Shown here: in pieces, positions 1 to 64,000 of the stretch | Position numbering within the stretch: the first letter of the stretch is position 1 | Layout of the letters: each line of letters begins with the position of its first letter | Source: a virus | IMG/VR virus record: IMGVR_UViG_3300028833_000003 | Length of the DNA stretch: 64,000 nucleotides | Reading direction: 5' to 3' (one strand) | Position numbers and translations under genes: made by a program | Notes under the pieces: model-generated | Database searches by the model: none | Seen by the model: only the letters and a program-made list of their open reading frames with translations | What the model was told of the DNA's origin: nothing

Positions 1-645
1 CAGGCAAGCTATTTACACTCAGCCAGAGATCTGGTGGCGTAAAGGCATCGTCGTAATTAGTATAAATGTTGCGTAGCAACCACGCAACCCGTCCGTGGGC
101 AGAATAGATGGGGTAAATTGAGTGTAAAAACTGGATACATGACCCAGTATAAAAAGGTGTCGCGCTTATAAGCCGCAAGTTCGCAATAGCTTATACAGTT
201 GCCCACTCTGTAAAAGGAGGCGCGCCGATAGACCGCAAGTGAAATAGTCTATTAAGGTGCCCAAATGCGGTAATTAGCGTGTAAGTTTTGAACAACTAAG
301 ACTGAGGAGCTCTGGGTCGCGCGCTATGAAGAATGGGTTAAATGGAGTTTGAGGAACAGCCAAGCGCAAACTGTATGGCTTTGTATGTGCCAGATTGCTC
401 GGCGCTTAATAAAAGAAGAGCAAAGTAAGCTCCTAGTTGCTGATAAAGTGAGTATAGTAAGGTTCTCATACTAGGATTGACCGAATCCCGCAGGTGGGAA
501 AGCACAACATCCCAGCCCGGTCAAGACAGGGTTAAGCCATCACGTGTGCCAGTGGATGCGGCGTACCGATAGGAAGTTCGGAGTAGGTCACTTTTGGAGA
601 TATTCAGAAATGCCGAATAGGCTATCCGGAAATTCTCCACTTTAT
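1..645 (+). ncRNA. Candidate large structured non-coding RNA directly upstream of the tRNA array (5' end cut by the window)
   Basis: The supplied track has no ORF of 60 aa or more here. GC is visibly above the AT-rich background. There are many hairpins, including GCAA loops. A tandem motif has compensatory stem changes. The region shares ATGCGGTAAT and GCGCGC strings with 5093-5566. Confidence 0.4.
152..263 (+). repeat. Tandem duplication of a ~52-nt RNA motif (AAAAGG-n-GCGCGC-stem-CCGCAAGT-stem-TGCCCA)
   Basis: Unit 1 is 152-205 and unit 2 is 212-263. The internal helix TATAAGC/GCTTATA (167-173/189-195) is replaced by ATAGAC/GTCTAT (228-233/247-252), so pairing is kept while the sequence differs. 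Confidence 0.6.
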
Positions 646-720
646 GCCCTGTTGGACAATCGGTAAAGTCGGCGGCCCTTCAAGCCACAGTGCCGGGTTC
701 AACTCCCGGACAGGGTACCA
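646..720 (+). tRNA. tRNA, nominal anticodon UUC (Glu-like), with non-canonical C33
   Basis: Hand-folded cloverleaf. Acceptor GCCCTGT/ACAGGGT, T arm CCGGG-TTCAACT-CCCGG, A73 and encoded CCA. The anticodon stem GCGGC/GCCAC has one C-A mismatch. The loop CCTTCAA puts TTC at positions 34-36 with C at position 33. Confidence 0.6.
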
Positions 721-768
721 CCTTTCTTAATAGCTGGTGTTTCCTTTCGTAGTGGCACATGCCACTAT

Positions 769-845
769 CTGGGTGTAGCGCAGTTTGGTAGCGTACTTGA
801 TTTGGGATCAAGGGGTCGTGGGTTCAAATCCCACCACCCAGACCA
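769..845 (+). tRNA. tRNA-Pro(TGG)
   Basis: Acceptor CTGGGTG/CACCCAG (C1-G72), D arm GCGC-AGTTTGGTA-GCGT, anticodon arm CTTGA-TTTGGGA-TCAAG, T arm GTGGG-TTCAAAT-CCCAC, A73, CCA encoded. Confidence 0.9.
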
Positions 846-1001
846 TTGCCCTTAAATGGGACGCCCTTTAAAGTTGTTTGCGGTAGTCGAATAACCTTCG
901 CTATGGCGAAGTAAAATATCCATAGCATTATATGGAACTAAATCTATCCCGAGTTCCTGCGGTTCAAGGATAGGGTTTGCGGCAACCTTAGCGCCGCGCA
1001 T

Positions 1002-1073
1002 AGGTCGGTAGTGTAATTGGTAGCACGCTAATCTCCAAAATTAGTTGTTTAGGTTCAAGTCCTAACCTTCCTG
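1002..1073 (+). tRNA. tRNA-Trp(CCA)-like, possibly a pseudogene
   Basis: D arm GTGT-AATTGGTA-GCAC, anticodon arm CTAAT-CTCCAAA-ATTAG, T arm TTAGG-TTCAAGT-CCTAA, G73. The acceptor AGGTCGG/CCTTCCT has two central mismatches and no CCA is encoded. A canonical Trp tRNA lies at 8155. Confidence 0.45.
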
Positions 1074-1078
1074 CTTAT

Positions 1079-1155
1079 GGTGCCATAGTTCAGCTGGTCA
1101 GAACGCCTGCCTGTCACGCAGGAGGTCGCGGGTTCGAACCCCGCTGGCATCGCCA
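1079..1155 (+). tRNA. tRNA-Asp(GTC)
   Basis: Acceptor GGTGCCA/TGGCATC, anticodon arm CCTGC-CTGTCAC-GCAGG, T arm GCGGG-TTCGAAC-CCCGC, G73, CCA encoded. Confidence 0.9.
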
Positions 1156-1314
1156 TTAAATGTCGGTAGGCAAGTATTAAAAGCCGAGAAGAGAATAAAG
1201 CCTATGTGATAGAACACTTTGAGGTCCAACTCAACAGGGTGTAGTAGTCCCAATTAAGAAGGATGTGCAATCTATCGAGGATGCGCGTGATTGTAACTGC
1301 ACGCCCGACAATAT

Positions 1315-1390
1315 GCCCGGTTAGCTCAGTCGGTAGAGCAGCTGGCTGTTAACCAGCGTGTCGGGGGTTCAAGTCCCTCACCGGGCGCCA
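1315..1390 (+). tRNA. tRNA-Asn(GTT)
   Basis: Acceptor GCCCGGT/ACCGGGC, D arm GCTC-AGTCGGTA-GAGC, anticodon arm GCTGG-CTGTTAA-CCAGC, G73, CCA encoded. Confidence 0.9.
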
Positions 1391-1480
1391 CCTTTCCTGA
1401 GCAAATGCGGAGATTAAACCGATGTGCGGTTAGCTGACCTTAAAGCTAATTCTTGCAAGAGTTAAAGGAGAGAAATAACA

Positions 1481-2020
1481 ATGGCTGATGCTAGATTGAA
1501 GATTTTGCCGCCTTGGACAATTGTTATCCGTAAGTTTGAAGCATTGTTCGATGGTGATCCGTAGATTGCATGTAACTGTAACTTCGGCGGTTCTGCTCCA
1601 TCAATTGTATTTGCTTGCAATAACGGTGATAAGGTAGCTGCATTGCAGAAAATTCTTCCTGAGGAAATTAACTTTGGCAATGTCAAGCTCAAAGTAAAGG
1701 TTGATGGTATTCCTTCTAATCGTGCCTTCACCAGTAAGGTTGAACTATTTGATACTGCTTTCAAGGGCAATCCTGCTTATGCTTATTCTGTTTGCCCTGC
1801 TGAGGAAGGTTATCAGTGGATTGGAACAACTTATGTTGTATTCAATAACTGCGTAGTACAGTTCCCGGCTGACAATTTGAATGACTGTCATGGTATTATC
1901 AGTACTCTTTATGAGACTATTGCTGATGAACTTCTAACTGGTCCTGCTGTTCAAGGTGTATTCTTTAATACAAACGTTGAACGCGCTAACCTCGGTAAGC
2001 CGCTGGGTGAGTGGCCGTGA
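1481..2020 (+). CDS. Hypothetical protein (one in-frame TAG at 1562)
   Basis: ATG lies 8 nt after AAGGAGAG. It is in frame with track ORF 1643..2020 across a single TAG. The gene ends in TGA. It uses the AAG/CGT/GCT-rich codon regime shared with other probably highly expressed genes here. Confidence 0.7.
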
Positions 2021-2184
2021 TAGTTGAATTAACAAATCATTGGGTTGAAATGAGCGGCCAATATGAAATTGAAGGAGTAGAAGATCATAATGATTATTTC
2101 CGCTTCTACTTCGGCAATGGTAAGTGGTCAAGAGAGTATAATACATCAATGTACTCTTATAGGATTATACAAAAATGAATTGCG

Positions 2185-2210
2185 GTAATTACTCTTCGGA
2201 GATTACCTTT
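2185..2210 (+). terminator. Hairpin with UUCG loop followed by TTTAT
   Basis: GGTAAT..CTC-TTCG-GAG-ATTACC, then TTTAT. Confidence 0.4.
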
Positions 2211-2236
2211 ATAGGGTGGATGCGTCTGCCCTGTAT

Positions 2237-2311
2237 GCCCGATTAGCTCAACGGATAGAGCACGCGGCTACGGACCGCGGGATGTGGGTTCGATTCCTAC
2301 ATCGGGTGCCA
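2237..2311 (+). tRNA. tRNA-Arg(ACG)
   Basis: Acceptor GCCCGAT/ATCGGGT, anticodon arm CGCGG-CTACGGA-CCGCG, T arm GTGGG-TTCGATT-CCTAC, G73, CCA encoded. Confidence 0.9.
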
Positions 2312-2523
2312 CTTTAATCTAATCCACTCGATATGGCTGTGACTACAAAGCGCGGAAGAGTGGCGGTAGTATAACGCCTTAATTGGCTGAAACGATAGGC
2401 CGATTAAGGATGAAATAAAGCACCAGGATGCAAGAGAGTTATACACTACGTAAAACTTTAATATAGATGTGTGTAGTCGTGCTACCGGTGGCGCGTAACA
2501 ACATAATAGGACACCGGGTACTT

Positions 2524-2601
2524 CGGGATGTAGCACAGTCGGTTTAGTGCAGCGCTCTGATAAGGCGAAGATCACTGGTTCGAGTCCAGTCATCCCGACC
2601 A
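2524..2601 (+). tRNA. tRNA-Ile(GAT)
   Basis: Acceptor CGGGATG/CATCCCG, D arm GCAC-AGTCGGTTTA-GTGC, anticodon loop CTGATAA, T arm ACTGG-TTCGAGT-CCAGT, A73, CCA encoded. Confidence 0.85.
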
Positions 2602-2608
2602 TTTTTAT

Positions 2609-2682
2609 GTGCTATTAGCGTAATGGTAGCGTTGCTGCCTTCCAAGCAGCGGGTGTCAGTTCGAATCTGATATAGCACTCCA
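2609..2682 (+). tRNA. tRNA-Gly(TCC)
   Basis: Acceptor GTGCTAT/ATAGCAC, anticodon arm GCTGC-CTTCCAA-GCAGC, T arm GTCAG-TTCGAAT-CTGAT, U73, CCA encoded. Confidence 0.9.
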
Positions 2683-2787
2683 TGGCCGCAGACACGTCAG
2701 CAAACTGACTTAAATAATTACTGCTAATGTTGCTGTATCGTAAGCACCGGGTTCGGCTCCGGGAAGATAAGCGTGTCTAGTTTTTAT

Positions 2788-2863
2788 GCTCCCTTAGTCC
2801 AACGGCAGAGACAATGCGCTTAGAACGCATCCAGTGTGGGTTCGAATCCCATGGGGAGTACCA
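2788..2863 (+). tRNA. Type-I (short variable loop) tRNA with Leu-box anticodon UAG; identity unresolved
   Basis: Acceptor GCTCCCT/GGGGAGT, anticodon arm ATGCG-CTTAGAA-CGCAT (perfect 5 bp), 5-nt variable loop CCAGT, T arm GTGGG-TTCGAAT-CCCAT, A73, CCA encoded. It is a paralogue of the tRNA at 5016-5092. Confidence 0.75.
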
Positions 2864-2867
2864 ATAT

Positions 2868-2957
2868 GCGCTCGTGGCTGAGAGGTCGAAAGCGGTGCCC
2901 TGCTAAGGCATTGACTCTTTCCCGGGTCCGAAGGTTCGAATCCTTCCGAGCGCGCCA
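2868..2957 (+). tRNA. tRNA-Ser(GCT)
   Basis: Type II tRNA. Acceptor GCGCTCG/CGAGCGC, anticodon arm GTGCC-CTGCTAA-GGCAT, long variable arm, T arm GAAGG-TTCGAAT-CCTTC, G73, CCA encoded. Confidence 0.9.
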
Positions 2958-3027
2958 TTTTAAATTAATTCATCTATCTAAATCTTCATTATAAAATAGA
3001 ATCTCAATATTTCAAAGGGGGATTACT

Positions 3028-3828
3028 ATGTATAATGGATACAAAGAAATTCGTGGGACCACTGACGAAATTAATGAGCTAATGTTTCAAATGGATCCTG
3101 CGGATTGGGCAATCAATGAATATCTTATTATTCACAACACAGATGAAAATCGCACAACTGAAATGCGTTGGACTGGTTCGTAGTTTGTTGCATTAAAATT
3201 ACCGCCATCTTCATATGTAAAAGCACTCAATAGTGAGCAAAGATGTTTGTTGGATTTGCTTAATAATAAAAACATTACTGTTGTTGCTGCACTTGGAACT
3301 TATGGTTCTGGTAAAACTTATTTAGCTTTACAAATGGCACTTTACGGTTTAAAAGAAAAAGGATGGTATGATAAAATCCTTGGTGTGCGCGAAGTCATTG
3401 GTGAAGGTCGAGATATTGGTTTTTTGCCAGGTGAGTAGAAAGCTAAAACAGATAATTTCTTTAAACCGTTAGAACAATAGCTAAATGGTGGAGAGTTTGA
3501 ATTAGATAGCTTAGTGCGGCAAGGGCAATTAGAAACATAGATTCCTTATTTTTTAAAAGGCTGTACTTATAATCAGACTGCGATTGTCGTTGATGAAGCC
3601 GAGGACTTAACTGAAAAACAAATTAAGTTAATTGGTACTCGCGCTGGAAAAGGCAGTCGTGTTATTTTTGCCGGTGACTATAAACAATCATTAGTAAATC
3701 ACACTGAGTCCAATCCACTTGTTAAAATGTGTGATGCATTGCGCGGTAACCCTCTGTTTGGATGCGTAGTATTAAAAGAGGATGTCCGTAGCGAAACTTC
3801 TAAATTATTTGCTGACCTCTTCACTTGA
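3028..3828 (+). CDS. phoH: PhoH-like ATPase (four in-frame TAGs: 3181, 3436, 3478, 3538)
   Basis: Walker A GTYGSGKTY, the GFLPG motif and Walker B VVDEAED lie in one frame only if TAG is read through. ATG follows GGGGGA. The gene ends in TGA at 3826. Confidence 0.85.
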
Positions 3829-3853
3829 AAATTTTAAAAATTTTTGATATAAT
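3825..3853 (+). promoter_or_regulatory. Sigma70-like promoter cassette (TTGAAA-N17-TGaTATAAT)
   Basis: -35 at 3825-3830 and -10 at 3848-3853 with a TG extension. It is followed by the conserved ATATATAGAAAGTGAG leader. Confidence 0.75.
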
Positions 3854-3884
3854 ATATATAGAAAGTGAGAGGGAGGTAAGCCTT

Positions 3885-4052
3885 ATGACCTATGCTGAGT
3901 GTCCTTGGTATGATTGCTACGAATTGTGCGACGGTTGTCCTGAACGAATTGCTTGTAATGAGTATAGAGACTATGTTGATAATGGCGTATGTGAATTTGA
4001 GCATCGTGAGTATGGCGAAGAAGGCTATCCCGACATGGAAGAAGACGATTAA
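3885..4052 (+). CDS. Small Cys-rich acidic protein
   Basis: ATG lies 9 nt after GAGGGAGG, downstream of the promoter. MTYAECPWYDCYELCDGCPERIACNEY... The gene ends in TAA. Confidence 0.55.
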   Translation: MTYAECPWYDCYELCDGCPERIACNEYRDYVDNGVCEFEHREYGEEGYPDMEEDD

Positions 4053-4073
4053 AATCACAGGAGGAAGAGAGCC

Positions 4074-4373
4074 ATGAGCGATACTAAAAACACCTGTTCG
4101 CAGGATTGTTCTAAGACTTGTAAAAATTATTAGCCAGTTACTCCGTAGAAAGATAATTATGGATGGATTTGCGCGAAGTGTGGTCGTGGCATTGCGCCAA
4201 ATCAAATAACTTGTCCTTATTGCGGACCTACTTATACTTGGATTAGTACATCACCTTGGTGGAGCGGTCCATATTATACAACTACTAATGTTTCTAACAC
4301 TATTGATAAAGATAGTGTAACAGCAAGTGCGTCAAATATCACATTAAATGCTAATGCTACTACGCTAACTTGA
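4074..4373 (+). CDS. Zinc-ribbon protein (two in-frame TAGs: 4131, 4146)
   Basis: ATG follows GGAGGAAGAGAG. CAKCG...CPYCG ribbon. The frame is open to TGA at 4371 only if TAG is sense. Confidence 0.55.
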
Positions 4374-4398
4374 AAATTTTAAAAAAATTTGATATAAT
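4370..4398 (+). promoter_or_regulatory. Promoter cassette (TTGAAA-N17-TGaTATAAT)
   Basis: -35 at 4370-4375 and -10 at 4393-4398. Class B leader ATATATGTAAGATAAAGAAAAGGAG. Confidence 0.75.
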
Positions 4399-4430
4399 AT
4401 ATATGTAAGATAAAGAAAAGGAGAAATTAA

Positions 4431-4646
4431 ATGTATTATTACCTTGTAGATTTTCTTGATGAGGATTATAACGAGCATAAAGAATCTGGCCTAATTGGTG
4501 CTCAGTCTTATAGCACTGCTACTGCACAGGTTACTGATTTCTACGGTGAAGGTAATATTATTTCTCTTTATCTTGAACAGTGGAATGATGTTGTAACCGA
4601 GGATGAAGTTCTCGATGGCTTTGAAGAAGCCGATGTGAGGGTTTAA
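4431..4646 (+). CDS. Hypothetical acidic protein
   Basis: Track ORF. ATG lies 8 nt after AAGGAG. TAA stop sits inside a hairpin at 4635-4654. Confidence 0.6.
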   Translation: MYYYLVDFLDEDYNEHKESGLIGAQSYSTATAQVTDFYGEGNIISLYLEQWNDVVTEDEVLDGFEEADVRV

Positions 4647-4658
4647 TCCCTCACTTAT

Positions 4659-4742
4659 GCGGGTATGGTGGAATGGCAGACACCACAGACTTAAAATCTG
4701 TTGCCGCAAGGCGTGCCGGTTCAAGTCCGGCTACCCGCACCA
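4659..4742 (+). tRNA. tRNA-Leu(TAA)
   Basis: Type II tRNA. Acceptor GCGGGTA/TACCCGC, anticodon arm ACAGA-CTTAAAA-TCTGT, variable arm GCC-GCAA-GGC, A73, CCA encoded. Confidence 0.9.
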
Positions 4743-4814
4743 TTAAGGCTCACACAGCAAATTTTAATGCAATAGTATTGGTAAACTATAAGTGCAGGCG
4801 AGCCTTGTTTTTAT

Positions 4815-4896
4815 GCCCGAGTGGCGGAATGGCAGACGCGCTTGACTCAAAATCAAGTTCGAGAGAGTGTGGGTTCAAGTCCCACCTTGGGCACCA
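4815..4896 (+). tRNA. tRNA-Leu(CAA)
   Basis: Type II tRNA. Acceptor GCCCGAG/CTTGGGC, anticodon arm CTTGA-CTCAAAA-TCAAG, long variable arm, A73, CCA encoded. Confidence 0.9.
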
Positions 4897-5015
4897 GATT
4901 GTTGTCCGGCCGGCAACCCAGTGGATGGATTGTTACGCATCCCGTGCTACTACTGCGAGAGGGATCACGCTTAGGCTTTGCATGCGCACCACGGCCCATG
5001 AAGGTAGCACACTAT

Positions 5016-5092
5016 GCTCCCTTAGCCCAATTGGCAGAGGCAGTTGGCTAAGAACCAACACAGTGAGAGTTCGAATCTCTTGGGGAGTACCA
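5016..5092 (+). tRNA. Type-I tRNA with Leu-box anticodon AAG; identity unresolved
   Basis: Same acceptor GCTCCCT/GGGGAGT and A73-CCA as the tRNA at 2788. Anticodon arm GTTGG-CTAAGAA-CCAAC, 5-nt variable loop ACAGT, T arm GAGAG-TTCGAAT-CTCTT. Confidence 0.75.
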
Positions 5093-5566
5093 CCAGGGCA
5101 TGCCTGGTTTATATTGTCTAGCAACAAGGCAATCACACTGCAATGTTGTATGTAGGTAAATGATGGGGAGGAGTTAAAGGCGTCCTCTCTCTGGGGCAAT
5201 GCGGTAATACCTGCGCGCGGGTAGCAAAGTTACCCTACCAGTAGTTAGAAGTCTGTAAAACTTCCATTGGGCTGGCTGAGAGGCCCTGGTCCATCTTCCT
5301 TGCCAACAGTGATAGTCCTGTTTAAGGCAAAAAACATGCGGGTTAGCTAAACGCGATGATGGCTAGTTTTAGGGTTTTACGCCACGCTTTTAAGGACTTT
5401 GGCATTGATAAGCAAATTTGCTTGTCTATACTAGTTAATGCCGCAGTTCTAATTTGTCTGCACACTCGATTGGTAGTGTCCCACAAAAAAACTTGTTGAA
5501 GAGTGAAGTTGGTGGTTTTAGCTCTTAAAAAATATCTTATATGCGCTAAGATAAGGGCGCTTAATA
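5093..5566 (+). ncRNA. Candidate structured non-coding RNA (~470 nt) between the tRNA array and the next gene
   Basis: No credible ORF on either strand even with TAG read through. The track ORFs here run through tRNAs. The region is GC-enriched and hairpin-rich. It begins with CCAGG-GCATG-CCTGG. It shares ATGCGGTAAT and GCGCGC strings with 1-645. Confidence 0.4.
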
Positions 5567-5587
5567 GTGAAGGAGAGGAACTTAACT

Positions 5588-5902
5588 ATGAAATTTTTTT
5601 CTGAGGTAACGAATAGGGTTTATGATTCTGTTGATGCACTTAACGCCGCCGAAAAAAAGGTAGCCGATGAGAAGCGTGCTCGTGAGGAAGCCGAAGCTAA
5701 GAAAAAGGAAACTCGTGAAGCCCGCGCAAAGGAAGTTGAAGCTGCCCTTGAACTTGCTTCCAAGACTCGCTCAGATGCTTTGGAGAAGTTGAATGCTTTT
5801 GTGAAGGACTATGGTGCCTTCCATACTTCCATCAAGAATGTTGATTCACTGTTTGGATCAGAGCATGCATTGAGTACCCTGTTTGATCTGTTCAACTATT
5901 GA
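5588..5902 (+). CDS. Lys/Glu/Ala-rich coiled-coil protein
   Basis: ATG lies 9 nt after GAAGGAGAGG and is internal to track ORF 5567. It uses the AAG-rich codon regime. TGA stop, then a terminator. Confidence 0.6.
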   Translation: MKFFSEVTNRVYDSVDALNAAEKKVADEKRAREEAEAKKKETREARAKEVEAALELASKTRSDALEKLNAFVKDYGAFHTSIKNVDSLFGSEHALSTLFDLFNY

Positions 5903-5914
5903 TTAGATGCCTCT

Positions 5915-5939
5915 GGCGGCAGGCAAAAAGCCGCCTTTA
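5915..5939 (+). terminator. Rho-independent terminator-like hairpin
   Basis: GGCGGC-AGGCAAAAA-GCCGCC followed by TTTAT. Confidence 0.5.
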
Positions 5940-5942
5940 TAT

Positions 5943-6018
5943 GGGGATGTAGCTCAGTTGGTAGAGCGCCTGCCTTGCAAGCAGGAGGTAGAGGGTTCGA
6001 TCCCCTTCATCTCCACCA
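5943..6018 (+). tRNA. tRNA-Ala(TGC)
   Basis: Acceptor GGGGATG/CATCTCC with G3-U70, anticodon arm CCTGC-CTTGCAA-GCAGG, A73, CCA encoded. Confidence 0.9.
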
Positions 6019-6019
6019 G

Positions 6020-6136
6020 AAGACCTGTCAGCAATTATCTTTTTGCATTAGGAGCACGGGGTTCCAGGTTCGAATCCTGGGTCGGGGATTATTCCCCGGC
6101 TAGCTCAACTGGTAGAGCACGTTATTAGCGGGTCTT
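6020..6136 (+). ncRNA. Circularly permuted tRNA-like module (YrlA/Y-RNA-like candidate 1)
   Basis: Order of elements: closing helix AAGACC (6020-6025) with GGTCTT (6131-6136); T arm CCAGG-TTCGAAT-CCTGG (6064-6080); capped acceptor helix GTCGGGG (6081-6087), loop ATTATT, CCCCGGC (6094-6100); TA; D arm GCTC-AACTGGTA-GAGC (6103-6118). Confidence 0.5.
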
Positions 6137-6170
6137 GTATTTTAAAAGTATCAAAAGGAGAGGTTACACT

Positions 6171-6593
6171 ATGAGGAAAGTAATTAGTTTAATAATGGTG
6201 ATGCTTATGTTATTCTTGCCATTAACAAGTTAGGCATCTTGTGCATCCCCATCTGTCGAATCTTTGGTTTCATTTACACCTAAAATTAGCTGGCAATACG
6301 CCACAGAAGATAGTTTGTTTAGCAAATTTTATCCTGAGTGGGTAGATACATTCTTATTCAGGTCTGAGTGGAAAATTATAGACGCATTTGAAATTAGTCT
6401 GCAAGCACCGCATCGTCTTGTTACTATGTATTGGGCGGTAATGCCAGAGAATGTAAAAGATTTCGGTGTCTTGTTTGTGGGTAATAACCAGTTCATCTTG
6501 CGCTCTGCGTTTGTATATGATGAAACCCATCTTATGATTAATTTCACAAATGTATTACCTGGCGATTATCTTATGGTAATAGTTGCGCGATAA
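6171..6593 (+). CDS. Secreted protein with N-terminal signal peptide (one in-frame TAG at 6231)
   Basis: ATG lies 9 nt after AGGAGAGG. MRKVISLIMVMLMLFLPLTS-TAG-ASCASPS... It is in frame with track ORF 6264..6593 and ends in TAA. Confidence 0.6.
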
Positions 6594-6608
6594 TTTTCGC
6601 GCATAAAT

Positions 6609-6682
6609 GCGGCTATAGTATAGTGGTAATACGCGGCCTTGCCAAGGCTGAATCACGGGTTCAAATCCCGTTAGCCGCTCCA
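6609..6682 (+). tRNA. tRNA-Gly(GCC)
   Basis: Acceptor GCGGCTA/TAGCCGC, anticodon arm CGGCC-TTGCCAA-GGCTG, T arm ACGGG-TTCAAAT-CCCGT, U73, CCA encoded. Confidence 0.9.
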
Positions 6683-6686
6683 TTCA

Positions 6687-6719
6687 ATAGACCTGTTCAT
6701 ACAACAGGTCTATATTTTA
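6687..6719 (+). terminator. Strong hairpin followed by a T-run, inside the tRNA array
   Basis: ATAGACCTGTT-CATAC-AACAGGTCTAT, then ATTTTAT. Confidence 0.6.
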
Positions 6720-6720
6720 T

Positions 6721-6796
6721 GCGCGTGTAGCTCAGTCGGTAGAGCACGTGACTTTTAATCACGGCGTCGGGAGTTCGATCCTCCCCACGCGCACCA
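6721..6796 (+). tRNA. tRNA-Lys(TTT)
   Basis: Acceptor GCGCGTG/CACGCGC, anticodon arm CGTGA-CTTTTAA-TCACG, T arm GGGAG-TTCGATC-CTCCC, A73, CCA encoded. Confidence 0.9.
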
Positions 6797-6799
6797 TAT

Positions 6800-6874
6800 G
6801 GCTTGGTAGCTGAGACGGATTAGCAGCGGACTGAAAATCCGCATAGGTTGGATCGTTACCAACCCAAGCCACCA
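6800..6874 (+). tRNA. tRNA-Phe(GAA) with an unusual T loop (A54/U58)
   Basis: Acceptor GGCTTGG/CCAAGCC, anticodon arm GCGGA-CTGAAAA-TCCGC, T arm GTTGG-ATCGTTA-CCAAC, A73, CCA encoded. Confidence 0.85.
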
Positions 6875-6967
6875 GGGAGTCGGGAAGCTGTGTCATTAGT
6901 ATCACGTGCTACGGTGACAATGCAGTGAAACAATTGCGCATAATACCGAATAGAGACACTCCCACCA
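6875..6967 (+). ncRNA. Structured spacer RNA closed by an acceptor-like helix and ending in ACCA
   Basis: GGGAGT (6875-6880) pairs with ACTCCC (6958-6963), followed by ACCA (6964-6967). Internal hairpins are TGTCA...TGACA and GCAGT-GAAACA-ATTGC. No D or T arm consensus is present. Confidence 0.35.
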
Positions 6968-6995
6968 TTTTAAATAATCAATAGGAGGCCATTCT

Positions 6996-7205
6996 ATGAG
7001 TTTTAAAGACGCCTATAAAGCCATGCGTGAAGGTAAAGCTATTTCTAATACTGAGCATCCTGATGATCAGTGGGTTTGGAAGAATGACTAGATGATTTTC
7101 CAAAGTGGTGATGGCATTAGCTATCCGGTTAATGATATGCTATCTATTGAATATCTCCTCGATTAGATTGTACAAGATATTTGGTTTGTTGTAGAAGAAG
7201 AATAA
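6996..7205 (+). CDS. Small DUF2829-like protein (two in-frame TAGs: 7089, 7164)
   Basis: ATG lies 8 nt after AGGAGG. MSFKDAYKAMREGKAI...W...DIWFVV recalls the DUF2829 pattern (F..A...m..GK...W ... D.W). The family assignment is from memory only. Confidence 0.5.
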
Positions 7206-7217
7206 ACTTCTTCTTAT

Positions 7218-7292
7218 GTGGAGTGTCGTCTAATGGTAAGACAGCAGATTGTGGCTCTGCGAACGCAGGTTCGATTCCTGTCATTCCACCCA
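7218..7292 (+). tRNA. tRNA-His(GTG)
   Basis: G-1 opposite C73, acceptor TGGAGTG/CATTCCA, anticodon arm GCAGA-TTGTGGC-TCTGC, CCA encoded. Confidence 0.9.
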
Positions 7293-7365
7293 GCTAGCGG
7301 TGAGGGCAATTGACGAATGGGGCTAGCGGAATCCGCACGCGACGTCGGTAAAAAAGCTCCTATAT

Positions 7366-7440
7366 GCGCTGAACCCTCGTCGGTCGGGGAGAGGTCTGCA
7401 AAACCTCTGTTAGTGGGTTCAACTCCCACTCAGCGCTCCA
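7366..7440 (+). tRNA. tRNA-Cys(GCA)
   Basis: Acceptor GCGCTGA/TCAGCGC, anticodon arm GAGGT-CTGCAAA-ACCTC, T arm GTGGG-TTCAACT-CCCAC, U73, CCA encoded. Confidence 0.9.
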
Positions 7441-7456
7441 ATTAAAGAGGGGAGCG

Positions 7457-8140
7457 ATGCATATGTTATTAAGAAAAGGAATGCGTGGAGAATCGGTTCG
7501 ATAGTTACAAACACGTTTAACTGAATTAGGTTTCCTCAATAGTAAGATTGATGGAGTATTTGGTCCAGTAACTTAGAACGCAGTTATGAATTTTCAAATG
7601 CAAGCAAATTTAGGAGTTGATGGTATTGTTGGTCCAAAAACAGAAGCAGCATTAAATGATGTGAATGCGCCGCATTATGTTATACCAACTTCAACTGCGG
7701 TTCCTGCTACTGGCACTGCGCAAATGATGGATTGGTGGAAAAGTGATATTTCTAAAATCTTTGCGCGTGGTGTAGTGGCAACTATTACAGATGTAGATAC
7801 TGGCTTAGCTTGGCACGAAGTACGTAAAGGCGGCTCTAACCACGCTGACGTTCAACCATGTACTGCCGCAGATACTGCTGTATTGAAATAGGCTTATGGT
7901 GGAAAATGGTCATGGGCTAGACGCGCAATTTTTGTAACGATCAATGGTGTTAATTATGCCGCATCAATGAATGGGATGCCACACAGCGGACAATCTATTT
8001 TAGATAATAATTTCCCTGGACATCATTGTATCCACTTTACTAATAGCCGCACACATAATACAAATAAAGTGTGTCCAGACCATCGTAAAGCTATTGAAAA
8101 AGCAGCAAAAGCAAATTTAGGTGATAATTCGGTGGGTTAA
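7457..8140 (+). CDS. Peptidoglycan-binding (PG_binding_1-like) protein with an uncharacterised C-terminal domain (three in-frame TAGs: 7502, 7574, 7889)
   Basis: G..V.-TAG-LQ..L..LGF....DG.FG..T-TAG-.AV..FQ....L..DG.VG..T matches the PG_binding_1 repeat pattern. The frame is open from ATG 7457 to TAA 8138 only if TAG is sense. Confidence 0.75.
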
Positions 8141-8153
8141 TTAACCCACTTTA
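8132..8153 (+). terminator. Palindromic hairpin overlapping the stop codon
   Basis: GTGGGTTAA/TTAACCCAC followed by TTTAT. Confidence 0.45.
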
Positions 8154-8154
8154 T

Positions 8155-8229
8155 AGGGGAATGGTGTAATTGGCAGCATGTCGGTCTCCAAAACCGCTGG
8201 TCTAGGTTCGAGTCCTAGTTCCCCTGCCA
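8155..8229 (+). tRNA. tRNA-Trp(CCA)
   Basis: Acceptor AGGGGAA/TTCCCCT, anticodon loop CTCCAAA, T arm CTAGG-TTCGAGT-CCTAG, G73, CCA encoded. Confidence 0.9.
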
Positions 8230-8233
8230 TTAT

Positions 8234-8308
8234 GCGGGTATAGTTCAACGGATAGAATAACAGACTTCTAATCTGTACATCAGGGTTCAATTCCCTGTAC
8301 CCGTACCA
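8234..8308 (+). tRNA. tRNA-Arg(TCT)
   Basis: Acceptor GCGGGTA/TACCCGT, anticodon arm ACAGA-CTTCTAA-TCTGT, T arm CAGGG-TTCAATT-CCCTG, A73, CCA encoded. Confidence 0.9.
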
Positions 8309-8309
8309 G

Positions 8310-8338
8310 TTGATTTTTTTAAAAATTTTTGATATAAT
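8310..8338 (+). promoter_or_regulatory. Promoter cassette (TTGATT-N17-TGaTATAAT)
   Basis: -35 at 8310-8315 and -10 at 8333-8338. Class B leader ATATATGTAAGATAAAGAAAGG. Confidence 0.75.
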
Positions 8339-8375
8339 ATATATGTAAGATAAAGAAAGGAAGGGCAAACAGTAA

Positions 8376-8714
8376 ATGAAAATTACTCTGTTTGTGGATG
8401 ATGAACGCAGACCTCACAGAGAAGATGCGCATAGTTGGATACTTGTTAGAACTGGTAAGCTTGCAATTGATTTACTTGATGCTCTTCGTAAAATTAATTC
8501 TAAGAATGTTTTTGATATATATCTTGACCATGACCTTGGCTCTGGCATAAGCGGTTATGATGTAGCAAAATATATTGTAGATAACAATATCACAGAAGTG
8601 CAACATGTATATGTAATAAGTATGAATCCAGTTGGTGCGCAGAATATTTGTGATTTGCTTAATCATTACGGTTGGTCGGCAAAGCGAGTGGGGCTAGATG
8701 TTATTGGATTATAA
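8376..8714 (+). CDS. Receiver-like domain protein resembling the cyclic-phosphate-processing REC (cREC) domain of RNA-repair systems
   Basis: MKITLFVDDERRP...WILVRT...AIDLL......IYLDHDLG...SGYDVAKYIV......VYVISMNPVG..NI matches the remembered cREC pattern. No TAG. It runs directly into the suppressor tRNA. Confidence 0.55.
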   Translation: MKITLFVDDERRPHREDAHSWILVRTGKLAIDLLDALRKINSKNVFDIYLDHDLGSGISGYDVAKYIVDNNITEVQHVYVISMNPVGAQNICDLLNHYGWSAKRVGLDVIGL

Positions 8715-8807
8715 AGCCCCTTAGTTCAACGGTAGAACACCGGTCTCTAAAACCGTTATATCCCTCTGAAGGAGGTAGTCTGGGTTCGAATCCCAGAGGG
8801 GCCGCCA
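8715..8807 (+). tRNA. Amber-suppressor tRNA, anticodon CUA, with a long (23-nt) variable region
   Basis: Acceptor AGCCCCT/AGGGGCC (A1-C72 mismatch, then 6 bp), U8, D arm GTTC-AACGGTA-GAAC, anticodon stem CGGT/ACCG with loop CTCTAAA, variable region 8757-8779 with a CCTC/GAGG stem, T arm CTGGG-TTCGAAT-CCCAG, G73, CCA encoded. Confidence 0.8.
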
Positions 8808-8811
8808 ATCA

Positions 8812-8921
8812 TCGACACGTACAGCAAATATAAAGAGTAATCTTTATGTCATGGGTTCAACTCCCATCCTGCACACAGTGCATGTAGCTTAGTTGGTAGA
8901 GCGAAAGAATATAAGTGTCGA
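8812..8921 (+). ncRNA. Circularly permuted tRNA-like module (YrlA/Y-RNA-like candidate 2)
   Basis: Order of elements: closing helix TCGACAC (8812-8818) with GTGTCGA (8915-8921); hairpin ATAAAGA-GTAA-TCTTTAT; T arm ATGGG-TTCAACT-CCCAT (8851-8867); capped acceptor CCTGCAC (8868-8874), loop ACA, GTGCATG (8878-8884); TA; D arm GCTT-AGTTGGTA-GAGC (8887-8902). AAAGA (8904-8908) is complementary to TCTTT (8841-8845). Confidence 0.55.
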
Positions 8922-8932
8922 GTAAATTTTTA

Positions 8933-9025
8933 TAGACAGCATACTGCAATGAAATATTGGATAATATAACAGTTTTTATGCAACTATTATTAGAAGGTTC
9001 AAGTCCTTCGCTTATGCGCTGTCTA
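8933..9025 (+). ncRNA. Second structured module: bulged closing helix plus an orphan T arm
   Basis: TAGACAGCATA (8933-8943) pairs with TATGC-GC-GCTGTCTA (9013-9025) with a 2-nt bulge. T arm GAAGG-TTCAAGT-CCTTC lies at 8993-9009. There is an internal ATAATA/TATTAT hairpin. No D arm or anticodon arm is present. Confidence 0.4.
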
Positions 9026-9123
9026 GAATTTTATTAGGACATAATTAATCAACGCATTGTCCTTAAAATTGAATAAATATTAGGGTGTACATACCTAAAA
9101 TTTCCATGGAAAGGACGATGCTT

Positions 9124-9579
9124 ATGGCAGCTACAATTTTATTTACCAAGCCTGAAACTCAAGAGCTTGCTAATATATACCAAGAGTATGCGTTGCAAAA
9201 TGCTGAATTGGTAGCTAAGAAAGAACTTGCGTTGATTGGCATAGCCATTAACAATGCTGCGGCGAAAGGCGCCACTAGCATTAATTACAAGGCTTCAAAA
9301 GACTTTACTACTTTACAGGGTACTTATTATAATAAGGCTGTAGAGATTATGAACGCAGATTTCCAAAATGCTGGTTATTCTGCTGAAGCAACCACTGACC
9401 GCAATGGTTATGCAATTGCATTCTCTTTTGATTGGTCTGTAATTGATGGCGATGTTCCTGGTGGTAATACTAATCCATCTGCACCAGCAGCAGAGGAAAA
9501 TTGGGAAGAAATTCCTGATCCAGCCCCAGCAGACCCAGCAGAAGGAGAGCCAACCGAAACTCCAACAGATGGCGAGTAA
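9124..9579 (+). CDS. Hypothetical protein with a Pro/Glu/Ala-rich acidic tail
   Basis: Track ORF 9085..9579. In-frame ATGs lie at 9106, 9118 and 9124, and 9124 has the best spacing from GGAAAGGA. TAA stop. Confidence 0.55.
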   Translation: MAATILFTKPETQELANIYQEYALQNAELVAKKELALIGIAINNAAAKGATSINYKASKDFTTLQGTYYNKAVEIMNADFQNAGYSAEATTDRNGYAIAFSFDWSVIDGDVPGGNTNPSAPAAEENWEEIPDPAPADPAEGEPTETPTDGE

Positions 9580-9686
9580 TTGATTGATTAATGATAGGCT
9601 CCAACAGCAAGACAAGAAACACATTCATTTTTAACAAGAAAACGATAGGTGCTATAGGGAGCCTAGATTTTTATGAGGTATAAATA

Positions 9687-9839
9687 ATGATAACAGTAAG
9701 TTAGATTTTTGTTTTTCTTTTAATGTTTGATGCAGCCTGGGTATTCTATGGACTGCTACATAAAAAAAATATGTGGAAATGGATTTGTCTTTATTGGATA
9801 CTCCTCACATTAAAAAATGCAAGTGATCTAATTTTTTGA
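9687..9839 (+). CDS. Small single-pass membrane protein (one in-frame TAG at 9702)
   Basis: ATG lies 8 nt after GAGG. MITVS-TAG-IFVFLLMFDAAWVFYGLLHKKNMWKW... Ends in TGA at 9837. Confidence 0.35.
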
Positions 9840-9852
9840 GGAGATGAAAAAG

Positions 9853-10098
9853 ATGTATTCAAGAGCACACATTAGATGTAATGGCCCACAGGAAACTGCG
9901 CAATTAGTAAGTTTATTAAATACTGATGGTACAACCAATAAGTATATCTTAGAAACGGCAGATAGTGCTTATCGTGTAAATGCAAGAAGTTTCTTAGGTG
10001 CGGTATATTTTACTACTGAGCATGCTGATGATACTTGGTTAGTAAATACTGATAATGATGGTTGGTATCCTATTGGTATTGATAACTTCCGTATCTAA
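9853..10098 (+). CDS. Hypothetical protein (weak HPr-like resemblance, catalytic His absent)
   Basis: Track ORF 9844..10098. The second ATG (9853) lies 9 nt after GAGGAG. ...RVNARSFLGAVYF recalls the HPr ...KS.mg.m.L segment. Confidence 0.55.
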   Translation: MYSRAHIRCNGPQETAQLVSLLNTDGTTNKYILETADSAYRVNARSFLGAVYFTTEHADDTWLVNTDNDGWYPIGIDNFRI

Positions 10099-10121
10099 TT
10101 GGGACAAAATAGTCCCCATAA

Positions 10122-10198
10122 TGGGGTGTAGCCAAGTTGGCCAAGGCATGGGACTTTGACTCCCACATTCGCAGGTTCGAGTCCTGCCACCCCAGCCA
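10122..10198 (+). tRNA. tRNA-Gln(TTG)
   Basis: Acceptor TGGGGTG/CACCCCA (U1-A72), anticodon arm TGGGA-CTTTGAC-TCCCA, T arm GCAGG-TTCGAGT-CCTGC, G73, CCA encoded. Confidence 0.9.
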
Positions 10199-10202
10199 AT
10201 AT

Positions 10203-10277
10203 GCCGTCGTGGCTCAATGGTAGAGCAGCTGATTTGTAATCAGCAGGTTGTAGGTTCGACTCCTATCGGCGGCTCCA
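10203..10277 (+). tRNA. tRNA-Thr(TGT)
   Basis: Acceptor GCCGTCG/CGGCGGC, anticodon arm GCTGA-TTTGTAA-TCAGC, T arm GTAGG-TTCGACT-CCTAT, U73, CCA encoded. Confidence 0.85.
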
Positions 10278-10541
10278 AGAGAGCATACTCTTAACCAATG
10301 TCGATTGCAGGTGGTATCGTTAAATCCACCCCAGGCGGACCAGAGGATAATGCAGACGTGCAAAAATGCCCCAAACCCAGTGCGGTTTGTCAGTCGTCAC
10401 AATCGGGACAAGCTGGTCTAAAGATGGAAAGCCGGCTCATTACAGCAATGTTAGCCAGAGTAGTATAAAAGGCAAGTACAGCGCAGATGACAATGCGAAG
10501 ATTTCGGTTCGACTCCGAACTAAAAATCCATCTTGAAATAT
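10278..10541 (+). ncRNA. Candidate structured non-coding RNA (~260 nt) between tRNA-Thr and tRNA-Ser
   Basis: No ORF. Helices: AAGAG/CTCTT, GGTGG-TATCGTTAAAT-CCACC, GACCAG (10339-10344) with CTGGTC (10413-10418), TTGTC/GACAA, AGATGGA (10422-10428) with TCCATCT (10526-10532), and a T-arm-like TTCGG-TTCGACT-CCGAA. Confidence 0.4.
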
Positions 10542-10630
10542 GGGCGTGTGGCCGAGAGGCTGAAGGCTATGGTCCTGAAAACCATCGTGGTGATGAGCCA
10601 CCGTAGGTTCGAATCCTACCGCGCTCGCCA
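10542..10630 (+). tRNA. tRNA-Ser(TGA) with non-canonical C33
   Basis: Type II tRNA. Acceptor GGGCGTG/CGCGCTC, anticodon arm ATGGT-CCTGAAA-ACCAT (perfect stem; the loop has C at position 33), long variable arm, T arm GTAGG-TTCGAAT-CCTAC, G73, CCA encoded. Confidence 0.8.
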
Positions 10631-10634
10631 GTAT

Positions 10635-10667
10635 AAAGACTACAATAAGTAGTCTTTTATTTTTTTA
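10635..10667 (+). terminator. Rho-independent terminator ending the tRNA array
   Basis: AAAGACTAC-AATAA-GTAGTCTTT followed by TATTTTTTT. Confidence 0.8.
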
Positions 10668-10696
10668 CAAATATAATGACCGAGGAGGATTTTAAT

Positions 10697-11338
10697 ATGA
10701 AAGTTCAACATGCTGTTGGTAATGCTGCCGCAATTGCAGCACTTCCTGTTACCCCAGGTAAAATTTATTTTTCTAAAGACACCAAAAAGATTTTCTTTGA
10801 TACTGCTGATGGTCGTATTGAAATCAACAGTGATGTAGTCGCACAAGTAGCTAATTTACTTGCTGCAGTAAATGTTTTAAATGGCGATGCTAATGTAGCA
10901 GGCTCAGTTGCTAATGTTGCAAATGCCGCTGCCGCACGTAAGGTCGCTGAAATTGTTGGCGATGCTGATGAAAATTTAGATACTCTTGAAGAAATCGCTA
11001 CTTGGATTAGTTCTGATGAAGGCGGAAAAGCTGCTGCCGCATTAGCTAGTCGCGTAGAGACTGTTGAAAATACTTTACAGGGCATGAGTGATCATGGTTC
11101 TCGTATTAGTGGTTTAGAGTCCTCAATGCAATTAGTTGTTACTAATAGCCAGTTGGCTAATTATGCTTTAAAAACTGATTTGAATGATTTAGTAACAAAT
11201 ACCGCATTGACCACTGCTCTTGCTGATTATGTACAAAATGCAGCTTTAGCTACCTATGCTACCAAAGCTGCACTTGATGCTTTGGATACTCGTGTTACTG
11301 CTCTTGAAACCGCTAATGATGAAGGTGCTGGTGCTTAA
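10697..11338 (+). CDS. Ala-rich coiled-coil fibre-like protein
   Basis: ATG lies 7 nt after GAGGAGGA and is internal to track ORF 10676. Heptad-like Ala/Leu/Asn-rich repeats. TAA overlaps the next ATG (TAATG). Confidence 0.6.
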   Translation: MKVQHAVGNAAAIAALPVTPGKIYFSKDTKKIFFDTADGRIEINSDVVAQVANLLAAVNVLNGDANVAGSVANVANAAAARKVAEIVGDADENLDTLEEIATWISSDEGGKAAAALASRVETVENTLQGMSDHGSRISGLESSMQLVVTNSQLANYALKTDLNDLVTNTALTTALADYVQNAALATYATKAALDALDTRVTALETANDEGAGA

Positions 11339-12480
11339 TGGAACCAGTTGCAGGTGTTATTACAGCTTCAGGTTGGAGTTTTGGTTTTAATCGTTATTAT
11401 ATGGAAAGTAATCAAGCACCTATAATTAGCGGATATAGTAGGCGTTGTAAAAGTTCTTCAACTGGTAATGGAAAAGCATATTTTTCTAATATCCCCGCCA
11501 ATTATCATCCAATTAGTTTGGTTTTAAGTGTAGGTAGTTGGAGTACAAGTTAGAATACGCCTAGTGCTGGTATGGCATATGTTTTGTATGATTATGATAC
11601 ACCATCACATTATGTTGTACTTTGGACTGGAGTGGCTTCAAGCGCATGGTCAGAGATTGTTAATTCTATCTGCGCGAATTGGAACCAAGATGGTACTTAT
11701 TACGACGGAGATTATCTATATATTAATGATATGCGTATTTGGAATACTTTAGCTGGTGCTTCAACAATTATTTTGCATGTTTATACTACCGCATCAAAAA
11801 CTGAATATTCAACTCATATTCATTAGACATATGGCTCAAATGTCGGTATGTTGTATTATGCTAAAGATAATAAAGCACCAATTAACTGTTAGATTAAATG
11901 GCCTGCAGCAAATAATCGTTCTACATATAATACAACGCCATATTTTAAAGCAGTCGCTACTGATGAAGATGGCGATTAGATTCAATATAAATTTGAAACA
12001 TACCAATACAATAATGGTGGAACTCCGACATTAATTCAAGAATCAACAACTACTCCAGCCAATAGCGGCACAGAGGTAGTATGGCATGCGACAACAGCAT
12101 GTACAGGAGATGCTTAGAATAAATATATTATAAAAGTTACACCTATTGATACTAATGATGTAGCTGGTGCTTCAGTACAATATGTATTTATTGAAGAAAG
12201 CCCTCCTGTTGTACCAATTGGTTTAATTACACTTGTGAATTTAGAAACATATCGTAATTATACTAATACAATGTATAATTGGTATGGCATGACTTTGCCG
12301 ACTTGGACTACAAAAGCAATTGGAGATCCGATTTTACACAGCGATGTTGCAGAGTTAAAAACTAAAATAGAAGGTTTGCCAAATACTGCTAGTGGTGCTG
12401 TTTCATTAGCTTCACAATATACGACAATTCGTACAAATACATCATTAAATAATATGAAAACTGCATTAACACGTGCATAA
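11338..12480 (+). CDS. Hypothetical protein, probably virion-associated (five in-frame TAGs: 11551, 11824, 11890, 11977, 12115)
   Basis: Track ORFs 11338, 11572 and 12235 share one frame. Only TAG separates them. TAA at 12478 is followed by a strong terminator. Confidence 0.6.
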
Positions 12481-12481
12481 A

Positions 12482-12515
12482 TTAAGCCCCTCATTTGAGG
12501 GGCTTAATTTTTTTT
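12482..12515 (+). terminator. Rho-independent terminator
   Basis: TTAAGCCCCTCA-TT-TGAGGGGCTTAA followed by T8. Confidence 0.9.
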
Positions 12516-12542
12516 GCCTTTTTTATTTTTTTATGTTATAAT
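12514..12542 (+). promoter_or_regulatory. Promoter (TTGCCT-N17-TGtTATAAT)
   Basis: -10 at 12537-12542 with a TG extension. The -35 is weaker than in the other cassettes. Confidence 0.55.
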
Positions 12543-12574
12543 ATAAATGAAAAATAAAAAGGAGGTTAATTTAT

Positions 12575-12961
12575 ATGAAACGCCTTATTACTCTTTTTTT
12601 GACATTATGTTTATTTATATATCCACTCGCGGCATATGCGACAGAAGTAGAATCATAGACTGTAAATTTAGATGGCGTAGAACTAATTATTCCAGAACCT
12701 GACCCATGTCTTACCAGTGTTCGTATTGATTGGAAGATGGGACGTCCAAGCGTAGTAGAAGAAAATACTCCTCTTACTTTAACGAGTACATTAGAGGGTA
12801 TTAGAATTGATGAATTAGTTTTATCATATCAATGGTATTATGACAAACATGATGGTCAAGGTTTTGTTCCAATTTCGGGCGCAAATTCTAAATCATATAG
12901 TTTCCCAGCAACCGCCGCAACTTTAAGTTATGATTATAAATTAATTGTTACTTATCAATAA
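12575..12961 (+). CDS. Secreted protein with signal peptide (one in-frame TAG at 12656)
   Basis: ATG lies 9 nt after AAGGAGG. MKRLITLFLTLCLFIYPLAAYA... It is in frame with track ORF 12737 and ends in TAA. Confidence 0.6.
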
Positions 12962-12965
12962 ATAA

Positions 12966-12999
12966 CAGGGCTGTATAAAACAGCCCTTGATTTTTTTTA
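12966..12999 (+). terminator. Rho-independent terminator
   Basis: CAGGGCTGT-ATAAA-ACAGCCCTTG followed by a T-run. The 3' arm doubles as the -35 of the next promoter. Confidence 0.85.
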
Positions 13000-13015
13000 T
13001 TTTTTTTGATATAAT
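12987..13015 (+). promoter_or_regulatory. Promoter cassette (TTGATT-N17-TGaTATAAT)
   Basis: -35 at 12987-12992 and -10 at 13010-13015. Leader ATATATAGAAAATCAATAGGAGG. Confidence 0.75.
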
Positions 13016-13046
13016 ATATATAGAAAATCAATAGGAGGTTCTATAT

Positions 13047-13607
13047 ATGAAAGCATATCTCGCTGGTAGTATTTTTTATCTTGGCGATAAATTTAGAAAT
13101 GAATACTTCTCTTAGAAATTGCGCGAGGCTTTCCCAGATTTAGATTTATATAATCCATTAGAAAATACTGCGATTAATGATAAAACTAAATTTGCCGATG
13201 CGAGAGCTATTGCTGATGGAGACAATGAACGTTTAAACAATAGTGATATTCTAATTGCTTGTATTGATGGAGATGTATTACCAAGTGGCACATGTTCAGA
13301 AATTGGAAAATTCCATGAAAAAATTGCACGCGGCGACCATAAGTTACTTGTGGGAATTTGTACTGATACACGTCAGCAATATCTCACTCATAGTGCAGAA
13401 AAAGATAGCACATACAACGAACCCGGTGAGTGCCAATATTGTTATGAAAATCTATATGTTACTGGACTCATTAAGCAAGCGGGCACTTTGGTAACAAATA
13501 TTGAAGATGCTATTAAAGCTATTTCTATTTGGTTAGATCAAAAGGATATAAAAGCTTTTATTAATGATTATCATACATTTTGGGAGGAAGGGTCTGAATG
13601 GCGGTAA
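13047..13607 (+). CDS. Nucleoside 2-deoxyribosyltransferase-like protein (one in-frame TAG at 13113)
   Basis: MKAYLAGSIF...D...ACIDG......GTCSEIG follows the deoxyribosyltransferase-fold pattern. It is in frame with track ORF 13119. Confidence 0.6.
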
Positions 13608-14884
13608 ATTATTCTTTACGAGAAAAACCTCGTAATTGGAAAGACGCAATTGGTTATACTCTATAGTTTGTATTTGCGGTCCTAACCGCAACTATTTTAA
13701 TCGCAACTATCTGCGGAACCAGCATCGCGGCAGGTCTCGTCGCAGCAGGTATCGGCACATTAACTTTTTTGTGTATCACAGGTTTTAAAGCGCCAATAGT
13801 GATTAGTAATAGCGGCGCTACGGTATCTGCGGTAGTAGGTGCATTAGCTCTATCTAGTGCAGTTGAAACTAATTTCGCTGGTGTTATTTTAGGTGGCGCG
13901 GTAATCGCAGTTATTTATGGAGCAGCAGCATTGGCAATTAAGAAATGGGGCATTCAATGGTTACAGAAGCTAATTCCGCCACTAATTTCGGGGACAACCA
14001 TATTAGTAATCGGTATTACATTGGCTGCATTTATTCCGACATACGCACTTGTGGGTGGCAGCTATTCGTTATGGGGCATCCTTATTGCGGGGATTACAGC
14101 AATAACCACAGTTCTGTGTATGCATTATGGGAAGAGCTTAGTCAAGACAATGCCTTTCTTAATTGGTTTGCTAGTAGGGTACATTGTCAGTTTTGTCCTA
14201 ACTTTAACAAATGTTGCTCCATTAGTCAACATGGACGCATTGAAGATTTCAAGTGTCTTTACTGTTCCCCAATTTGCCTTCTTGCAAACGAACTTCAATA
14301 CTTTCGATTGGTCAGCTCTACCGCAAATCATTCTCTCATTTGGAATGGTAGCACTTGCGGCAATGACTGAGCACATTGGAGATATGACGACTGCTTCTGC
14401 TGTAACTGGATATAATCTATTAGAAACTCCTGGTTTGCATCGCACATTACTTGGTGATGGCGTAGGTAGTTTAATGGGTACTATTGTTGGCGGATAGCCC
14501 AATACCACTTATAGTGAATATACTTCTACAATGGCAATTAGCGGAGTTTATAGCACTTGGTACACATTATATACTGCTATTGTTTTAATCGCACTTGGTT
14601 TTATTGCACCATTTAATGCTTTCTTAATGGCATTACCTAATGCGGTATTTGCTGGTGTATCAATAGTAGCATATGGTATGATTGCTCTTGCTGGTTTGCG
14701 CACTATTGTAAATGCAAATATTGATTTTAGCAATAGTAAAAATCAAATTATATTTGCGGCAATGGTAACAACCGGATTGAGTGGTTTAGCAATTACATAT
14801 GGAGCATTTAATTTAACAGGCATTGCGCTTGCAATGATTGTCGGTGTGCTATTGAATGTAATTTTAAAAAATAAGGGAGAGTAA
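13598..14884 (+). CDS. NCS2-family nucleobase (uracil/xanthine-type) permease (two in-frame TAGs: 13664, 14495)
   Basis: About 12 hydrophobic segments. Motifs include ...PNTTY.E......A..GVYS.W and TEHIGD. Track ORFs 13769 and 14531 are in one frame with ATG 13598, which follows GGGAGGAAGGG. TAG 13664 falls at the family Q of the QH motif. Confidence 0.85.
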
Positions 14885-14902
14885 TCTCCCTTGATTTTTT
14901 TT
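14875..14902 (+). terminator. Rho-independent terminator overlapping the stop codon
   Basis: GGGAGA-GTAA-TCTCCC followed by TTGATTTTTTTT. Confidence 0.8.
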
Positions 14903-14919
14903 AAAATTTTTGGTATAAT
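14891..14919 (+). promoter_or_regulatory. Promoter cassette (TTGATT-N17-TGgTATAAT)
   Basis: -35 at 14891-14896 and -10 at 14914-14919. Class B leader ATATATGTAAGATAAAGAAAAG. Confidence 0.75.
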
Positions 14920-14986
14920 ATATATGTAAGATAAAGAAAAGTCCTACGGTCTTGAAAAAGACTAAGAGAAAAAGGAGAGAAAAAAA

Positions 14987-16519
14987 ATGAGTGAATTTCT
15001 TAACAGCTTAAAGGTTGCTACTAACATGACCCATACGACTAATGGCGCTCTTACCTATAAGTCTACGCTTAACAAGGTGTATGATTTGTTCGCTCAGGGT
15101 GCGGCTATGCGTAATGGCGATGAATCTATGTGTCGTTCTTTGTTTATGTCTGCATATCATGAAAATCCTACGCTGGCATTAAAGTGTCTGTTCTATTTGC
15201 GTGATATTCGTGGCGGTCAAGGCGAGCGGCGCTTCTTCCGCATTGCTATTCGTTCACTGGCTCAGAAGTATCAAAAGGAAATGTCTAATCTGGTAAAGTA
15301 TATTCCTGAATTTGGTCGGTGGGATGACCTATATACTCTTGTAGATACCCCTCTGGAAAATGAAGCATTTGCTTTTATGAAGAAGCAGATTATGCTGGAC
15401 TTGGACAGCAAGACCCCTTCTTTGCTTGCTAAGTGGCTGAAGTCTGAGAATACCTCTTCTCAGGAGTCTGTGCGCTTGGCAACTAAGACTCGTCTGGCTT
15501 TCGGTCTGTCTGCGCGGCGTTATCGTAAGATGCTGTCTCTGCTTCGTAATCGTATTAACATCGTTGAAACTCTGATGTCTCAGAACCGCTGGGACGAGAT
15601 TGAGTTTGATAAGCTGCCTTCTCGGGCTGGTATTATTTATAAGAATGCATTCGCACGCCATGACATTACTAAGGCTCGTTATGAAGCATTTATTAAGGAT
15701 GAGAACACTAAGGTCAATACCGGAACTCTTTATCCTTATGATGTTGTTCATGAAGTATCTAAGTTGTGGAAGGGTTGGTATAACTATAAGCTGACTAAGG
15801 ACGTCAATGACGTTGAACGTTTGGCCATCAATAAGTATTGGGATAATCTGACCGATTATTTCAATGGTGCAACTCTGAACGCGCTGGCTGTTGTAGATAC
15901 CTCCGGTTCTATGACTAGTGGGTCTGGAAATATTGCTCCTATTGATGTCGCTATCGCTCTCGGTATGTATTGCGCTGACCGTGCGCAGGGACCTTTCCAT
16001 AATCACTTTGTTTCTTTCAGCCGCCGTCCTGAGTTGATTGAAATTGAGGGTGTGGATTTCTGCGAGAAGGTAAGCAATATCTATCGTCAGAACCTGTGTG
16101 AGAATACCAACATCGAAGCTACCTTTGATTTGCTTCTTAACACTGCAAAGCGCGCTCATCTGCGTCAGGATCAGCTTCCTCAGTCTCTGATTATCATCAG
16201 CGATATGCAGTTTGACCGGGCAACTGGCCGCTACTGTAATGATGATGAAATGGATGCATGGGCTAACACTTTGTTTGAAACTATTAATCAGCGCTGGGAA
16301 AATGCCGGATATGAGATGCCTCATCTTATCTTCTGGAACGTAAATGCTGCTTCTGGTGGCGGAAACATTCCTATGCGCGACAGTGGAAATGTTACTTACG
16401 TCAGCGGTGCTTCTCCTGTTATTCTGGAACAGGTGCTTACGGGCAAGACTGGCCAGGATGTCATGCTGGACAAGCTGATGTCTGAACGCTACGCTGTTAT
16501 CAAGTCTATTACTGAGTAA
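14987..16519 (+). CDS. DUF2828/TROVE-like protein with a C-terminal vWA domain (Ro60-related candidate)
   Basis: N-terminus T.NGALTY.ST.N...DLF......R........LF..AY.ENP.LALKCLFYLRDIRGGQGERR.F matches the remembered DUF2828 pattern. VDTSGSM is a vWA MIDAS-type motif. No TAG. AAG/CGT/CTG codon regime. Confidence 0.7.
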   Translation: MSEFLNSLKVATNMTHTTNGALTYKSTLNKVYDLFAQGAAMRNGDESMCRSLFMSAYHENPTLALKCLFYLRDIRGGQGERRFFRIAIRSLAQKYQKEMSNLVKYIPEFGRWDDLYTLVDTPLENEAFAFMKKQIMLDLDSKTPSLLAKWLKSENTSSQESVRLATKTRLAFGLSARRYRKMLSLLRNRINIVETLMSQNRWDEIEFDKLPSRAGIIYKNAFARHDITKARYEAFIKDENTKVNTGTLYPYDVVHEVSKLWKGWYNYKLTKDVNDVERLAINKYWDNLTDYFNGATLNALAVVDTSGSMTSGSGNIAPIDVAIALGMYCADRAQGPFHNHFVSFSRRPELIEIEGVDFCEKVSNIYRQNLCENTNIEATFDLLLNTAKRAHLRQDQLPQSLIIISDMQFDRATGRYCNDDEMDAWANTLFETINQRWENAGYEMPHLIFWNVNAASGGGNIPMRDSGNVTYVSGASPVILEQVLTGKTGQDVMLDKLMSERYAVIKSITE

Positions 16520-16527
16520 CTTATATA

Positions 16528-16561
16528 CAAGGCTGAGTAAATCTCAGCCTTGATTTTTTTT
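16528..16561 (+). terminator. Rho-independent terminator
   Basis: CAAGGCTGAG-TAAAT-CTCAGCCTTG followed by a T-run. Confidence 0.9.
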
Positions 16562-16578
16562 ATATTTTTTGGTATAAT
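16550..16578 (+). promoter_or_regulatory. Promoter cassette (TTGATT-N17-TGgTATAAT)
   Basis: -35 at 16550-16555 and -10 at 16573-16578. Confidence 0.75.
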
Positions 16579-16598
16579 ATATAAGGAAGGTGAAAGAA

Positions 16599-16805
16599 AT
16601 GAAAGAGTTTGAATTTTTGCCAAAGCAAATTTTCCTTGAATGGTATGAAACAAATCGTATTAAACCTGGTAAATATTATTGGGTTGTAGAAGAAGAAGAT
16701 GGGTGGCAACGTCAATTGCGTTATCCCATTATGAATTATCGTCCAGATTTGGCAGCGGCTGCCACGAATCCTCAATATATAGGAGTGAATTATTATGCTC
16801 TTTAA
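16599..16805 (+). CDS. Hypothetical protein
   Basis: ATG lies 8 nt after AAGGAAGG and is internal to track ORF 16590. TAA stop. Confidence 0.5.
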   Translation: MKEFEFLPKQIFLEWYETNRIKPGKYYWVVEEEDGWQRQLRYPIMNYRPDLAAAATNPQYIGVNYYAL

Positions 16806-17598
16806 TAAAACGCAGGAACAAAAACAGAAAATTCTTGACAAGGTTCAAAATCATCATTATTTCGTCGAAAATTATTTGCCAGATGAAGTAATTTTTACAG
16901 CACTAATTGGTAGTCAAAATTATAATTTAGATACTGAGAATAGTGATATTGACACTATTACATTTATTTTGCCGTCTTTATCTTCCTTTTATACAACAGA
17001 ACAATTAATTTCAAAAGAATATGAACTTGAAGATGGCAAAGCAGTAATTAAAGATATTCGTTTATTTTTTAAGCTTTTGCGCAAAAGTTCGCCCAATAGT
17101 ATTGAATGGATTTGCAGCCATTATATGTATATTAATCCAACATATGAAACTGTTATTGAGCGGATGCGCAATGATTGCAATCTATTAAGCAGCTGCGATA
17201 TACTCAATATGCTACATGCAATTGCTGGCACCGCAACACAGTTACATGGTAGAAATATGACTATTGGTAAGCGTTTCTCACATGTTTTACGTTTAGATGA
17301 TATGATGTACACTTATACAGTTAATTTTGAAAATGGCGATTTCTTAGCGCTGCGGCCTGGCGATATGCGCATGGCATTAGATGCAAAAACTGGTCATTGT
17401 AATTTAACTGATGATGAAATCAAAAGTGAATGTGATAAATTAACCACAAAGATTAATCAAGAAGTTACTGATTATCATTTAACTTCTATCGACATTAATC
17501 GCATGGCGCTTGCGCGAGCACTTTTAAAATTTCATGAAAGACGCTTATTTGAGACTTACTTGCATACCCAGGGATTTGAAAAAATTAAAAAAATTTGA
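16795..17598 (+). CDS. RlaP-like (RNA-ligase-associated Pol-beta-fold) nucleotidyltransferase
   Basis: ALIGSQNYNLDTENSDIDTITF is the GS..Y......SD.D nucleotidyltransferase signature. It overlaps the upstream gene by 11 nt and follows GGAG. No TAG. Confidence 0.65.
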   Translation: MLFNKTQEQKQKILDKVQNHHYFVENYLPDEVIFTALIGSQNYNLDTENSDIDTITFILPSLSSFYTTEQLISKEYELEDGKAVIKDIRLFFKLLRKSSPNSIEWICSHYMYINPTYETVIERMRNDCNLLSSCDILNMLHAIAGTATQLHGRNMTIGKRFSHVLRLDDMMYTYTVNFENGDFLALRPGDMRMALDAKTGHCNLTDDEIKSECDKLTTKINQEVTDYHLTSIDINRMALARALLKFHERRLFETYLHTQGFEKIKKI

Positions 17599-17604
17599 TA
17601 TAAT
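17576..17604 (+). promoter_or_regulatory. Promoter cassette (TTGAAA-N17-TGaTATAAT) embedded in the 3' end of the preceding gene
   Basis: -35 at 17576-17581 and -10 at 17599-17604. Leader ATATATAGAAAGTGAGGGA. Confidence 0.7.
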
Positions 17605-17630
17605 ATATATAGAAAGTGAGGGATTAAGTG

Positions 17631-17918
17631 ATGGCTATGAAGGTTTGGTTTGAAGATGCTAATGGCAATGAGCGGATTATTAAAAATACTGCTTTGACCT
17701 GGGCAGAGGTTGATCAAGCTATCAATGAATTTATTCGGCGATGCAATATCAATAAGATAAACCAAGCTAAGCGGTTGTATGGCGACCAGTATGATGAGTC
17801 TAAGGTTAATCTCTTCAAACGGTATTATACTCGGGTATGGAAGCAAGAGGATGGCCGAACCAAGATTGACGTAGGTTCTCATAGTGAGTTCTTCTTATGG
17901 GAGGGAACGTATGAGTAA
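17631..17918 (+). CDS. Hypothetical protein
   Basis: ATG lies 7 nt after GAGGGA. Track ORF 17628..17918. Confidence 0.5.
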   Translation: MAMKVWFEDANGNERIIKNTALTWAEVDQAINEFIRRCNINKINQAKRLYGDQYDESKVNLFKRYYTRVWKQEDGRTKIDVGSHSEFFLWEGTYE

Positions 17919-18435
17919 AAGTTGGTTTTTGCATGAAATTGATTATAGTCGTATTCCTCCAAGAGATAATGGCTATTGGGAAATTCGTGGCAATAAGCCT
18001 CAACCTAACACAATCATTCAAGTATATAACATGATGGGCGGTCATCATGATTATAAAGTTACTGAATTGGATGAATTTATTTACTCTGATTGGGAGACAG
18101 TAGGACGTCGTAGATATACAGAAAATCAGAAATCAGATTATGGATGGATTGATTTAGAAGGTAATTTTTATGGTTGTGATTGGGCCGAACATAGAGATTG
18201 CGCATATATATGTTTTGGCCTAACTGAGTTAGATGCTGAACGCCAAGGCTATGTAAAAATTTATTATGATAAATCTAATGCCAAATATGATAATTATCAT
18301 TACCGTCCTGATGGTTTAGGCTGGTACTGCGATCGTCCCTTAACTGATGCGCAGATAGCTAAATTAAATGAACGAGGTTTCTCTGCCAACAGAGAAAGAG
18401 AGGATTTGTTATATGACGACGGATATGATGATTAA
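17911..18435 (+). CDS. Hypothetical protein
   Basis: ATG follows GGGAGGGAACGT and is internal to track ORF 17884. It overlaps the upstream stop. Confidence 0.55.
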   Translation: MSKSWFLHEIDYSRIPPRDNGYWEIRGNKPQPNTIIQVYNMMGGHHDYKVTELDEFIYSDWETVGRRRYTENQKSDYGWIDLEGNFYGCDWAEHRDCAYICFGLTELDAERQGYVKIYYDKSNAKYDNYHYRPDGLGWYCDRPLTDAQIAKLNERGFSANREREDLLYDDGYDD

Positions 18436-18604
18436 ACGAATTAATGAATTAGAAAGCACTGTACAAAGGTATGAAGCAGAAAATTTCGCATTGCGTGTGG
18501 AGCTTAATAGGCTTCGAGATGAATCAGCAACAATACAACAGCAAGCCGAATTTGGCAAAGCAACTGAAACTTTTATTAAAGAAATCAAAAGGATTATGAG
18601 GTGA
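18413..18604 (+). CDS. Small coiled-coil protein
   Basis: ATG lies 9 nt after GAGAGGA and is internal to track ORF 18368. TGA stop lies 4 nt before the ligase start. Confidence 0.45.
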   Translation: MTTDMMIKRINELESTVQRYEAENFALRVELNRLRDESATIQQQAEFGKATETFIKEIKRIMR

Positions 18605-18608
18605 GATT

Positions 18609-20012
18609 ATGGCATATTGTGGATATGTAGTTAAGGTAGAACATCTTCGTAAGCATACCAATGCGGACCGTCTGCAAATTGCTACTTTTTTTGGTAATGA
18701 TACTATTGTTGGTATGAACACTCAGTACGGTGATATTGGTGTTTATTTCCCTGTTGATGGTCAGTTATCTGAGCGCTTTTGTGAGGTAAATGACCTTGTG
18801 CGCCGCAAGGATGAAAACGGTAAGCAGGTTGGCGGTTATCTTGACCCTGATAAGCGTAACATAAAGGCCTTGAAGCTGCGTGGTGAAAAGTCTGATGGTC
18901 TTTATCTGCCTATTACTTGTTTAGCTGACTTCTGCAAGATTTCTGATTTGAAGGTTGGTGACACTATTGATACTGTCAATGGTGAGCTGATTTGCCAGAA
19001 GTACATTCCTCATTCTAATGCTCGCACTCATGCTGGCGGTGCGAAGGGTGTAAAGAAGGTCAAGGCCAACATCGCACCTACTTTCTATGAACATGTTGAT
19101 ACTGCTCAGTTGGCTTATAACCTCAACGCTTTTAAGCCTGGTGATACTGTTCAGCTGACCTTGAAGATGCATGGCACTTCTGGTCGTACTGGGTATCTAC
19201 CTCTGGTACATGTAAAGCAAACTTGGTTTGATAAGTTGTTCCATCGTCCTGGCAAGGAATATAAGGAGTATGGTTATATTACTGGCACTCGTCGTGTAGT
19301 CCTGGATGGGAAGCGCACTGGTGGTTTCTATGACTCTGATGATTTCCGTGAAGCTATGGCTGCCAAGTTCGATGGTAAGCTCCGTAAGGGCGAAGTTGCC
19401 TATTATGAAATCGTTGGATTCCAGGGACCTAATGGTGCTCCTATTATGAGCCAGGTTCAGAACTCTAAGGTAAAGGACCCTGAATTTACTAAGCAGTATG
19501 GTTCAGTAACTACTTTCTCTTATGGTTGTGAGCAAGATGGTGGCTATGAAGCTAAGAGCATCCTTGATCCTGGCGTAGAATTTAACAAGGCTCCTTGCTG
19601 TGAAGTGTATGTCTATCGTATGACTATGGTCAATGAAGATGGTGATGTAGTAGAATATTCTCCTGCTCAGATTAAGGAGCGTTGTGAGCAGATGGGTATT
19701 CATACTGTAATGGAATTTGAAACCTTCATAATTCCTGATATGATTCAGCTACCTGACGATGTTGGGTCTTTACAGGCGGTCGATGCTGGCGAATATGTTC
19801 TTCGTAAGGTTGAGCAGTATTTCGATGGTCCTGACCCTATCGGTAAGACCCATGTGCGCGAAGGAGTAGTTGCTCGTATCCTTAACCGTACTAACTTCGC
19901 AGTTTATAAGCACAAGAACTTCTCTTTCAAGGTGTTGGAAGGCATTGCCAAGGATGAAGCTACCGCGCCTGACATTGAAGAGGCTCAGGAAATAATGGAA
20001 GATGGAGTTTAA
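18609..20012 (+). CDS. RNA ligase (Rnl2/Rnl5-like nucleotidyltransferase) with an N-terminal tRNA-binding-type OB domain
   Basis: N-terminus VVKVEHLRKHTNADRLQI resembles the hPNADkL tRNA-binding OB motif. TLKMHGTSG fits the ligase motif I (K.HG). No TAG. All ten Lys codons in the first ~100 codons are AAG. Confidence 0.7.
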   Translation: MAYCGYVVKVEHLRKHTNADRLQIATFFGNDTIVGMNTQYGDIGVYFPVDGQLSERFCEVNDLVRRKDENGKQVGGYLDPDKRNIKALKLRGEKSDGLYLPITCLADFCKISDLKVGDTIDTVNGELICQKYIPHSNARTHAGGAKGVKKVKANIAPTFYEHVDTAQLAYNLNAFKPGDTVQLTLKMHGTSGRTGYLPLVHVKQTWFDKLFHRPGKEYKEYGYITGTRRVVLDGKRTGGFYDSDDFREAMAAKFDGKLRKGEVAYYEIVGFQGPNGAPIMSQVQNSKVKDPEFTKQYGSVTTFSYGCEQDGGYEAKSILDPGVEFNKAPCCEVYVYRMTMVNEDGDVVEYSPAQIKERCEQMGIHTVMEFETFIIPDMIQLPDDVGSLQAVDAGEYVLRKVEQYFDGPDPIGKTHVREGVVARILNRTNFAVYKHKNFSFKVLEGIAKDEATAPDIEEAQEIMEDGV

Positions 20013-20015
20013 TTT

Positions 20016-20339
20016 ATGAATAGAGAACAATATAGACGTTGGGCTAAAACTAATAAAAAACATTTTACAGACACTTGTCCTTATTGCAAACGTGATACTC
20101 GTTTTATCTTCGCTGAGGATGTACCTGGCGAAGTAACTGTAAAATGTGCTGTATGTGATGCGGTTGTTAATTCAGAACCTGAACTTAAAGAATTTGGCGT
20201 GAAGGGCGTGTATATGCCCTTCCCGCTTCGCACACTGGAAGCAATTATTCTATCTGCGAGGATGCAAAAGCAAAAAGAACAAGAGCAGAAGGAGAAAATG
20301 CTGAAAGATGAAATATCTGATAGTGCTCGGATATCGTGA
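20016..20339 (+). CDS. Zinc-ribbon protein with a Lys/Glu-rich tail
   Basis: Track ORF. CPYC...CAVC. Confidence 0.5.
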   Translation: MNREQYRRWAKTNKKHFTDTCPYCKRDTRFIFAEDVPGEVTVKCAVCDAVVNSEPELKEFGVKGVYMPFPLRTLEAIILSARMQKQKEQEQKEKMLKDEISDSARIS

Positions 20340-20637
20340 CTCAAATACGCATAAAACAACTTATACTAATGGTTTTTGTAAAGAGATGCTCGATGGTAAT
20401 GCGGCTAGAATACTCGCGCGTCAGAAAGAAATTGAATATCTGCGCTCATTAAATGTATGGAAACGAGTTGTAGAAAATGCACCTACTTTAGAAGCTGCCG
20501 CAGAAACTTTTAAAGATATGATAGCTTATATGGTATGCTGGCTACATAATTACGTCAATTTACCAGTTGTGCAAGTGTTACCATGGGAAATTATTTATCA
20601 AGAGTATATATTCTATAAGGAGGAGTATCATGACTAA
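20308..20637 (+). CDS. Hypothetical protein
   Basis: Track ORF. It overlaps the upstream gene. Confidence 0.5.
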   Translation: MKYLIVLGYRDSNTHKTTYTNGFCKEMLDGNAARILARQKEIEYLRSLNVWKRVVENAPTLEAAAETFKDMIAYMVCWLHNYVNLPVVQVLPWEIIYQEYIFYKEEYHD

Positions 20638-20755
20638 GGAACAGAAAGTCGAGCAGCTTCAAGCGCGTAAAAAGAGGATCCTGTCGCGTGGTTATTATAA
20701 TATGAGAATTGCGAATAAAATTGATCGCAAAATTAGGAGGATTCAAAATGGATGA
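20630..20755 (+). CDS. Small basic protein
   Basis: ATG lies 6 nt after AAGGAGGAG and is internal to track ORF 20567. Confidence 0.4.
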   Translation: MTKEQKVEQLQARKKRILSRGYYNMRIANKIDRKIRRIQNG

Positions 20756-20957
20756 ATTTTTTAAAGTAATTGGAGTATTAGTGCTACTTGCGCTTCTTAT
20801 CTTCCTCGGTCCGCTCGTTGTGATGATTGGTTGGAATTGTGCGCGAGAAGCATGGCCAATGCTTCCAGTACTGTCTTATTGGCAGGTATTTTGGATGACA
20901 AATGGTTTGAGCCTGATTTTTAAAACAACCACAACTGGTCGCTACAAAAATGATTAA
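20748..20957 (+). CDS. Two-pass membrane protein
   Basis: ATG lies 7 nt after AGGAGGA and is internal to track ORF 20709. Two hydrophobic segments. Confidence 0.5.
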   Translation: MDEFFKVIGVLVLLALLIFLGPLVVMIGWNCAREAWPMLPVLSYWQVFWMTNGLSLIFKTTTTGRYKND

Positions 20958-20960
20958 TTA

Positions 20961-20989
20961 ATCAAGGGATTTACTCCCTTGATTTTTTT
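20961..20989 (+). terminator. Rho-independent terminator
   Basis: ATCAAGGGA-TTTAC-TCCCTTGAT followed by a T-run. Confidence 0.9.
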
Positions 20990-21007
20990 ATAATTTTTTG
21001 ATATAAT
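20979..21007 (+). promoter_or_regulatory. Promoter cassette (TTGATT-N17-TGaTATAAT)
   Basis: -35 at 20979-20984 and -10 at 21002-21007. Leader ATATATAGAAAGCGAGGGAAG. Confidence 0.75.
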
Positions 21008-21032
21008 ATATATAGAAAGCGAGGGAAGAAGT

Positions 21033-21773
21033 ATGAACTACTATGCAATGGGTGACATTCATGGCCGTGCAGATTTGTTCTGGAATGCAGTAGAATTTAT
21101 GAGTCATGATGCTGCGCCAGGTAAGTGGCATTGTTATTTTCTTGGCGATGCCTGTGACCGTGGCCCTGATGGTTGGGAACTCATTAAAATCCTATTGGAC
21201 AATCCTAACCTATTTACATATCTCTTGGGCAATCATGAAGATATGTTACTCAAAGCAATTGCATCATTAAAATCAGTAGCGCGATTTCATAATCTAGACA
21301 TCACTGATTATGATGCAATAAGAGAGAATACTTATTCTCAAAACGTGGCACTTTGTGATTATAATGGCGGCGACCCAACTATGAGAGCGGCGCTGAAAGA
21401 CCCAAAGCTCAATGAATATGTTTTAAAGCTAAGACAGCTTCCACTTACTGCATCTCATGGAGTAATTGATATGTGCCATGCCGGTTGTACCATTGGCGAT
21501 TGGGAGCGGTTAAAGGACGTTCGCAATGATGAGGCTATTGACATCTTCTGCTGGGACCGTGAGCATTTTGGGGCACCCTGGTATGAAAATCGTATTTTGC
21601 TTCATGGCCATACTCCAATAGTTAGCAGCCATTTTAGACCTTGGAAAGATTATGGCCCATATAAGACTGGCGAAAAAGTAAATCTTGATGCTGGCGCAGT
21701 TTGGACCAATGAACTTTATCTTTATGATTTTCAACAGCAAGATGTTGTAGTAATTCACGCTATTGAAAATTAA
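21033..21773 (+). CDS. Lambda-type Ser/Thr protein phosphatase (metallophosphoesterase)
   Basis: GDIHG ... GDACDRGPDG ... GNHE ... GHTP motifs in canonical order. Confidence 0.8.
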   Translation: MNYYAMGDIHGRADLFWNAVEFMSHDAAPGKWHCYFLGDACDRGPDGWELIKILLDNPNLFTYLLGNHEDMLLKAIASLKSVARFHNLDITDYDAIRENTYSQNVALCDYNGGDPTMRAALKDPKLNEYVLKLRQLPLTASHGVIDMCHAGCTIGDWERLKDVRNDEAIDIFCWDREHFGAPWYENRILLHGHTPIVSSHFRPWKDYGPYKTGEKVNLDAGAVWTNELYLYDFQQQDVVVIHAIEN

Positions 21774-21791
21774 TAAAAAATTTGGTATAAT
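21763..21791 (+). promoter_or_regulatory. Promoter cassette (TTGAAA-N17-TGgTATAAT)
   Basis: -35 at 21763-21768 (inside the stop region of the previous gene) and -10 at 21786-21791. Class B leader. Confidence 0.7.
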
Positions 21792-21826
21792 ATATATGTA
21801 AGATAAAGAAAGGGGTTTGGTAAGAA

Positions 21827-22036
21827 ATGAAAGATACTTGCTATTGTATTTATCGTCATGATGACCCTGACAATCCATTCTTTTTTGAAGATGCTGATTC
21901 TGCAATGTTCGTAATGAAGTACATTAATCCTGAGTACCGTGATAGATATAAGGTTGAAAAGTGTATGTCTCCGTTTATGGACCCTTGCGAAGCGATTGAT
22001 AGAATTAACATGTTTGAAAATAAATATGGAGAGTGA
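21827..22036 (+). CDS. Hypothetical protein
   Basis: Track ORF. ATG follows AAAGGGG. Confidence 0.5.
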   Translation: MKDTCYCIYRHDDPDNPFFFEDADSAMFVMKYINPEYRDRYKVEKCMSPFMDPCEAIDRINMFENKYGE

Positions 22037-22041
22037 GATAT

Positions 22042-22308
22042 ATGGCACGTGGAGTTAATGCTTTTGAATCTCATGACTTTTATTGTATGTGCTGCGGCAA
22101 TAAAGGTATTCCGCTATCACGACAGGTTGGCAAAAACCGCGGCGCGCAACATCGCAAACTTCTATATTGTATCTACTGTCAAAAGCGCGTAAATCATATC
22201 GAATGTCGTAATGAGCAAGAAGTCAAAGCGTTCAAGGAGGATTTTGAAAATGGACTCTATCTTGATGAAGCAGTCGCAGAACTTAACTATGCAGATGCCC
22301 ATGCGTAA
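22042..22308 (+). CDS. Zinc-ribbon protein
   Basis: ATG lies about 11 nt after GGAGAG and is internal to track ORF 22033. CMCCG...CIYC. Confidence 0.5.
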   Translation: MARGVNAFESHDFYCMCCGNKGIPLSRQVGKNRGAQHRKLLYCIYCQKRVNHIECRNEQEVKAFKEDFENGLYLDEAVAELNYADAHA

Positions 22309-22792
22309 GCCTATTCTATACATTATGTGCGGCATTCCTGGTAGCGGTAAATCTACCCTCGCTGAGAAGCTGATGCGCGACAAGGCTGATGAAGATATTC
22401 GATATGTTTCTCGTGATGAAATTCGGTTCCATTTACTTAAAGAAGGAGAAGATTACTTCTCTCATGAAGATGAAGTATATGATCGTTTTGTTGGAACCAT
22501 TGCTAATACCCTGATTGATGGATTTGATGTCATTGCAGACGCAACTCACTGCAATCATGGCTCTCGGGCGAAGCTGTATAATTATCTGCGACTGTGGCAT
22601 ATGCCGCCCGAAGATTATGATGTTGTGTTTATCCAGATGACTACTTCTTTTGAAGAGTGCATGAAGCGTAATGATTTGCGCGAAGGTGTGACTCATGTGC
22701 CAAAGTCTGTTATGAAGCGCATGTGGGCGCAGAGCACTTATCCTACTAAGCATGAATTCTCTAATGTTAAGGACGTGATCTATCATGAGTGA
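22301..22792 (+). CDS. P-loop kinase (polynucleotide-kinase-like, AAA_33 type)
   Basis: MRKPILYIMCGIPGSGKSTLA contains the Walker A motif. The start is chosen at ATGCGTAA, which overlaps the upstream stop; in-frame ATGs also lie at 22289 and 22295. It overlaps the next gene by 8 nt. Confidence 0.65.
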   Translation: MRKPILYIMCGIPGSGKSTLAEKLMRDKADEDIRYVSRDEIRFHLLKEGEDYFSHEDEVYDRFVGTIANTLIDGFDVIADATHCNHGSRAKLYNYLRLWHMPPEDYDVVFIQMTTSFEECMKRNDLREGVTHVPKSVMKRMWAQSTYPTKHEFSNVKDVIYHE

Positions 22793-23390
22793 AATTTTTT
22801 TCACTTCTGACACTCACTTCTGCCACGAACAAGATTTTCTTTATGCACCACGCGGATGCTCATCTACTGAGGAAATGACAGAAAAGATTGTAAATCGTTG
22901 GAATGAAGTTGTAGGAAAAAATGATATTGTTTATCATCTCGGTGATGTGCTGATGGGACATTATGATGTTAATATCCTATCCAGACTCAATGGTTCGATT
23001 AAATTAATTAGAGGCAATCATGACACCGATAAGAAATTGCGCGACATCTACGCGATTGGTAAATTGGCTACTGATAATATACTTACTAGCGAACTTATAA
23101 AGTTCGGCAAACTTTCGCTATTCTTGTGCCACTATCCAGTCCTTACTGCCAATTTCGATGATAGGCATTTCAGTCAGCACGTGATTTCCCTGCATGGGCA
23201 CACACATCAATCAAAGAACTGGTTATTCCCCTCTAACCCGTTCATATATCATGTGGGCCTTGATTCACACGATTGTTATCCGGTTCATATTGAAACCATC
23301 ATTCAAGACATTAAGAACCGATGGAATGAATTGGGTACAATCAACGGCATACACCCTCTCGTCTCTGTAATGCCGGAATATCCCCTGTAA
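22785..23390 (+). CDS. Calcineurin-like metallophosphoesterase (candidate 2',3'-phosphate end-healing partner of the kinase)
   Basis: SDTHF.H ... GD ... GNHD ... HGH motifs. It is translationally coupled to the kinase. Confidence 0.75.
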   Translation: MSEIFFTSDTHFCHEQDFLYAPRGCSSTEEMTEKIVNRWNEVVGKNDIVYHLGDVLMGHYDVNILSRLNGSIKLIRGNHDTDKKLRDIYAIGKLATDNILTSELIKFGKLSLFLCHYPVLTANFDDRHFSQHVISLHGHTHQSKNWLFPSNPFIYHVGLDSHDCYPVHIETIIQDIKNRWNELGTINGIHPLVSVMPEYPL

Positions 23391-23396
23391 ATGACT

Positions 23397-23423
23397 GAGC
23401 CTACACAAAGTAGGCTCTTTTTG
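23397..23423 (+). terminator. Rho-independent terminator
   Basis: GAGCCTAC-ACAAA-GTAGGCTC followed by TTTTTGT. Confidence 0.85.
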
Positions 23424-23507
23424 TATCTACCACACCCTGAACTGCGATAACGGCCGGTGCCCCGGTCGGATGCACGCTAGCAAATTTTTTTACCAAAAAG
23501 GGCATAT

Positions 23508-23536
23508 TTGACTTTTTCCATTTTTTTTGCTATAAT
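23508..23536 (+). promoter_or_regulatory. Near-consensus sigma70 promoter (TTGACT-N17-TGcTATAAT)
   Basis: -35 at 23508-23513 and -10 at 23531-23536. It lacks the ATATAT leader of the other cassettes. Confidence 0.75.
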
Positions 23537-23558
23537 AATTTCAAAGGAGTGAATTAAA

Positions 23559-24008
23559 ATGAAGCCAATAGTGTTTGATAAAATAGACCACACTACAATT
23601 TGTAAGCGACAGGTCAGAAATAAAATTTATACTGGTAAAGCAATCTGCCATCCGCACGATTATGATTTTGAAAGCACGCTTGTAGGATAGAACTATGCTT
23701 ATAGTCGTTCTCTTATTGCTGAGCTATGTGATAATCGTGATGCAAAAGCAGAGCAATTAAAAGTGTTAAAGCATGTGTATAATATTATGGAACAAAATAA
23801 AAATGTGCGCTTAGAAAGCGAGGAGTGCTATATCCTTCGTCGGCAGATTACTGTAACTGAGCGCGACTTACAGGAACTGCGCGATCTTATTCGCGCGATG
23901 AGAAAAGACTTACGCAACACTATTGAAGGGAGAGACAAAATGTATGCACGACTTCGAGAAATCAGACGAGAACAAAATGTATCTAATTATGACACCGAGC
24001 GCGTTTAA
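23559..24008 (+). CDS. Hypothetical protein (one in-frame TAG at 23688)
   Basis: ATG lies 10 nt after AAAGGAG. It is in frame with track ORF 23763 and ends in TAA. Confidence 0.5.
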
Positions 24009-24387
24009 ACAAATTGTATGGCATGGAGAATTGGCGCACCTAATGGAAAATATGAAAGCCAATGACCATAAGGTATATGTATATTCAGAAGTATATGAAG
24101 ATTATGTATCTAGTTTTGAAAGTATGCCGCACTCTGAGGATATATTAAAATATTATTATGATTTACATTTTATTCCACAAAGAACAAATACAACAGATGA
24201 TATACGTTGTTTTGTAAATACATATTGTCCAGACAATGTATTAATTGTTGTATATAGTTTAGCAGAATTTAATTACCTCAATCGACTATTTAGCAATGAT
24301 GAATTAATTCCTTATACAGATCCGCGTATATATGATTGGCCCATAGATAAAATTTTGTTAGACGTTAATAACAGATTTGGGGGCTAA
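23977..24387 (+). CDS. Hypothetical protein (start uncertain)
   Basis: Track ORF 23923..24387. In-frame ATGs lie at 23977 and 23989 and both have weak RBSs. Confidence 0.45.
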   Translation: MYLIMTPSAFKQIVWHGELAHLMENMKANDHKVYVYSEVYEDYVSSFESMPHSEDILKYYYDLHFIPQRTNTTDDIRCFVNTYCPDNVLIVVYSLAEFNYLNRLFSNDELIPYTDPRIYDWPIDKILLDVNNRFGG

Positions 24388-24395
24388 AATTTGAA

Positions 24396-24427
24396 AAGTC
24401 AAGTAGGGAGATACTTGACTTTTTTTT
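24396..24427 (+). terminator. Rho-independent terminator
   Basis: AAGTCAAGTA-GGGAGA-TACTTGACTT followed by a T-run. Confidence 0.85.
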
Positions 24428-24443
24428 ATTTTTATGTTATAAT
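24415..24443 (+). promoter_or_regulatory. Promoter (TTGACT-N17-TGtTATAAT)
   Basis: The -35 (24415-24420) is formed by the terminator's 3' arm. -10 at 24438-24443. Confidence 0.7.
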
Positions 24444-24468
24444 ATAAATGTGAAAGGATGAAAAGAGT

Positions 24469-24678
24469 ATGAGTAATTTAGAAAAAGTTGAATTTACGTG
24501 TCCAGAATGTGGCACACAATGGACAGAATGGCAAGACCCAAGTGATGATTGGTTTAAACTGGCTACCAATCAAACTTTATGCGCAAACTGTGGCAAAGAA
24601 GTAATGAAACGGATTATCGACAAAATGGAGGATTCAGATAATGAAGTTTTATCTAGCTGGCCCCGTAATCACGGATAA
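24469..24678 (+). CDS. Zinc-ribbon protein
   Basis: Track ORF. CPEC...CANC. Confidence 0.5.
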   Translation: MSNLEKVEFTCPECGTQWTEWQDPSDDWFKLATNQTLCANCGKEVMKRIIDKMEDSDNEVLSSWPRNHG

Positions 24679-25183
24679 TAAAGAAATTAAACAACAGATG
24701 GAAAAATTAGAAAAAGCCATCTATTGTATGAGATTGCCAGCCATTAATCCCGGCGAATGTGATATGCGCGATGATTATCCCGAGGTTTATAGACCTGGCA
24801 AGCATAAAGTACCAAATGCCTGGGGCATTGATATGGCGACTTGGGGTCAATGTGTATTTACAATGGACGTGGTTGCCATTGATGAATGTGATTGGATGGT
24901 ACTCGCGGACTATGGACGACAGGCCACAGCCGGCACTAGCTGGGAAGCAGGATATGCGTTCGCCAAAGGAGTAAAAATCCTTGTTGTGCAGATGCCGGGC
25001 GTAAAAGAAAGTAGTCTTATGACGCAAGGCTGCGCTGCGAATATCTGTAAATATGAAGACTTTATTAGTGGTCTTGACTGCGATGAAGATAATTGGCGTG
25101 AATGGGATACAATTTGGGATGCTAAATTCAACCAGTTTTTCTTTGAGCGCGGTCGTGTGAAAAAAGAAATAACGCTAAACTGA
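24641..25183 (+). CDS. Nucleoside 2-deoxyribosyltransferase-like protein (second copy of the fold)
   Basis: MKFYLAGPV ... DWMVLADYG....AGTSWEAGYAFAKGVKILVV. Confidence 0.6.
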   Translation: MKFYLAGPVITDNKEIKQQMEKLEKAIYCMRLPAINPGECDMRDDYPEVYRPGKHKVPNAWGIDMATWGQCVFTMDVVAIDECDWMVLADYGRQATAGTSWEAGYAFAKGVKILVVQMPGVKESSLMTQGCAANICKYEDFISGLDCDEDNWREWDTIWDAKFNQFFFERGRVKKEITLN

Positions 25184-25195
25184 GGAGATAATTAA

Positions 25196-27100
25196 GTGAG
25201 TATTCATTTAGATTATGGTGTAAAAGATATAAAAACACTGGAAGGGATGGAAGCAATTCGTACCAGACCTGGTATGTATATTGGTTCTGTTGGCCCAGAA
25301 GGTGTTTGGCAAATTACATTGGAAATTATTTCTAATGCAATAGATGAATATCTGGTTGGTGCATGTGATAATATCGCTGTTACTATTGAGCCGCCATATG
25401 TAACCATCAGTGATAATGGCCGTGGCGTTCCTTTTGGTAAAAATGCTGATGGCGAAGAAGTATTAATTAATATTTATACAAAACTACATACTGGCGCTAA
25501 ATTTGATAGTGATGGTAATACTGGTTATAATACTTCTGGCGGTATGAACGGCGTTGGCGCGAAAGCTACTAACGCACTATCTTCCTTTTTTAGAGTAGAT
25601 AGTTTCCGTGATGGGAAACATGCACATGCTATTTTTAAGCAAGGACAACTTCAAGAGTATAAAGTAGAACCATATGATGGAAAGGGTCATGGCACTAATG
25701 TGCGGTTTATCCCAGATGATAGCATTTTTACAGAAGGTATTGATTGCGACGTAACTCGCCTTCGTAAGCAACTTTGGGAACTCGCATATTTGTCTCCCGG
25801 TCTTCATTTTGCTCTCACCGTTGATGGGAAATGTGAGCAAATTGAGAGCAAAAATGGTCTTCTTGATTATCTGGACGTCTTAACTCAAAATCATAATAAA
25901 TTAACCCAATCCTTTTCCGCAGAAACACAGCAAGATAGGATGCGGGTGCGGTTGGCATTGGTATATACTGATACATATAGTGATACGTATAAGCTCTTTA
26001 CCAATAGTATCCCAAATACATCTGGTACGCATTTGACTGGTTTCCGTACCGCACTTACGCAAACAATCAATAAGTTTGCGCGTGCAAAGGGATTGCTAAA
26101 AGAAAAAGAAGATAATTTCACATCTGATGATTTAAAGGAAGGTTTAACGCTTATCCTTTCTTTAACAATGCCTGACCCAATATTTAGTGGGCAGACCAAA
26201 GATGTATTGACATCTGCGGAAGGCAGAACAATAGTTCAAAGTCTGTGCGCGAGTGAGTTAAATAATTGGTTCGCACAGAATGAAAAAGATGCGAAGGCTA
26301 TTGTTAATAAAGCATTACTAGCACGTAAAGCAAGAGAGAGCGCACGCAAAGCAAAGGAAAATACTCGTAACGCTGCAGTTAAGAACACAAGAATTACATT
26401 ACCTGGTAAATTGGCAGATTGTAGCTCTAAAAATCGTAGCAGTTGTGAAGTATTTATTGTAGAGGGCGATAGCGCGGCTGGTAGTGCGAAAGAAGCGCGT
26501 GATCGCAACACTCAGGCAATTCTGCCAATCCGTGGTAAAATTCTAAATGTATTAAAAGCGGATTTAAACAAAGCTATGAGCAATGAAGAAATCAAGAGTA
26601 TGATAGTTGGATTTGGTCTGCAAGTGCAGGGCAATAAAATTATTCTTGATGAATCAAAACTCCGTTATGGTAAAATTATTATTATGGCCGATGCTGATGT
26701 GGATGGCGACCATATTAGATGTTTGTTTTTGACTTTCATTTGGAAGTTTTGTCCAGAACTTATTACCAAGGGATATATCTATGCCGCAGTGCCCCCATTG
26801 TTTAGAATTATCAAAGGCAAAGAATCATTTTATATTAAAGATGAAGCGGCATTGGCTGAGTATCAAAATAAAAATGCGTCAAGTAAATATCAAGTAAAAC
26901 GTTTTAAAGGCTTAGGCGAAATGCCAGTAGAAGATTTGGAAGAATCTACTATGTCTATCCAAAACCGCACTTTAAAACAAATTACAATGAGTGATGTGCT
27001 GGGCGCAGCAGCTATGTTTAATAATCTGATGGGAGAGAGCAGCATTGCAAGAAAGAAATTCATCGAAGAAAACGCTGAACGGGCACAGCTTGATATATAA
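25196..27100 (+). CDS. Type IIA DNA topoisomerase, ATPase/Toprim subunit (GyrB/ParE-like)
   Basis: GHKL ATPase motifs (LEIISNAIDE, DNGRGVP, GGMNGVGA), Toprim EGDSA and PLRGKILNV-like IRGKILNV. GTG start follows GAGGAG. Confidence 0.9.
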   Translation: MSIHLDYGVKDIKTLEGMEAIRTRPGMYIGSVGPEGVWQITLEIISNAIDEYLVGACDNIAVTIEPPYVTISDNGRGVPFGKNADGEEVLINIYTKLHTGAKFDSDGNTGYNTSGGMNGVGAKATNALSSFFRVDSFRDGKHAHAIFKQGQLQEYKVEPYDGKGHGTNVRFIPDDSIFTEGIDCDVTRLRKQLWELAYLSPGLHFALTVDGKCEQIESKNGLLDYLDVLTQNHNKLTQSFSAETQQDRMRVRLALVYTDTYSDTYKLFTNSIPNTSGTHLTGFRTALTQTINKFARAKGLLKEKEDNFTSDDLKEGLTLILSLTMPDPIFSGQTKDVLTSAEGRTIVQSLCASELNNWFAQNEKDAKAIVNKALLARKARESARKAKENTRNAAVKNTRITLPGKLADCSSKNRSSCEVFIVEGDSAAGSAKEARDRNTQAILPIRGKILNVLKADLNKAMSNEEIKSMIVGFGLQVQGNKIILDESKLRYGKIIIMADADVDGDHIRCLFLTFIWKFCPELITKGYIYAAVPPLFRIIKGKESFYIKDEAALAEYQNKNASSKYQVKRFKGLGEMPVEDLEESTMSIQNRTLKQITMSDVLGAAAMFNNLMGESSIARKKFIEENAERAQLDI

Positions 27101-27716
27101 TGCCTGGCATCATGCAAAGACAATTCGCAAACATCGACGATGGGTGCGGCGATACTGTTTTAAAATAGGACTATATAAGAGAGGATTGATGCATGACTTC
27201 TCTAAATATTCTCCTATTGAATTTTTCACTTCAATAAAGTATTATACTGGTACAACTTCACCGATTATTGAAGAGAAAAATCAAACAGGTGGATACTCTT
27301 TGGCATGGTTGCATCACAAAGGGCACAATCCTCATCACTATGAATATTGGATGGACAATTTTGATAAAAGCAAACAATATAATTTAACTCCGCAATGTCA
27401 TTGTATGCCTTTTGAAGACTTTGCGGAACTAGTATGCGACTACCTTGGCGCCGCTCGCGCCTACGGTAAAAACTTCTCATATGCACATGAGTTAGATTGG
27501 TGGAGAGATAGACGCACTCGTATATCTATGCATCCAGCTAATGGTTTAATGTTAGATATTATATTTCATGATTTAGCAGAAGCAGAAGCTATTAATGAAG
27601 TAAAAGAATTGTTTGCTAGGGATTATCTTGAAGCAGTATATAATGCAAATTGTCCAGTATATCTACGCACTAAAAATTACAAAGGAATACCACCATATAT
27701 TCCATATGGAGACTAA
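27045..27716 (+). CDS. His-rich DUF5662-like protein (start uncertain)
   Basis: Motifs HDFSKYSP.EF and WLHHKGHNPHHYEYW. Both possible starts are TTG (27045 or 27090). There is no in-frame ATG before the conserved region. Confidence 0.5.
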   Translation: MQERNSSKKTLNGHSLIYNAWHHAKTIRKHRRWVRRYCFKIGLYKRGLMHDFSKYSPIEFFTSIKYYTGTTSPIIEEKNQTGGYSLAWLHHKGHNPHHYEYWMDNFDKSKQYNLTPQCHCMPFEDFAELVCDYLGAARAYGKNFSYAHELDWWRDRRTRISMHPANGLMLDIIFHDLAEAEAINEVKELFARDYLEAVYNANCPVYLRTKNYKGIPPYIPYGD

Positions 27717-27717
27717 A

Positions 27718-28344
27718 ATGCAACATATAGAGATATATACAGATGGTAGTGCCGCAAAAGCACGAAGTGGATGGGGATTTGTAGCAGTAGTAGATAATAA
27801 AATAATTACAAAAGCACAAAGTTTGCCAAAAGGCACAACTAACCAACATGCAGAATTGGTCGCCGCATTACAAGCATTAGATTGGTGGCGAGAACATTAC
27901 CATGATGTATCATGTACAATTTATAGTGATAGCGCTTATCTAGTAAATTGTTACATTGATGGTTGGTGGAAAAATTGGGTAAATAATGGTTGGTATAATA
28001 CTTCTAAACAACCAGTAGTAAATAAAGAGGTGTGGCAATTACTGGTGCCGTATTTTACCAATCCATATGTCCATATATGTAAAGTAACCGCGCATGTTGG
28101 TCATACTTATAATGAACTAGCTGATAAGCTAGCTCGTGGTATTGCTGTACCCAATTTTCAAGAAGAAATTAATTTGACAAAAACAAATAAATATGATATA
28201 ATAAGTATAGAATTAAGTAATATTTTACTTGGTTTTCATGCAAATAAAAAATCTTATAATGAAACAATTCATGCAATTATGAATATTATGATTAGGGAAG
28301 GAGTACAAATGGATGGAGAATATTATTCAAACACCGATAATTGA
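27718..28344 (+). CDS. rnhA: Ribonuclease HI with a C-terminal extension
   Basis: IEIYTDGS...GWG ... NQHAEL.A...AL ... IYSDS.Y ... H.GH..NE.AD.LA. ATG lies 5 nt after GGAGA. Confidence 0.85.
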   Translation: MQHIEIYTDGSAAKARSGWGFVAVVDNKIITKAQSLPKGTTNQHAELVAALQALDWWREHYHDVSCTIYSDSAYLVNCYIDGWWKNWVNNGWYNTSKQPVVNKEVWQLLVPYFTNPYVHICKVTAHVGHTYNELADKLARGIAVPNFQEEINLTKTNKYDIISIELSNILLGFHANKKSYNETIHAIMNIMIREGVQMDGEYYSNTDN

Positions 28345-30685
28345 AGAAGTAGAACAATCCTTCCTTGATTATTCTATGTCAGTTATCACAGATCGTGCAA
28401 TTCCAGCGGCAGAGGATGGTTTAAAACCTGTTCAACGTCGTATCTTATGGGGAATGCTTGAAGGTGGTTTTAAATCTGATAAACCTACTGTTAAGTGCGC
28501 TCGGCCTGTTGGTGATGTCATGGGTAAGTATCATCCTCATGGTGACTCATCTATTTATGGCGCTCTTGTTACGATGTCTCAACCTTGGACAATGCGGTAT
28601 CCGCTGATTGATTTCCAGGGTAATAATGGCAGTAGAGATGGTGATAACCCTGCCGCATATCGTTATACTGAGTGTCGTTTGTCAAAAGTAAGTGAAGCAA
28701 CCCTTGAACACATCAAAGATGATGCTGTTGATTGGGTTGATAACTTTGATGAAACAGAAAAAGAACCAGTATATTTGCCTGGTAAATTCCCAAACTTAAT
28801 GTGTAATGGTACTACTGGTATTGCGGTTGCTATGGCATGTAATTTTGCACCACATAATTTAAAAGAAATTATGGATGCCGCAATTTGGGTCGAAGAAAAT
28901 GGCAAAGAGAATGTTATCGCAGATGATTTAATGCAATTCGTTAAAGGTCCAGATTTCCCAACTGGTGGTATTATTGTTAATCAAAAGGAATTGAAAAGCG
29001 TATATAGCACTGGTAAGGGAAGAGTGCGACTTCGCGGCGAATATACAATCGAAAATAAAAATGGATATGAAACGATTGTATTTACATCTATTCCATATAA
29101 AGTATCAAAAGAACAACTGAGTAGTGAAATTGATGCCTTGTGCGAAGAAGGTAAATTAACTGGTATTTCTGAAATTCGTGATGAAACAAATAAAAAAGGT
29201 GTTCGTTTTGTTATCGAATGTAATAAAGGTATTAGCGGAGATGTAATTGCTAAAAAATTATATTCTTTAACAGACTTAGAGACAGTATTCAGCGTTAATA
29301 ATGTAGCACTTGTCAATCATAAACCGCAGCAACTTACTCTTTATCAGATGATTAAGGTGTATCTTGATCATCAGCGTGATGTGTTTATTAGAATGACACA
29401 GCATGAATACAATGAATTACAAATCAAGATTGAAGTTCTTAATGGTTTAATTAGAGCGAATGAAGATATTGATAATGTAATTCAGTTGATTAAGAAGAGT
29501 AAAGATAAAACTGATGCACGAAATAAGTTAATTGAAAAATATCAGTTGAGTGCGCGGCAGGCAGATGCTATTTTGGATATGAAACTTAGCAGACTGTCTC
29601 AAATGGAAACGATGGATTTGTTAAATGACCGTGCTGAAAAAGAAAAAAGATGTTTATATCTTAACGAGATTTTAACAAATGATAGCTTTGCAAGCGCACA
29701 ATTGGTATTGTCATTAAAAGCATTTAGAGATAAATTTGCTGATGAAAGACGAACCAAAATCATTCAAGTAAATGAAGACCCAGAAGAAAAAGAAATTGAA
29801 GGTATCCAGCCAGAAGATTGCGTTGTTTGTGTAACGGAAAACGGCAATGTAAAAAGAGTTCCAAGCGCGAGTTTCAGAGCACAACGTCGTAATGGCAAAG
29901 GCGTAAGAACACAAGACGATATTAGTGTTATGACTTTGCGCACTAATACAATAGATGCGTTACTTATCTTCTCATCTTATGGTAAAGTATATCGTCTGCC
30001 AGTAATTGATATTCCTGTTGGTAATAATGTCGCGCGAGGAGTAAATGTAGCAACATTGGTGCCGATGGAGCAAGGTGAAAAATTTGTAACTGTCGCATCT
30101 GTTGATCATGGTGATAAAACTAGTTTTGTATGGTTCTTAACTGCAAATGGTTTGATTAAGAAAACACCTATTAGTGAATATCTTAATATTAAGCGTAAAA
30201 CTGGCATTGTAGCAACTACACTTCGTGAAAATGATCATTTGGTTAAAGTCTTTATTACAGATAATCATCCAATTTTGATTGTGACAAAAGAAGGTAAGGC
30301 AATTAAAATTGATGGTACAGAGGTTGCTCCATCGTCAAGAATATCTTCTGGTGTTAAAGGTATTGGATTAAATGAAACTGACAAGTGCGTAACAATGATA
30401 CCTTTGACCAAAAGTCAAGTAATTATTTTCACAAAAACTGGTGGAGCAAAACGGATGGATGCAACCGAATTTGTGATGCAACATCGTGGTGGAAAAGGTA
30501 TTATTTGCTTAAAGAATGAAGAAATTGTTGATATACTTGGTGTCGAGGAAGATAGTAATGTACTGATAACTGGTTCTGCGCAGGCGATATGCATTGCTGT
30601 AAATGATATTCCAAAAGCAAGTCGTACCGCAGGTATAGTAAAAGTAATTAAAAACAGTGATATAGTATCAACTGCGAGAGTTTAA
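28313..30685 (+). CDS. Type IIA DNA topoisomerase, breakage-reunion subunit (GyrA/ParC-like)
   Basis: SFLDYSMSVITDRAIP, DGLKPVQRRILW, KYHPHGD, and RYTE with the catalytic-Tyr context. Confidence 0.9.
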   Translation: MENIIQTPIIEEVEQSFLDYSMSVITDRAIPAAEDGLKPVQRRILWGMLEGGFKSDKPTVKCARPVGDVMGKYHPHGDSSIYGALVTMSQPWTMRYPLIDFQGNNGSRDGDNPAAYRYTECRLSKVSEATLEHIKDDAVDWVDNFDETEKEPVYLPGKFPNLMCNGTTGIAVAMACNFAPHNLKEIMDAAIWVEENGKENVIADDLMQFVKGPDFPTGGIIVNQKELKSVYSTGKGRVRLRGEYTIENKNGYETIVFTSIPYKVSKEQLSSEIDALCEEGKLTGISEIRDETNKKGVRFVIECNKGISGDVIAKKLYSLTDLETVFSVNNVALVNHKPQQLTLYQMIKVYLDHQRDVFIRMTQHEYNELQIKIEVLNGLIRANEDIDNVIQLIKKSKDKTDARNKLIEKYQLSARQADAILDMKLSRLSQMETMDLLNDRAEKEKRCLYLNEILTNDSFASAQLVLSLKAFRDKFADERRTKIIQVNEDPEEKEIEGIQPEDCVVCVTENGNVKRVPSASFRAQRRNGKGVRTQDDISVMTLRTNTIDALLIFSSYGKVYRLPVIDIPVGNNVARGVNVATLVPMEQGEKFVTVASVDHGDKTSFVWFLTANGLIKKTPISEYLNIKRKTGIVATTLRENDHLVKVFITDNHPILIVTKEGKAIKIDGTEVAPSSRISSGVKGIGLNETDKCVTMIPLTKSQVIIFTKTGGAKRMDATEFVMQHRGGKGIICLKNEEIVDILGVEEDSNVLITGSAQAICIAVNDIPKASRTAGIVKVIKNSDIVSTARV

Positions 30686-30772
30686 AAATAAATATTAATT
30701 ATAGGAACCCATATTGGGATTATAATCAAATTACATTAGAAAACATAATGTCTGATAAATGGTTAATAAAGG

Positions 30773-31936
30773 ATGAGTAAAATGCTTTGTATTGAACCTA
30801 TGAAAATCAATAAAATCCCAGAAGGTAAAGAAGATCTTCTACCATCTATTTGTGCATCTGGTGAATATTTTGCACAAATTAAAAAGGATGGCTATTGGTA
30901 TCAATTTGAAAAACAAGAAGGCGTGGCTTATCTTTGGAGTCGCACAACTTCAAAAGTAACAGGAACACTTGCTGAAAAAGGCGCCAATGTTCCTCATATT
31001 ATGGAGATTCTCGCGCCGCTTCCAGCTGGCACAGTTATTATTGGTGAAATCTATTATCCTGGTAAAGAATCAAAAGATGTAACACCAATAATGGGAGCAT
31101 TACCTGAGAAAGCGGTTGAACGGCAGCAAGGTGAATATGGTCCATTACATTATTATATTCACGATATGATTTATTATAATGGACGTAATCTTATGGATGT
31201 CGGTGCGGCAGTGCGCTATGATTTACTTAAAAAGGTTTATGAAAAATATCGTCTTGGCGATTTTGAAGTAAATGATGAGCAGATTATTGAATTAGCAGAG
31301 CGCTTTGATGATGATATTTTAAATAAAATTAATGAAGTGCTTGCCGCGGGTGAAGAAGGTATGGTTCTTAAAAAGAAGACTGCCCCATATACGCCTGGTA
31401 AGCGACCTGCATGGGATACAATTAAAGTTAAAAAGACCGATGGTTGTGATGCCATTCTTATGGGCTTTAATGCGCCAACAGTAGTATATGATGGAAAATT
31501 GGACATTGGAGAAAATTATACTGGCGCAGATGCTGATAATTGGTCTTATTGGGCAACGTTTGAATTGACAAATGCTGATACAACAAAATTGATTGAGCGT
31601 AAGCCTATTGGTGACAGGTCTATTGAATTAGAAGAAAAACAAGTAATTTATCCTGTTACAAAAGCATTTTACTATGGATGGCCAACAGCAATTAAGATTG
31701 GTGCATATGATAAGGATAATAAAGTTGTACAAATTGGCACCGTATCTTCCGGCTTAACCGAAGAATTAATGCAAGATTTTGTGCAACATCCATTTAAATA
31801 TCTTAATACTGTTGTAGAATTGCGCGGAATGGAAAAACATAATGAAGACCACACACTGCGGCACTTCTATTTTAAAGGTTTCCGTGATGATAAAGATCCA
31901 ACTGAATGTACTATTGATTCAATTTTTGGAGGTTAA
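30773..31936 (+). CDS. ATP-dependent DNA ligase
   Basis: Motif I AQIKKDGYW (K.DG), EGMVLKK, and a C-terminal OB-like region. Confidence 0.8.
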   Translation: MSKMLCIEPMKINKIPEGKEDLLPSICASGEYFAQIKKDGYWYQFEKQEGVAYLWSRTTSKVTGTLAEKGANVPHIMEILAPLPAGTVIIGEIYYPGKESKDVTPIMGALPEKAVERQQGEYGPLHYYIHDMIYYNGRNLMDVGAAVRYDLLKKVYEKYRLGDFEVNDEQIIELAERFDDDILNKINEVLAAGEEGMVLKKKTAPYTPGKRPAWDTIKVKKTDGCDAILMGFNAPTVVYDGKLDIGENYTGADADNWSYWATFELTNADTTKLIERKPIGDRSIELEEKQVIYPVTKAFYYGWPTAIKIGAYDKDNKVVQIGTVSSGLTEELMQDFVQHPFKYLNTVVELRGMEKHNEDHTLRHFYFKGFRDDKDPTECTIDSIFGG

Positions 31937-31937
31937 G

Positions 31938-32102
31938 ATGTATATTATTGTATGGCAGGATGAATTTGAGCATATAATTATTGATACCCATGCTCCTGTC
32001 TTTGATGATTATTATCTCGCAGTTGATTATGTTTCACGCAAAAATGAAAAATTTGCCGAATCATCTTATTATCACAAGCGTTGGATTTATGAGGTCAAAT
32101 AA
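31938..32102 (+). CDS. Hypothetical small protein
   Basis: ATG lies 6 nt after GGAGG and is internal to track ORF 31842. Confidence 0.45.
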   Translation: MYIIVWQDEFEHIIIDTHAPVFDDYYLAVDYVSRKNEKFAESSYYHKRWIYEVK

Positions 32103-32109
32103 AAAATAA

Positions 32110-32138
32110 TTGACTTTATAAAAAATTTTTGATATAAT
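32110..32138 (+). promoter_or_regulatory. Promoter cassette (TTGACT-N17-TGaTATAAT)
   Basis: -35 at 32110-32115 and -10 at 32133-32138. Leader ATATATGAAGATAAGGAAAGG. Confidence 0.75.
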
Positions 32139-32171
32139 ATATATGAAGATAAGGAAAGGAAGAAAAAAATC

Positions 32172-32372
32172 GTGACTAAGAAACAACGCAAGCGCTTGGC
32201 ACAACAGTTGGCTGAACTTGAACATATCATCCAGACTAGTGAAGATCGAAACGCAGTAAGAGATGCGCAAGAGCGTATGATGCAAATGCAAGAGGCCGCA
32301 GATATGAATACGGAAGATATGTGCGCGGTTGATGAAATGGTCCAGGATATTTTACAAACCTTGACTTATTAA
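32172..32372 (+). CDS. Hypothetical acidic protein (GTG start)
   Basis: Track ORF, downstream of GGAAAGGAAG. Confidence 0.45.
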   Translation: MTKKQRKRLAQQLAELEHIIQTSEDRNAVRDAQERMMQMQEAADMNTEDMCAVDEMVQDILQTLTY

Positions 32373-32389
32373 AAAATTTTTGGTATAAT
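32361..32389 (+). promoter_or_regulatory. Promoter cassette (TTGACT-N17-TGgTATAAT)
   Basis: -35 at 32361-32366 (inside the 3' end of the previous gene) and -10 at 32384-32389. It is followed by a 105-nt leader. Confidence 0.7.
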
Positions 32390-32494
32390 AAATGTAGTTA
32401 ATAATTGAGGGGCAAAAAAATCCACCCGTCAGATTATTATAAATACTATAAAAAATAGTGGTAAAACCACAGGAAAAAAAGGAGAAATGTTGTT

Positions 32495-32773
32495 ATGGCT
32501 ATGAGTGAGAATTCTAAGAAGGTTATTACGTATCTGCAGGGTCTGGATAAGAACGCTAATGTGACTGCCGGTGATGTGGCAGACGCTCTGGGCCTTGAAA
32601 AGCGCAGTGTTGATGGTGTCTTTACTTCCGCTATTCAGCGCAAGCATCTTGGTGAGCGCGTTGAAGCTGAAATTGAATTGGACGATGGCACCCACAAGAA
32701 GGTTAAGTTCCTGCACTTGAACGCTGATGGTTATGCGTTTGATCCTAACGCTGAGCCAGTTGCGGCTGAATAA
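32495..32773 (+). CDS. Small winged-helix-like DNA-binding protein
   Basis: ATG follows AAAGGAG. ...VTAGDVADALGLEKRSVDGVFTSAIQRK... AAG/CTG codon regime, then a terminator. Confidence 0.5.
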   Translation: MAMSENSKKVITYLQGLDKNANVTAGDVADALGLEKRSVDGVFTSAIQRKHLGERVEAEIELDDGTHKKVKFLHLNADGYAFDPNAEPVAAE

Positions 32774-32790
32774 TTTAGTGTAATTAGTTA

Positions 32791-32824
32791 GGGGAGACGA
32801 TACTACATTGTCTCCCCTATTTTA
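32791..32824 (+). terminator. Rho-independent terminator
   Basis: GGGGAGAC-11 nt-GTCTCCCC followed by TATTTT. Confidence 0.75.
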
Positions 32825-32829
32825 CTCGA

Positions 32830-33837
32830 ATGGTTTAGATTGTTATATCTGTTATTGCCGCAATTTTAATTCTGGCCGCGATTATAATTGATTCTAAATT
32901 ATCTCAATAGCGCAAGGATTTAGTGCAGGAAATCACAGAATTAAAAACGCGCACAGAAGAATTAGTTAAAACTCGTGATGAATTGTAGGATGCAAATGAA
33001 AAATTAATGCACACCCGCAATGAAAATGAGCAATATATCGGATGGCAAGAATCAAAAATTGCATCTACAAAGACATCTATTGAAGTGATGCAATTAGCTG
33101 TAAAAAATGCTGAAAAAGGTGCTAATCTTCGTATCGAGGAATTAAAAAAACAAATAGAAAAAGAATATGATTATGCTAAATTTGAAGCCAAGGAAGATTA
33201 TCTTAAATTACAAGAAACACTAAGTCAAGATACTCAAAAGCAATTAGAAACAGATTTACAAAAATTACAAGAAGTAAATGATAATATAAATACGCAACAA
33301 GCTATTTTAGATGCTTTGCGCTCAAAGGCCATCGCGGCACGTAATATTAACATTGCAAGAGAAAAAGAAAAAGATGGAATTGCATTTTATCAGTTGCAAT
33401 TAACGCCAGAAGCAAAGCATGATAGTGAAGTAATGCGTTCTTTTGAATATCAATTAAGTCGTCCTGATGTAATTAATAAACTTATTTGGAAAGTGTTTTA
33501 TGAAAAACCATATACTAGTTTAGTCGGTCGAGTATTAGGCACTGCTACACATACTGGTGTTTATAAAATTACTGAATTAGAAAGCGGTAAAGTATATGTT
33601 GGTCAAGCAGTCGATGTTGCAGAAAGATGGCGTCAGCATATCAAGCGCGGCTTAGGCGCAGAACCAGTAACACAAAATAAGTTATATCCTGCTATGCACA
33701 AATTAGGTCCAGAGAATTTCACTTTTGAATTAATCGAAGATTGTCCAAGAGAAGAATTAAATGAGCGTGAGCGCTATTGGATTGATTTTTATGGCGGGAA
33801 AGAATTTGGATATAATGTTACCGGAGGCAACAAATGA
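32830..33837 (+). CDS. Membrane-anchored coiled-coil protein with a C-terminal GIY-YIG/T5orf172-type nuclease domain (three in-frame TAGs: 32836, 32908, 32986)
   Basis: C-terminus GVYKITELESGKVYVGQAVDVAERWRQH...YWIDFYGG fits GIY-YIG. It is in frame with track ORF 33007. The start is uncertain because there is no RBS and TAG is codon 3. Confidence 0.55.
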
Positions 33838-34118
33838 AAAGAATTATTGATACACGCGGCACAGGAAAAACATATAGACTATTGGAACACGCGCAAGCAG
33901 TTGGCGGTATTGTTGTATGTAGTCATCCAGAAGGTATGAAAGTTAAAGCTGAATCATATGGTTTTGATAATATTACTTGTATGAGTTATGGCGAATATGC
34001 CAATGAAAATTTTTTACCTGGTAGCCGTACTCCAATTTTTATTGATGAATTGGAAGCATTTCTTACGTATAATATTAGTAATTATATAGAAGGCTATACT
34101 ATTAGTGTTGATTATTGA
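33834..34118 (+). CDS. Hypothetical protein with a P-loop-like GTGKT
   Basis: Track ORF. ATGA overlap with the upstream gene. Confidence 0.5.
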   Translation: MKRIIDTRGTGKTYRLLEHAQAVGGIVVCSHPEGMKVKAESYGFDNITCMSYGEYANENFLPGSRTPIFIDELEAFLTYNISNYIEGYTISVDY

Positions 34119-34143
34119 CTTTTTTAAAAAAATTTGGTATAAT
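34115..34143 (+). promoter_or_regulatory. Promoter cassette (TTGACT-N17-TGgTATAAT)
   Basis: -35 at 34115-34120 and -10 at 34138-34143. Leader ATATATAGAAAATGAAGAAAGGG. Confidence 0.75.
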
Positions 34144-34175
34144 ATATATAGAAAATGAAGAAAGGGTTTTAAAAA

Positions 34176-34529
34176 ATGTCTAAAAGCGAAGAGTTCTTGA
34201 ATTTCTGGAATTATTTGGTTCATGATGTAGCAGGTGATATTGATGTGCCTGAGAATGTGCAGGCATACATTGATGCACTAAGTGGTAATGAGAAAAAGGA
34301 GAAACCCTTATTTACCGATAATGGTAAAGTAATTTTGCAATGGTTGCAAGGTGCGCCGGACGCTTATTATAAATCAAAAGACATTGCTGAACAAGTTGGT
34401 TTGGCATCGAAGTCTGTGGCTGGCGCAATGAGAAAGTTGATTACAGATGGATTTGTTGAAAAAGTAGGCAAAGATCCAGTACTGTATATGATTACATCAA
34501 AAGGAAAAGAAATTAATATTGAGGAGTAA
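34176..34529 (+). CDS. Winged-helix (MarR-like) DNA-binding protein
   Basis: ...SKDIAEQVGLASKSVAGAMRKLITDGFVEKVG... Confidence 0.55.
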   Translation: MSKSEEFLNFWNYLVHDVAGDIDVPENVQAYIDALSGNEKKEKPLFTDNGKVILQWLQGAPDAYYKSKDIAEQVGLASKSVAGAMRKLITDGFVEKVGKDPVLYMITSKGKEINIEE

Positions 34530-34534
34530 TGATT

Positions 34535-35485
34535 ATGAAAAAGACAATGAACAATGTGCATCTCGAAGGTTATGTGTATGATATTGACATGAAGGAAGCA
34601 GTTACTGGTGAAAGATCAAAAGTTCCTGGCACTAAGTATCTGCGCGGCACCATTCAGATTTGTACTGATGAAGTTGGCGCGAATGTATGCCCAGTTTATA
34701 TTTCTTATGCTACTCCTGTGACACCGGCTGGTCGTGCAAATGAGACTTATAACATCTTGTCTAAGCTCATGAGTGGGGAATACTCTACTTGGATGAATGG
34801 TGGCAAGGATAATGCCTGCCGTGTTCGTATTGATACTAGCATTGGCGTAAATGATTTTTATGCAACTGATGGAACTCTTGTTTCTCAGGTTCGTAATGAG
34901 AACGGTTTCCTCCATATTATGACCGAGGATTTCAATGAGGATACCAATCAGCGCGCTTCTTTCCAGGTTGATACGGTTATTACGAATGTAATTGAGAAGG
35001 AAGCAGACCCTGAGAGAGAGATGCCTGCACATGCTTTGATTAAGGGTTATACGTTTAATTACAATGGGTCTAAGATTATGCCTGTTGATTTTATGATTAC
35101 TAAGCCCGATGGTATTCGGTTCTTCCTTAGTATCGGTGCTTCTAATGCTAAGCCTTATTTCACGAAGTTGAGTGGTCATCAGACTTCTCGTACTGCTCAA
35201 ATTAAGGTTGAGGAAGAAAGCGCATTTGGTGACCCAATTGTTCGTTTCCGTTCTATTTCTCGGAAGGCATATGTCGTTGATAGTTGCTTGAAGCAGCCTT
35301 ATCTGTGGGATGATGCTGAAACGATTACTGCGGCTGAGTTTAAGAGTAAGTTGGCTGACCGTGATGTTGAGCTTGCTGCTTTAAAGCAGAGTTCAGATGA
35401 GTATCGTAAGAACCGTGCGGCTGGTGGTACTGCAACTGCTACAACCACGGCTGCCGCAAGCACTAATGCACTTTATGATTTTTAA
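34535..35485 (+). CDS. Candidate single-stranded DNA-binding protein
   Basis: ATG lies 8 nt after GAGGAG. Its position is upstream of the recombination ATPase. It has an Ala/Thr-rich linker ending in LYDF, like SSB C-terminal tips, and uses the high-expression codon regime. The function is inferred. Confidence 0.5.
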   Translation: MKKTMNNVHLEGYVYDIDMKEAVTGERSKVPGTKYLRGTIQICTDEVGANVCPVYISYATPVTPAGRANETYNILSKLMSGEYSTWMNGGKDNACRVRIDTSIGVNDFYATDGTLVSQVRNENGFLHIMTEDFNEDTNQRASFQVDTVITNVIEKEADPEREMPAHALIKGYTFNYNGSKIMPVDFMITKPDGIRFFLSIGASNAKPYFTKLSGHQTSRTAQIKVEEESAFGDPIVRFRSISRKAYVVDSCLKQPYLWDDAETITAAEFKSKLADRDVELAALKQSSDEYRKNRAAGGTATATTTAAASTNALYDF

Positions 35486-35502
35486 TTAAGGAGGGCACAT
35501 AA

Positions 35503-36507
35503 ATGGCTAATGCATTGCTCTCTATTAAACCCCACGAAGTGTCTAAGGACCTTCGTGGGTATAGTGTCCTTTTGTACGGCACACCCAAAAGCGGTAAAAC
35601 TTCTACCGCAGTTCAGTTCCCTAAACATTTGCTTCTTGCTTTTGAAAAGGGTTATAGCGCAATTCCCGGCGCGATGGTTCAGCCAATTAACTCTTGGAAT
35701 GAGTTTAAAGCAACTTTGATTGACCTTCGAGACGAGGATGTTAAAAAGACTTATGAAACCATCATTATTGATACAGCGGATATTGCTTATGATTACTGCT
35801 GTGAATATGTTGCTAGCTCTTATGATAAAGCATCTATTAGCGAAATCCCTTACGGTAAGGGATACGAGCTTGTCATGACCGAATTTGATAAAGGTATCCG
35901 TAAAATCCTACAAATGGGTTACGGCCTTGTTCTTATCTCTCACGCTCAGGAACGCACTGATAAAGATGTTGATGGTTCAGATATTGTGCGGTTGATGCCT
36001 ACTCTTGATAAACGTGGGCGCTTGATTTGCGAACGTACTTGTGACATTGTTGGTCTTATTAAGCCTGCTCGTGGAGCAGACGGTATTGTTCGTAGCAGAA
36101 TGTATATGCGCGAAACACCAGAATATCAGGCCGGTTCTCGTTTCAAGTATATGGTCGATAGCATTGACCTTAGTTATGATAATCTTGTAAAAGCCATCTC
36201 AGATGCTATTGAAAAAGAAGAGCAGATGACTGGTGGAAAATATGTAACTGCAACACGTGAGCAAGTTTATACTGAGGCTCCTAAGCCCGATGATGAAGAT
36301 GATTTGCTCGCAGCCCAAGAAGAATTTAAAACTGTTGCTAGTCAGCTATTGACAAAAAATCAGGCTAATCGCACCAAGATTGCCGCAGTAATTCTCCAAT
36401 ATCTCGGCAGAGATGAGAGCGGAGCACCGCGGAAAGTCACTGAAACCGAGGTAAAGGATGTTCCTGCAATTAGACTGATTAATAAAGACCTCGGCAGTTT
36501 GCTATAA
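35503..36507 (+). CDS. AAA_24/Sak4-like RecA-fold recombination ATPase
   Basis: VLLYGTPKSGKTS (Walker A), IIIDTAD (Walker B), LVLISHAQER. Confidence 0.7.
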   Translation: MANALLSIKPHEVSKDLRGYSVLLYGTPKSGKTSTAVQFPKHLLLAFEKGYSAIPGAMVQPINSWNEFKATLIDLRDEDVKKTYETIIIDTADIAYDYCCEYVASSYDKASISEIPYGKGYELVMTEFDKGIRKILQMGYGLVLISHAQERTDKDVDGSDIVRLMPTLDKRGRLICERTCDIVGLIKPARGADGIVRSRMYMRETPEYQAGSRFKYMVDSIDLSYDNLVKAISDAIEKEEQMTGGKYVTATREQVYTEAPKPDDEDDLLAAQEEFKTVASQLLTKNQANRTKIAAVILQYLGRDESGAPRKVTETEVKDVPAIRLINKDLGSLL

Positions 36508-36522
36508 ACAATATTTCAAATC

Positions 36523-36553
36523 AACCGAGACAAAAATCTCGGTTGATTTTTTT
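36523..36553 (+). terminator. Rho-independent terminator
   Basis: AACCGAGA-CAAAAA-TCTCGGTT followed by GATTTTTTT. Confidence 0.85.
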
Positions 36554-36571
36554 CTAAAATTATGATATAAT
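36543..36571 (+). promoter_or_regulatory. Promoter cassette (TTGATT-N17-TGaTATAAT)
   Basis: -35 at 36543-36548 and -10 at 36566-36571. Confidence 0.75.
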
Positions 36572-36592
36572 ATATATAAGGAAGGTGAGATA

Positions 36593-37117
36593 GTGGCGCA
36601 TTATGTGCATTGTGTATTTTGTAATGAGCGTTTTGATCGTGATAAAGTGCCATGTGTAGCAATAAGTCAGCGACGCTATGCTCATACGGATTGTGCAACT
36701 GCCGCCGAAGCAGGAAAATCAAAAGAAGAGCATGATTATGATGAATTAGTTGCATATATTAAGAAATTATTTGATATAACACAATTATCACCAAAGATAA
36801 ATAAACAAATTCAAGTATATCATGATGAAAATAATTTTTCTTATAGCGGCATCCATAAATCATTGGTTTATTTTTATGAAGTAAAAGGTAATTCAATAGC
36901 AAAAGCAAATGGCGGTATTGGTATTGTCCCGTATGTATATGATGTGGCAAAACAATATTACACTGCAATTTGGATTGCTAATCAGCAAAATAAAGAAAAA
37001 GCACAAGCAATTTTACCAGAAATGGTACAGACGAAAACAGTAGTAATTACAATTCCTCGTCCAGTACCAAAAAAGAAAGCACCATTTAGTTTTTTGGACG
37101 AGGAGGCAGTTGAATAA
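36593..37117 (+). CDS. Hypothetical protein with an N-terminal Cys/His cluster (possible helicase loader or replication organiser by position)
   Basis: Track ORF with a GTG start after AAGGAAGG. HCVFC...C...HTDC. It lies directly upstream of the helicase. Confidence 0.5.
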   Translation: MAHYVHCVFCNERFDRDKVPCVAISQRRYAHTDCATAAEAGKSKEEHDYDELVAYIKKLFDITQLSPKINKQIQVYHDENNFSYSGIHKSLVYFYEVKGNSIAKANGGIGIVPYVYDVAKQYYTAIWIANQQNKEKAQAILPEMVQTKTVVITIPRPVPKKKAPFSFLDEEAVE

Positions 37118-38658
37118 TGGCATCTAAATATGTAGATACAACTGCAATTATCCAGGTAATTGGTAATATATTTAATAATCCAACATTGTTGGATAATACT
37201 GAACAGGAATACAGTTTATCAGAAGCAGACTTCCCAGAAGACTTCCACAAAGTGTTAATCGGTGCAATTTATAAACTATATACAAGTGGAGTTAATCCTA
37301 TACGATTAACTGATATAGTAGATTATTTGGAAAGTCGGCCCAAAAGTAAAGCAATTTTTGAAGTTAATCATGGTGAAGATTATTTGCATCATATCTCTAA
37401 AAATGCAAATGCTTTAACATTTAACTATTATTATGCAAGATTAAAAAAATTTTCTCTTTTAAGAGCGTATGATGATTTGGGTTTTAAATTAGAAGAATAT
37501 TATGACCCAGACACATTAGATAGTAAGAAAAAAGAAGAACAAGAAGAATGGCTTGATAATACTTCACTTGAAAGAATTGCTGATTGTTTTGAAGCAAAAA
37601 TTGAGTCCATTCGAGAACAATATACTACTGATACATCTTATAATCATTCATATAGCGCTGGCGATGGCATTGTTGAATTGATTAAGAAACTGGAAGAGCA
37701 TCCAGATGTTGGTGTTCCACTGTATGGGCAGTATATATCAACAATAACGAGAGGCGCGCGACTTGGAAAATTATACCTTAGATCCGCTCCAACGGGCGTT
37801 GGTAAAACTCGTAGTATGGTGGCGGATGCTTGTTATATCGGCTGTAATAAGATATATGATAAAGATTTTGGTATGTGGATCAACAACGGACAAGCGCTAC
37901 CAACAGTGTTTATCGCTACTGAACAGGATAAAGAAGAGATACAGACTTTGATGCTGGCTTTCTTATCCAGCGTTGATGAAAGACATATCTTAATGGGACA
38001 GTATGAAAATGATGAGCGTGAGAGAGTTATGGAAGCGGCAAAAATTATTCAAGAGTCACCAATGTGGATTGAAGAGCTACCGCAATTCAATTTGCAAGAC
38101 GTAGAGAATACTGTCAAACGCGCAATTAGAGAACATGATGTAAGATATATCTTTCATGATTACATTCATACCAGTTTAAAGATTTTGGAAGAAATTAGTA
38201 AGCGCGCTGGTAAAATAGCATTACGTGAAGATAATATTTTGTTTATGTTATCAGCCCGCTTAAAAGAAATTTGTGAAAAACATAATGTTTTTATGATGAC
38301 CGCAACACAGTTGAACGGCGATTGGAAAGACAGTAAAACACCTGACCAGAATTTGCTGCGTGGCGCAAAAGCAATAGCAGATAAGATTGACTATGGTAGT
38401 ATTTTATTGCCAGTCACAGATGATGATTTAACTAAAATTCAAAGCATTATTGGCGCGAACCCACGATGGACCGCGCCGAACCTGAAATTGTCTGTTTATA
38501 AAAATAGACGAGGAGAATATAAAAGTGTATTATTGTGGTGTAAAGCTGACTTAGGCACTTGTCATATCGACCCGATGTTTATGACAGATTATTCATTTAA
38601 TTTGATTCCTATTGAAGATTTAAAAATTATGTTTGAAGAAGAGGAGCGTGTATTTTAA
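37117..38658 (+). CDS. DnaB-like replicative DNA helicase
   Basis: The C-terminal RecA-like domain has APTGVGKT (Walker A) and IFHDY (Walker B-like). The N-terminal domain is DnaB-like. Confidence 0.85.
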   Translation: MASKYVDTTAIIQVIGNIFNNPTLLDNTEQEYSLSEADFPEDFHKVLIGAIYKLYTSGVNPIRLTDIVDYLESRPKSKAIFEVNHGEDYLHHISKNANALTFNYYYARLKKFSLLRAYDDLGFKLEEYYDPDTLDSKKKEEQEEWLDNTSLERIADCFEAKIESIREQYTTDTSYNHSYSAGDGIVELIKKLEEHPDVGVPLYGQYISTITRGARLGKLYLRSAPTGVGKTRSMVADACYIGCNKIYDKDFGMWINNGQALPTVFIATEQDKEEIQTLMLAFLSSVDERHILMGQYENDERERVMEAAKIIQESPMWIEELPQFNLQDVENTVKRAIREHDVRYIFHDYIHTSLKILEEISKRAGKIALREDNILFMLSARLKEICEKHNVFMMTATQLNGDWKDSKTPDQNLLRGAKAIADKIDYGSILLPVTDDDLTKIQSIIGANPRWTAPNLKLSVYKNRRGEYKSVLLWCKADLGTCHIDPMFMTDYSFNLIPIEDLKIMFEEEERVF

Positions 38659-38660
38659 AA

Positions 38661-38906
38661 ATGGCAACGATTGCGAAAGAATTGGTTTATAGCAAAGGAC
38701 ACAAGAAAGTAATTCGCGGACGTGAATTGCAATATGTGATGCCTCTTGAAGAATATCGTGCTATCGCTGGTCAGGGACCGAAGAATATGAATTCTCCTGA
38801 TTATGTGCTGGATTATCTTAATGAAGCTGGTGGCTTTCTTGGAACTGTCACTAAAATCGTAACAGAAGATACGCCCATCCATATTATTCATAACTTAGAG
38901 GAGTAA
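38661..38906 (+). CDS. Hypothetical protein
   Basis: Track ORF, tightly packed between the helicase and primase genes. Confidence 0.5.
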   Translation: MATIAKELVYSKGHKKVIRGRELQYVMPLEEYRAIAGQGPKNMNSPDYVLDYLNEAGGFLGTVTKIVTEDTPIHIIHNLEE

Positions 38907-38908
38907 TT

Positions 38909-40012
38909 ATGTATTATTATGACAAGGACGAAATCAAAAATAAACTCACTACTGATATGATTTTTGAGTGTGTCCAGGATTGTGGCGGTTCTCCTAACCG
39001 CACCCCATTCGGCTTTATATCCGCCACAATCTGTCATAATAAATATGGAGAAGGTTCTCACAAATTGTATTATTATGAGAATACTCGTTTGTTTAGATGT
39101 TATACAGGTTGTGACGCGACATTTGATATTTTTGAATTAATTACTAAAATTCATAAGATTAATCATCCGGAAGATACTGAATGGTCTTTGTATAGCTCAG
39201 TTTGTTGGGTAGCGCAAAAGTTTCATTTTGCTCCTACAAATACAGTAACAAAAGAAGCAGGTAAAGAATTACCAGAGTGGGGATTATTTGAACGGCGCGC
39301 ACAATTTAAATTAACAGAAGAACAACCTCGTATTCAGTTACCAGAATTTCCAAAAACTATTTTATATAATTTGCCACGCCCGATTGTTCCTGACTGGATA
39401 AATGAAGGCATGACGCAAGAAGCAATCAATCATCATATGATTGGTTATTATGCACCAACAGAGCAATTAACTATTCCGCACTTTGATATAGATGATAGAT
39501 TTATAGGATTGCGCGGGCGAGCACTCGGTGAAGATGGTGCGCAATATGGTAAATATCGCCCAATGATGATTAGTGGTAGAATGTATAATCATCCATTGGG
39601 TTTAAATTTATATAATATTAATAATGCTAAAACCGCAATACAAAAGATACGTAAAGCAATTATCTTTGAAGGCGAGAAAAGCGCCATTTTATATGAATCA
39701 TATTTTGGACAAGAAAATGATATTTCTGTTGCGTGTTGCGGTTCTAACATTAGTAGTTATCAAATTAAATTATTATTAGACCTCGGAGTGGAAGAAATTA
39801 TTATCGCGTTTGATAGACAGTTTCAAACGCGAGGGGATGAAGAATTTAAACATCTAACTCGAAATCTAACTTCCATAAACAAAAAATATAGGCCGTATGT
39901 ATTAATCTCTTTTATCTTTGATAAAACGGATTTACTGCCCTATAAAGCATCCCCAATAGATTTAGGTAAAGACGTTTTTTTGAAGATGTTTAAGGAGAGA
40001 ATTATTCTATGA
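38909..40012 (+). CDS. DnaG-like DNA primase (zinc finger plus Toprim)
   Basis: CH..........H......C..GC zinc-binding segment. Toprim IIFEGEKSA and AFDRQ. Confidence 0.8.
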   Translation: MYYYDKDEIKNKLTTDMIFECVQDCGGSPNRTPFGFISATICHNKYGEGSHKLYYYENTRLFRCYTGCDATFDIFELITKIHKINHPEDTEWSLYSSVCWVAQKFHFAPTNTVTKEAGKELPEWGLFERRAQFKLTEEQPRIQLPEFPKTILYNLPRPIVPDWINEGMTQEAINHHMIGYYAPTEQLTIPHFDIDDRFIGLRGRALGEDGAQYGKYRPMMISGRMYNHPLGLNLYNINNAKTAIQKIRKAIIFEGEKSAILYESYFGQENDISVACCGSNISSYQIKLLLDLGVEEIIIAFDRQFQTRGDEEFKHLTRNLTSINKKYRPYVLISFIFDKTDLLPYKASPIDLGKDVFLKMFKERIIL

Positions 40013-41760
40013 AATATAAGTTGATTAATGAACAAACATATAGTGATTGGATAGAACAGGTTTTACACAATCGTGGTTTAACTGATAGAGAGATACATCT
40101 TTATTTAAATCCATATGAGTCATTGGAGCACGATTGGCGTGAATTATCACATATAGGAGATGCGGCGTATCAAGTAGCAATGGCAATCGCGCAGCAAAAG
40201 AAGGTATATGTACAAGTCGATTGCGACTGCGATGGCTATACCTCTGCCGCGGCACTATTAAATTATTTATGGTCATTATTTCCAGCTACTATTGAAAATA
40301 ACTGGACGTGGGGACTTCATGCTAATAAAGAACATGGCATTGAAGTAGAAGCAGTAAAAACATTAATCCCCTCTGGCTTACATATGGTAATTGCGCCTGA
40401 TAGTTCAAGTAATGAGCATGACATACATAAAGAACTATTAAATGATTGGAATATTAAAACAATAGTATTAGACCACCATGAAGCAACACCTGATGCAGAA
40501 GACCCCGCGTATATTGTAAATAATCAAATGTGCAATTATCCAAATAAAACATTAAGTGGCGTTGGCATTGTTTATAAATTCTGTGAAGCATTTGATGAGA
40601 TGTTTGGTTTTAATAATCATACGCAGATTTTAGACTTAGTTGCTCTTGGTATGATTGGTGATATGATGGATATGCGTTCATTAGAAACTCGATATTTAAT
40701 TACTGAAGGTCTAGCATATCCGCAAAATCCATATTTTACTGGAATGTTAATGAAACAGCAATACCAGCTGCAAGATAATTTTACGCCATTTAATATAGCA
40801 TTTTATGTTGTGCCATATATTAATGCAATTACAAGAGTAGGAACACAAGAAGAAAAAGAATTAATCTTTCAAGCATTATTAGATTTTAAAGCGCATAATT
40901 TAATTGTTTCTACAAAACGTGGTGACGCACCTGGGACTATGACTGAACTAGTAACACAAGCTGTGCGGGTGTGCGGCAATGTGAAGGCACGACAGGAACG
41001 AGAAAAGAAAGCAGTAATTGACCAATTAGATGATATGATTGTAAATAATCGTCTTACAGATTATCCAGTGATTATTTGTGAGATGAAAGAACCAATAGAT
41101 GCAAATCTCACTGGCTTAGTTGCTAACTATGTAATGGCTAAATACGGTAAGCCAACACTTATTCTTAATTGGCGCGATGACCATTGGGCTGGTAGCGGTC
41201 GCGCATTTCCAATAGCCGAAGTAGAGAATTGGCGTAATTTTTTTGAGAACGATTGCTCAGTTATATATGCGCAAGGACATGCTAATGCTTTTGGTATCGC
41301 AATGACTGCGGAGCAATTACAAGAATTAAAACAGCAAATGAACACTTGGTCTTTTGTAATTACTCCTATTCATGACGTTGATTTTGTATTTAATGCTAAA
41401 TCTGAATTGTTGGTACATTGTATTAAACGTCTTACTGAACGCGGCGATTTGTGGGGACAAGGAGTAAGCGAACCAGAAATTTGTGTTGAGCATGTAAAAA
41501 TAGATGCGAAACAAATTCATTTATTTTCTCCTGATAAAAAACCTACCATTCGTTTCGATTTGCCGCACAATATCGCAGGAATGATTTTTAATACAACGCA
41601 AACAGTATATGATAAATTAGTCAGTATGATACCTGAGATGGGTGCGATTGAATTAAGGATTATTGGTAAGGCATCATTAAATAATTATAATGGGAATATT
41701 ACACAACAAATCATAATCTCTGACTATGAAGTAACAAATGTGATAGACCTTGACTTTTAA
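40009..41760 (+). CDS. DHH-family RecJ-like exonuclease
   Basis: VDCDCDGYTSAA (motif I/II), VLDHHE (DHH), GVGIVYKF. Confidence 0.75.
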   Translation: MKYKLINEQTYSDWIEQVLHNRGLTDREIHLYLNPYESLEHDWRELSHIGDAAYQVAMAIAQQKKVYVQVDCDCDGYTSAAALLNYLWSLFPATIENNWTWGLHANKEHGIEVEAVKTLIPSGLHMVIAPDSSSNEHDIHKELLNDWNIKTIVLDHHEATPDAEDPAYIVNNQMCNYPNKTLSGVGIVYKFCEAFDEMFGFNNHTQILDLVALGMIGDMMDMRSLETRYLITEGLAYPQNPYFTGMLMKQQYQLQDNFTPFNIAFYVVPYINAITRVGTQEEKELIFQALLDFKAHNLIVSTKRGDAPGTMTELVTQAVRVCGNVKARQEREKKAVIDQLDDMIVNNRLTDYPVIICEMKEPIDANLTGLVANYVMAKYGKPTLILNWRDDHWAGSGRAFPIAEVENWRNFFENDCSVIYAQGHANAFGIAMTAEQLQELKQQMNTWSFVITPIHDVDFVFNAKSELLVHCIKRLTERGDLWGQGVSEPEICVEHVKIDAKQIHLFSPDKKPTIRFDLPHNIAGMIFNTTQTVYDKLVSMIPEMGAIELRIIGKASLNNYNGNITQQIIISDYEVTNVIDLDF

Positions 41761-41778
41761 ATAAAAATATGATATAAT
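41750..41778 (+). promoter_or_regulatory. Promoter cassette (TTGACT-N17-TGaTATAAT)
   Basis: -35 at 41750-41755 (within the last codons of the RecJ-like gene) and -10 at 41773-41778. Confidence 0.7.
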
Positions 41779-41808
41779 AAATATAGAAAATAGTAGGAGA
41801 TTATGTGT

Positions 41809-42999
41809 ATGATTTTAACTGCTAAACAAGAACAAGGATTGAAAATCGCGGTTGAACGTTATCATAATAATGAACCATATACAGTAATCGCAGGCTATGC
41901 TGGCACTGGTAAATCTACTCTTATTAGATTTATCATTGCCGCATTAGATTTAGATGAACATTTTGTAACCTATGTGGCATATACGGGAAAAGCCGCGCAA
42001 GTGTTGCGGAACAAGGGTTGCCCTAATGCTCGTACAGCACACAAGTTGCTCTATCGTTCAGTTCCTAAAAAGGATGGAACATTTTTTCATCTACCTGTTG
42101 AGTCATTAGCGCCATATCAATTAGTTGTTGTTGATGAAGTTTCTATGCTCCCTAAGAAAATGTGGGAGCAATTATTGTCATATGGTGTTCATGTTATTGC
42201 TTTGGGCGATCCTGGCCAGTTGCCACCTGTTGCGGCAGAAGATAATGGTGTATTGGAGCATCCGCAAATCTTTTTGGACGAAGTAATGCGGCAAGCAGAA
42301 GAAAGCGAAATTATTCGTTTAACTATGGACATTCGAGAAGGGAAGCCTTTACAATACCAACATGGACAAGAAGTGCGTGTTGTAGATCGTAATGAATTTT
42401 TAAAGCCAGGTTTCCTCTTTTGGGCCGACCAAGTATTGGTTGGAAAAAATGCTACCAGACGTTTGCTTAATATGTCAATGCGGCAAGGGCTATGGAAAGA
42501 GCAATATCAAGAGGAACCAATCGTAGGAGATAAATTAATTTGTTTGCGCAACGATTGGGATAGAAGTAATGCTTCTGGTGATGCAATGGTTAATGGTATG
42601 ACTGGGCATTTAAAATATATTAGATATGCTACTGCCAAAACAGAAATTAACCCTTTTATGAAGCGCACACCCATTATTGATTTCCAACCTGACTATGAAG
42701 ATGCTGGGTTATTTGACTCAGTAGAAGTTGATTATAAGTTACTTACTACTGGCGAACCAACAGTGGTAAGAGGATTTAATGGTAATTGGGGAAAAATACC
42801 TAAGTTATATCATCCTCATGAATTTGATTATGGGTATGCGATTACGACGCATAAAAGCCAGGGTAGTGAATTTGACAAAGTAATTGTTTTAGAAGAGTTT
42901 TTGAAAAGTGAAAGTCGTGAAGACCATATTAAATGGTTATATACCGCGGCAACACGTGCGGCAAAGAAGTTGATTATTGTTAAGAATTTTCACCCTTGA
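41809..42999 (+). CDS. RecD/Dda-like SF1 DNA helicase
   Basis: GYAGTGKST (Walker A), VVDEVSM, ITTHKSQGSEFD. The second ATG (41809) has better RBS spacing than 41803. Confidence 0.8.
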   Translation: MILTAKQEQGLKIAVERYHNNEPYTVIAGYAGTGKSTLIRFIIAALDLDEHFVTYVAYTGKAAQVLRNKGCPNARTAHKLLYRSVPKKDGTFFHLPVESLAPYQLVVVDEVSMLPKKMWEQLLSYGVHVIALGDPGQLPPVAAEDNGVLEHPQIFLDEVMRQAEESEIIRLTMDIREGKPLQYQHGQEVRVVDRNEFLKPGFLFWADQVLVGKNATRRLLNMSMRQGLWKEQYQEEPIVGDKLICLRNDWDRSNASGDAMVNGMTGHLKYIRYATAKTEINPFMKRTPIIDFQPDYEDAGLFDSVEVDYKLLTTGEPTVVRGFNGNWGKIPKLYHPHEFDYGYAITTHKSQGSEFDKVIVLEEFLKSESREDHIKWLYTAATRAAKKLIIVKNFHP

Positions 43000-43024
43000 T
43001 TTTTTTAAAAAAGTATGATATAAT
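42996..43024 (+). promoter_or_regulatory. Promoter cassette (TTGATT-N17-TGaTATAAT)
   Basis: -35 at 42996-43001 (overlaps the stop codon) and -10 at 43019-43024. Confidence 0.75.
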
Positions 43025-43057
43025 ATATATAGAATAAGGAAGAAAGAGGATTGTTGT

Positions 43058-46000
43058 ATGGCATTTTTTAACGATCATAATCACACGATGTATAGCAATC
43101 TTCGGTTAATTGATAGTATAAATAAACCGAAAGACTTAATTGATTATGCAATTCAATTAGGTCTTTCTGGTATTGCAATTACAGACCATGAAGCATTGTG
43201 TTGTCATATCGAAGTAAATCAGTATGCGCAGAAAATAAAAGAGCAGCATCCTGATTTTAAAATTGCATTAGGAAATGAAATTTATTTAACTGATACAAGA
43301 GAACCTCGGCAGAATTATTATCATTTTATTTTGATTGCAAAAGATGCACTTGGGCATAAGGCATTGCGTATTTTGAGTTCAAAAGCATGGTATAATACGT
43401 ATTATGCAAGTATGGAAAGAGTTCCAACTTTGAAAAGTGAATTGGCCGAAGTAATGCAGGAGTATAAGGGACATGTAATCGCAACAACTGCATGTATTGG
43501 CGGCGAGCTTGGACAAAATTTTTTACATCAACGGATAATGCTGAAAGCCGGTTTAGCAGATACGCAAGCTGAACAAAACATTCGTGAGTATTTGGATTTT
43601 TGCATTAATCTTTTTGGTGACGATTTTTATATTGAAGTTGCACCTGGCGAAAGTGAAGAGCAGATTTATGTAAATAAAAGATTATGGGAAATTGCGCAGG
43701 AATATAATTTAAAGATTGTCCCTGGAACAGATAGTCATTATTTGAAAAAAGAATTGCGGTTTGCGCATAAAGCATATCTTAATTCAAAAGATGGCGAACG
43801 TGAAGTTGATACATTTTATGAATATGCGTATTTAATGAGCGAAGAAGAGTGCCGTCAGCATCTACATGCAAGTTTTGATGATAATACGATTGACTGGATG
43901 TTTGAATGCACTCAAACGATGCAGAATAGCATACAAGATTATTCTTTGGAGCGTCCGCAGCAAATCCCAACAGTTAAGATTGACCCACCTGCTCCATGTG
44001 CATGGTGGGGAGTAAATAATCCATTTGCTGATGATTTTGGTAAAGGCGGATGCTATGAACTAATTGGTTCATTATTCACATCAAAAGAGCCCCAGGAACG
44101 TCAATGGATTAATGATGTGTGGGATGCTTTGGCTGATAAGATTGGTTATTGGGGAGAACATGAAGATTATGTGGCAAGAATTCAAACAGAAGCTGAGGTC
44201 ATCAGATACATTGGAGATCGCCTTGGGACTTGTCTATTTGCTTATTTCAATACCTTTAAGCATTATATTGATTTGTTCTGGGATTGTGGTTCTATCGTTG
44301 GCCCTGGTCGTGGCAGTGCTACGGGATTTTTATCAAATTATCTGCTTGGTATTACGCAACTTGACCCAATGAAATGGGATTTACCTTGGTGGAGATTTTT
44401 GAATAAAGAACGCGCGGAATTGCCTGATATTGATATTGACTTGGCGCCAAGCGTTCGTCCTGAAATTTTTGAGAAGATTAGAGAAGAACGTGGCGAACTT
44501 GGATGTGTTCAGGTTGTTACGTTTGGAACAGAAGGGACAAAAAGTGCAATTCAAACAGCATGCCGTGGATATAGAGCGCAAGATGATTTTGGTAAAGAGT
44601 TATATCCTGATGGTATTGATGTTGATGTGGCAAACTATCTTAGTTCTTTAATTCCACAAGAACGTGGATTTTTGTGGAGTTTGCATGATTGTATTTATGG
44701 AAATGAAGAGTTAAATCGTAAGCCTGTTGGTTTATTGATATTGGAATTAGATAAGTATCCAGGATTGTTGAATATTATTGAAAATATTGAAGGTATTGTT
44801 AAGCAGCGTGGTATTCATGCATCTGGTGTAATTTTATATGATGCAGAACATATTTATGACACCGCCGCGATTATGCGTAGTAAAGAAGGAGATTTAACTA
44901 CTTGTTATGACTTGCATATGTGTGAGGCAGCTGGCGATACTAAATATGACTTCTTGGTAACAGAAGTTTGTGATAAAATTATCAAATGTTATGAACTTTT
45001 GAAAGAACATTATGAAATTCCAAATATCAACTTGCGGTCATTTTATGATCACTATCTTCATCCCGAACATATTGATGTAAATAATCCTATTATTTGGGAT
45101 CATCTTGCAAAAGGTGACGTATTAGATGTGTTCCAATTCAATAGCGGTGTTGGATTAGCGATGGCAAAAGCAATTAAAGCAACTAATCCTTTAGAAATGA
45201 CTGCTGCGAACGCTATGATACGTCTAATGTCAGAACCTGGCGTTGAAAGCCAGCAGGATAGATATATTAGAATTAGAGATGGCGGCATTGGTTTATTTGA
45301 TAAAGAAATGCGTCAAGCACATTTACCAGAGAATATGATTGAAGCAATGCATAAGTATTGTGATACATATTATGGATGTTGTGCAATTCAAGAGCAAATG
45401 ATGCAAATTCTAATGGATGACAATATCGCTCATTTCACATTGAAAGAAGCAAATGATGCACGTAAAATCGTAGCAAAGAAACAAATGAAACGTATCCCAG
45501 AGTTGCGGCAGAAAGTATATAATGCTATTGGAGATACGAAAAAAGCAGACTATATTTGGGAAGTTGCAGTGCGGCCACAGCTGGGATATGCGTTTAGTTT
45601 GAATCATAGTTTGCCTTATAGCTTTGTTGGCATTCAAACCATTATTTTAGCAACTCAGTTTAGTCCAGTATATTGGAATGCAGCATGTTTGATTGTAAAT
45701 AGTGGTGCGGTCGATCCAGAGGAGAAGGGTCAAACTGATTACGCGAAAATTGCGAAAGCAGTTAATGATATTAAAGATCGTGGAATTGTTGTATCACCTA
45801 TTGACATTAATGTATCAGAATATGGTTTCACGCCGAACGCCGCAACTAATTCAATTATGTTCGGTATGAAAGGATTGTTGAATGTAGGTGAAGATGTTAT
45901 CACAACTATCATCAACAATCGTCCGTATGTAAGTTTTGAAGATTTTTACAATAGAGTAAAATTAACAAAACAACCAATGATTGCATTAATTAAATCTGGT

Positions 46001-46936
46001 GCATTTGATAAATTTGAAGATCGAAAGAAATTGATGGCAAAATATTTGTGGTTAGTCTGTGATAAAAAGAAAAAGATTAATTTACAGAATATGGCTGGGT
46101 TAATTAGACGTGATATGTTACCAGACGAATTAAAGAAACAACGAGCAGTATTTGAGTTTAATCGTTATTTAAGAGATAAGTGTGCTAAACAACCAGGAGT
46201 TTATCAATTAGATGATAGAGCATTAGGTTTTCTTGAAAAGTATGATGCAGAGTTCCCATTAACAATTGAAAATAATACATACTTATTAGATGCAAAGTTG
46301 TGGGAGCGCGAGTATAAAGTTCAAATGGACATTGTGCGCGAATGGATGAAAGACAATCAAGAAGATGCACTTTATCGGTTGAATAAAGAAATCTTTTTGG
46401 AAGATTGGAACAAATATGCGAGTGGCAATTATTCATCTTGGGAAATGGAAGTAATGTGTTTCTATGATCATCCTCACGAATTGATAAATGTAAGTAAATA
46501 TAAGTATGGTATTATGAATTACTTTGATTTACCAGAAGAGCCAATCGTAGAAACGTTGTGGCGTGGTCGTATCCCGATTTATAAGTTGTCGCGCATATTT
46601 GGTACAGTTATCGCAAAGAATAAAACAAAATCTCAGGTAACACTTTTGACACCAGAAGGTGTTGTAACAGTTAAATTCACAAAAGAATATTTTGCAATGT
46701 TTGATAGACAAATTAGTCAAAAGAACCTTGATGGAACAAAACATGTCGTTGAAAAATCTTGGTTCAATCGTGGTAGTATGATTATGGTTACTGGAATGCG
46801 GCGCGGTGATGAGTTTGTAGCAAAGAAGTATTCTGCAACACCTGGTCATCAGCTGTATAAAATTATTAAAGTCAATACTGATGGCACAATCGTCCTGCAA
46901 GACCAGCGAGCGCAAGGAGATTTAGAAGATGAATGA
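43058..46936 (+). CDS. dnaE: DNA polymerase III alpha-type replicative polymerase (PHP plus Pol IIIa core plus OB)
   Basis: The PHP N-terminus has HNHTMYS and ITDHE, followed by Pol III alpha fingers/palm motifs (GPGRGSA, PDIDIDL). 1,292 aa with no TAG. Confidence 0.9.
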   Translation: MAFFNDHNHTMYSNLRLIDSINKPKDLIDYAIQLGLSGIAITDHEALCCHIEVNQYAQKIKEQHPDFKIALGNEIYLTDTREPRQNYYHFILIAKDALGHKALRILSSKAWYNTYYASMERVPTLKSELAEVMQEYKGHVIATTACIGGELGQNFLHQRIMLKAGLADTQAEQNIREYLDFCINLFGDDFYIEVAPGESEEQIYVNKRLWEIAQEYNLKIVPGTDSHYLKKELRFAHKAYLNSKDGEREVDTFYEYAYLMSEEECRQHLHASFDDNTIDWMFECTQTMQNSIQDYSLERPQQIPTVKIDPPAPCAWWGVNNPFADDFGKGGCYELIGSLFTSKEPQERQWINDVWDALADKIGYWGEHEDYVARIQTEAEVIRYIGDRLGTCLFAYFNTFKHYIDLFWDCGSIVGPGRGSATGFLSNYLLGITQLDPMKWDLPWWRFLNKERAELPDIDIDLAPSVRPEIFEKIREERGELGCVQVVTFGTEGTKSAIQTACRGYRAQDDFGKELYPDGIDVDVANYLSSLIPQERGFLWSLHDCIYGNEELNRKPVGLLILELDKYPGLLNIIENIEGIVKQRGIHASGVILYDAEHIYDTAAIMRSKEGDLTTCYDLHMCEAAGDTKYDFLVTEVCDKIIKCYELLKEHYEIPNINLRSFYDHYLHPEHIDVNNPIIWDHLAKGDVLDVFQFNSGVGLAMAKAIKATNPLEMTAANAMIRLMSEPGVESQQDRYIRIRDGGIGLFDKEMRQAHLPENMIEAMHKYCDTYYGCCAIQEQMMQILMDDNIAHFTLKEANDARKIVAKKQMKRIPELRQKVYNAIGDTKKADYIWEVAVRPQLGYAFSLNHSLPYSFVGIQTIILATQFSPVYWNAACLIVNSGAVDPEEKGQTDYAKIAKAVNDIKDRGIVVSPIDINVSEYGFTPNAATNSIMFGMKGLLNVGEDVITTIINNRPYVSFEDFYNRVKLTKQPMIALIKSGAFDKFEDRKKLMAKYLWLVCDKKKKINLQNMAGLIRRDMLPDELKKQRAVFEFNRYLRDKCAKQPGVYQLDDRALGFLEKYDAEFPLTIENNTYLLDAKLWEREYKVQMDIVREWMKDNQEDALYRLNKEIFLEDWNKYASGNYSSWEMEVMCFYDHPHELINVSKYKYGIMNYFDLPEEPIVETLWRGRIPIYKLSRIFGTVIAKNKTKSQVTLLTPEGVVTVKFTKEYFAMFDRQISQKNLDGTKHVVEKSWFNRGSMIMVTGMRRGDEFVAKKYSATPGHQLYKIIKVNTDGTIVLQDQRAQGDLEDE

Positions 46937-47579
46937 GAATGTAAAAACTATCATTGCTATATGCGGTAAATCTGGGTCTGGTAAAGACTCACTTGAAAAA
47001 TTAATGTGTAAGTTGGTTCCTATCGCGCATCCAATAGTCAGTCATACTACCCGCCCCAAGCGGGAGTATGAAACTGACGGCGTAGATTATCATTATGTTA
47101 CTGATGAACAATTCTTAGATTTGGTCGTTCAAGGACAAATGCTAGAAGCAAGTTATTTCAATCATTGGCATTATGGAACTAGTTTGTCCTCTCTACAAGA
47201 CGGATTAAATGTTGGAGTATTTAATCCAGATGGGCTAGATGCTCTTTTGGAAAGCTCACGAGAGCGTAAAGATTTATTTGTACTATGCTATTATCTGGAT
47301 GTAGATGGCAAAACACGCTTGCTGCGTCAGCTGAACCGAGAAGAGCACCCTGATGTTGATGAAATTATTCGTCGATATAGCACTGATGAAGTTGATTTTG
47401 GTGATATTAATCTATTCCCAATTACTGCACTAATTAATGATACTCCAACTGACTTATATGATAATATTTTAATTATCTTAGATGATATTAAAAATTATAC
47501 TTCTCTTTTTGAAAAAGATGAATATTATGATACAGTAAGAAAGGTCATTCACGCGCGAGACAATGACGGTGCATGGTAA
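46929..47579 (+). CDS. Guanylate-kinase-like nucleotide kinase
   Basis: CGKSGSGKDS P-loop. HTTRPKREYETDGVDYHYV is the GK signature. Confidence 0.7.
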   Translation: MNENVKTIIAICGKSGSGKDSLEKLMCKLVPIAHPIVSHTTRPKREYETDGVDYHYVTDEQFLDLVVQGQMLEASYFNHWHYGTSLSSLQDGLNVGVFNPDGLDALLESSRERKDLFVLCYYLDVDGKTRLLRQLNREEHPDVDEIIRRYSTDEVDFGDINLFPITALINDTPTDLYDNILIILDDIKNYTSLFEKDEYYDTVRKVIHARDNDGAW

Positions 47580-47647
47580 GCGCGGCGGACCTATAAAGAT
47601 AATTTATTTATTTAAAATCCCAAAAATCTTATAGGAGGGATTTAAAA

Positions 47648-49885
47648 ATGGGTTTAGAAATTATAAAACGTAATGGTAATTTAGTTCCTTTTGATAAACA
47701 GCGTATTATTGATGCAATTAATAAAGCATTTATTGAAGTCGATGGAAAACTATTTGAAACTGACACTTCACGTAGTATCGCTGATGATGTAGAAAAATAT
47801 GTTGCAATGTAGGGCGAACCAATTCACGTTGAAGCAATTCAAAATATGATTGAGTTCTACCTTATGCAAAGCGAACGTAGAGACGTTGCTAAGGCTTATA
47901 TTCGTTATAGATATAAAAGAGAAATTGCACGTTCATATAACGCAGAGTTTATTGAAGAGATTGGTAAGAAATTACAAGCAAAAAATATTGAAAATCAGAA
48001 CGCGAATGTAGATGAACATTCATTTGGTGGCAGAAAAGGTGAAGCTACAAATTTGTTGATGAAACAGTATGCGCTTGACTTTCTTATTAGTCCTCGTCAC
48101 GCATATAATCACTTGCATAATCGTATCTATATCCACGATTTAGATGCCTATGCAGTTGGTATGCACAACTGTTTATCAATTCCTTTTGATGATTTGCTTG
48201 CGAAAGGCTTTAATACGCGACAAACTGATATTCGTCCTGCAAACAGTATTAATACTGCTTTCCAACTTGTCGCTGTTATATTCCAGTTACAGAGCTTACA
48301 ACAGTTCGGTGGCGTCTCAGCAACTCATTTAGATTGGACAATGGTTCCATATGTTCAAAAGTCATTTGCTAAACATTTTAAAAAGGGCTTGCGCTGGACT
48401 GAAAAAGCGCCTGCCGATTATATTGAAAATGTTCCTGATATGATACCTATTGAGTCACCTATCGCGCAGGACTGGGTTAATGCTTATAAATATGCTATGG
48501 CTATGACAGAGCAAGAATTAAAGCAAGCCGTAGAAGGTATGTATCATAATCTCAATACTTTACAGTCACGCAGTGGCAATCAGTTACCTTTCACTTCTAT
48601 TAATTACGGCACATGCACGCTTCCAGAAGGCCGTTTGGTTATTGAAGCATTATTGAATGGTTCTATTGATGGTGTAGGTAAATTACATCGTACTCCTATT
48701 TTCCCTTGCGGTATTTTCCAAATGATGAAGGGTGTTAATAGAACACCTCGTGACCCAAATTATGATTTATATAGATTAGCATTGCAATCAACAGCAAAAC
48801 GTTTATATCCTAACTATGCTAATGTTGATTGGAGCGGCAATGCCGGTTATGACCCAGCTGATCCAAAAACTTATTTCAGCACTATGGGTTGCCGCACTAG
48901 TAATGGTTTAGATATAAATGCAGAACCTGGTACTAATCCTCAGACCAAAGATGGCCGTGGGAATATCTGCCCAGTAACTATCATTCTCCCTACTATTGCT
49001 ATGGAAGCAAAAGCAGCGTATAAAGATGATAACATTACTAATGATACGATTATTGATTATTTTATGAGATTTTTAGGCAGCGCCATTGAAGATGCAAGAG
49101 ATTGTTTATTAGAACGTTTTGACTATATTTGTTCGCAATCTCCTGAATCTGCCAAATTTATGTATGAAAATGGCACAATGCTCGGGTATCATCCAGAAGA
49201 AGGCATCCGTTCTGCTTTAAAACATGGTACAATTGTTATTGGTCAGCTCGGTTTGGCAGAGTGCTTGGAAATTTTAATTGGTAAAAACCAGACTACCGAT
49301 GAAGGTATGGCTTTGGCCAAACAAATAGAACAATTATTTAAAGAGCGTTGTGCAGAGTATAAGCAACAGTATAAATTAAATTTTGGTGTTTATTATACCC
49401 CTGCTGAGAATCTTTGCTATACTGCTATGAAATATTTCAAACAACAGTATGGTGAAATTAAAAATGTATCTGACCATGAATATTTTACCAATAGCATCCA
49501 TGTACCAGTATGGGAGCATGTTGGTGTGCTTGATAAAATTGAAATTGAAAGTCAATTAACTGGTTATAGTAATGCAGGTTGTATCACTTACGTAGAACTT
49601 GATAGCGGCATTGCTAATAACTTAGACGCTTTGGATTAGATTGTCCAGTTTGCTATGGACAAAGATATTCCATATCTTGCTATTAATGTTCCTAATGACA
49701 CTTGTTTAGAGTGTGGTTATACTGGTGAATTTAATGATAAATGCCCGATGTGTGGCAGCACGCATTTACAGCAATTGCGGCGTGTTACTGGTTATTTAAC
49801 TGGCGATTATAAAACCGCATTTAACTGGGGCAAACAAAAAGAAACAGAAGCAAGAGTAAAACACGTTAATGAATTAAAGGAGTGA
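47648..49885 (+). CDS. nrdD: Anaerobic ribonucleoside-triphosphate reductase NrdD (two in-frame TAGs: 47810, 49637)
   Basis: N-terminal ATP-cone (IIKRNGNLVPFDKQRI). The C-terminal Zn ribbon and glycyl-radical segment (CLECGY...CPMCGS...RRVTGYL) are in frame only through TAG 49637. Track ORFs 47846 and 49655 share the frame. Confidence 0.9.
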
Positions 49886-49889
49886 GAAC

Positions 49890-50372
49890 ATGCGCTACGC
49901 AGGAATTATATATGATGATACCGCCGCAGCGCCGGGTTTAAGTCTCACATTCTTTACCCAAGGTTGTCCTATTCATTGCCCGGGTTGCCATAACCCGGGC
50001 ACTTGGGACCCAGATGGCGGACGTGAATTTACACCAGAAGTATTAAGTAGAGTATTAGATGGACTTACTAAAAATGGTGTAACTCGTAATTTTTGTATTA
50101 TGGGCGGAGAACCGTTAGCTCCATATAATGTTTTTCTTACACATCTATTGGTAAAAACAGTAAGAGAAAAATATCCGCAAATTCAAATTTATTTATGGAC
50201 TGGTTATACATTGGATCAAGTAAAAGAAAATGCAAAGAGCAATCCACATATTGACGCAATTCTATCTAATATAGATTGCATCATTGATGGACCATTCATT
50301 CAATCACAACGTGATATTACATTATTTATGCGCGGTAGTGCCAATCAAAGAATTACATATTTGACGGAATAA
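49890..50372 (+). CDS. nrdG: NrdG, anaerobic RNR activating radical-SAM protein
   Basis: GCPIHCPGCHN cluster motif. Its size and position downstream of nrdD fit NrdG. Confidence 0.85.
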   Translation: MRYAGIIYDDTAAAPGLSLTFFTQGCPIHCPGCHNPGTWDPDGGREFTPEVLSRVLDGLTKNGVTRNFCIMGGEPLAPYNVFLTHLLVKTVREKYPQIQIYLWTGYTLDQVKENAKSNPHIDAILSNIDCIIDGPFIQSQRDITLFMRGSANQRITYLTE

Positions 50373-50389
50373 AAAAAATATGATATAAT
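50361..50389 (+). promoter_or_regulatory. Promoter cassette (TTGACG-N17-TGaTATAAT)
   Basis: -35 at 50361-50366 (inside the nrdG 3' end) and -10 at 50384-50389. Confidence 0.7.
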
Positions 50390-50418
50390 GTACATAGAAA
50401 ATATAAGGAGCTAATAGC

Positions 50419-50898
50419 ATGAAAAAGCATGAAGATGGATACCTCGTAGAGCCAGAAGAATTAGAAGCTCTTGAAAAAGGTGAAAATATTAAATTAGAAG
50501 GCGAAAGCTATCCCATTGATACTGGGTTATCTTTATATTAGGTAAATCAGCAACTCGTTAATCAAATGCCTGTATTATCAAAAGAAATTGCTTATACGAA
50601 ATATTATGATAGTTGGCGCGGTTGGATTAGCGGACATGCTGCTCATTATTATGTTTTTATTTGCCGCGATGGTGGTGAATATACATTCTTTGTAAATCGT
50701 CAAGGTACAGCTAAACCTGGTGTAATTTGGGATAATCTTTGGGATGTTTTTGATCGTATTGGTGATGTCCTTAGTATTGAACCAGCGCCAGAAGGTATGG
50801 ATGATGTTGTAGAAGTATGGATTCGCGCACGCGAAGAAGGTGCGCAGCCACTCGTTTATTATTTCGTAGATTGGGACGAAGGGACGATTGAAGTATGA
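50419..50898 (+). CDS. Hypothetical protein (one in-frame TAG at 50539)
   Basis: ATG lies 9 nt after AAGGAG. It is in frame with track ORF 50566. Confidence 0.5.
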
Positions 50899-51155
50899 AG
50901 AAATTGCTGTGGGATGTAAATCAATTTACTACTCATTCAACGATATATGATACTGATGGTATTTCTCTACAACTATTTGGTCGAGACACGGCAACTCAGC
51001 TTGCCAGTCTTGCAAACTATATTTCGCTCTTAGATGACGATGTACAAATTTTAGTTAATCGCAAAGGCTATGCTAAATTGACTATGCCGCTTGCGCAAGT
51101 ATTAAATACCAAATATTCTAATCAACATAAGATTGAGATTATTGAGGAGGACTAA
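50895..51155 (+). CDS. Hypothetical protein
   Basis: Track ORF with an ATGA overlap. Confidence 0.5.
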   Translation: MKKLLWDVNQFTTHSTIYDTDGISLQLFGRDTATQLASLANYISLLDDDVQILVNRKGYAKLTMPLAQVLNTKYSNQHKIEIIEED

Positions 51156-51156
51156 T

Positions 51157-51414
51157 ATGGCTTATCTTTTGAATACAGTAGAAACGTATCAGGTAGCAAC
51201 TGAGCAAGAAGCACTTAATATGCGTGAAGCGTTTTCTAATCAACCTGAGTATGAATTAGAAAGTTTTAGTTATACTTGTAAATATGATAAAAAGGCTGAT
51301 GAAGACTATGTAGTTGTTAAAGTAAAGAAGTTTGTCAATAAAGAAAAAGATTGCAAACGTGATGTTATAACTAGTATTCTTCCAAGAGCCGGAATAGGAG
51401 ATACCACATGGTAA
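51157..51414 (+). CDS. Hypothetical protein
   Basis: ATG lies 6 nt after GAGGAGGA and is internal to track ORF 51133. Confidence 0.5.
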   Translation: MAYLLNTVETYQVATEQEALNMREAFSNQPEYELESFSYTCKYDKKADEDYVVVKVKKFVNKEKDCKRDVITSILPRAGIGDTTW

Positions 51415-52010
51415 TTGATGCAGAATTTAAATGTGTAAAACAATATGAAGGTTAGGAAGAGCAACTACTTCCTAGACGCGCAACCGCGGGCTCTGCTGGA
51501 TATGATTTTATTGTAGCAGAAGATACAATAGTCCCAGCAATGGAAAAACAATTTTTTGATTTTGAAAAAAGATACCAAGCCTATGTGAAAGAACGGTATC
51601 AGAGCTTTGAAGACTACGCTAAAACTGAAACAGAAGATGGCGCGCTTTCTTTGGATAGGTTAAAGCAATTCTGTAAGTTATGGAAGATTAAACCCACACT
51701 TGTTCCTACTGGCGTTAAGGCAAGAATGCCAAAAGACTATTATCTGCAATTAAGTGTGCGGTCGAGCCTACCTTTAAATGATTGGCTTATTCTTGCTAAT
51801 GGCGTAGGCATTATAGATAGCGATTACTATGATAATCCCGATAATGAAGGGCATATTTTCTTCCAATTAATCAATCTCCATCCTGCTGACATTATTCTCC
51901 ATAAAGGTGATAGGATTGGACAAGGTGTGTTTCTCCCCTACTACACCGTGCTATCTGAAAACACTGTGGTTGATGAACGTACTGGCGGGTTTGGTTCTAC
52001 AAATGGCTAA
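51408..52010 (+). CDS. dut: dUTPase with an insertion of roughly 50 aa (one in-frame TAG at 51453)
   Basis: AGSAGYD (motif 1), RSS (motif 2), GIIDSDY (motif 3), GDRIGQ (motif 4), GGFGSTNG (motif 5). A long insert lies between motifs 1 and 2. Confidence 0.8.
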
Positions 52011-52491
52011 AATTCTCGCATATGACCAGGCTTCGAGAGTATCGGGCTGGTCATTTTTTGTTGATGGGGAGTTAAAAGACTACGGGCACTTTTCCTTTGA
52101 ATTTACAAACTTTGCTCTTCGCTTGCTTAGGATTTGTTAGCAAATGGAGGAGCAAATTAAGAAATACGAGCCAGACGTTATCCTATTAGAAAATATTTCT
52201 CTAGAAGGGAGAGGACCCGTTAATGTATCTACTTTTTAGAAGCTCGCGCAAGTGCAAGGCGCAATGATGATGACTGCGCAAGCGCACGATATTGAAGCAA
52301 AATTAGTTTATCCAAGTGAGTGGAGAGCGAAATGTAATTTCCTTAAAGGTGAAGATAAGCACCGAGATAATTAGAAACGTATCGCTCAATAGTGGGTTCT
52401 ATCAACATTTAATAAAAAATGCACACAAGATGAGGCGGATGCAATATGTATAGGATATAGCGAAACAGCTAATGAAATGATGACGTGGTAA
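52003..52491 (+). CDS. RuvC-like Holliday-junction resolvase (four in-frame TAGs: 52138, 52237, 52372, 52390)
   Basis: ILAYDQAS (Asp1), LLEN (Glu), KLAQVQGA, and QDEADAICIG (C-terminal acidic pair). The frame is open to TAA 52489 only if TAG is sense. Confidence 0.7.
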
Positions 52492-52561
52492 TTAAATGGG
52501 TAGGTCTAGTTGGAAGACATACCCTATTTTTTATATTCAACGAGAGGAGGGTGCTGCCAAT

Positions 52562-53038
52562 ATGGAACAGTATGATTTGCTGGAATACTTTCTAAAATGG
52601 TTTATTCCCTTCGCTTGTGCTGGATTGTTTGCGGTGTGTGTCAAACCACTAATTGATGCTATTAAACGCGGCAAACGCAGTGCGCGCGATGAGGAATTTA
52701 AACGTGCTTTTGAGCATGAAATTGCTCCTGTATAGGAATAGTTACAAACTATTGCTACCAAGAGTGAAAGAGAGGATAGTCGTTTAGAGGGGAAAATTGA
52801 CGGGCTGTCCAAAGAAATTCAGCAGGCCACCGCCGGTTTGCGCGAAGCCATTTTGGTTACTCACTTACGAGATTTAATCGCAGACAGCAAGCGCTATATA
52901 AATCAAGGTTGGTTATCAGCCGATGAGTGGGAAGATTATGATAACAGATATAACGTATATAAAATGCTCGGCGGAAATGGACATATGGATGCTTGGTACC
53001 CCAAAGTAAAAAATTTACCGCAACATCCAGTTATATAA
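52562..53038 (+). CDS. Membrane-anchored coiled-coil protein (two in-frame TAGs: 52733, 52739)
   Basis: ATG lies 10 nt after GAGAGGAGGG. One N-terminal TM segment. Track ORFs 52496 and 52838 share the frame. This is the last plus-strand gene. Confidence 0.55.
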
Positions 53039-53040
53039 AA

Positions 53041-53089
53041 AAAAATAAAGGGACGTAGATAAAAAATCTACGTCCCTTTATTTTTTTTT
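53041..53089. terminator. Bidirectional terminator at the convergence of the plus and minus modules
   Basis: AAAGGGACGTAGAT-AAAAA-ATCTACGTCCCTTT, flanked by an A-run on one side and a T-run on the other. Confidence 0.9.
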
Positions 53090-53492
53090 ACCCTACAACA
53101 GGTGTTTTCTTTTCATTAACCAATGATTCAATATATGCCTTAGTGAATAGATCAAAATCACCTACGACCGCGGTTAGATACTGCTTAGCATCTTCACTTA
53201 ATACTGTAATTACGCTATTGTAAGTTAATTGAAATGCTTCTTTCTGTGCTTCCGCAGTGAAAGCATTTTTATTCTTTAAAGCATTAACATAAGTTTGGTT
53301 CGTCATTTCTACGCAACGAGCAACTGTATCTTCAAACATACTTAAATACTTGTAATATACAGTATCCTCTTGACCAGCTTTATAATTGTCGATCTTTGCG
53401 CGAACCCACTTAACAAAATAAGTAGTCAATATCCCCAAAAAAGGAATGATAACTAACTTAAAAATCTCATTTAAAATTTCAGCCCAATTCAT
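53088..53492 (-). CDS. Holin-like membrane protein (LL-H-type pattern)
   Basis: The chosen start ATG (MNWAEIL...) lies 9 nt after GGAGGA. One N-terminal TM segment (IIPFLGILTTYFV). The long amphipathic C-terminus ending ...YIESLV recalls the Holin_LLH family. No TAG. Confidence 0.55.
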   Translation of the reverse strand: MNWAEILNEIFKLVIIPFLGILTTYFVKWVRAKIDNYKAGQEDTVYYKYLSMFEDTVARCVEMTNQTYVNALKNKNAFTAEAQKEAFQLTYNSVITVLSEDAKQYLTAVVGDFDLFTKAYIESLVNEKKTPVVG

Positions 53493-53712
53493 TGTCATAA
53501 TCCTCCGAATTATCTTCTTCGTTATTATCACTAATTGCTGCTGCATCTTGTATTTCTTTGTATGTTTCACTTATCTTTTTATAATTCTCAATACCTGCTT
53601 TTGCAGTATAACCCAAACGTAAGGAAACATATACTGTTGTTACACCAGCCAAGGCGCTTGAACCAAAAGATGCTAATCCTTGATTAATAACAACAATAGC
53701 AAGAATTGCCAA
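53479..53712 (-). CDS. Two-TM holin-like protein with a charged C-terminus (start unresolved)
   Basis: Track ORF starting at TTG. The frame stays open upstream to 53769 with no ATG or GTG. It has two hydrophobic segments and an acidic tail. No TAG. Confidence 0.45.
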   Translation of the reverse strand: MAILAIVVINQGLASFGSSALAGVTTVYVSLRLGYTAKAGIENYKKISETYKEIQDAAAISDNNEEDNSEDYDNELG

Positions 53713-53764
53713 GAGTGATACAGCATATACGACAATATCTATAATAGTAAGTCGCTTACTCCAT

Positions 53765-55183
53765 TCAAGCGGTCGCTGTTGTCGCTTTCGCTAATTTTTG
53801 GAGCGCTGCTACTAATTCTTTTGCTTCTATCTCACTTGAACACGCCACCTTTACATACCAAGATTTTGGTGTATCAGGTGTGGTAGGTTCAACAGGCACA
53901 GATACAGGAATTAAAAATTCATTCATCATATATCCGGTCTGTCCGTTATACATAATGCGGTCCCATTCAGTGCCATGATCAATAATATCAACAATAGTCC
54001 CAGTTGATATTTTTGCTATTACACCAAAATTAGTGCCCGCGCCAGAACGCATACGCACTGTCGTGCCGCTTTTTGATTTTACTGTTGCCTAGTATAACAC
54101 TGATAAAACCTCCCCTTCTGATGTACCAGCATTTGCTAGTTCTTCTGGTGTATATAAACCCGCGGGGATTGCATAGTGCGTCCAGCCATATGTACCTAAT
54201 TCTTGACGTTTAACGCCAGACTTGCTACCAGCTGCATGCATAAAAGTGCCATCGCCCAGATAAACACCAGTATGTGACATTGGATTAGATGTTGGTGATT
54301 CATGATATAAAGCACAAATCTTATCTTTTGGCATCTAATCAATTGGTCCTTTTCGCACCCAGATACTTGATTTCCATTGTGAAGATGCGCCAGATACTAA
54401 GGAAATACCAATTTGCGCGAAGCATAACTTCGTAAATCCTTGGCAATCATAAACCTACTTACCGAGCCACTTCTTTACAATGTTATAATCAACTTTGTCT
54501 GGATATTGAGCAATACGCGCACGAATAAATTGTTCGGTTGCAATTTGTCCTTGAGCACCATAGATATAACCACAACCTTCTTTACTTAACGCATACTCTC
54601 TGATTACTTTCTCTTTCTCCTATGAGGTCATTACTTCAAATACCTCCTTTACTACTGCACCAGGATAATAAAATTGTAAAATATCCTAATATGTAAAGCC
54701 CATATTTGCCATCTTCTTTGCGCCAACTTGGCTCATACCAACACAATGTCCATTGCGCGCAGTAGTTGTATAGGGGTCATCTTTACTAACTAGCCAAGCG
54801 CGTTCTCCACCCCAGACTTCTTTAGAGCTTTTTATATGTCCGCCATTGCTAGAAGAGAAAGGCACTGGGCTACATAAAGTGTTTTTATATGTTAAAACTA
54901 ATGCATTAGTTGCTTCAACACAACGATAAGTAGCAGCATAAGCATTATCAATTGATCTCGAATATCGATATGCCTAATGCTTAGCGCTATTATCTGTCAT
55001 ATTTTTAATAGTATAAGCATTAGTTCGTGCGGCAATTGCTTGGGCTTTTACAGCTTCATCCGGCCCATTCATTTCACTAGGAACACAACCTAGCAAATAT
55101 GTTTCTGGATGAATATTGATCGTGTCATTAACATTAACGCCCCAAGCTTCCGCATTACTTTCTCTTGTTAAAGTTAATCTCAT
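53765..55183 (-). CDS. Three-domain endolysin: SpoIID-like, NlpC/P60 and SH3 (six in-frame TAGs; plus-strand 'cta' at 54974, 54686, 54620, 54455, 54335, 54089)
   Basis: LLGCVPSEM..P.EAVKAQAIAARTNA and GHCVGMSQVGA...ILQFYYPG are SpoIID-like. YDCQGF ... HTGVYLGDGTFMHA is NlpC/P60. TVRMRSGAGTNFGVI...G..V......W.RI...G.TGYM is SH3. There is no TAA or TGA between the domains. ATG 55183 lies 7 nt after GGAGA and overlaps the upstream TAA. Confidence 0.8.
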
Positions 55184-56343
55184 TATAATTTCTCCAATAA
55201 AAGCGCCCATTGCGCATGTGTTATGGGGGTTTCAACTTCATCTATATTATCTGGGATTTCATAATTTTCATTACGCCCTTGCAATTGATGCATTAATATA
55301 TCGTAATGGTTCTACGTAATTGGAATGTCATAATCCCAATCCAAAGTGTTAATAGCTGGCATAATGGCTGCCATTTGCGCACTTTCTTGTGTTAATCTAT
55401 TAACATGGCCGATAAACTAACGACATAATGTATATGCAGTCATTAAGTCATCAATCTAAAACATAGTTTCATTCTCATCTTCTAATGTATCAATAAAAAC
55501 AAAAGAAGCGCTTCGATAGAATTCATTTGATGTATCTAATGAACAACCTGCTGAACCAACTATTTTAGAGTCTAAAACTGCACATACTTTAACATATAAT
55601 GAAGGTGTTGTGTTAATTTCATTATAGTTTTTTGTACCAAGAAACGATGTTAAAGGAACAATCATAGATGTCTAATTTGTACGTTCCGTATCAATCCAAC
55701 CTAAAGAAACTAATTCTCCACTGTTTGGAGTTAATAATGTTTTATCATTAGGCCCAGCAAATACACCCACAGAATAATGATCAATTGTACCAGTAAAATT
55801 TTCTGGTGGAGACCAGCGCACCGCTACACGATTATAATACTAAGGCCATACTTCTATTTCTACTGGCGCTGGAATAGAAGTATCAATAGTTAAACTACGA
55901 TAGTAAATACGTACATCTACATAACTAATAATAATCGTTCCATTAATTGCGTAAGGCCAAAATGTAATCTAAAAAGTTTGGCTTGTCTTATTAGTCAAAC
56001 CTGTTATTTCATATTCATAACTGCCAAACGTTGAACCATTAATATTGCGAACTGGAAACTCTGAACTTTCTAAATAGTTAGTCCCGAAACCAACTCGTCC
56101 TTTACAATTCATTTCATAGTTAAAATCAATAACAGCTTTTGTAATTTCAACTCCGCCAGGAGGAGGATTACGTAATGTACAATTAATAGAAATAGTAGTG
56201 CCGCAGAATTGTAATTCTTCAACTGCTGCGGCCTGTGGAACATGTATATAAGTCGCCGGAGTTTCGGCGCACTATGAACTACTTTTAATTGGTTGCCCAG
56301 ATGCTATGGGATAATATGTATATTTACAATTTACATTCGCCAT
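55183..56343 (-). CDS. Structural protein with an FN3-like segment (seven in-frame TAGs)
   Basis: One frame is open from ATG 56343 to TAA 55183-55185. 'cta' at 56272, 55969, 55840, 55672, 55456, 55417 and 55312. VAVRWSPPENFTGTIDHYSV is FN3-like. Confidence 0.55.
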
Positions 56344-56366
56344 AGTGCGCCATCACTCCTTATAAA

Positions 56367-56705
56367 TTATTCACCATCATCTGCGTCTAAATCTTCACTA
56401 GAAGAAAAATTAACATACATTTCAAAATTGTCTCCACCATTGTATGTTTCTTGAATAGATGTAATTCTACCTTGAACATCATTTAAATCATAAATATTAT
56501 TACCACTATCACCTTTAATAGTAATACGAGAAACAGTCTGTGGCATTAAAGTATTCAAGAAAGTGGCGGTACTTGCACCAGGAACCAAACTAATATAAGC
56601 ATTGCTTACTAAATCATTCTGTTCCTTGTCATATGTAGTAGTACGACTATAATTTACGAGTTGAATAGCATGAGCTGCGTCACTATTAAAAATAATTGTT
56701 GCCAT
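56367..56705 (-). CDS. Hypothetical protein with an acidic C-terminus
   Basis: ATG lies 8 nt after AAGGAGG and is internal to track ORF 56367..56753. No TAG. Confidence 0.55.
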   Translation of the reverse strand: MATIIFNSDAAHAIQLVNYSRTTTYDKEQNDLVSNAYISLVPGASTATFLNTLMPQTVSRITIKGDSGNNIYDLNDVQGRITSIQETYNGGDNFEMYVNFSSSEDLDADDGE

Positions 56706-56718
56706 TAAAATGACCTCC

Positions 56719-57702
56719 TTATAAATTACCAAATAATAGTATATAACTATCATCTATTGTATTTATATCAGTAGCGCTCGCCCAGCACCATACTGACATA
56801 ATCGCATTAAATAACATATCTTTATTTGTCTATGTTATCTAATTATCTTTAAGTAATTGGCCTACTCTTTTATCAAAATTTGACCGTAAAATTTTTTCAT
56901 CATAACCATCTTTATTTTTTCGCATCTAACAATCCCATAATTTTCCATCACAATCAATAGTGAATGAATCAATGCCTGCCATACAATGCGGAGTTTGTTT
57001 AGGTACTTCTATGGTTCCAAACCATTTATAATAATTCTCTGCATCATAACCGAAATAACGACCAGGCACTTCAATGGTCGGCTTTGCACCGATATCATCA
57101 ATATTAATATATGGTCTTTTTTCTACTAAAGGTATCATTTTATCATGTAATTCCTACGCCCATGCATACCAAACTGTAGAGTCGGTGCGCAAATTAATTT
57201 TAGTTAATGTCGATTTAGTAGATATTTTTAACTAAAAATTATTGGTCGGCATTTTCGTTGGGCAAGAATAAATTAAATGCTCTAGCGCGCGGATTGAATT
57301 TTTATACGCACCTTTCTAACGATTAAAATCATTCATATCTTCTGGACCATCAATATTAAATTGGATATGTAATGTTACATCATATGATAATAATGGCATG
57401 ACGAAATAACGGTATAATTCTGATGTACCGTTTGTAGAAAACATAATATTTTTGATTTGCGGCCATCGCTTTAAAATTGCAGTAATCATTGCTGAAAAAT
57501 ATGGTCCATTAAGTGATGGCTCCATTCCCCATAATCCAATACTGGTAGTTTCTGGGGTGATAGTTTCAAGAATGGTTTTTGTAAATGAACCATTCTTGAA
57601 ACACTCCTAAATGCGTTTATTATCATGCTCTTGATATTGCATACAACAATAAGCACATTTTAAATTACATGCATCGGAAAAATAAATGTTAAGATTTTTC
57701 AT
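56719..57702 (-). CDS. Radical-SAM enzyme with a Twitch/partial-SPASM C-terminal motif (seven in-frame TAGs)
   Basis: N-terminal CNLKCAYC (Cx3Cx2C) at residues 12-19. HCMAGIDSFTIDCDGKLWDC equals C-x12-G-x4-C. Track ORFs 57316 and 56926 share the frame with ATG 57702. 'cta' at 57607, 57316, 57232, 57154, 56926, 56839 and 56830. TAA at 56719. Confidence 0.75.
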
Positions 57703-57793
57703 CTTTTATTTGCACTCCACATAAAGCATTACATAAAACATTACAAAACGAAGTTTCTGTAATATTTTGATTATTATCTTCTTGCCAACGCAT
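57689..57793 (-). CDS. 34-codon Cys-x3-Cys-x3-Cys peptide ORF, translationally coupled to the radical-SAM gene (candidate precursor peptide)
   Basis: MRWQEDNNQNITETSFCNVLCNALCGVQIKDEKS. ATG lies 8 nt after AAGGTG. Its TAA lies 11 nt downstream of the radical-SAM ATG, giving a 14-nt overlap. No TAG. Confidence 0.45.
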   Translation of the reverse strand: MRWQEDNNQNITETSFCNVLCNALCGVQIKDEKS

Positions 57794-57795
57794 TT

Positions 57796-60700
57796 TTATT
57801 TCACCTTAATCCATATTCTATTATTTACAGGAACTGCCTTTTCACCCCAAATTGTGTATTCAGGTACTTCACTAACATAGCCTATAATACAATCAGGATA
57901 CTAAACAATCTCTTCTCTTGTCATAATATCTATCGTACCATTAGGAGCAGCACATACTGCCATACCAGCGTGATAATTTGTTCTATCTTGATATGTATAT
58001 ACTAGAACACGACCAGCAACAGCCACTGGTGTTTTAGCCGTTTCAGTTTCACCTTGCGCAAAACCATAGGTATCAGATACAATAGAAGCGCCTGGTATTA
58101 GACGTTCTTCTGTACGAGTCATAATACCATTGTCATTTTCTTGTACGCAACGTCCAGCTTCTAATTCTGTCGTGCAACGATATTCCGCATAGTCATTCCA
58201 AGCAGCGCCCATTAAAACGCCAGCAGATAAATCAGAATAAATTGCACTACTGCCCAAATATAAACATGCTTTACTACTAGCATTAGCACGCCAAATTATA
58301 GCATCTGTAGTTGGATTTGCAGAAGGACCTGTAAAAACTAATTGTTTTCCTCTTCCAACTGTTATATTTTCAGTTGATGTAATACCAGCTGCCGTTAAAG
58401 CACCTGCAGATGATATATATGCACCTGCTGAAGCACATGGTACAATATTAGTTTGCTCTGCACTACCGCTTGGTGTGGTAGGCGTACCCAATAAATACGC
58501 TGTCCAAGTTGGTGATGTGGCAACTTTAACATTAACAAATTTATCAGTAGTAGTTATCTATGCCCATGTTGGCTCACCACTACCATTTGATTTTAAATAA
58601 TAGTTCTTAGTACCAGCACTAGTAGGAGCGTAGAAACTAGCTGATGTAGTTGCTGTACCATTTAATGTGACAGTACTTCCATCGCCCCATTCAGGCACAC
58701 TAGCACCCATTTTTAAGAATTTACCAGCCGCACCTTTACCTAAACGTGTTGGTGTATTAGCAGCAGACCAATAAATTATATCACCTGCGTGAGTACCAAT
58801 AGATTTAGGAATTGCATAGTCAGAAAAATTTAACTAATCTAATACATTAACCCAACCGCCATTAGTAGTGCTATTTTGAAGAGCACCACCTGCTACGCGT
58901 TTATAATAAATACCATTTGCATTAAATGGAATTGCGAGGTCAGTATAATAACCAGAATTATTTGCATGATTACATCTAATAATATGAGTCCAAGTAGCAC
59001 TAGAAAATGGAGTATCATTTACTTTAACTGCTCCCTATCTAGCAGCACTAATATTGAAATATTGTAAGCCATTCCAACCATAGTCCATACGTGTATTGCT
59101 ACTTAATTGCGTTGATGTAGTTGCAGTTGTAGCATTACCAGACAAAGTACCAGTAATTGTGTATCCACCAGTAATTGTTTTAGCATATGGATCAATAACT
59201 AATGCAGTACCGACACCAGTTTTTGTCGTTCCATCAGCAGATGCAATACCAAAAATACGGAAATTACTATTTAAATTATCTAAAACAATACCCGCTTTTG
59301 TTGTTGCATTTGCGGCAGCACATAAATGAAGTTCTCCACCTTCGCCAGAGCCATCTGGTTTAATATCTATAGTACCATTGAAATAGCTTGGTCCAGCAAC
59401 AGTTAAGTTATATGATGAATTAAAGTTACTATTAACAGCCAATCGAGAAGTAGCTTTAATACCATTGGTTCTAAAAGCGGCGCCTCTACTTTCAGATGTT
59501 ATAAGTCCAATAGTAAAATCAAATAATGAATCTGCTGAAGTATTATATCTGTCACCAATAAAATATGCTTTTTGGCTACCATCATTAAAAATTAATTTTG
59601 GGCCACCTAATGATTCATTATAAGCCGCTGTTGCACCTGTATCTGATCCAGAGACAGTTCCAGTTATCATAACATTGCCATTAAATGTAGTACCAAGTGT
59701 ATTATAGTCTATTGATATTGCATTTTTTGAATATGTAGTTTGCGCAGATGTAGTATAATTAGTATTAAACTATAATAAACCAGATGTATTCAAAATCTAC
59801 CAAGACGCACTAGAATTACGATAAAACTCAAGACCTACGGCAGCTGTTCCAGCACCTTTTAAAACTAATTTACCAGTTTGCGTAGTAGTAGATGAATTAT
59901 CTGCACCATCAATTAATAAACCAGTGGTTGTTGCAGTAATGCGCGCGCTATAATCAGCAGTGCTAGTATTTGTTGCGTGGAAATCAATATATTTACCAAT
60001 TTCCATTACACCATCAGAGCCAATTAATGGCGTACCTCTAAAATAAGCACCAGCTGCTGGGGCTAAATTAGATCTATAATTACTTAAACCAAGAATGGTC
60101 GCTCCGTTGGTTTCATCTAAAATGCGGCGCCAAGATTGCCAAGTGCCATTATTTTTACCGCGCACACTTAACTGTCCAGTTCGATAATCCTAAAAAATTT
60201 CTGTTATCCAAGAATTATTATACCACTGTGAAATTAATGCACCATCTGTCTATTGATAATTCCAAGCAGCTTTAGTCAAGCCAGATACATAGCCTAGTGC
60301 ATTAGTGCCAGGGCCATTACCATCAATACCAAGATTTGTGCTTGTGGTAACTTTAAAATTAGTTAAATTAGATGCGGTGGTAGAAGTATCAGAACTATTA
60401 GCATGATTAACTGTGCCACCATCTACTGCAACAGTTACATCATCATATGCAATCGCTCCAATACTTGTAGTAACATCAGGATAAACTTCAATAGATGTTT
60501 TTTTATCATCCGCTGTTGTATTATTTACTTCCGTACTTGCAAGCAATGTCCATGCATAATTAGCACCTTCTAATAAGTATGCATATGCACGCATATAAGT
60601 ACCACATTTTACATACACATCACATTGCGCAGATTGACCAGAAGCACCTTTACGAGCAATTCTAACATCACCAACTGCAAAACCATAACGCACTATCCAA

Positions 60701-63700
60701 GTAGCGCTTACTGAAGTTGCTGCTGGCGGGTCTGCACTAGCATTATTAGCACGAGCAGAAATTTTAATAACGCCGTATTTACCACCAGAGTATCGAGAAT
60801 GTATAAATAAAATTGCATCTCTATCAACATATGAACCAGTTCCTAAATTAGTAGTAGCTACACGATGCCAAGGATAATGATTAGTATTACCAGAATTAAC
60901 AGTAACATAATTATGATACCAAGTTAATGCTGTTGGAGTACCATTATTAAGATAAATACCTCTACACTCACTGCCAACTGTTGTTGTACCTAATTTAGAT
61001 GCTGCACCAGTCAAATTACCAACAAAACCATTAGTTGCAGTTACGCTGCCTGGGAAAGTGCTATTACCACTAGTATCAAATAATTTAATTTCTTTAGCAA
61101 CTATATTAGAAGTATTGTAACGTCTAACTACAATCTATTCGTTATTACCATCATCGCCAACAGCAATTTCTAATAAACCAGCATTCGCGGTTTCTTCTAA
61201 ATGACGAATCCAACCAGCATCATTATTTCCATTACCATTTAATGGGTCAGCAAATGCAATAGCGTTACTATAAATAAATACACCACGCTTATTACTATTA
61301 TAAGGTAGTTTATCTGGCATACCAGATGTAAGAGCCATACGAATATGGTTTCCTCCCGCTGCGGAACCACCTTGTACCCACAACCCACCTGTCTAAATCG
61401 TTGTTGCACCATTGATAAATAAAACACTACCATCTGTTTGTTCTGCGTGCTAACCAATTGTTAATTTAGGTACTGATATACGCACACCAGTTGCAAGCGT
61501 AGTTCCAGTTGGAGCATGCAAACGTATATTACCTTCTGAATTATAAGACTTAGCATTGTCAGTAACACCAATGTAACAATAGCTTAAACTATTTGCAGAA
61601 CCAAAATTACCAAAATTACTTAAAATAGATGTTTTATCATTTTTATAAGCATCAAATACTGTCCAAGCCCAACCGCCACCGCCATCTTTAACACGAGAAC
61701 TAAAAAATTGACTAGTATTTTCTGAGCCATAAAACTAAGATGTACCTAAAGTTTTATAAGTTTCGCTTAAATCCCCAACATATGATGCGGCAATAGCAGA
61801 ACCGTGCCAAGTACCAGCAGTAATAGTACCAACTTTTGTAATTTCAGTTAAATTTTTTTCTGTTATAATTCTATAATTCTTATTAGCAGTCAAACCAGTA
61901 GCAACTGTTGGTAAATAATATGTTTCATAATAACCGGTAGTAGTAGTCGTAGCAGGATTATTAGGACTATATTGACGCCAATTCCATATGCCTGTTGTTA
62001 CATTAGTTGCATCACCTACATCATACCAGGTTTCAGCTACTCTATTAAGAGCATTATTTCGTAATACTATATCTTTGATATAACGAGAAGTCGAACCCCA
62101 ATAACCATATCCACGTACATCTAGTACATAGTTACCAACTAACGGTGCCATAGTAGTAATAGCATTATCTTGATTAATTGTAAATAAAGCATTTGATTTA
62201 GTTGAGCCATGATTATGCAACCAAATGCCTCGATTACCAGTATCTGTCCCAGCACTATATAAATAAATGTCACCAGCATTGCTTTGTGCTTTTACATTAA
62301 TTTCTTTGCCTGATGTTGTTCTACCAGCAACAATATGAGAATTAGTATGTATTTGTTTTGTTACGCCTAAACCGCCACCAATACGAACTGCCCCGTTATT
62401 ATAGTCAGTAGCATCTTGAGTATATTGTATATTGACTATATTACCCGCTGTGGCATCACCATAGCCCATAATAATCGGGCCACCGTTTATATTTAAATAT
62501 AGTCCTTGTTCTGATTCATTAACTTCAGTTCCACGATTACCATCTGAATCACAACCAGAAATTCCACGGACAATTAAAGCATTTGAACCAGCAGAACCAA
62601 TAATATGCACACTGCCAGTTAAATACGATGCCGCGCCAGTGGCAATACCACCACCAACTACTAATGCGCCAGTTGTAGAAGAAGTTGATGCCGTAGTGGC
62701 TTTAATTTTTACTGTACCCGCTTTATTAATTGTTAATAATCCATTATTACCATAAAGCCCTAATCCAACTGCATTTTCTGCATTGTTAGAACCATAATAA
62801 TGGAACTCAAGTACTGCCTAATTATTAGAACCATTACTCACACCTGTCATTAAGCATGTGTTACCACCGCTAGCTAAATTAGGAACTAAATGATTAATAC
62901 CCCAAGAATAAGTACCACTTTTCACCACAGTTGCTGGCGCGTTTGAGGTTAAATTAATCATACCTTTTGCGGCACTATCTGTGGCATTTGGATTATATTC
63001 TACTGTAGTTTGACCAGTGAATAACGCTCCGCCATTTTCATAAAAACGAATTTGTGCATCTGTTCTTGCAGTTGTACCATTATAAGTTGTATCTTTAACA
63101 TAACTAAATAATAAATCATCTGTATATGAAGAATCTGTATAGGAACCAATTTCCCAAGATCCATTACTAGTTTTTGTTGATACTACTGGTGAATAACCAG
63201 GAATTGAAGTTATTGCAATCAAAGCATTATCTCTGCCTTTATGCCAAGAAGATGCAATACCAGCTCTTGTAATAATATGACTTGTAATAAATTTAGAACC
63301 ATCCCAAGTTAAAGAACCACCTGATAACTTATTCGTTTGATTATAGGTAGTAAATAGTAATCGAGTATTACCATTTAAACCCTAAATTGCTAATGTCCCC
63401 GCGCTATTGACGTCACCCATTTGGGCATCATCACCGACTTTATTCCATGTGTTATTAGCGAAATTCAATGCGCCGGTCATAGTCCCGCCAGCCAATGGTA
63501 AATATTTATTAACTCCTAATGCGGTAATCATATTGGCCTTACTAACCCAGTAAGTTTTGCCACCATTTGCAAATGAATCAATCGCAAGAAAAAATTCTGC
63601 GGCGCTACCTTTTTCTGGTAATGCTACATTATCTTTCCAGCTTAATGGCGCGGTCATCTAACCGCCTTCTATAATTTGCGGTTTAAGAGTAGTAGTATAG

Positions 63701-63756
63701 AGCGTATCAGTTACTCTGGCGCTCCCTTGTATCAATGTATCTTTTAATTGTGCCAA
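57796..63756 (-). CDS. Giant tail fibre (1,986 codons, 15 in-frame TAGs)
   Basis: TTG start lies 7 nt after AAGGAGG (MAQLKDTLIQGSARVTDTLY...). Eight track ORFs (63382, 62818, 61735, 61135, 60250, 59797, 59035, 57901) share one frame and are separated only by TAG. Composition is Gly/Ser/Thr/Asn-rich with repeated G.AGKFL...P.W-type motifs. TAA at 57796. Confidence 0.75.
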
Positions 63757-63768
63757 TGTAATTCCTCC

Positions 63769-64000
63769 TTAACGCTCTATAAATTGTGTAGCATTAACAC
63801 TAAACATTTTTTTACTTATTTGCGCAGGTTTATTTAAATCTTCTTCTGTTTCAGTAAAATGAGAAGCTTCAAATATACCTGTTCTTTTTATTTGTGGTTT
63901 AAACTCATTGTCAGCAATATACCACTATAAATGCCGTACTTTCCATGTAACTGGATTAGACTATCCGTTGGTTACTAGCCCTAAACTTGAATAGTCTCTG
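63769..64000 (-). CDS. 3' end of an upstream structural gene (partial, two in-frame TAGs)
   Basis: The frame is open from the window edge to TAA 63769-63771, with 'cta' at 63961 and 63925. It lies directly upstream of the tail-fibre RBS. Confidence 0.5.

Follow-up and report, generated by a model that had tools for sequence, protein, structure and literature searches.

Graded, block-wise use of TAG as a glutamine codon in a large gut phage

Block-wise recoding of late genes has already been published for phages that use genetic code 15 (Yutin 2021, Borges 2021, Mgcod). The closest described systems are 'Phage 2' of Ivanova et al. 2014, the beta and zeta groups of crAss-like phages (Yutin et al. 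2021, PMC7886860) and the block-wise phages reported with Mgcod (bioRxiv 10.1101/2022.06.29.495998). In these phages, TAG encodes glutamine in part of the genome, late genes are recoded and a suppressor tRNA is phage-encoded; in the early block, which is 'dual-coded', TAG serves as neither a sense nor a stop codon, and the main switch falls at a change of coding strand. Borges et al. (bioRxiv 10.1101/2021.08.26.457843) proposed recoding as a regulator of lysis. In their model, the standard code is kept for the replication machinery, while recoding affects the structural and lysis genes, a nuclease located within the early region and, strongly, a transmembrane protein of the lysis cassette. A further comparison is phAss-1, from the proposed Phassvirus group (PMC10607447), which carries a tRNA-Sup-CTA and reads TAG as glutamine in about 28% of its ORFs.

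The phage described here uses genetic code 15, reading TAG as glutamine via its own tRNA-CUA, and is a clear example of block-wise recoding. The features listed above for the block-structured phages and for the Borges model all recur, the recoded transmembrane lysis protein most probably being the one that we call holin2. This phage is not crAss-like and has a Firmicute-type replication module, and its TAG use is not binary but graded over four blocks (0.03, 0.29, 0.58 and 0.80 of TAG plus CAG), with TAG-bearing genes on the 'early' strand too. Like phAss-1, it is a large, tRNA-rich gut phage that carries genes for Pol III alpha, NrdD/NrdG, PhoH and dUTPase, and its recoding pattern varies between close relatives, as in the phAss-1 group. 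It is only distant kin, however: its Pol III alpha shares ~37% identity with the counterparts in SPbeta, Enterococcus phages and phAss-1.

The analysed window is a 64 kb stretch (~38%) of the ~169-kb genome, with the head genes outside that part. In-frame TAGs were counted in translations that stop at TAA and TGA only, and the terminal codons of the gene models are TAA (52) or TGA (22) and never TAG. The labels 'early' and 'late' used below are predictions from gene content, strand and consensus promoter and terminator matches. The plus strand comprises three blocks:

1481-14884, plus strand: block A, with 25 tRNAs scattered among 18 protein genes
3028-3828, plus strand: PhoH gene (Pfam domain) in block A, 4 TAG
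7457-8140, plus strand: PG_binding_1 endolysin-like gene in block A, 3 TAG
11338-12480, plus strand: gene in block A, 5 TAG
13598-14884, plus strand: permease in block A (Xan_ur_permease, Pfam), 2 TAG
14987-47579, plus strand: block B, 40 genes, 10,479 codons, 32.6 kb
47648-53038, plus strand: block C, including NrdD (2 TAG) and NrdG (0 TAG)
50419-50898, plus strand: gene in block C, 1 TAG
51408-52010, plus strand: dUTPase in block C, 1 TAG
52003-52491, plus strand: RuvC-like resolvase in block C, 4 TAG
52562-53038, plus strand: transmembrane plus coiled-coil protein in block C, 2 TAG

Block B holds an RNA-repair island and genes for gyrase A/B, RNase H, ligase, DnaB, a primase-like protein, DHH, PIF1, Pol III alpha and guanylate kinase, and it reads identically under code 11 and code 15. 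Its 4 TAGs stand against 146 CAG and 229 CAA codons, so that TAG/(TAG+CAG) is 0.027, compared with 0.575 in block A (23 TAG, 17 CAG, 49 CAA), 0.286 in block C and 0.804 in block D, the minus-strand tail and lysis block that converges with the plus-strand unit. The expected number in block B was 43.4 (binomial P about 1e-21), and when TAG labels were shuffled among all Gln codons, 0 of 20,000 trials reached the observed heterogeneity. The first-pass annotation had proposed modular TAG use from a manual count, and its distribution is indeed non-random, although the TAG-poor block is larger than it stated. Its counts for the minus-strand genes (tail fibre 15, radical SAM 7, FN3-like 7, endolysin 6, partial gene 2) were reproduced exactly, as was its total of 37 for the plus strand, given a RuvC start at 52003 that homology supports, and the curated genes in the two intervals reported as TAG-free (14987-23390 and 33834-47579) contain no in-frame TAG.

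Standard-code ORF calling breaks the region into fragments, which is the only point in favour of regarding the TAGs as real stops in fragmented pseudogenes or as assembly errors. That explanation is already refuted and we give it practically no weight: homology runs across the TAGs, Pfam domains sit on either side of them (SpoIID, NlpC/P60 and SH3 in the endolysin, as well as PhoH, NrdD and Xan_ur_permease), TAG columns align with Gln, a tRNA-CUA is encoded, and the same contig and many relatives are present in independent assemblies. The read-through ORFs are real genes. Across 114 TAG-containing alignment columns, the enrichment in relatives is 6.05-fold for real CAA/CAG codons, compared with 0.26-fold for Tyr, 0.57 for Leu, 0.24 for Trp and 1.5 for Ser. 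The endolysin TAG at residue 70 aligns with Gln in 109/109 homologs and is a true Gln codon in one close relative (L003). The fraction (TAG+CAG)/Gln is 0.45, 0.40, 0.39 and 0.41 in blocks A, B, C and D, respectively. TAG is a third Gln codon that specifically replaces CAG, to a block-dependent extent. An A follows 35 of 71 sense TAGs, compared with 30% of CAA/CAG codons (chi-square P = 0.013); a downstream A is a context that favours amber suppression.

The suppressor tRNA and the candidate transcription signals are as follows, where consensus matches to promoters and terminators were no commoner than in shuffled sequence:

8310-8338, plus strand: sigma-70-like promoter with extended -10 (TTGATT-17-TATAAT, TG), consensus match
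8715-8807, plus strand: tRNA with anticodon CUA (amber suppressor), 93 nt, ARAGORN, Rfam tRNA model 55.8 bits
14872-14919, plus strand: intrinsic-terminator-like hairpin followed by a TG-extended -10 promoter at the block A/B boundary, consensus scan
53040-53086, no strand assigned: hairpin resembling a bidirectional intrinsic terminator, 20-bp stem with A and T runs on its flanks, separating the convergent plus- and minus-strand units

The tRNA-CUA, presumably charged with glutamine, combines a long variable arm with an A1.C72 mismatch; it has G73, and its CCA end is encoded. Its family alignment features a covarying variable-arm helix, and G73 is invariant in 27 members. Compared with supE-type tRNA-Gln (CUA), it is alike in its anticodon, in a 1:72 pair that is weak or mismatched and in G73, but differs in a 4-5 bp variable-arm hairpin with a conserved loop, (C)UGAAG, which gives it the predicted shape of a class II (Ser/Leu/Tyr-like) tRNA. 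To judge from the alignment, this long variable arm is both unusual and conserved, and we know of no tRNA-Gln with such a hairpin. The tRNA abuts a TAG-free cREC gene (8376-8714, Pfam cREC_REC) that lies downstream of the 8310-8338 promoter match. Several TAG-bearing genes of block A also lie behind sigma-70-like promoters, as does the tRNA-CUA itself, so a simple rule in which early genes are TAG-free does not fit everything.

The four TAGs of block B fall in two genes:

23559-24008, plus strand: ORF of 149 aa, function not assigned, 1 TAG (codon 44)
32830-33837, plus strand: GIY-YIG protein of 335 aa, TAG at codons 3, 27 and 53

The GIY-YIG protein combines an N-terminal transmembrane helix (hydropathy segment 1-26), a coiled coil and a C-terminal nuclease domain (Pfam GIY-YIG, residues 243-322), and the public gene call is likewise 335 aa. 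An alternative start at 33007 removes its TAGs but opens a 234-nt gap. Homologs of the smaller ORF carry 2 TAG and 8 CAG when pooled over four non-redundant loci, including the window.

Relatives show the same polarity, with counts pooled across 42 non-redundant loci of which the window is one. GyrA, GyrB, NrdG and the homologs of 27718-28344 and 51157-51414 contain no TAG at all, while NrdD has 7 TAG versus 141 CAG, RuvC 59 versus 29 and the TM-coiled-coil protein 32 versus 33. No family in relatives is more heavily recoded than RuvC (21.7 TAG per 1000 codons), whose TAGs are conserved at two columns, in 9/10 genomes (column 152) and 7/10. GyrA/B, NrdG, Pol III alpha and NrdD are TAG-free or nearly so in relatives at 40-75% protein identity, which argues that the TAG-poor state is old and maintained. 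The same conservation speaks against a mosaic origin, in which the TAG-free block was recently acquired from standard-code phages or hosts and is too young to have gained TAG. Two RNA-repair genes do have a foreign-looking Gln usage (14987-16519, CAG 14 / CAA 2; 18609-20012, CAG 16 / CAA 3), but most block B genes share the CAA-over-CAG preference and T/C bias (0.70-0.81) of the genome, and GC content is alike across blocks; we therefore regard recent acquisition as very improbable.

The minus-strand block D encodes the following:

53088-53492, minus strand: holin1, 134 aa, PHROG 13712 'holin' (E = 1.6e-25)
53479-53835, minus strand: holin2, 118 aa from GTG 53835, TAG at codons 3, 8, 9 and 15
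53765-55183, minus strand: endolysin, 472 aa, with SpoIID, NlpC/P60 and SH3 (Pfam), 120 homologs
55183-56343, minus strand: FN3-like protein, 386 aa (Pfam fn3 below threshold), 7 TAG / 1 CAG / 8 CAA
56367-56705, minus strand: 112-aa protein, function not assigned, 0 TAG / 2 CAG / 3 CAA
56719-57702, minus strand: radical SAM protein, 327 aa (Pfam Fer4_12, Radical_SAM; PHROG radical SAM), 7 TAG / 0 CAG / 6 CAA
57689-57793, minus strand: peptide ORF of 34 aa that contains three Cys (MRWQEDNNQNITETSFCNVLCNALCGVQIKDEKS) and shares 14 nt with the start of the radical SAM gene, 0 TAG / 0 CAG / 3 CAA
57796-63756, minus strand: tail-fibre-like protein, 1986 aa, 15 TAG / 2 CAG / 32 CAA
63769-64000, minus strand: 3' end of a partial gene that runs off the window, 2 TAG in 76 codons

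In the closest relative, L004, the FN3-like homolog has 6 TAG / 1 CAG, the radical SAM homolog 8 / 0 and the homolog of the 112-aa protein 0 / 3, and the tail-fibre-like homolog has a weak Pfam Gp34_trimer match. The TAG share of block D (0.80) is close to the ordinary synonymous T-over-C bias of the genome, with block D values of TTG/(TTG+CTG) at 0.97, TTA/(TTA+CTA) at 0.91 and T3/(T3+C3) at 0.84, whereas block B reaches 0.70-0.81 at the same comparator sites yet only 0.027 for TAG. TAG therefore looks freely tolerated in late genes and purged from early ones, not enriched for lysis. This agreement fits neutrality and is also compatible with selection for TAG at particular sites, such as RuvC column 152.

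The first-pass annotation had found TAG absent from both holin candidates and from the Cys-rich peptide ORF. The peptide ORF indeed has no TAG, but it has no CAG either and is uninformative on avoidance. Holin1, with which the minus-strand unit ends, is predicted by hydropathy to comprise an N-terminal transmembrane helix and a soluble domain, and it is free of TAG (2 CAG, 3 CAA). In the window by itself, this zero falls short of significance per codon (P = 0.21) or per Gln codon (0.12), and P is 0.027 per NAG codon. Among 10 relatives with this lysis cassette, holin1 has 1 TAG versus 45 CAG and the endolysin 20 versus 29 (Fisher P = 2.7e-6, an optimistic value since the relatives are not phylogenetically independent). 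Holin1 is truly TAG-poor in this group, although the avoidance is gone in 31 more distant homologs (23 TAG versus 63 CAG).

For holin2 the absence does not hold. Its TAG-free version depends on a start at TTG 53712, which was rejected as it halves the first transmembrane helix and loses a conserved LE[FW]SK motif. No canonical start lies between the endolysin stop and this motif in any of 10 genomes, the holin2 homologs (101-125 aa) all begin upstream of LEFSK with a basic tail that is Gln-rich in several, and GTG 53835 is the only canonical upstream start. The first 70 nt of holin2 overlap the endolysin 3' end, where synonymous codon identity over the last 24 codons is 64%, compared with 48% upstream. 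Holin2 most probably has four TAGs within its first 15 codons, and at least one TAG is present in this tail in 8/10 clade genomes (the window and seven of nine relatives). The protein has no Pfam or PHROG match and features a Gln/Lys/Arg-rich N-terminal tail, a strong transmembrane helix at about residues 30-52, plus another hydrophobic segment. SPP1 gp24.1/gp26 and PBSX XhlA/XhlB are two-component holin systems of Firmicute phages. By layout, the two small membrane proteins adjoining the endolysin here may resemble them, with a single helix plus soluble domain in holin1 and two hydrophobic segments in holin2, as in those pairs.

The first-pass annotation had further suggested that the endolysin and virion genes are gated by the suppressor, whereas the holins escape this control. 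The contrast between the endolysin (6 TAG / 1 CAG / 12 CAA) and holin1, its replication in the 10 relatives and the heterogeneity of NAG codons within the late block (Monte Carlo P = 0.004) are in line with this, but the holin2 gene model partly refutes it. Endolysin recoding is not conserved, ranging from 0 to 6 TAGs among close relatives (TAG/CAG of 1/12 in L004 and 0/1 in L003), the distant holin1 homologs do carry TAGs, as does the holin in two of three phAss-1-group genomes, and the late TAG share needs no lysis-specific enrichment. Furthermore, once triggered, a holin is lethal to the cell whether or not endolysin is present, so premature death would not be prevented by gating the endolysin only. 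We consider this selective exemption of holins improbable.

The Borges model proper, in which TAGs are positively selected in dangerous late genes and the code switch acts as a clock, fares somewhat better but is still unlikely here. It could account for the four holin2 TAGs, including a tandem pair, and their retention across the clade, for the recoded nucleases inside or near the early block (GIY-YIG and RuvC) and for the conserved TAG columns of RuvC, and Borges et al. report preferential TAG in the crAss amidase, spanin and intron endonuclease. On the other hand, the late share of 0.80 is not above the neutral T/C expectation of 0.84-0.97, holin1 avoids TAG, the endolysin varies as described, and a search of the window, including the surroundings of the cassette, gave no 'code-change module' of a release factor or aminoacyl-tRNA synthetase. 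The TAG-rich holin2 tail is also just rich in Gln (8 of 22 residues), with 4 TAG versus 2 CAG, the usual late ratio. TAG positions within genes show no significant 5' bias (KS P = 0.38), where several 5' TAGs hinge on start-codon choice (GIY-YIG, holin2 and single-TAG genes).

Constraint combined with permissive drift is the most economical mechanism for the block-wise TAG use, and probably the correct one. Genes that have to be made while suppression is still absent or weak, presumably those of replication and RNA repair, would be kept TAG-free by purifying selection, with block B starting at a putative terminator and host-type promoter. Genes expressed once the suppressor is abundant would tolerate CAG-to-TAG transitions and drift to mutational equilibrium. 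Replacement is near nil in block B, partial in the flanking plus-strand blocks and at the T-over-C level in block D. The components of the lysis cassette differ, with a probable 5' TAG cluster in holin2, six dispersed TAGs in the endolysin and holin1 kept TAG-free; with four clustered TAGs to pass, holin2 would be made in an amount that scales roughly with the fourth power of read-through efficiency. The broader proposal of suppressor-dependent recoding stands, as late, tail and lysis genes need TAG read-through for full translation and replication and RNA-repair genes do not. Full-length tail fibre, radical SAM protein, RuvC, GIY-YIG nuclease, endolysin and holin2 would all need the tRNA, which is a consequence of the recoding and not necessarily its selected purpose.

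The window belongs to a phage that uses genetic code 15, in which TAG encodes glutamine. Pfam domains of the endolysin, PhoH, NrdD, permease and radical SAM proteins span in-frame TAGs, the 74 gene models end in TAA (52) or TGA (22) and never in TAG, and one of the 25 tRNA genes located between 646 and 10630 has the anticodon CUA (8715-8807, plus strand). The TAGs of the endolysin, for which 120 full-length homologs were found, are flanked by SpoIID, NlpC/P60 and SH3 domains. An identical Pol III alpha protein is encoded on a 168,974-bp ENA metagenome contig (ERZ27257202:k141_292341), whose public gene calls already read through TAG. A megablast search returned no close deposited phage, the sole match being 0.7 kb of NrdD with 75% DNA identity to Thomasclavelia phages, while Pol III alpha shares approximately 37% protein identity with Enterococcus phages, SPbeta-like phages and phAss-1; together, these two matches hint at a Firmicute-like host. 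Jade phages have a code-change module (release factor and/or aminoacyl-tRNA synthetase) near the lysis cassette, but no such Pfam family was identified among the window genes scanned.

To assign the meaning of TAG, approximately 85 related loci were fetched and the real codons of other genomes were tallied at 114 TAG-containing alignment columns. This showed a 6.05-fold enrichment of Gln, with depletion of Tyr, Leu and Trp. Ser, Leu or Tyr had been suspected because the CUA tRNA carries a class II-like long variable arm, and these meanings were rejected on the basis of this tally. Gln occupies the position of one endolysin TAG in 109 of 109 homologs, and in the related locus L003 it is encoded there by a true Gln codon. 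A comparison of NrdD with PDB homologs was uninformative, as Ser, Ala and Arg occur at the two variable positions concerned.

ORFs were called with TAA and TGA as the only stops, and starts were assigned from Shine-Dalgarno support, public gene calls and homology. The minus-strand TAG counts of the first-pass annotation (15, 7, 7, 6 and 2) were reproduced in this way, as was its figure of about 37 for the plus strand, where we count 37 with the RuvC-like resolvase starting at 52003, as its homologs require. The minus-strand genes concerned are:
57796-63756, minus strand, tail fibre, 15 in-frame TAGs
56719-57702, minus strand, radical SAM protein, 7 in-frame TAGs
55183-56343, minus strand, FN3-like protein, 7 in-frame TAGs
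53765-55183, minus strand, endolysin, 6 in-frame TAGs
63769-63999, minus strand, partial gene, 2 in-frame TAGs

In total, there are 78 TAGs in 18,824 codons, 41 of which fall in the 3,645 codons of the minus-strand block. The 40 plus-strand genes between 14987 and 47579 comprise 10,479 codons (56% of all) and contain four TAGs where 43 are expected (binomial P ~ 1e-21). When TAG labels were shuffled among all Gln codons, a check that had been proposed with the original observation, the observed heterogeneity was reached in none of 20,000 permutations. The block-level pattern is therefore real and statistically overwhelming. The curated genes within 14987-23390 and 33834-47579 contain no in-frame TAG, as the first-pass annotation had reported, but the depleted region is larger than it had proposed and also takes in gyrase A/B, RNase H and DNA ligase. 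Its only two exceptions are a 149-aa ORF with one TAG and a GIY-YIG protein with three TAGs near its N-terminus. The GIY-YIG protein (32830-33837) has an unusual architecture, with an N-terminal TM helix, a long coiled coil and a C-terminal nuclease domain. Two genes of the RNA-repair island, at 14987-16519 and 18609-20012, have CAG:CAA ratios of 14:2 and 16:3, unlike the rest of the genome, which hints that they may have been acquired separately.

Across the blocks, the proportion of Gln codons ending in AG is steady while the share of these that are TAG shifts widely, and TAG therefore stands in for CAG, from which it is one C-to-T transition removed.

TAG in place of CAG in each block (block, position, (TAG+CAG)/all Gln, TAG/(TAG+CAG))
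Block A, 1481-14884 (plus strand), 0.45, 0.575
Block B, 14987-47579 (plus strand), 0.40, 0.027
Block C, 47648-53038 (plus strand), 0.39, 0.286
Block D, minus-strand tail/lysis unit, 0.41, 0.804

Other synonymous choices between T and C were used as a neutral yardstick for this share.

TAG share beside the T/C yardstick (ratio, block D, block B)
TTG/(TTG+CTG), 0.97, 0.70
TTA/(TTA+CTA), 0.91, 0.81
T3/(T3+C3), 0.84, 0.77
TAG/(TAG+CAG), 0.80, 0.027

The TAG share of block D is thus close to the level that mutation bias would produce by itself, provided that TAG can be read freely, and is no higher than the neutral bias. It is the depletion outside the late block that has to be explained. Of 71 sense TAGs, 35 (49%) are followed by A and 18% by T, compared with 30% A and 36% T after CAA or CAG in the same genes (P = 0.013). 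A following A is a favourable context for amber read-through, and this bias fits selection for good read-through context. TAGs show no significant 5' bias within genes (quintiles of 21, 14, 15, 13 and 8; KS P = 0.38). All eight genes with a single TAG carry it within their first 30%, but we discount this placement, since a wrongly chosen start codon would affect such TAGs most.

Immediately upstream of block B (14872-14919) lie a terminator-like hairpin and a promoter match with a TG-extended -10, and the convergent plus- and minus-strand units meet at a bidirectional terminator-like hairpin of 20 bp (53040-53086), near the site (~53 kb) at which the GC skew changes sign and the coding strand flips. 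A sigma-70-like promoter match (8310-8338) lies upstream of a TAG-free cREC gene that abuts the CUA tRNA. Consensus scans of the window gave promoter and terminator totals that were not above those of shuffled sequence, and since the signals are consensus matches that are no commoner than this, the early or late timing of the genes is something we infer. Only the bidirectional terminator and a few pairs of a terminator with an extended -10 match look like credible candidate signals. A TG-extended -10 match lies within a few bases downstream of each of three terminator hairpins (12479-12542, 12967-13015 and 14872-14919). These pairs frame single genes or gene pairs in the manner of moron cassettes, namely a secreted protein and a nucleoside deoxyribosyltransferase with a permease, in which TAGs are still present.

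The densest TAG block starts at the strand switch (53040-53086), although the plus strand has 37 TAGs of its own, blocks A and C included. Block B reads alike under both codes, as it has no TAG stops, while the adjoining minus-strand block needs the alternative code. By this early-enriched dual-coded block, the window fits a block-structured multi-code phage in the sense of Mgcod, where code blocks are described in which the early one is dual-coded and the switch falls at the strand change (bioRxiv 10.1101/2022.06.29.495998). Borges et al. found structural and lysis genes to be recoded and replication genes to use the standard code, and proposed a role in lysis control (bioRxiv 10.1101/2021.08.26.457843). 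The whole pattern is the published one: TAG confined to late genes beside a dual-coded early block has been reported several times. Our analysis adds no new principle for recoded phages, and its value is that of a clean example, with numbers, from a phage that is not crAss-like.

The following genes lie on either side of the convergence point:
53088-53492, minus strand, holin1, predicted holin of 134 aa
53479-53835, minus strand, holin2, holin-like protein with two TMDs
52562-53038, plus strand, TM-coiled-coil protein
52003-52491, plus strand, RuvC-like resolvase

Holin1 is a predicted holin on the basis of its match to PHROG 13712 ('holin', E = 1.6e-25), a hydrophobic segment at residues 4-28 and a position two genes from the endolysin. 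A PG_binding_1 cell-wall-binding protein with endolysin PHROG matches and three TAGs is encoded far from this cassette, within the tRNA array (7457-8140). In the window alone, the absence of TAG from holin1 is unremarkable, with P = 0.21 when all codons are considered, 0.12 for Gln codons and 0.027 for NAG codons. It is replicated, however, in ten non-redundant relatives, which are not phylogenetically independent and in which the same SpoIID endolysin lies beside holin1.

Gln codons in the ten relatives (gene, TAG, CAG, CAA)
Holin1, 1, 45, 28
Endolysin, 20, 29, 112
RuvC-like resolvase, 31, 9, 54
TM-coiled-coil protein, 13, 17, 72

TAG relative to CAG differs between holin1 and the endolysin in this set (Fisher P = 2.7e-6). 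Avoidance persists where holin1 and the TM-coiled-coil gene are inverted onto the other strands (L003 and L006), but is absent from 31 more distant homologs, which have 23 TAG and 63 CAG; in the phAss-1 group, a holin contains TAG in two of three genomes (PMC10607447). The holin1/TM-coiled-coil pair sits at the tips of the convergent units (52562-53492; L003, 11209-12249; L006, 5705-6748), and some relatives have the whole pair inverted, so that each gene ends the other operon. Among families in the relatives, recoding is heaviest in the RuvC-like resolvase (59 TAG and 29 CAG in 26 non-redundant loci including the window), with TAG conserved at the codon after the catalytic Asp in seven of ten genomes and in 'TF-TAG-KLA' in nine of ten. 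A need for precise dosage, toxicity of truncation products that consist only of the TM segment, and expression before suppression becomes effective are all plausible reasons for the avoidance in holin1. The conserved avoidance of TAG in this holin family, next to a partner laden with it, offers a concrete gene pair for functional work.

Endolysin recoding is itself unstable among relatives: TAG/CAG is 6/1 in the window, 1/12 in its closest relative (L004) and 0/1 in L003, with approximately two to four TAGs in the others. TAG is not used preferentially in lysis genes, as it makes up 6 of 19 Gln codons in the window endolysin, similar to 15 of 49 in the tail fibre, and 20 of 161 in the endolysin and 1 of 74 in holin1 across the relatives.

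Both holin-like genes had been described as free of TAG. This holds for holin1, whereas holin2 has four TAGs when read from GTG 53835. The TTG at 53712 previously taken as its start falls midway through the first hydrophobic helix (residues ~30-52) and downstream of the motif LE[FW]SK(K/R)LTI, which is conserved in all relatives. There is no ATG, GTG or TTG between the endolysin stop and the LE[FW]SK motif in any of ten genomes, and the nearest start is 17-25 codons upstream, within the 3' end of the endolysin gene. In the window this is GTG 53835, which places TAGs at codons 3, 8, 9 and 15; holin2, one of the two supposedly TAG-free holins, thus probably ranks with the genes of highest TAG density in the window. 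Homologs in the databases have lengths of 101-125 aa, and all have a basic tail ahead of LEFSK that is Gln-rich in several cases, e.g. MQKQSQVQSKNSQKRKQQKSKLEFSK; the 77-aa JGI call on the window genome is a shortened form. The minimum TAG counts in this tail are 4, 1, 2, 1, 0, 0, 2, 2, 3 and 1 across the ten genomes. The probable holin2 start is 70 nt inside the 3' end of the endolysin gene in another frame (53765-53835). Synonymous codon identity of the endolysin is 64% over its last 24 codons and 48% over the preceding 76, and such raised conservation, as expected of overlapping frames, suggests that this is a true dual-coding stretch kept in ten genomes. Holin2 combines a strongly hydrophobic segment with basic N-terminal and acidic C-terminal tails, and has no Pfam or PHROG match. 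A candidate internal promoter (53768-53741) for a short, TAG-free holin2 was rejected, as its 9/12 consensus match is no better than chance. This case illustrates how the choice of a start codon can make or remove the key observation.

The proposal that the suppressor tRNA gates the endolysin while sparing the holins is thus unsupported as stated, given the four TAGs probably present in holin2 and between zero and six in the endolysins of relatives. A more general adaptive timer, in which TAG recoding would set the moment of lysis, could draw on the cluster of TAGs in holin2 and on the consistent recoding of nucleases (RuvC and GIY-YIG), but we consider it unlikely in view of the unstable endolysin pattern and because no TAG share above the neutral expectation was seen; holin2 is TAG-dense, but its TAG:CAG ratio is usual for late genes. 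A further reading, which we also regard as unlikely, would make the lysis cassette a two-key lock read by the genetic code. TAG-free holin1 would accumulate under any code state, while holin2 would be translated from its start buried in the endolysin 3' end through four TAGs, including a tandem pair, such that its output might scale with roughly the fourth power of suppressor tRNA activity and turn the code switch into an ultrasensitive lysis clock. The variable-arm hairpin of the suppressor could then be the handle that controls its charging or activity.

The CUA tRNA is 93 nt long, with A1.C72, G73 and a variable region of approximately 23 nt that folds into a 4-bp helix. A scan of IMG/VR with the anticodon arm recovered 74 loci, and ARAGORN called a CUA tRNA in 62 of the 75 stretches (these loci and the window), 46 of these tRNAs being 86-95 nt long. 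An alignment of 27 distinct members showed a cloverleaf together with the variable-arm helix, in which changes on the two sides compensate each other, and a conserved (C)UGAAG loop; the 1:72 pair is always weak or mismatched (U-A, A-U, U.U or A.C) and G73 is invariant. The weak 1:72 pair and G73 match tRNA-Gln, whereas the short variable loop of a class I tRNA is absent. Judged from these sequences, the family has a predicted Gln-type acceptor on a class II-shaped body. It is widespread in IMG/VR phages (L087-L160), class II-shaped even though TAG reads as Gln. No description of such a long-variable-arm Gln-type suppressor was found in the literature searched, and this family is probably the aspect most worth a separate look.

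Within the window, the tRNA closest to the suppressor is tRNA-Leu(UAG) (2788-2863; 78% identity), and a tRNA-Leu(AAG) (5016-5092) is 69% identical to the suppressor; both are 76-77 nt and lack the long arm expected of bacterial tRNA-Leu. A theta (HDV-like) ribozyme next to the suppressor tRNA was considered following Kienbeck 2024, but Rfam gave no HDV-like match within 1-12000 at E values up to 1. The tRNA array contains sub-threshold matches (5165-5295, 6056-6125 and 8826-8932) to cow-rumen-3 RNA (42 bits) and YrlA Y-RNA-like elements (32-36 bits), one of the latter directly after the CUA tRNA, whereas cow-rumen-3 and cow-rumen-4 RNAs exceed the gathering score in relatives (L132, 1062-1157 and 5788-5855; L154, 2912-2981). 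A DUF2828/DUF7788 gene and the RNA-repair genes RlaP and cREC lie near these elements. In the tail/lysis module, a 34-aa ORF with three Cys residues in a CxxxCxxxC arrangement (57689-57793) overlaps the start of the radical SAM gene, whose product has a CxxxCxxC motif at residues 12-19, a Cys-rich C-terminal part (residues 241-258) and seven TAGs; together they make up a RiPP-like pair.

The best reading of the TAG pattern is constraint combined with permissive drift. TAG would have been purged from genes that must be made under weak suppression and tolerated up to mutational equilibrium in the remainder, and the dependence of late proteins on the CUA tRNA would be a consequence of both. Because TAG replaces CAG one-for-one and its late share is near the T-over-C bias, the data argue that selection acts on the absence of TAG from early genes and not on its presence in lysis genes, which bears on the hypothesis that recoding serves as a lysis timer.

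Follow-up and report, generated by a model that had tools for sequence, protein, structure and literature searches.

Ranthipeptide and sactipeptide systems, such as PapB/freyrasin, CteB/thermocellin, thuricin CD (TrnC/D) and SkfB, each place a short gene for a Cys-containing peptide beside that of a SPASM/Twitch-lineage radical-SAM enzyme. Thuricin CD peptides have C-x3-C-x3-C spacing, and, as SkfB illustrates, maturases of this class can have a Twitch domain; the substrates of most Twitch enzymes are small molecules. Bacteria are the known producers of radical-SAM-modified peptides, and the examples known to us on phages are bacteriocin clusters that travel as cargo of temperate phages. Uncharacterized radical-SAM genes also occur in Campylobacter CP220-like phages (PMC2853527), and BFVD contains ‘Fe-S oxidoreductase’ proteins of uncultured Caudovirales. 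We found no description in the literature of a conserved peptide partner for these phage proteins, nor, in the full-text literature, of a radical-SAM enzyme paired with a micro-peptide in phage tail operons. The locus described here most likely encodes a viral system, of a type not yet described, that makes a modified peptide. In the reading that we favor, and consider reasonably probable, a micro-ORF and a radical-SAM gene form a RiPP-like precursor/maturase pair within the tail-fiber/lysis late operon of TAG-recoded phages of anaerobic Gram-positive hosts.

The window, meaning the whole 64,000-nt stretch of viral DNA that was analyzed, carries this operon on the minus strand. The tail-fiber gene (57796..63756; 1986 codons, 15 of them TAG) stops at a TAA at 57796-57798, and its conserved C-terminal domain (...AVCAAPNGTIDIMTREE...NNRIWIKVK*) directly precedes a micro-ORF of 34 codons (57689..57793), MRWQEDNNQNITETSFCNVLCNALCGVQIKDEKS, which we propose as a precursor peptide and class as type A. 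The Shine-Dalgarno sequence of the micro-ORF, AAGGTG (57802..57807), lies within the final fiber-gene codons, 8 nt from the ATG at 57791-57793, leaving a gap of 2 nt between the fiber stop and the micro-ORF start. At its 3’ end, the micro-ORF shares 14 nt with a radical-SAM enzyme gene of 327 codons that starts at 57702 (56719..57702; TAA stop at 56719-56721). An earlier note on this DNA had drawn attention to the fiber stop, the ribosome-binding site and its spacing, the short ORF and the overlap, and all were confirmed on re-reading the sequence. Downstream lie genes for a 112-aa acidic, Cys-free protein (56367..56705), a 386-aa protein with a weak fn3 match, an endolysin (SpoIID, NlpC/P60 and SH3) and two small membrane-type proteins, which the earlier note had called holins. 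A strong intrinsic terminator (53040..53086) ends this late operon, and no strong terminator was found within it.

The enzyme gene contains seven in-frame TAG codons (32, 129, 157, 183, 259, 288 and 291) and the peptide none, a claim of the earlier note that translation bore out. Reading TAG as sense raises the total length of window ORFs of at least 100 aa from 47.8 kb under the standard code to 69.0 kb, and a suppressor tRNA(CUA) required for translating the seven TAG codons is encoded on the plus strand (8715..8807). In the homolog alignment, the enzyme’s TAG columns preferentially align with Gln, and comparison of these sequences indicates that TAG is read as Gln in the enzyme. Because the TAG codons split the enzyme into eight pieces, gene calling with the standard code hides such systems.

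Homologs of the micro-ORF are present in 12 distinct related loci on TAG-recoded phage contigs, and the enzymes of these loci share 32-95% identity with that of the window. All of the relatives are metagenomic contigs. The conservation of the micro-ORF in related phages, which the earlier note had proposed as a check, is seen in these 12 loci. Type-A peptides are encoded by L004 and L027, and a second form, type B, by nine further distinct loci; its consensus is MCxxLCIxLWIxF..DEEWFxD (L002, L020, L026, L028 and L029). Most of the peptides measure 20-24 aa (28 aa in L028), lack a leader and have an acidic C-terminal tail. Conserved across both types is C-x-x-[LM]-C-x-x-L-[C/Y/W], which in the window reads CNVLCNALC (57719..57745). 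The third Cys is not conserved, being Tyr in L027 and Trp in type B, and three C-x3-C-x3-C strings occur in the window when it is translated in six frames. The string alone is for this reason not significant; its significance comes from position and conservation. We accordingly rejected C-x3-C-x3-C as a defining signature, and the analogy to thuricin CD drawn in the earlier note gives way to a conserved core of C-x3-C followed by L-[W/Y/C]. Scanning for the peptide motif is itself imperfectly specific, with about 5 chance matches in about 300 kb of unrelated loci.

The genomic setting of the micro-ORF is conserved as well. Each homologous micro-ORF has a Shine-Dalgarno sequence (GAGGTGA or AAGGAGG) 7-9 nt upstream, sits directly after a fiber or receptor-binding gene and usually overlaps the enzyme start codon. 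The micro-ORF stop falls 8-14 nt past the enzyme ATG, an arrangement that indicates translational coupling. The same fiber C-terminal domain, which has no match in Pfam, PHROG, PDB or INPHARED, lies upstream of the micro-ORF in L001, L002, L004, L021, L027, L029 and L031-33. In L001 and L021, the type-B micro-ORF is displaced to a position just 3’ of the fiber gene, 2-3 kb from the enzyme, with its sequence kept despite a different downstream gene. A reverse search of JGI metagenomes with a micro-ORF DNA pattern gave four matches, three of them genuine, and all three genuine matches show the order fiber end, micro-ORF, radical-SAM gene; the DNA patterns had no match in IMG/VR. At the protein level, the 34-aa peptide matched nothing in Pfam, NCBIfam, PADLOC or PHROGs, and a 22-aa peptide nothing in Pfam or NCBIfam.

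Among loci found via the enzyme, the micro-ORFs are under purifying selection, with pN of 0.10-0.25 against pS of 0.23-1.03 and a pooled pN/pS of about 0.27; synonymous sites are near saturation while the amino-acid sequence of the peptide is conserved. Type-A peptides evolve fast outside the core (pN 0.27 and pS 0.38 between the window and L027). Four or five enzyme clades that are mutually just 32-50% identical each come with a homologous peptide gene, and Cys, Trp and acidic positions are kept across these clades. Taken together, these patterns indicate that the micro-ORF is a real gene. They also bear on whether the micro-ORF could be a mere translational-coupling or regulatory upstream ORF, encoding a peptide with no function of its own. 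Such a role would suit the overlap of the micro-ORF with both neighbors, the quick divergence of type A outside the core and a mild local RNA hairpin (z = -2.1). It would not account for the low pooled pN/pS beside near-saturated synonymous sites, for the residues retained between such distant clades, or for the sequence kept in L001 and L021 despite the change of downstream gene, and we judge it very improbable. We likewise rejected an RNA element in place of the micro-ORF, given the mildness of the fold and the lack of any Rfam match.

The enzyme matches Fer4_12 and Radical_SAM in Pfam, both representing the radical-SAM core. Its radical-SAM [4Fe-4S] cluster motif, CNLKCAYC (C12, C16 and C19; residues 12-19, 57646..57669), and the SPASM/Twitch hairpin motif C240-x12-G253-x4-C258, CMAGIDSFTIDCDGKLWDC (residues 240-258, 56929..56985), had both been recognized in the earlier note and were found again. 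Homolog alignment adds a third invariant C-terminal Cys, C306 (56785..56787), which is presumed to be an auxiliary-cluster ligand. All six Cys (C12, C16, C19, C240, C258 and C306) are invariant in 27 homologs, and G253 is at least 90% conserved. The spacing C240-x17-C258 is the same as that of Cys169/Cys187 in BtrN. No CX2CX5CX3C follows the hairpin motif, and the enzyme lacks the 7-Cys SPASM motif; a SPASM domain is absent, and by its motifs the C-terminal region is a 3-Cys Twitch-like one. The CX12GX4C motif and a downstream invariant Cys, as in Twitch enzymes, are present, and the twitch radical-SAM model NF033640 gives 27 bits (cutoff 170). The enzyme also lacks a PqqD-like RRE: the cluster motif begins at residue 12 and the structural model opens with strand beta-1.

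The best match to a curated model was PapB (3e-13; 49.7 bits against a cutoff of 340), and the other leading matches were likewise to peptide maturases (GggB, CcpM and HxsC), all through alignments confined to the core that radical-SAM enzymes share (residues 1 to about 170). None of the named maturase families (PapB, GggB, CcpM, SCIFF, RumMC and others) reaches its cutoff, for the window enzyme or for its distant relatives, and by these scores the enzyme belongs to no curated family. The sactipeptide or ranthipeptide maturase identity sought by HMM search was consequently not obtained. PDB profile searches returned anSME (best, 2.4e-9), ChlB and CteB. An AF2 model (pLDDT 90.5) was made of P0001, a protein 95% identical to the window enzyme, and its top Foldseek matches were CteB, BlsE, ChlB, anSME, DesII, SuiB and EpeE. 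The model suggests that the closest folds are those of peptide-modifying SPASM/Twitch enzymes, such as CteB, anSME, ChlB and SuiB, with the small-molecule enzymes BlsE, DesII and MoaA among the neighbors at similar TM-scores (0.44-0.52).

These fold neighbors, together with the anSME match, weak matches to pVip and the commonness of Twitch domains in small-molecule enzymes, would be expected if the enzyme were unrelated to the peptide and instead a radical-SAM enzyme of auxiliary metabolism or small-molecule chemistry, resembling sulfatase maturases or viperin or modifying sugars or nucleotides. The scores fall far under the cutoffs for such families, at 30.5 bits against 349.45 for the sulfatase maturase model TIGR03942 and 26.4 bits against 180 for viperin, and these matches too span only the common core. 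The TIGR03942 score also speaks against the clustering with sulfatase maturases or QueE that the earlier note had named as damaging to its proposal, and neither the SPASM motif nor a sulfatase gene in the operon, as for an anaerobic sulfatase-maturating enzyme, was found. As a small-molecule role would further leave the fiber-operon location and the co-variation with the micro-ORF unexplained, we regard it as quite unlikely.

Relatives of the enzyme are scarce in reference collections. Searched by tblastn, the enzyme had no match among 50,697 phage records, and the fiber C-terminal domain likewise had none in those records. IMG/VR holds only distant enzyme homologs (24-29%), and GTDB genomes gave generic radical-SAM matches only, which were set aside as uninformative; one of these, L009, is a bacterial RiPP cluster of the usual kind, complete with protease and transporter. 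Identity of the replication proteins to those of Enterococcus, SPbeta-like and Phass-1 phages is just about 37%. On these comparisons, the phage belongs to a lineage without a cultured relative.

Correlated loss connects the peptide to the catalytic state of the enzyme. L034 encodes an enzyme homolog that has lost all six conserved Fe-S Cys, and the micro-ORF is absent there too; in L020, which is syntenic with L034, the enzyme Cys and the micro-ORF are both present. The tail module of L034 keeps the reading frame of this dead homolog intact. In L003, the enzyme is intact and no micro-ORF adjoins it; as the L003 contig is just 3.2 kb, the peptide gene could be elsewhere. We consider it very likely that the two genes function as a pair, and probable that the peptide is the enzyme’s substrate. 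The central proposal of the earlier note, a Cys-peptide gene coupled to a peptide-type radical-SAM enzyme in a phage late operon, is thus strongly supported by the conservation, the purifying selection and the co-loss in L034; a conserved C-x3-C-x3-C spacing, a SPASM domain and a match to a known maturase model are not borne out.

The tail modules of the relatives contain further radical-SAM features. In L026, a fiber-like protein has a 10x Cxxx array, and a second radical-SAM protein that is TIGR04115-like, a near-member at 331.8 bits against a cutoff of 350, is encoded in L001, L020 and L023. The window has no Cxxx-array protein, and tblastn found in it no homolog of this second enzyme. TIGR04115 is absent among the best 25 NCBIfam matches of the window enzyme, and the targets TIGR04114 and TIGR04117 had no match to the window peptide at E ≤ 1 or to the type-B peptide at E ≤ 10.

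The array and the second enzyme make fiber targeting plausible, and raise the alternative that the enzyme acts on a tail protein, be it the fiber (which has invariant Cys and a conserved C-terminal domain), a receptor-binding neighbor or the 386-aa Cys-rich protein. The micro-peptide would then be an accessory that needs an active enzyme, such as an activator, a cluster-ligand donor or an assembly factor. The cassette always lies among fiber or receptor-binding genes; in L001 and L021 the micro-ORF stays by the fiber gene and not by the enzyme, which fits a fiber-related role; and the enzyme in L003 lacks an adjacent peptide gene. The catalytically dead homolog kept in the tail module of L034 also hints at a non-catalytic, possibly structural role. 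However, no feature of a tail protein tracks the enzyme, the flanking genes vary by locus, and the micro-ORF is the only component gained or lost along with the catalytic Cys. The window, moreover, has neither the array nor the second radical-SAM gene. Weighing these points, we think a tail-protein substrate fairly unlikely.

The 112-aa protein is a frequent neighbor, with homologs after the enzyme in the window, L001, L003, L004, L020, L021 (and its duplicate L022), L023-25, L026, L028 and L034. It is absent in L002, L029 and L031, where peptide and enzyme are present, and is retained in L034, where peptide and catalytic Cys are lost. As it does not track the peptide among loci, it probably does not belong to the peptide system, and for the same reason a role as a discrete RRE chaperone was provisionally rejected. 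Searches of Pfam, PHROGs and PADLOC, and of NCBIfam with the L026 homolog, returned one marginal PHROG match of unknown function and no PqqD match; a single-sequence structural model was unreliable (pLDDT 48) and all-beta at low confidence.

In line with a precursor/maturase pair, for which the support is good, we propose the following mechanism. Late in infection, the phage tRNA(CUA) would let TAG be read as Gln, so that enzyme and peptide are made together. The cluster bound by C12, C16 and C19 would cleave SAM to give a 5’-deoxyadenosyl radical, and a second cluster would be held by C240, C258 and C306 in the Twitch-like domain. With just three Cys ligands, this cluster would have one iron free for a peptide Cys thiolate, and an open auxiliary-cluster site of this kind is plausible from the three invariant Cys. 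In the structure of CteB, the auxiliary cluster reportedly has an iron open for the substrate Cys thiolate. The radical could then take a hydrogen atom from an acceptor carbon, closing a Cys-S-to-carbon thioether ring at the C-x3-C core; thioether formation as the specific chemistry is a possibility to which we give somewhat less than even chances. Because the enzyme has no RRE domain, we propose as recognition element an acidic Trp-containing stretch, which would be the N-terminal ‘WQEDN’ in the window type and the C-terminal ‘DEEWF’ in the other. With neither a protease nor an exporter encoded, the product would leave the cell at lysis or stay with the tail.

Gene overlaps tie peptide and enzyme into the tail-fiber/lysis operon of apparently virulent TAG-recoded phages, and the pair is deeply conserved. 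If the peptide is modified, the enzyme would represent a new minimal maturase family (no RRE, 3-Cys Twitch) and the peptide a new leaderless type of precursor, together forming a compact two-gene system (22-34 aa plus about 330 aa) that is readily testable, and the question becomes what use a phage has for a cross-linked peptide made beside its receptor-binding proteins. More speculatively, and with our doubts outweighing our confidence, these loci may define a novel class: a virus-native, radical-SAM-modified leaderless micro-peptide, 20-34 aa long, with C-x3-C-x2-L-W as its core and ‘EEWF’ as its acidic tail, processed by a minimal RRE-less 3-Cys Twitch maturase and made stoichiometrically with the fibers via translational coupling, serving as a part for adsorption or as a weapon or signal freed at lysis. 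Were this so, then together with the Cxxx-array fiber and the tail modules with twin radical-SAM genes, radical-SAM cross-linking of tail components could be a recurrent undescribed feature in phages of anaerobes.

Set against the described systems, the phage cassette shares with the sactipeptide and ranthipeptide maturases the CX3CX2C cluster motif and a conserved adjacent Cys-peptide gene. PapB is the best curated match and CteB the best fold match, yet the PapB score is 49.7 bits where 340 are required. Unlike the enzymes of those systems, the phage enzyme has no 7-Cys SPASM domain, no N-terminal RRE and only one presumed auxiliary cluster, and the phage peptides differ from their precursors in being leaderless, with an acidic C-terminal tail and only two conserved Cys. 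The bacterial clusters also differ from the phage cassette in gene content, as the cassette has no protease, transporter or immunity gene, and in setting, as it lies inside a structural/lysis operon written in a TAG-to-Gln code. With the bioinformatically defined CXXX-repeat system (TIGR04115 maturase, TIGR04114/TIGR04117 targets), the window peptide shares Cys at every fourth position. The window enzyme, however, is of a different family, the window has no TIGR04115-like gene, and the peptide has hydrophobic residues between its Cys in place of Gly, Thr or Ser, with three Cys in register, two of them conserved in relatives. The CP220-like and BFVD phage proteins are SPASM/Twitch-like, uncharacterized in role and similar in fold to the window enzyme, but show no sequence-level relationship to it (tblastn, 50,697 phage records). 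Finally, the CX12GX4C hairpin followed by a distant Cys is shared with the Twitch enzymes BtrN, MoaA and SkfB, consistent with a single auxiliary cluster, and what sets the phage enzyme apart from the Twitch enzymes that act on small molecules is its co-varying peptide partner.

An earlier note, made from sequence alone, had read two genes of the window's late operon, a 34-codon Cys-peptide gene (the micro-ORF; 57689-57793, minus strand) and the gene for a 327-aa radical-SAM enzyme (56719-57702, minus strand), as a possible phage sactipeptide-like RiPP cassette. Its account of the locus agrees with the window sequence: AAGGTG is followed after 8 nt by an ATG, the micro-ORF encodes MRWQEDNNQNITETSFCNVLCNALCGVQIKDEKS and overlaps the 327-codon ORF by 14 nt, and in the enzyme residues 12-19 are CNLKCAYC while residues 240-258 hold C-x12-G-x4-C. 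Farther downstream, acidic 112-aa and 386-aa proteins, the acidity being that of the former, are followed by an endolysin (SpoIID, NlpC/P60 and SH3 domains) and small membrane-type proteins. The 386-aa protein (55183-56343, minus strand) gives a weak fn3 match; several of its N-terminal Cys are at positions common to its homologue in L003, and it is kept only in L003 and L004, two of the loci on other contigs with enzyme homologues (L001-L034).

The operon extends on the minus strand from a tail-fibre gene of 1986 codons (57796-63756) as far as a strong terminator (53040-53086) and uses a TAG-sense code: summed over the window, ORFs of at least 100 aa cover 47.8 kb with TAG as a stop and 69.0 kb with TAG as sense. 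There are 15 in-frame TAGs in the fibre gene and, as the earlier note had counted, 7 in the enzyme gene and none in the micro-ORF. The plus-strand replication genes (Pol III alpha, GyrA, DnaB and ligase) have zero TAGs; early genes without TAG and late genes with it are the recoding pattern described for such phages. When 15 DNA-derived enzyme sequences were aligned, Gln was the most enriched residue in the TAG columns (62 of 539 aligned residues versus a 3% background), several of which are otherwise invariant Gln columns, so TAG is translated as Gln. A suppressor tRNA(CUA) (8715-8807, plus strand) belongs to an array of 25 tRNA genes (646-10630, plus strand) that covers most amino acids, at the end of the window opposite the late operon; a similar array lies directly 3' of the late operon in the related contig L023. 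A ~20-nt insertion gives the suppressor a long extra arm, unusual in a Gln-type tRNA and also seen in a suppressor of L023 (after 8874); despite this arm, the alignment columns favour Gln over Ser, Leu or Tyr. A weak YrlA (Y-RNA-like) match (8821-8900, plus strand; 30.4 bits versus a gathering score of 69) adjoins the suppressor on its 3' side and is incomplete, running into the end of the searched stretch.

A C-x3-C-x3-C string alone is no proof of a precursor, because the six-frame translation of the window holds three; conservation is the test. One of these strings, CSQDCSKTC (4095-4121, plus strand), lies in a 106-codon TAG-containing ORF of the tRNA region and is probably a chance occurrence. 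Protein and profile searches returned 4 and 28 enzyme homologues, respectively, all on metagenomic contigs that are themselves TAG-recoded, and locus DNA was obtained for 13. Their micro-ORFs encode two types of peptide. Type A, the window kind, is found with enzymes sharing 95% and 71% identity with that of the window (window, MRWQEDNNQNITETS-FCNVLCNALCGVQIKDEKS; L004, MRWQENDNDNITEIS-FCNILCNALCGVQIEDEKS; L027, MCWQDENINYETECLLFCNALCNILYGVYEENEKS). In the L027 peptide the third Cys is a Tyr and a new Cys appears one repeat upstream, so three Cys stay in register. Type B occurs with enzymes that share just 32-41% identity with the window enzyme, in four clades 33-50% identical to one another (L020, MCNTLCISLWIDFDADEEWFND; L026, MCNTLCIPLWIQFGSDEEWFDD; L002, MCLGLCIQLWINFDEDAEWFNA; L028, MFNTTCNLMCLMLWYETLEDqEWFNEES, where q is a TAG codon; L029, MCTLMCLLLWGVPEDEWYED). 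Scanning with C..[LMIV]C..[LMIV][WYCF] recovered the peptide in two further loci (L001, MCNALCISLWIPFEEDEAWFDEEE; L021, MCNALCISLWIDFENDEKWFEEEE); here the micro-ORF immediately follows a fibre gene, and the enzyme lies another 2-3 kb away, beyond genes of receptor-binding type. The scan is imperfectly specific, with ~5 chance matches in ~300 kb of unrelated loci; the true copies all have the expected place and strand, a start codon and a Shine-Dalgarno site. Such a site stands 7-9 nt 5' of every micro-ORF copy, and it is often supplied by the final codons of the gene before; in copies abutting the enzyme the micro-ORF stop falls 8-14 nt beyond the enzyme ATG. Both types contain the core C-N-x-[LM]-C-x-x-L-[C/Y/W] and are regarded as homologous. 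It is this core that is shared, and not, as L027 illustrates, the Cys-x3-Cys-x3-Cys spacing first singled out. Each type also has an acidic stretch with Trp, which lies in the N-terminal part of type-A peptides and in the C-terminal part of type-B peptides.

The micro-ORF is also under selection. Over the first 19 codons, leaving out the stretch that overlaps the enzyme gene, type-B genes found via the enzyme gave pN of 0.10-0.25 and pS of 0.23-1.03, and a pooled pN/pS of 0.27 for seven genes, with pS near saturation. Outside the core, constraint on type A is weaker (pN/pS values of 0.083/0.167 for window versus L004 and 0.27/0.38 for window versus L027). In a reverse test, a degenerate DNA pattern of the type-B peptide alone was searched against JGI metagenome contigs. 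It gave four matches, one by chance within a long ORF and three genuine (L031, L032 and L033; peptides MCPGLCIDLWIPFDEDMEWFNE, MCPRLCIDLWIPFDEDMEWFNE or MCNALCISLWINFEEDEDWFND), and all three genuine loci have the order fibre C-terminus, micro-ORF, enzyme homologue. Conservation of the micro-ORF in related phages, a check the earlier note had proposed, is thus borne out by both peptide types, the reverse search and selection. Loss is correlated too. L034 shares with L020 the gene order fibre, small protein, Gp10_C proteins, enzyme, ~100-aa protein, and its enzyme homologue (5343-6158 of contig logan:SRR30827642_587108), an intact 271-codon ORF, has lost all six Fe-S Cys, namely the entire CX3CX2C motif and the residues matching C240, C258 and C306. 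The micro-ORF is absent and a Gp10_C gene directly abuts this homologue, a possible pseudo-enzyme that may act non-catalytically; a conserved 99-aa protein is still found 3' of it within the tail module. Among the informative loci, L003 alone, on a contig of just 3.2 kb, shows an intact enzyme but no peptide gene; L023-25 are uninformative on this point because their contigs begin too far downstream. In L003 a promoter-like, near-consensus spacer (394-447; TTGACA, 17 nt, TATAAT) replaces the micro-ORF between the fibre and enzyme genes. From these patterns we conclude that the micro-ORF is a genuine gene, predicted to be translated and to need an active enzyme for its function.

Most loci encode a Cys-free ~100-aa protein 3' of the enzyme, the 112-aa protein in the window. 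We provisionally rejected it as a peptide chaperone: homologues are absent from L002, L029 and L031, all with peptide and enzyme, and kept in L034, which has neither peptide nor active enzyme. It matched no family or PDB entry, and its single-sequence structure model was unreliable. The presence pattern and lack of matches therefore make it probably a tail-module protein.

Curated models match only the radical-SAM core of the enzyme (residues 1 to ~170), and the best are peptide maturases, led by the ranthipeptide maturase PapB (3e-13, 49.7 bits, cutoff 340) and followed by streptosactin GggB, CcpM and HxsC; anSME scored 30.5 bits versus a cutoff of 349. No curated model reached its cutoff for the window enzyme or its more distant relatives. 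Against PDB sequences, the family profile found anSME (2.4e-9), ChlB and CteB. A confident AlphaFold model of P0001, a homologue 95% identical to the window enzyme (26-sequence alignment, pLDDT 90.5), had CteB, BlsE, ChlB, anSME, DesII, SuiB and EpeE as its top structural matches (TM-scores 0.44-0.52). By its modelled fold the enzyme belongs to the SPASM/Twitch group, where its neighbours are mostly enzymes that modify peptides, none of them close. The HMM and structure check proposed in the earlier note gives a fold class but no curated family. Six Cys never vary across 27 sequences (C12/C16/C19 and C240/C258/C306), and at least 90% keep G253, the Gly of the hairpin motif. CX2CX5CX3C was not found in this alignment, so the domain is not a full SPASM, and the Cys pattern is Twitch-like, with three predicted ligands for one auxiliary cluster. 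There is no N-terminal recognition domain, since the P0001 model starts directly with the core. The family is small: among 1.84 billion representatives it forms ~12 50%-identity clusters of ~330 aa, and longer relatives (420-480 aa) form ~130 clusters at E < 1e-30.

We propose that the peptide is the substrate of the enzyme, with the acidic Trp stretch as a recognition element. One peptide Cys would coordinate the iron left open in the auxiliary cluster, whose other ligands would be the three enzyme Cys, as a substrate Cys reportedly does in CteB. The C12/C16/C19 cluster would make a 5'-deoxyadenosyl radical that abstracts hydrogen from an acceptor residue, and a thioether ring would form. We hold thioether formation only tentatively; some other radical-SAM reaction on peptides would fit just as well. 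Since the phage encodes neither a protease nor a transporter for it, the product would stay unexported and either leave the cell at lysis or remain with the tail. Its role could be that of a signalling or bacteriocin-like peptide set free by lysis, or that of a peptide associated with the tail; the latter stays viable because the micro-ORF is tightly coupled to fibre genes, L001 and L021 have displaced copies of it, and the L034 tail module retains a dead enzyme. The cassette interpretation is partly supported: conservation, selection, correlated loss and fold class indicate a real, peptide-directed pair, for which a thioether, sactipeptide-like product is a tentative assignment.

Related tail modules hold further candidate radical-SAM systems. 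In L026, a 737-aa fibre-like protein 3' of the enzyme (4680-6893) has ~10 tandem Cxxx repeats (ACNVQCTNKCTGTCTGTCTGSCTGQCGNNCKNAC), weak TIGR04117/TIGR04114 matches and a precomputed PF27846 annotation. Sister phages carry a second radical-SAM/SPASM enzyme (L001, 15627-16937; L020, 15343-16641; L023, 7124-8425), whose match to the CXXX-repeat maturase model, TIGR04115, reaches 331.8 bits (cutoff 350). These sequences suggest that the tail-fibre protein itself may be radical-SAM-modified. Distant enzyme homologues of 426-465 aa occur in IMG/VR tail modules (L005, 7665-11112; L006, 9140-12575; L007, 9067-12566; standard code), with a second radical-SAM/SPASM enzyme directly 3' and, 5', 114-188-aa proteins with a conserved N-terminal domain and Tyr/Ser/Asp/Gly-rich repeats. 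Together they could form one more system of radical-SAM targets associated with tails, so far undescribed.

The window pair is not the TIGR04115/TIGR04114 CXXX-repeat system, which relatives of this phage carry as well. It would work like a sactipeptide/ranthipeptide cassette but differs in having no SPASM domain, no RRE and no family-cutoff scores. Phage radical-SAM genes of unknown role are already known, for example in Campylobacter phages (PMC2853527). Our search of full-text literature found no description of such a peptide/enzyme pair in phage structural operons. What is new here is the enzyme family, the leaderless type of putative precursor and the genomic setting.
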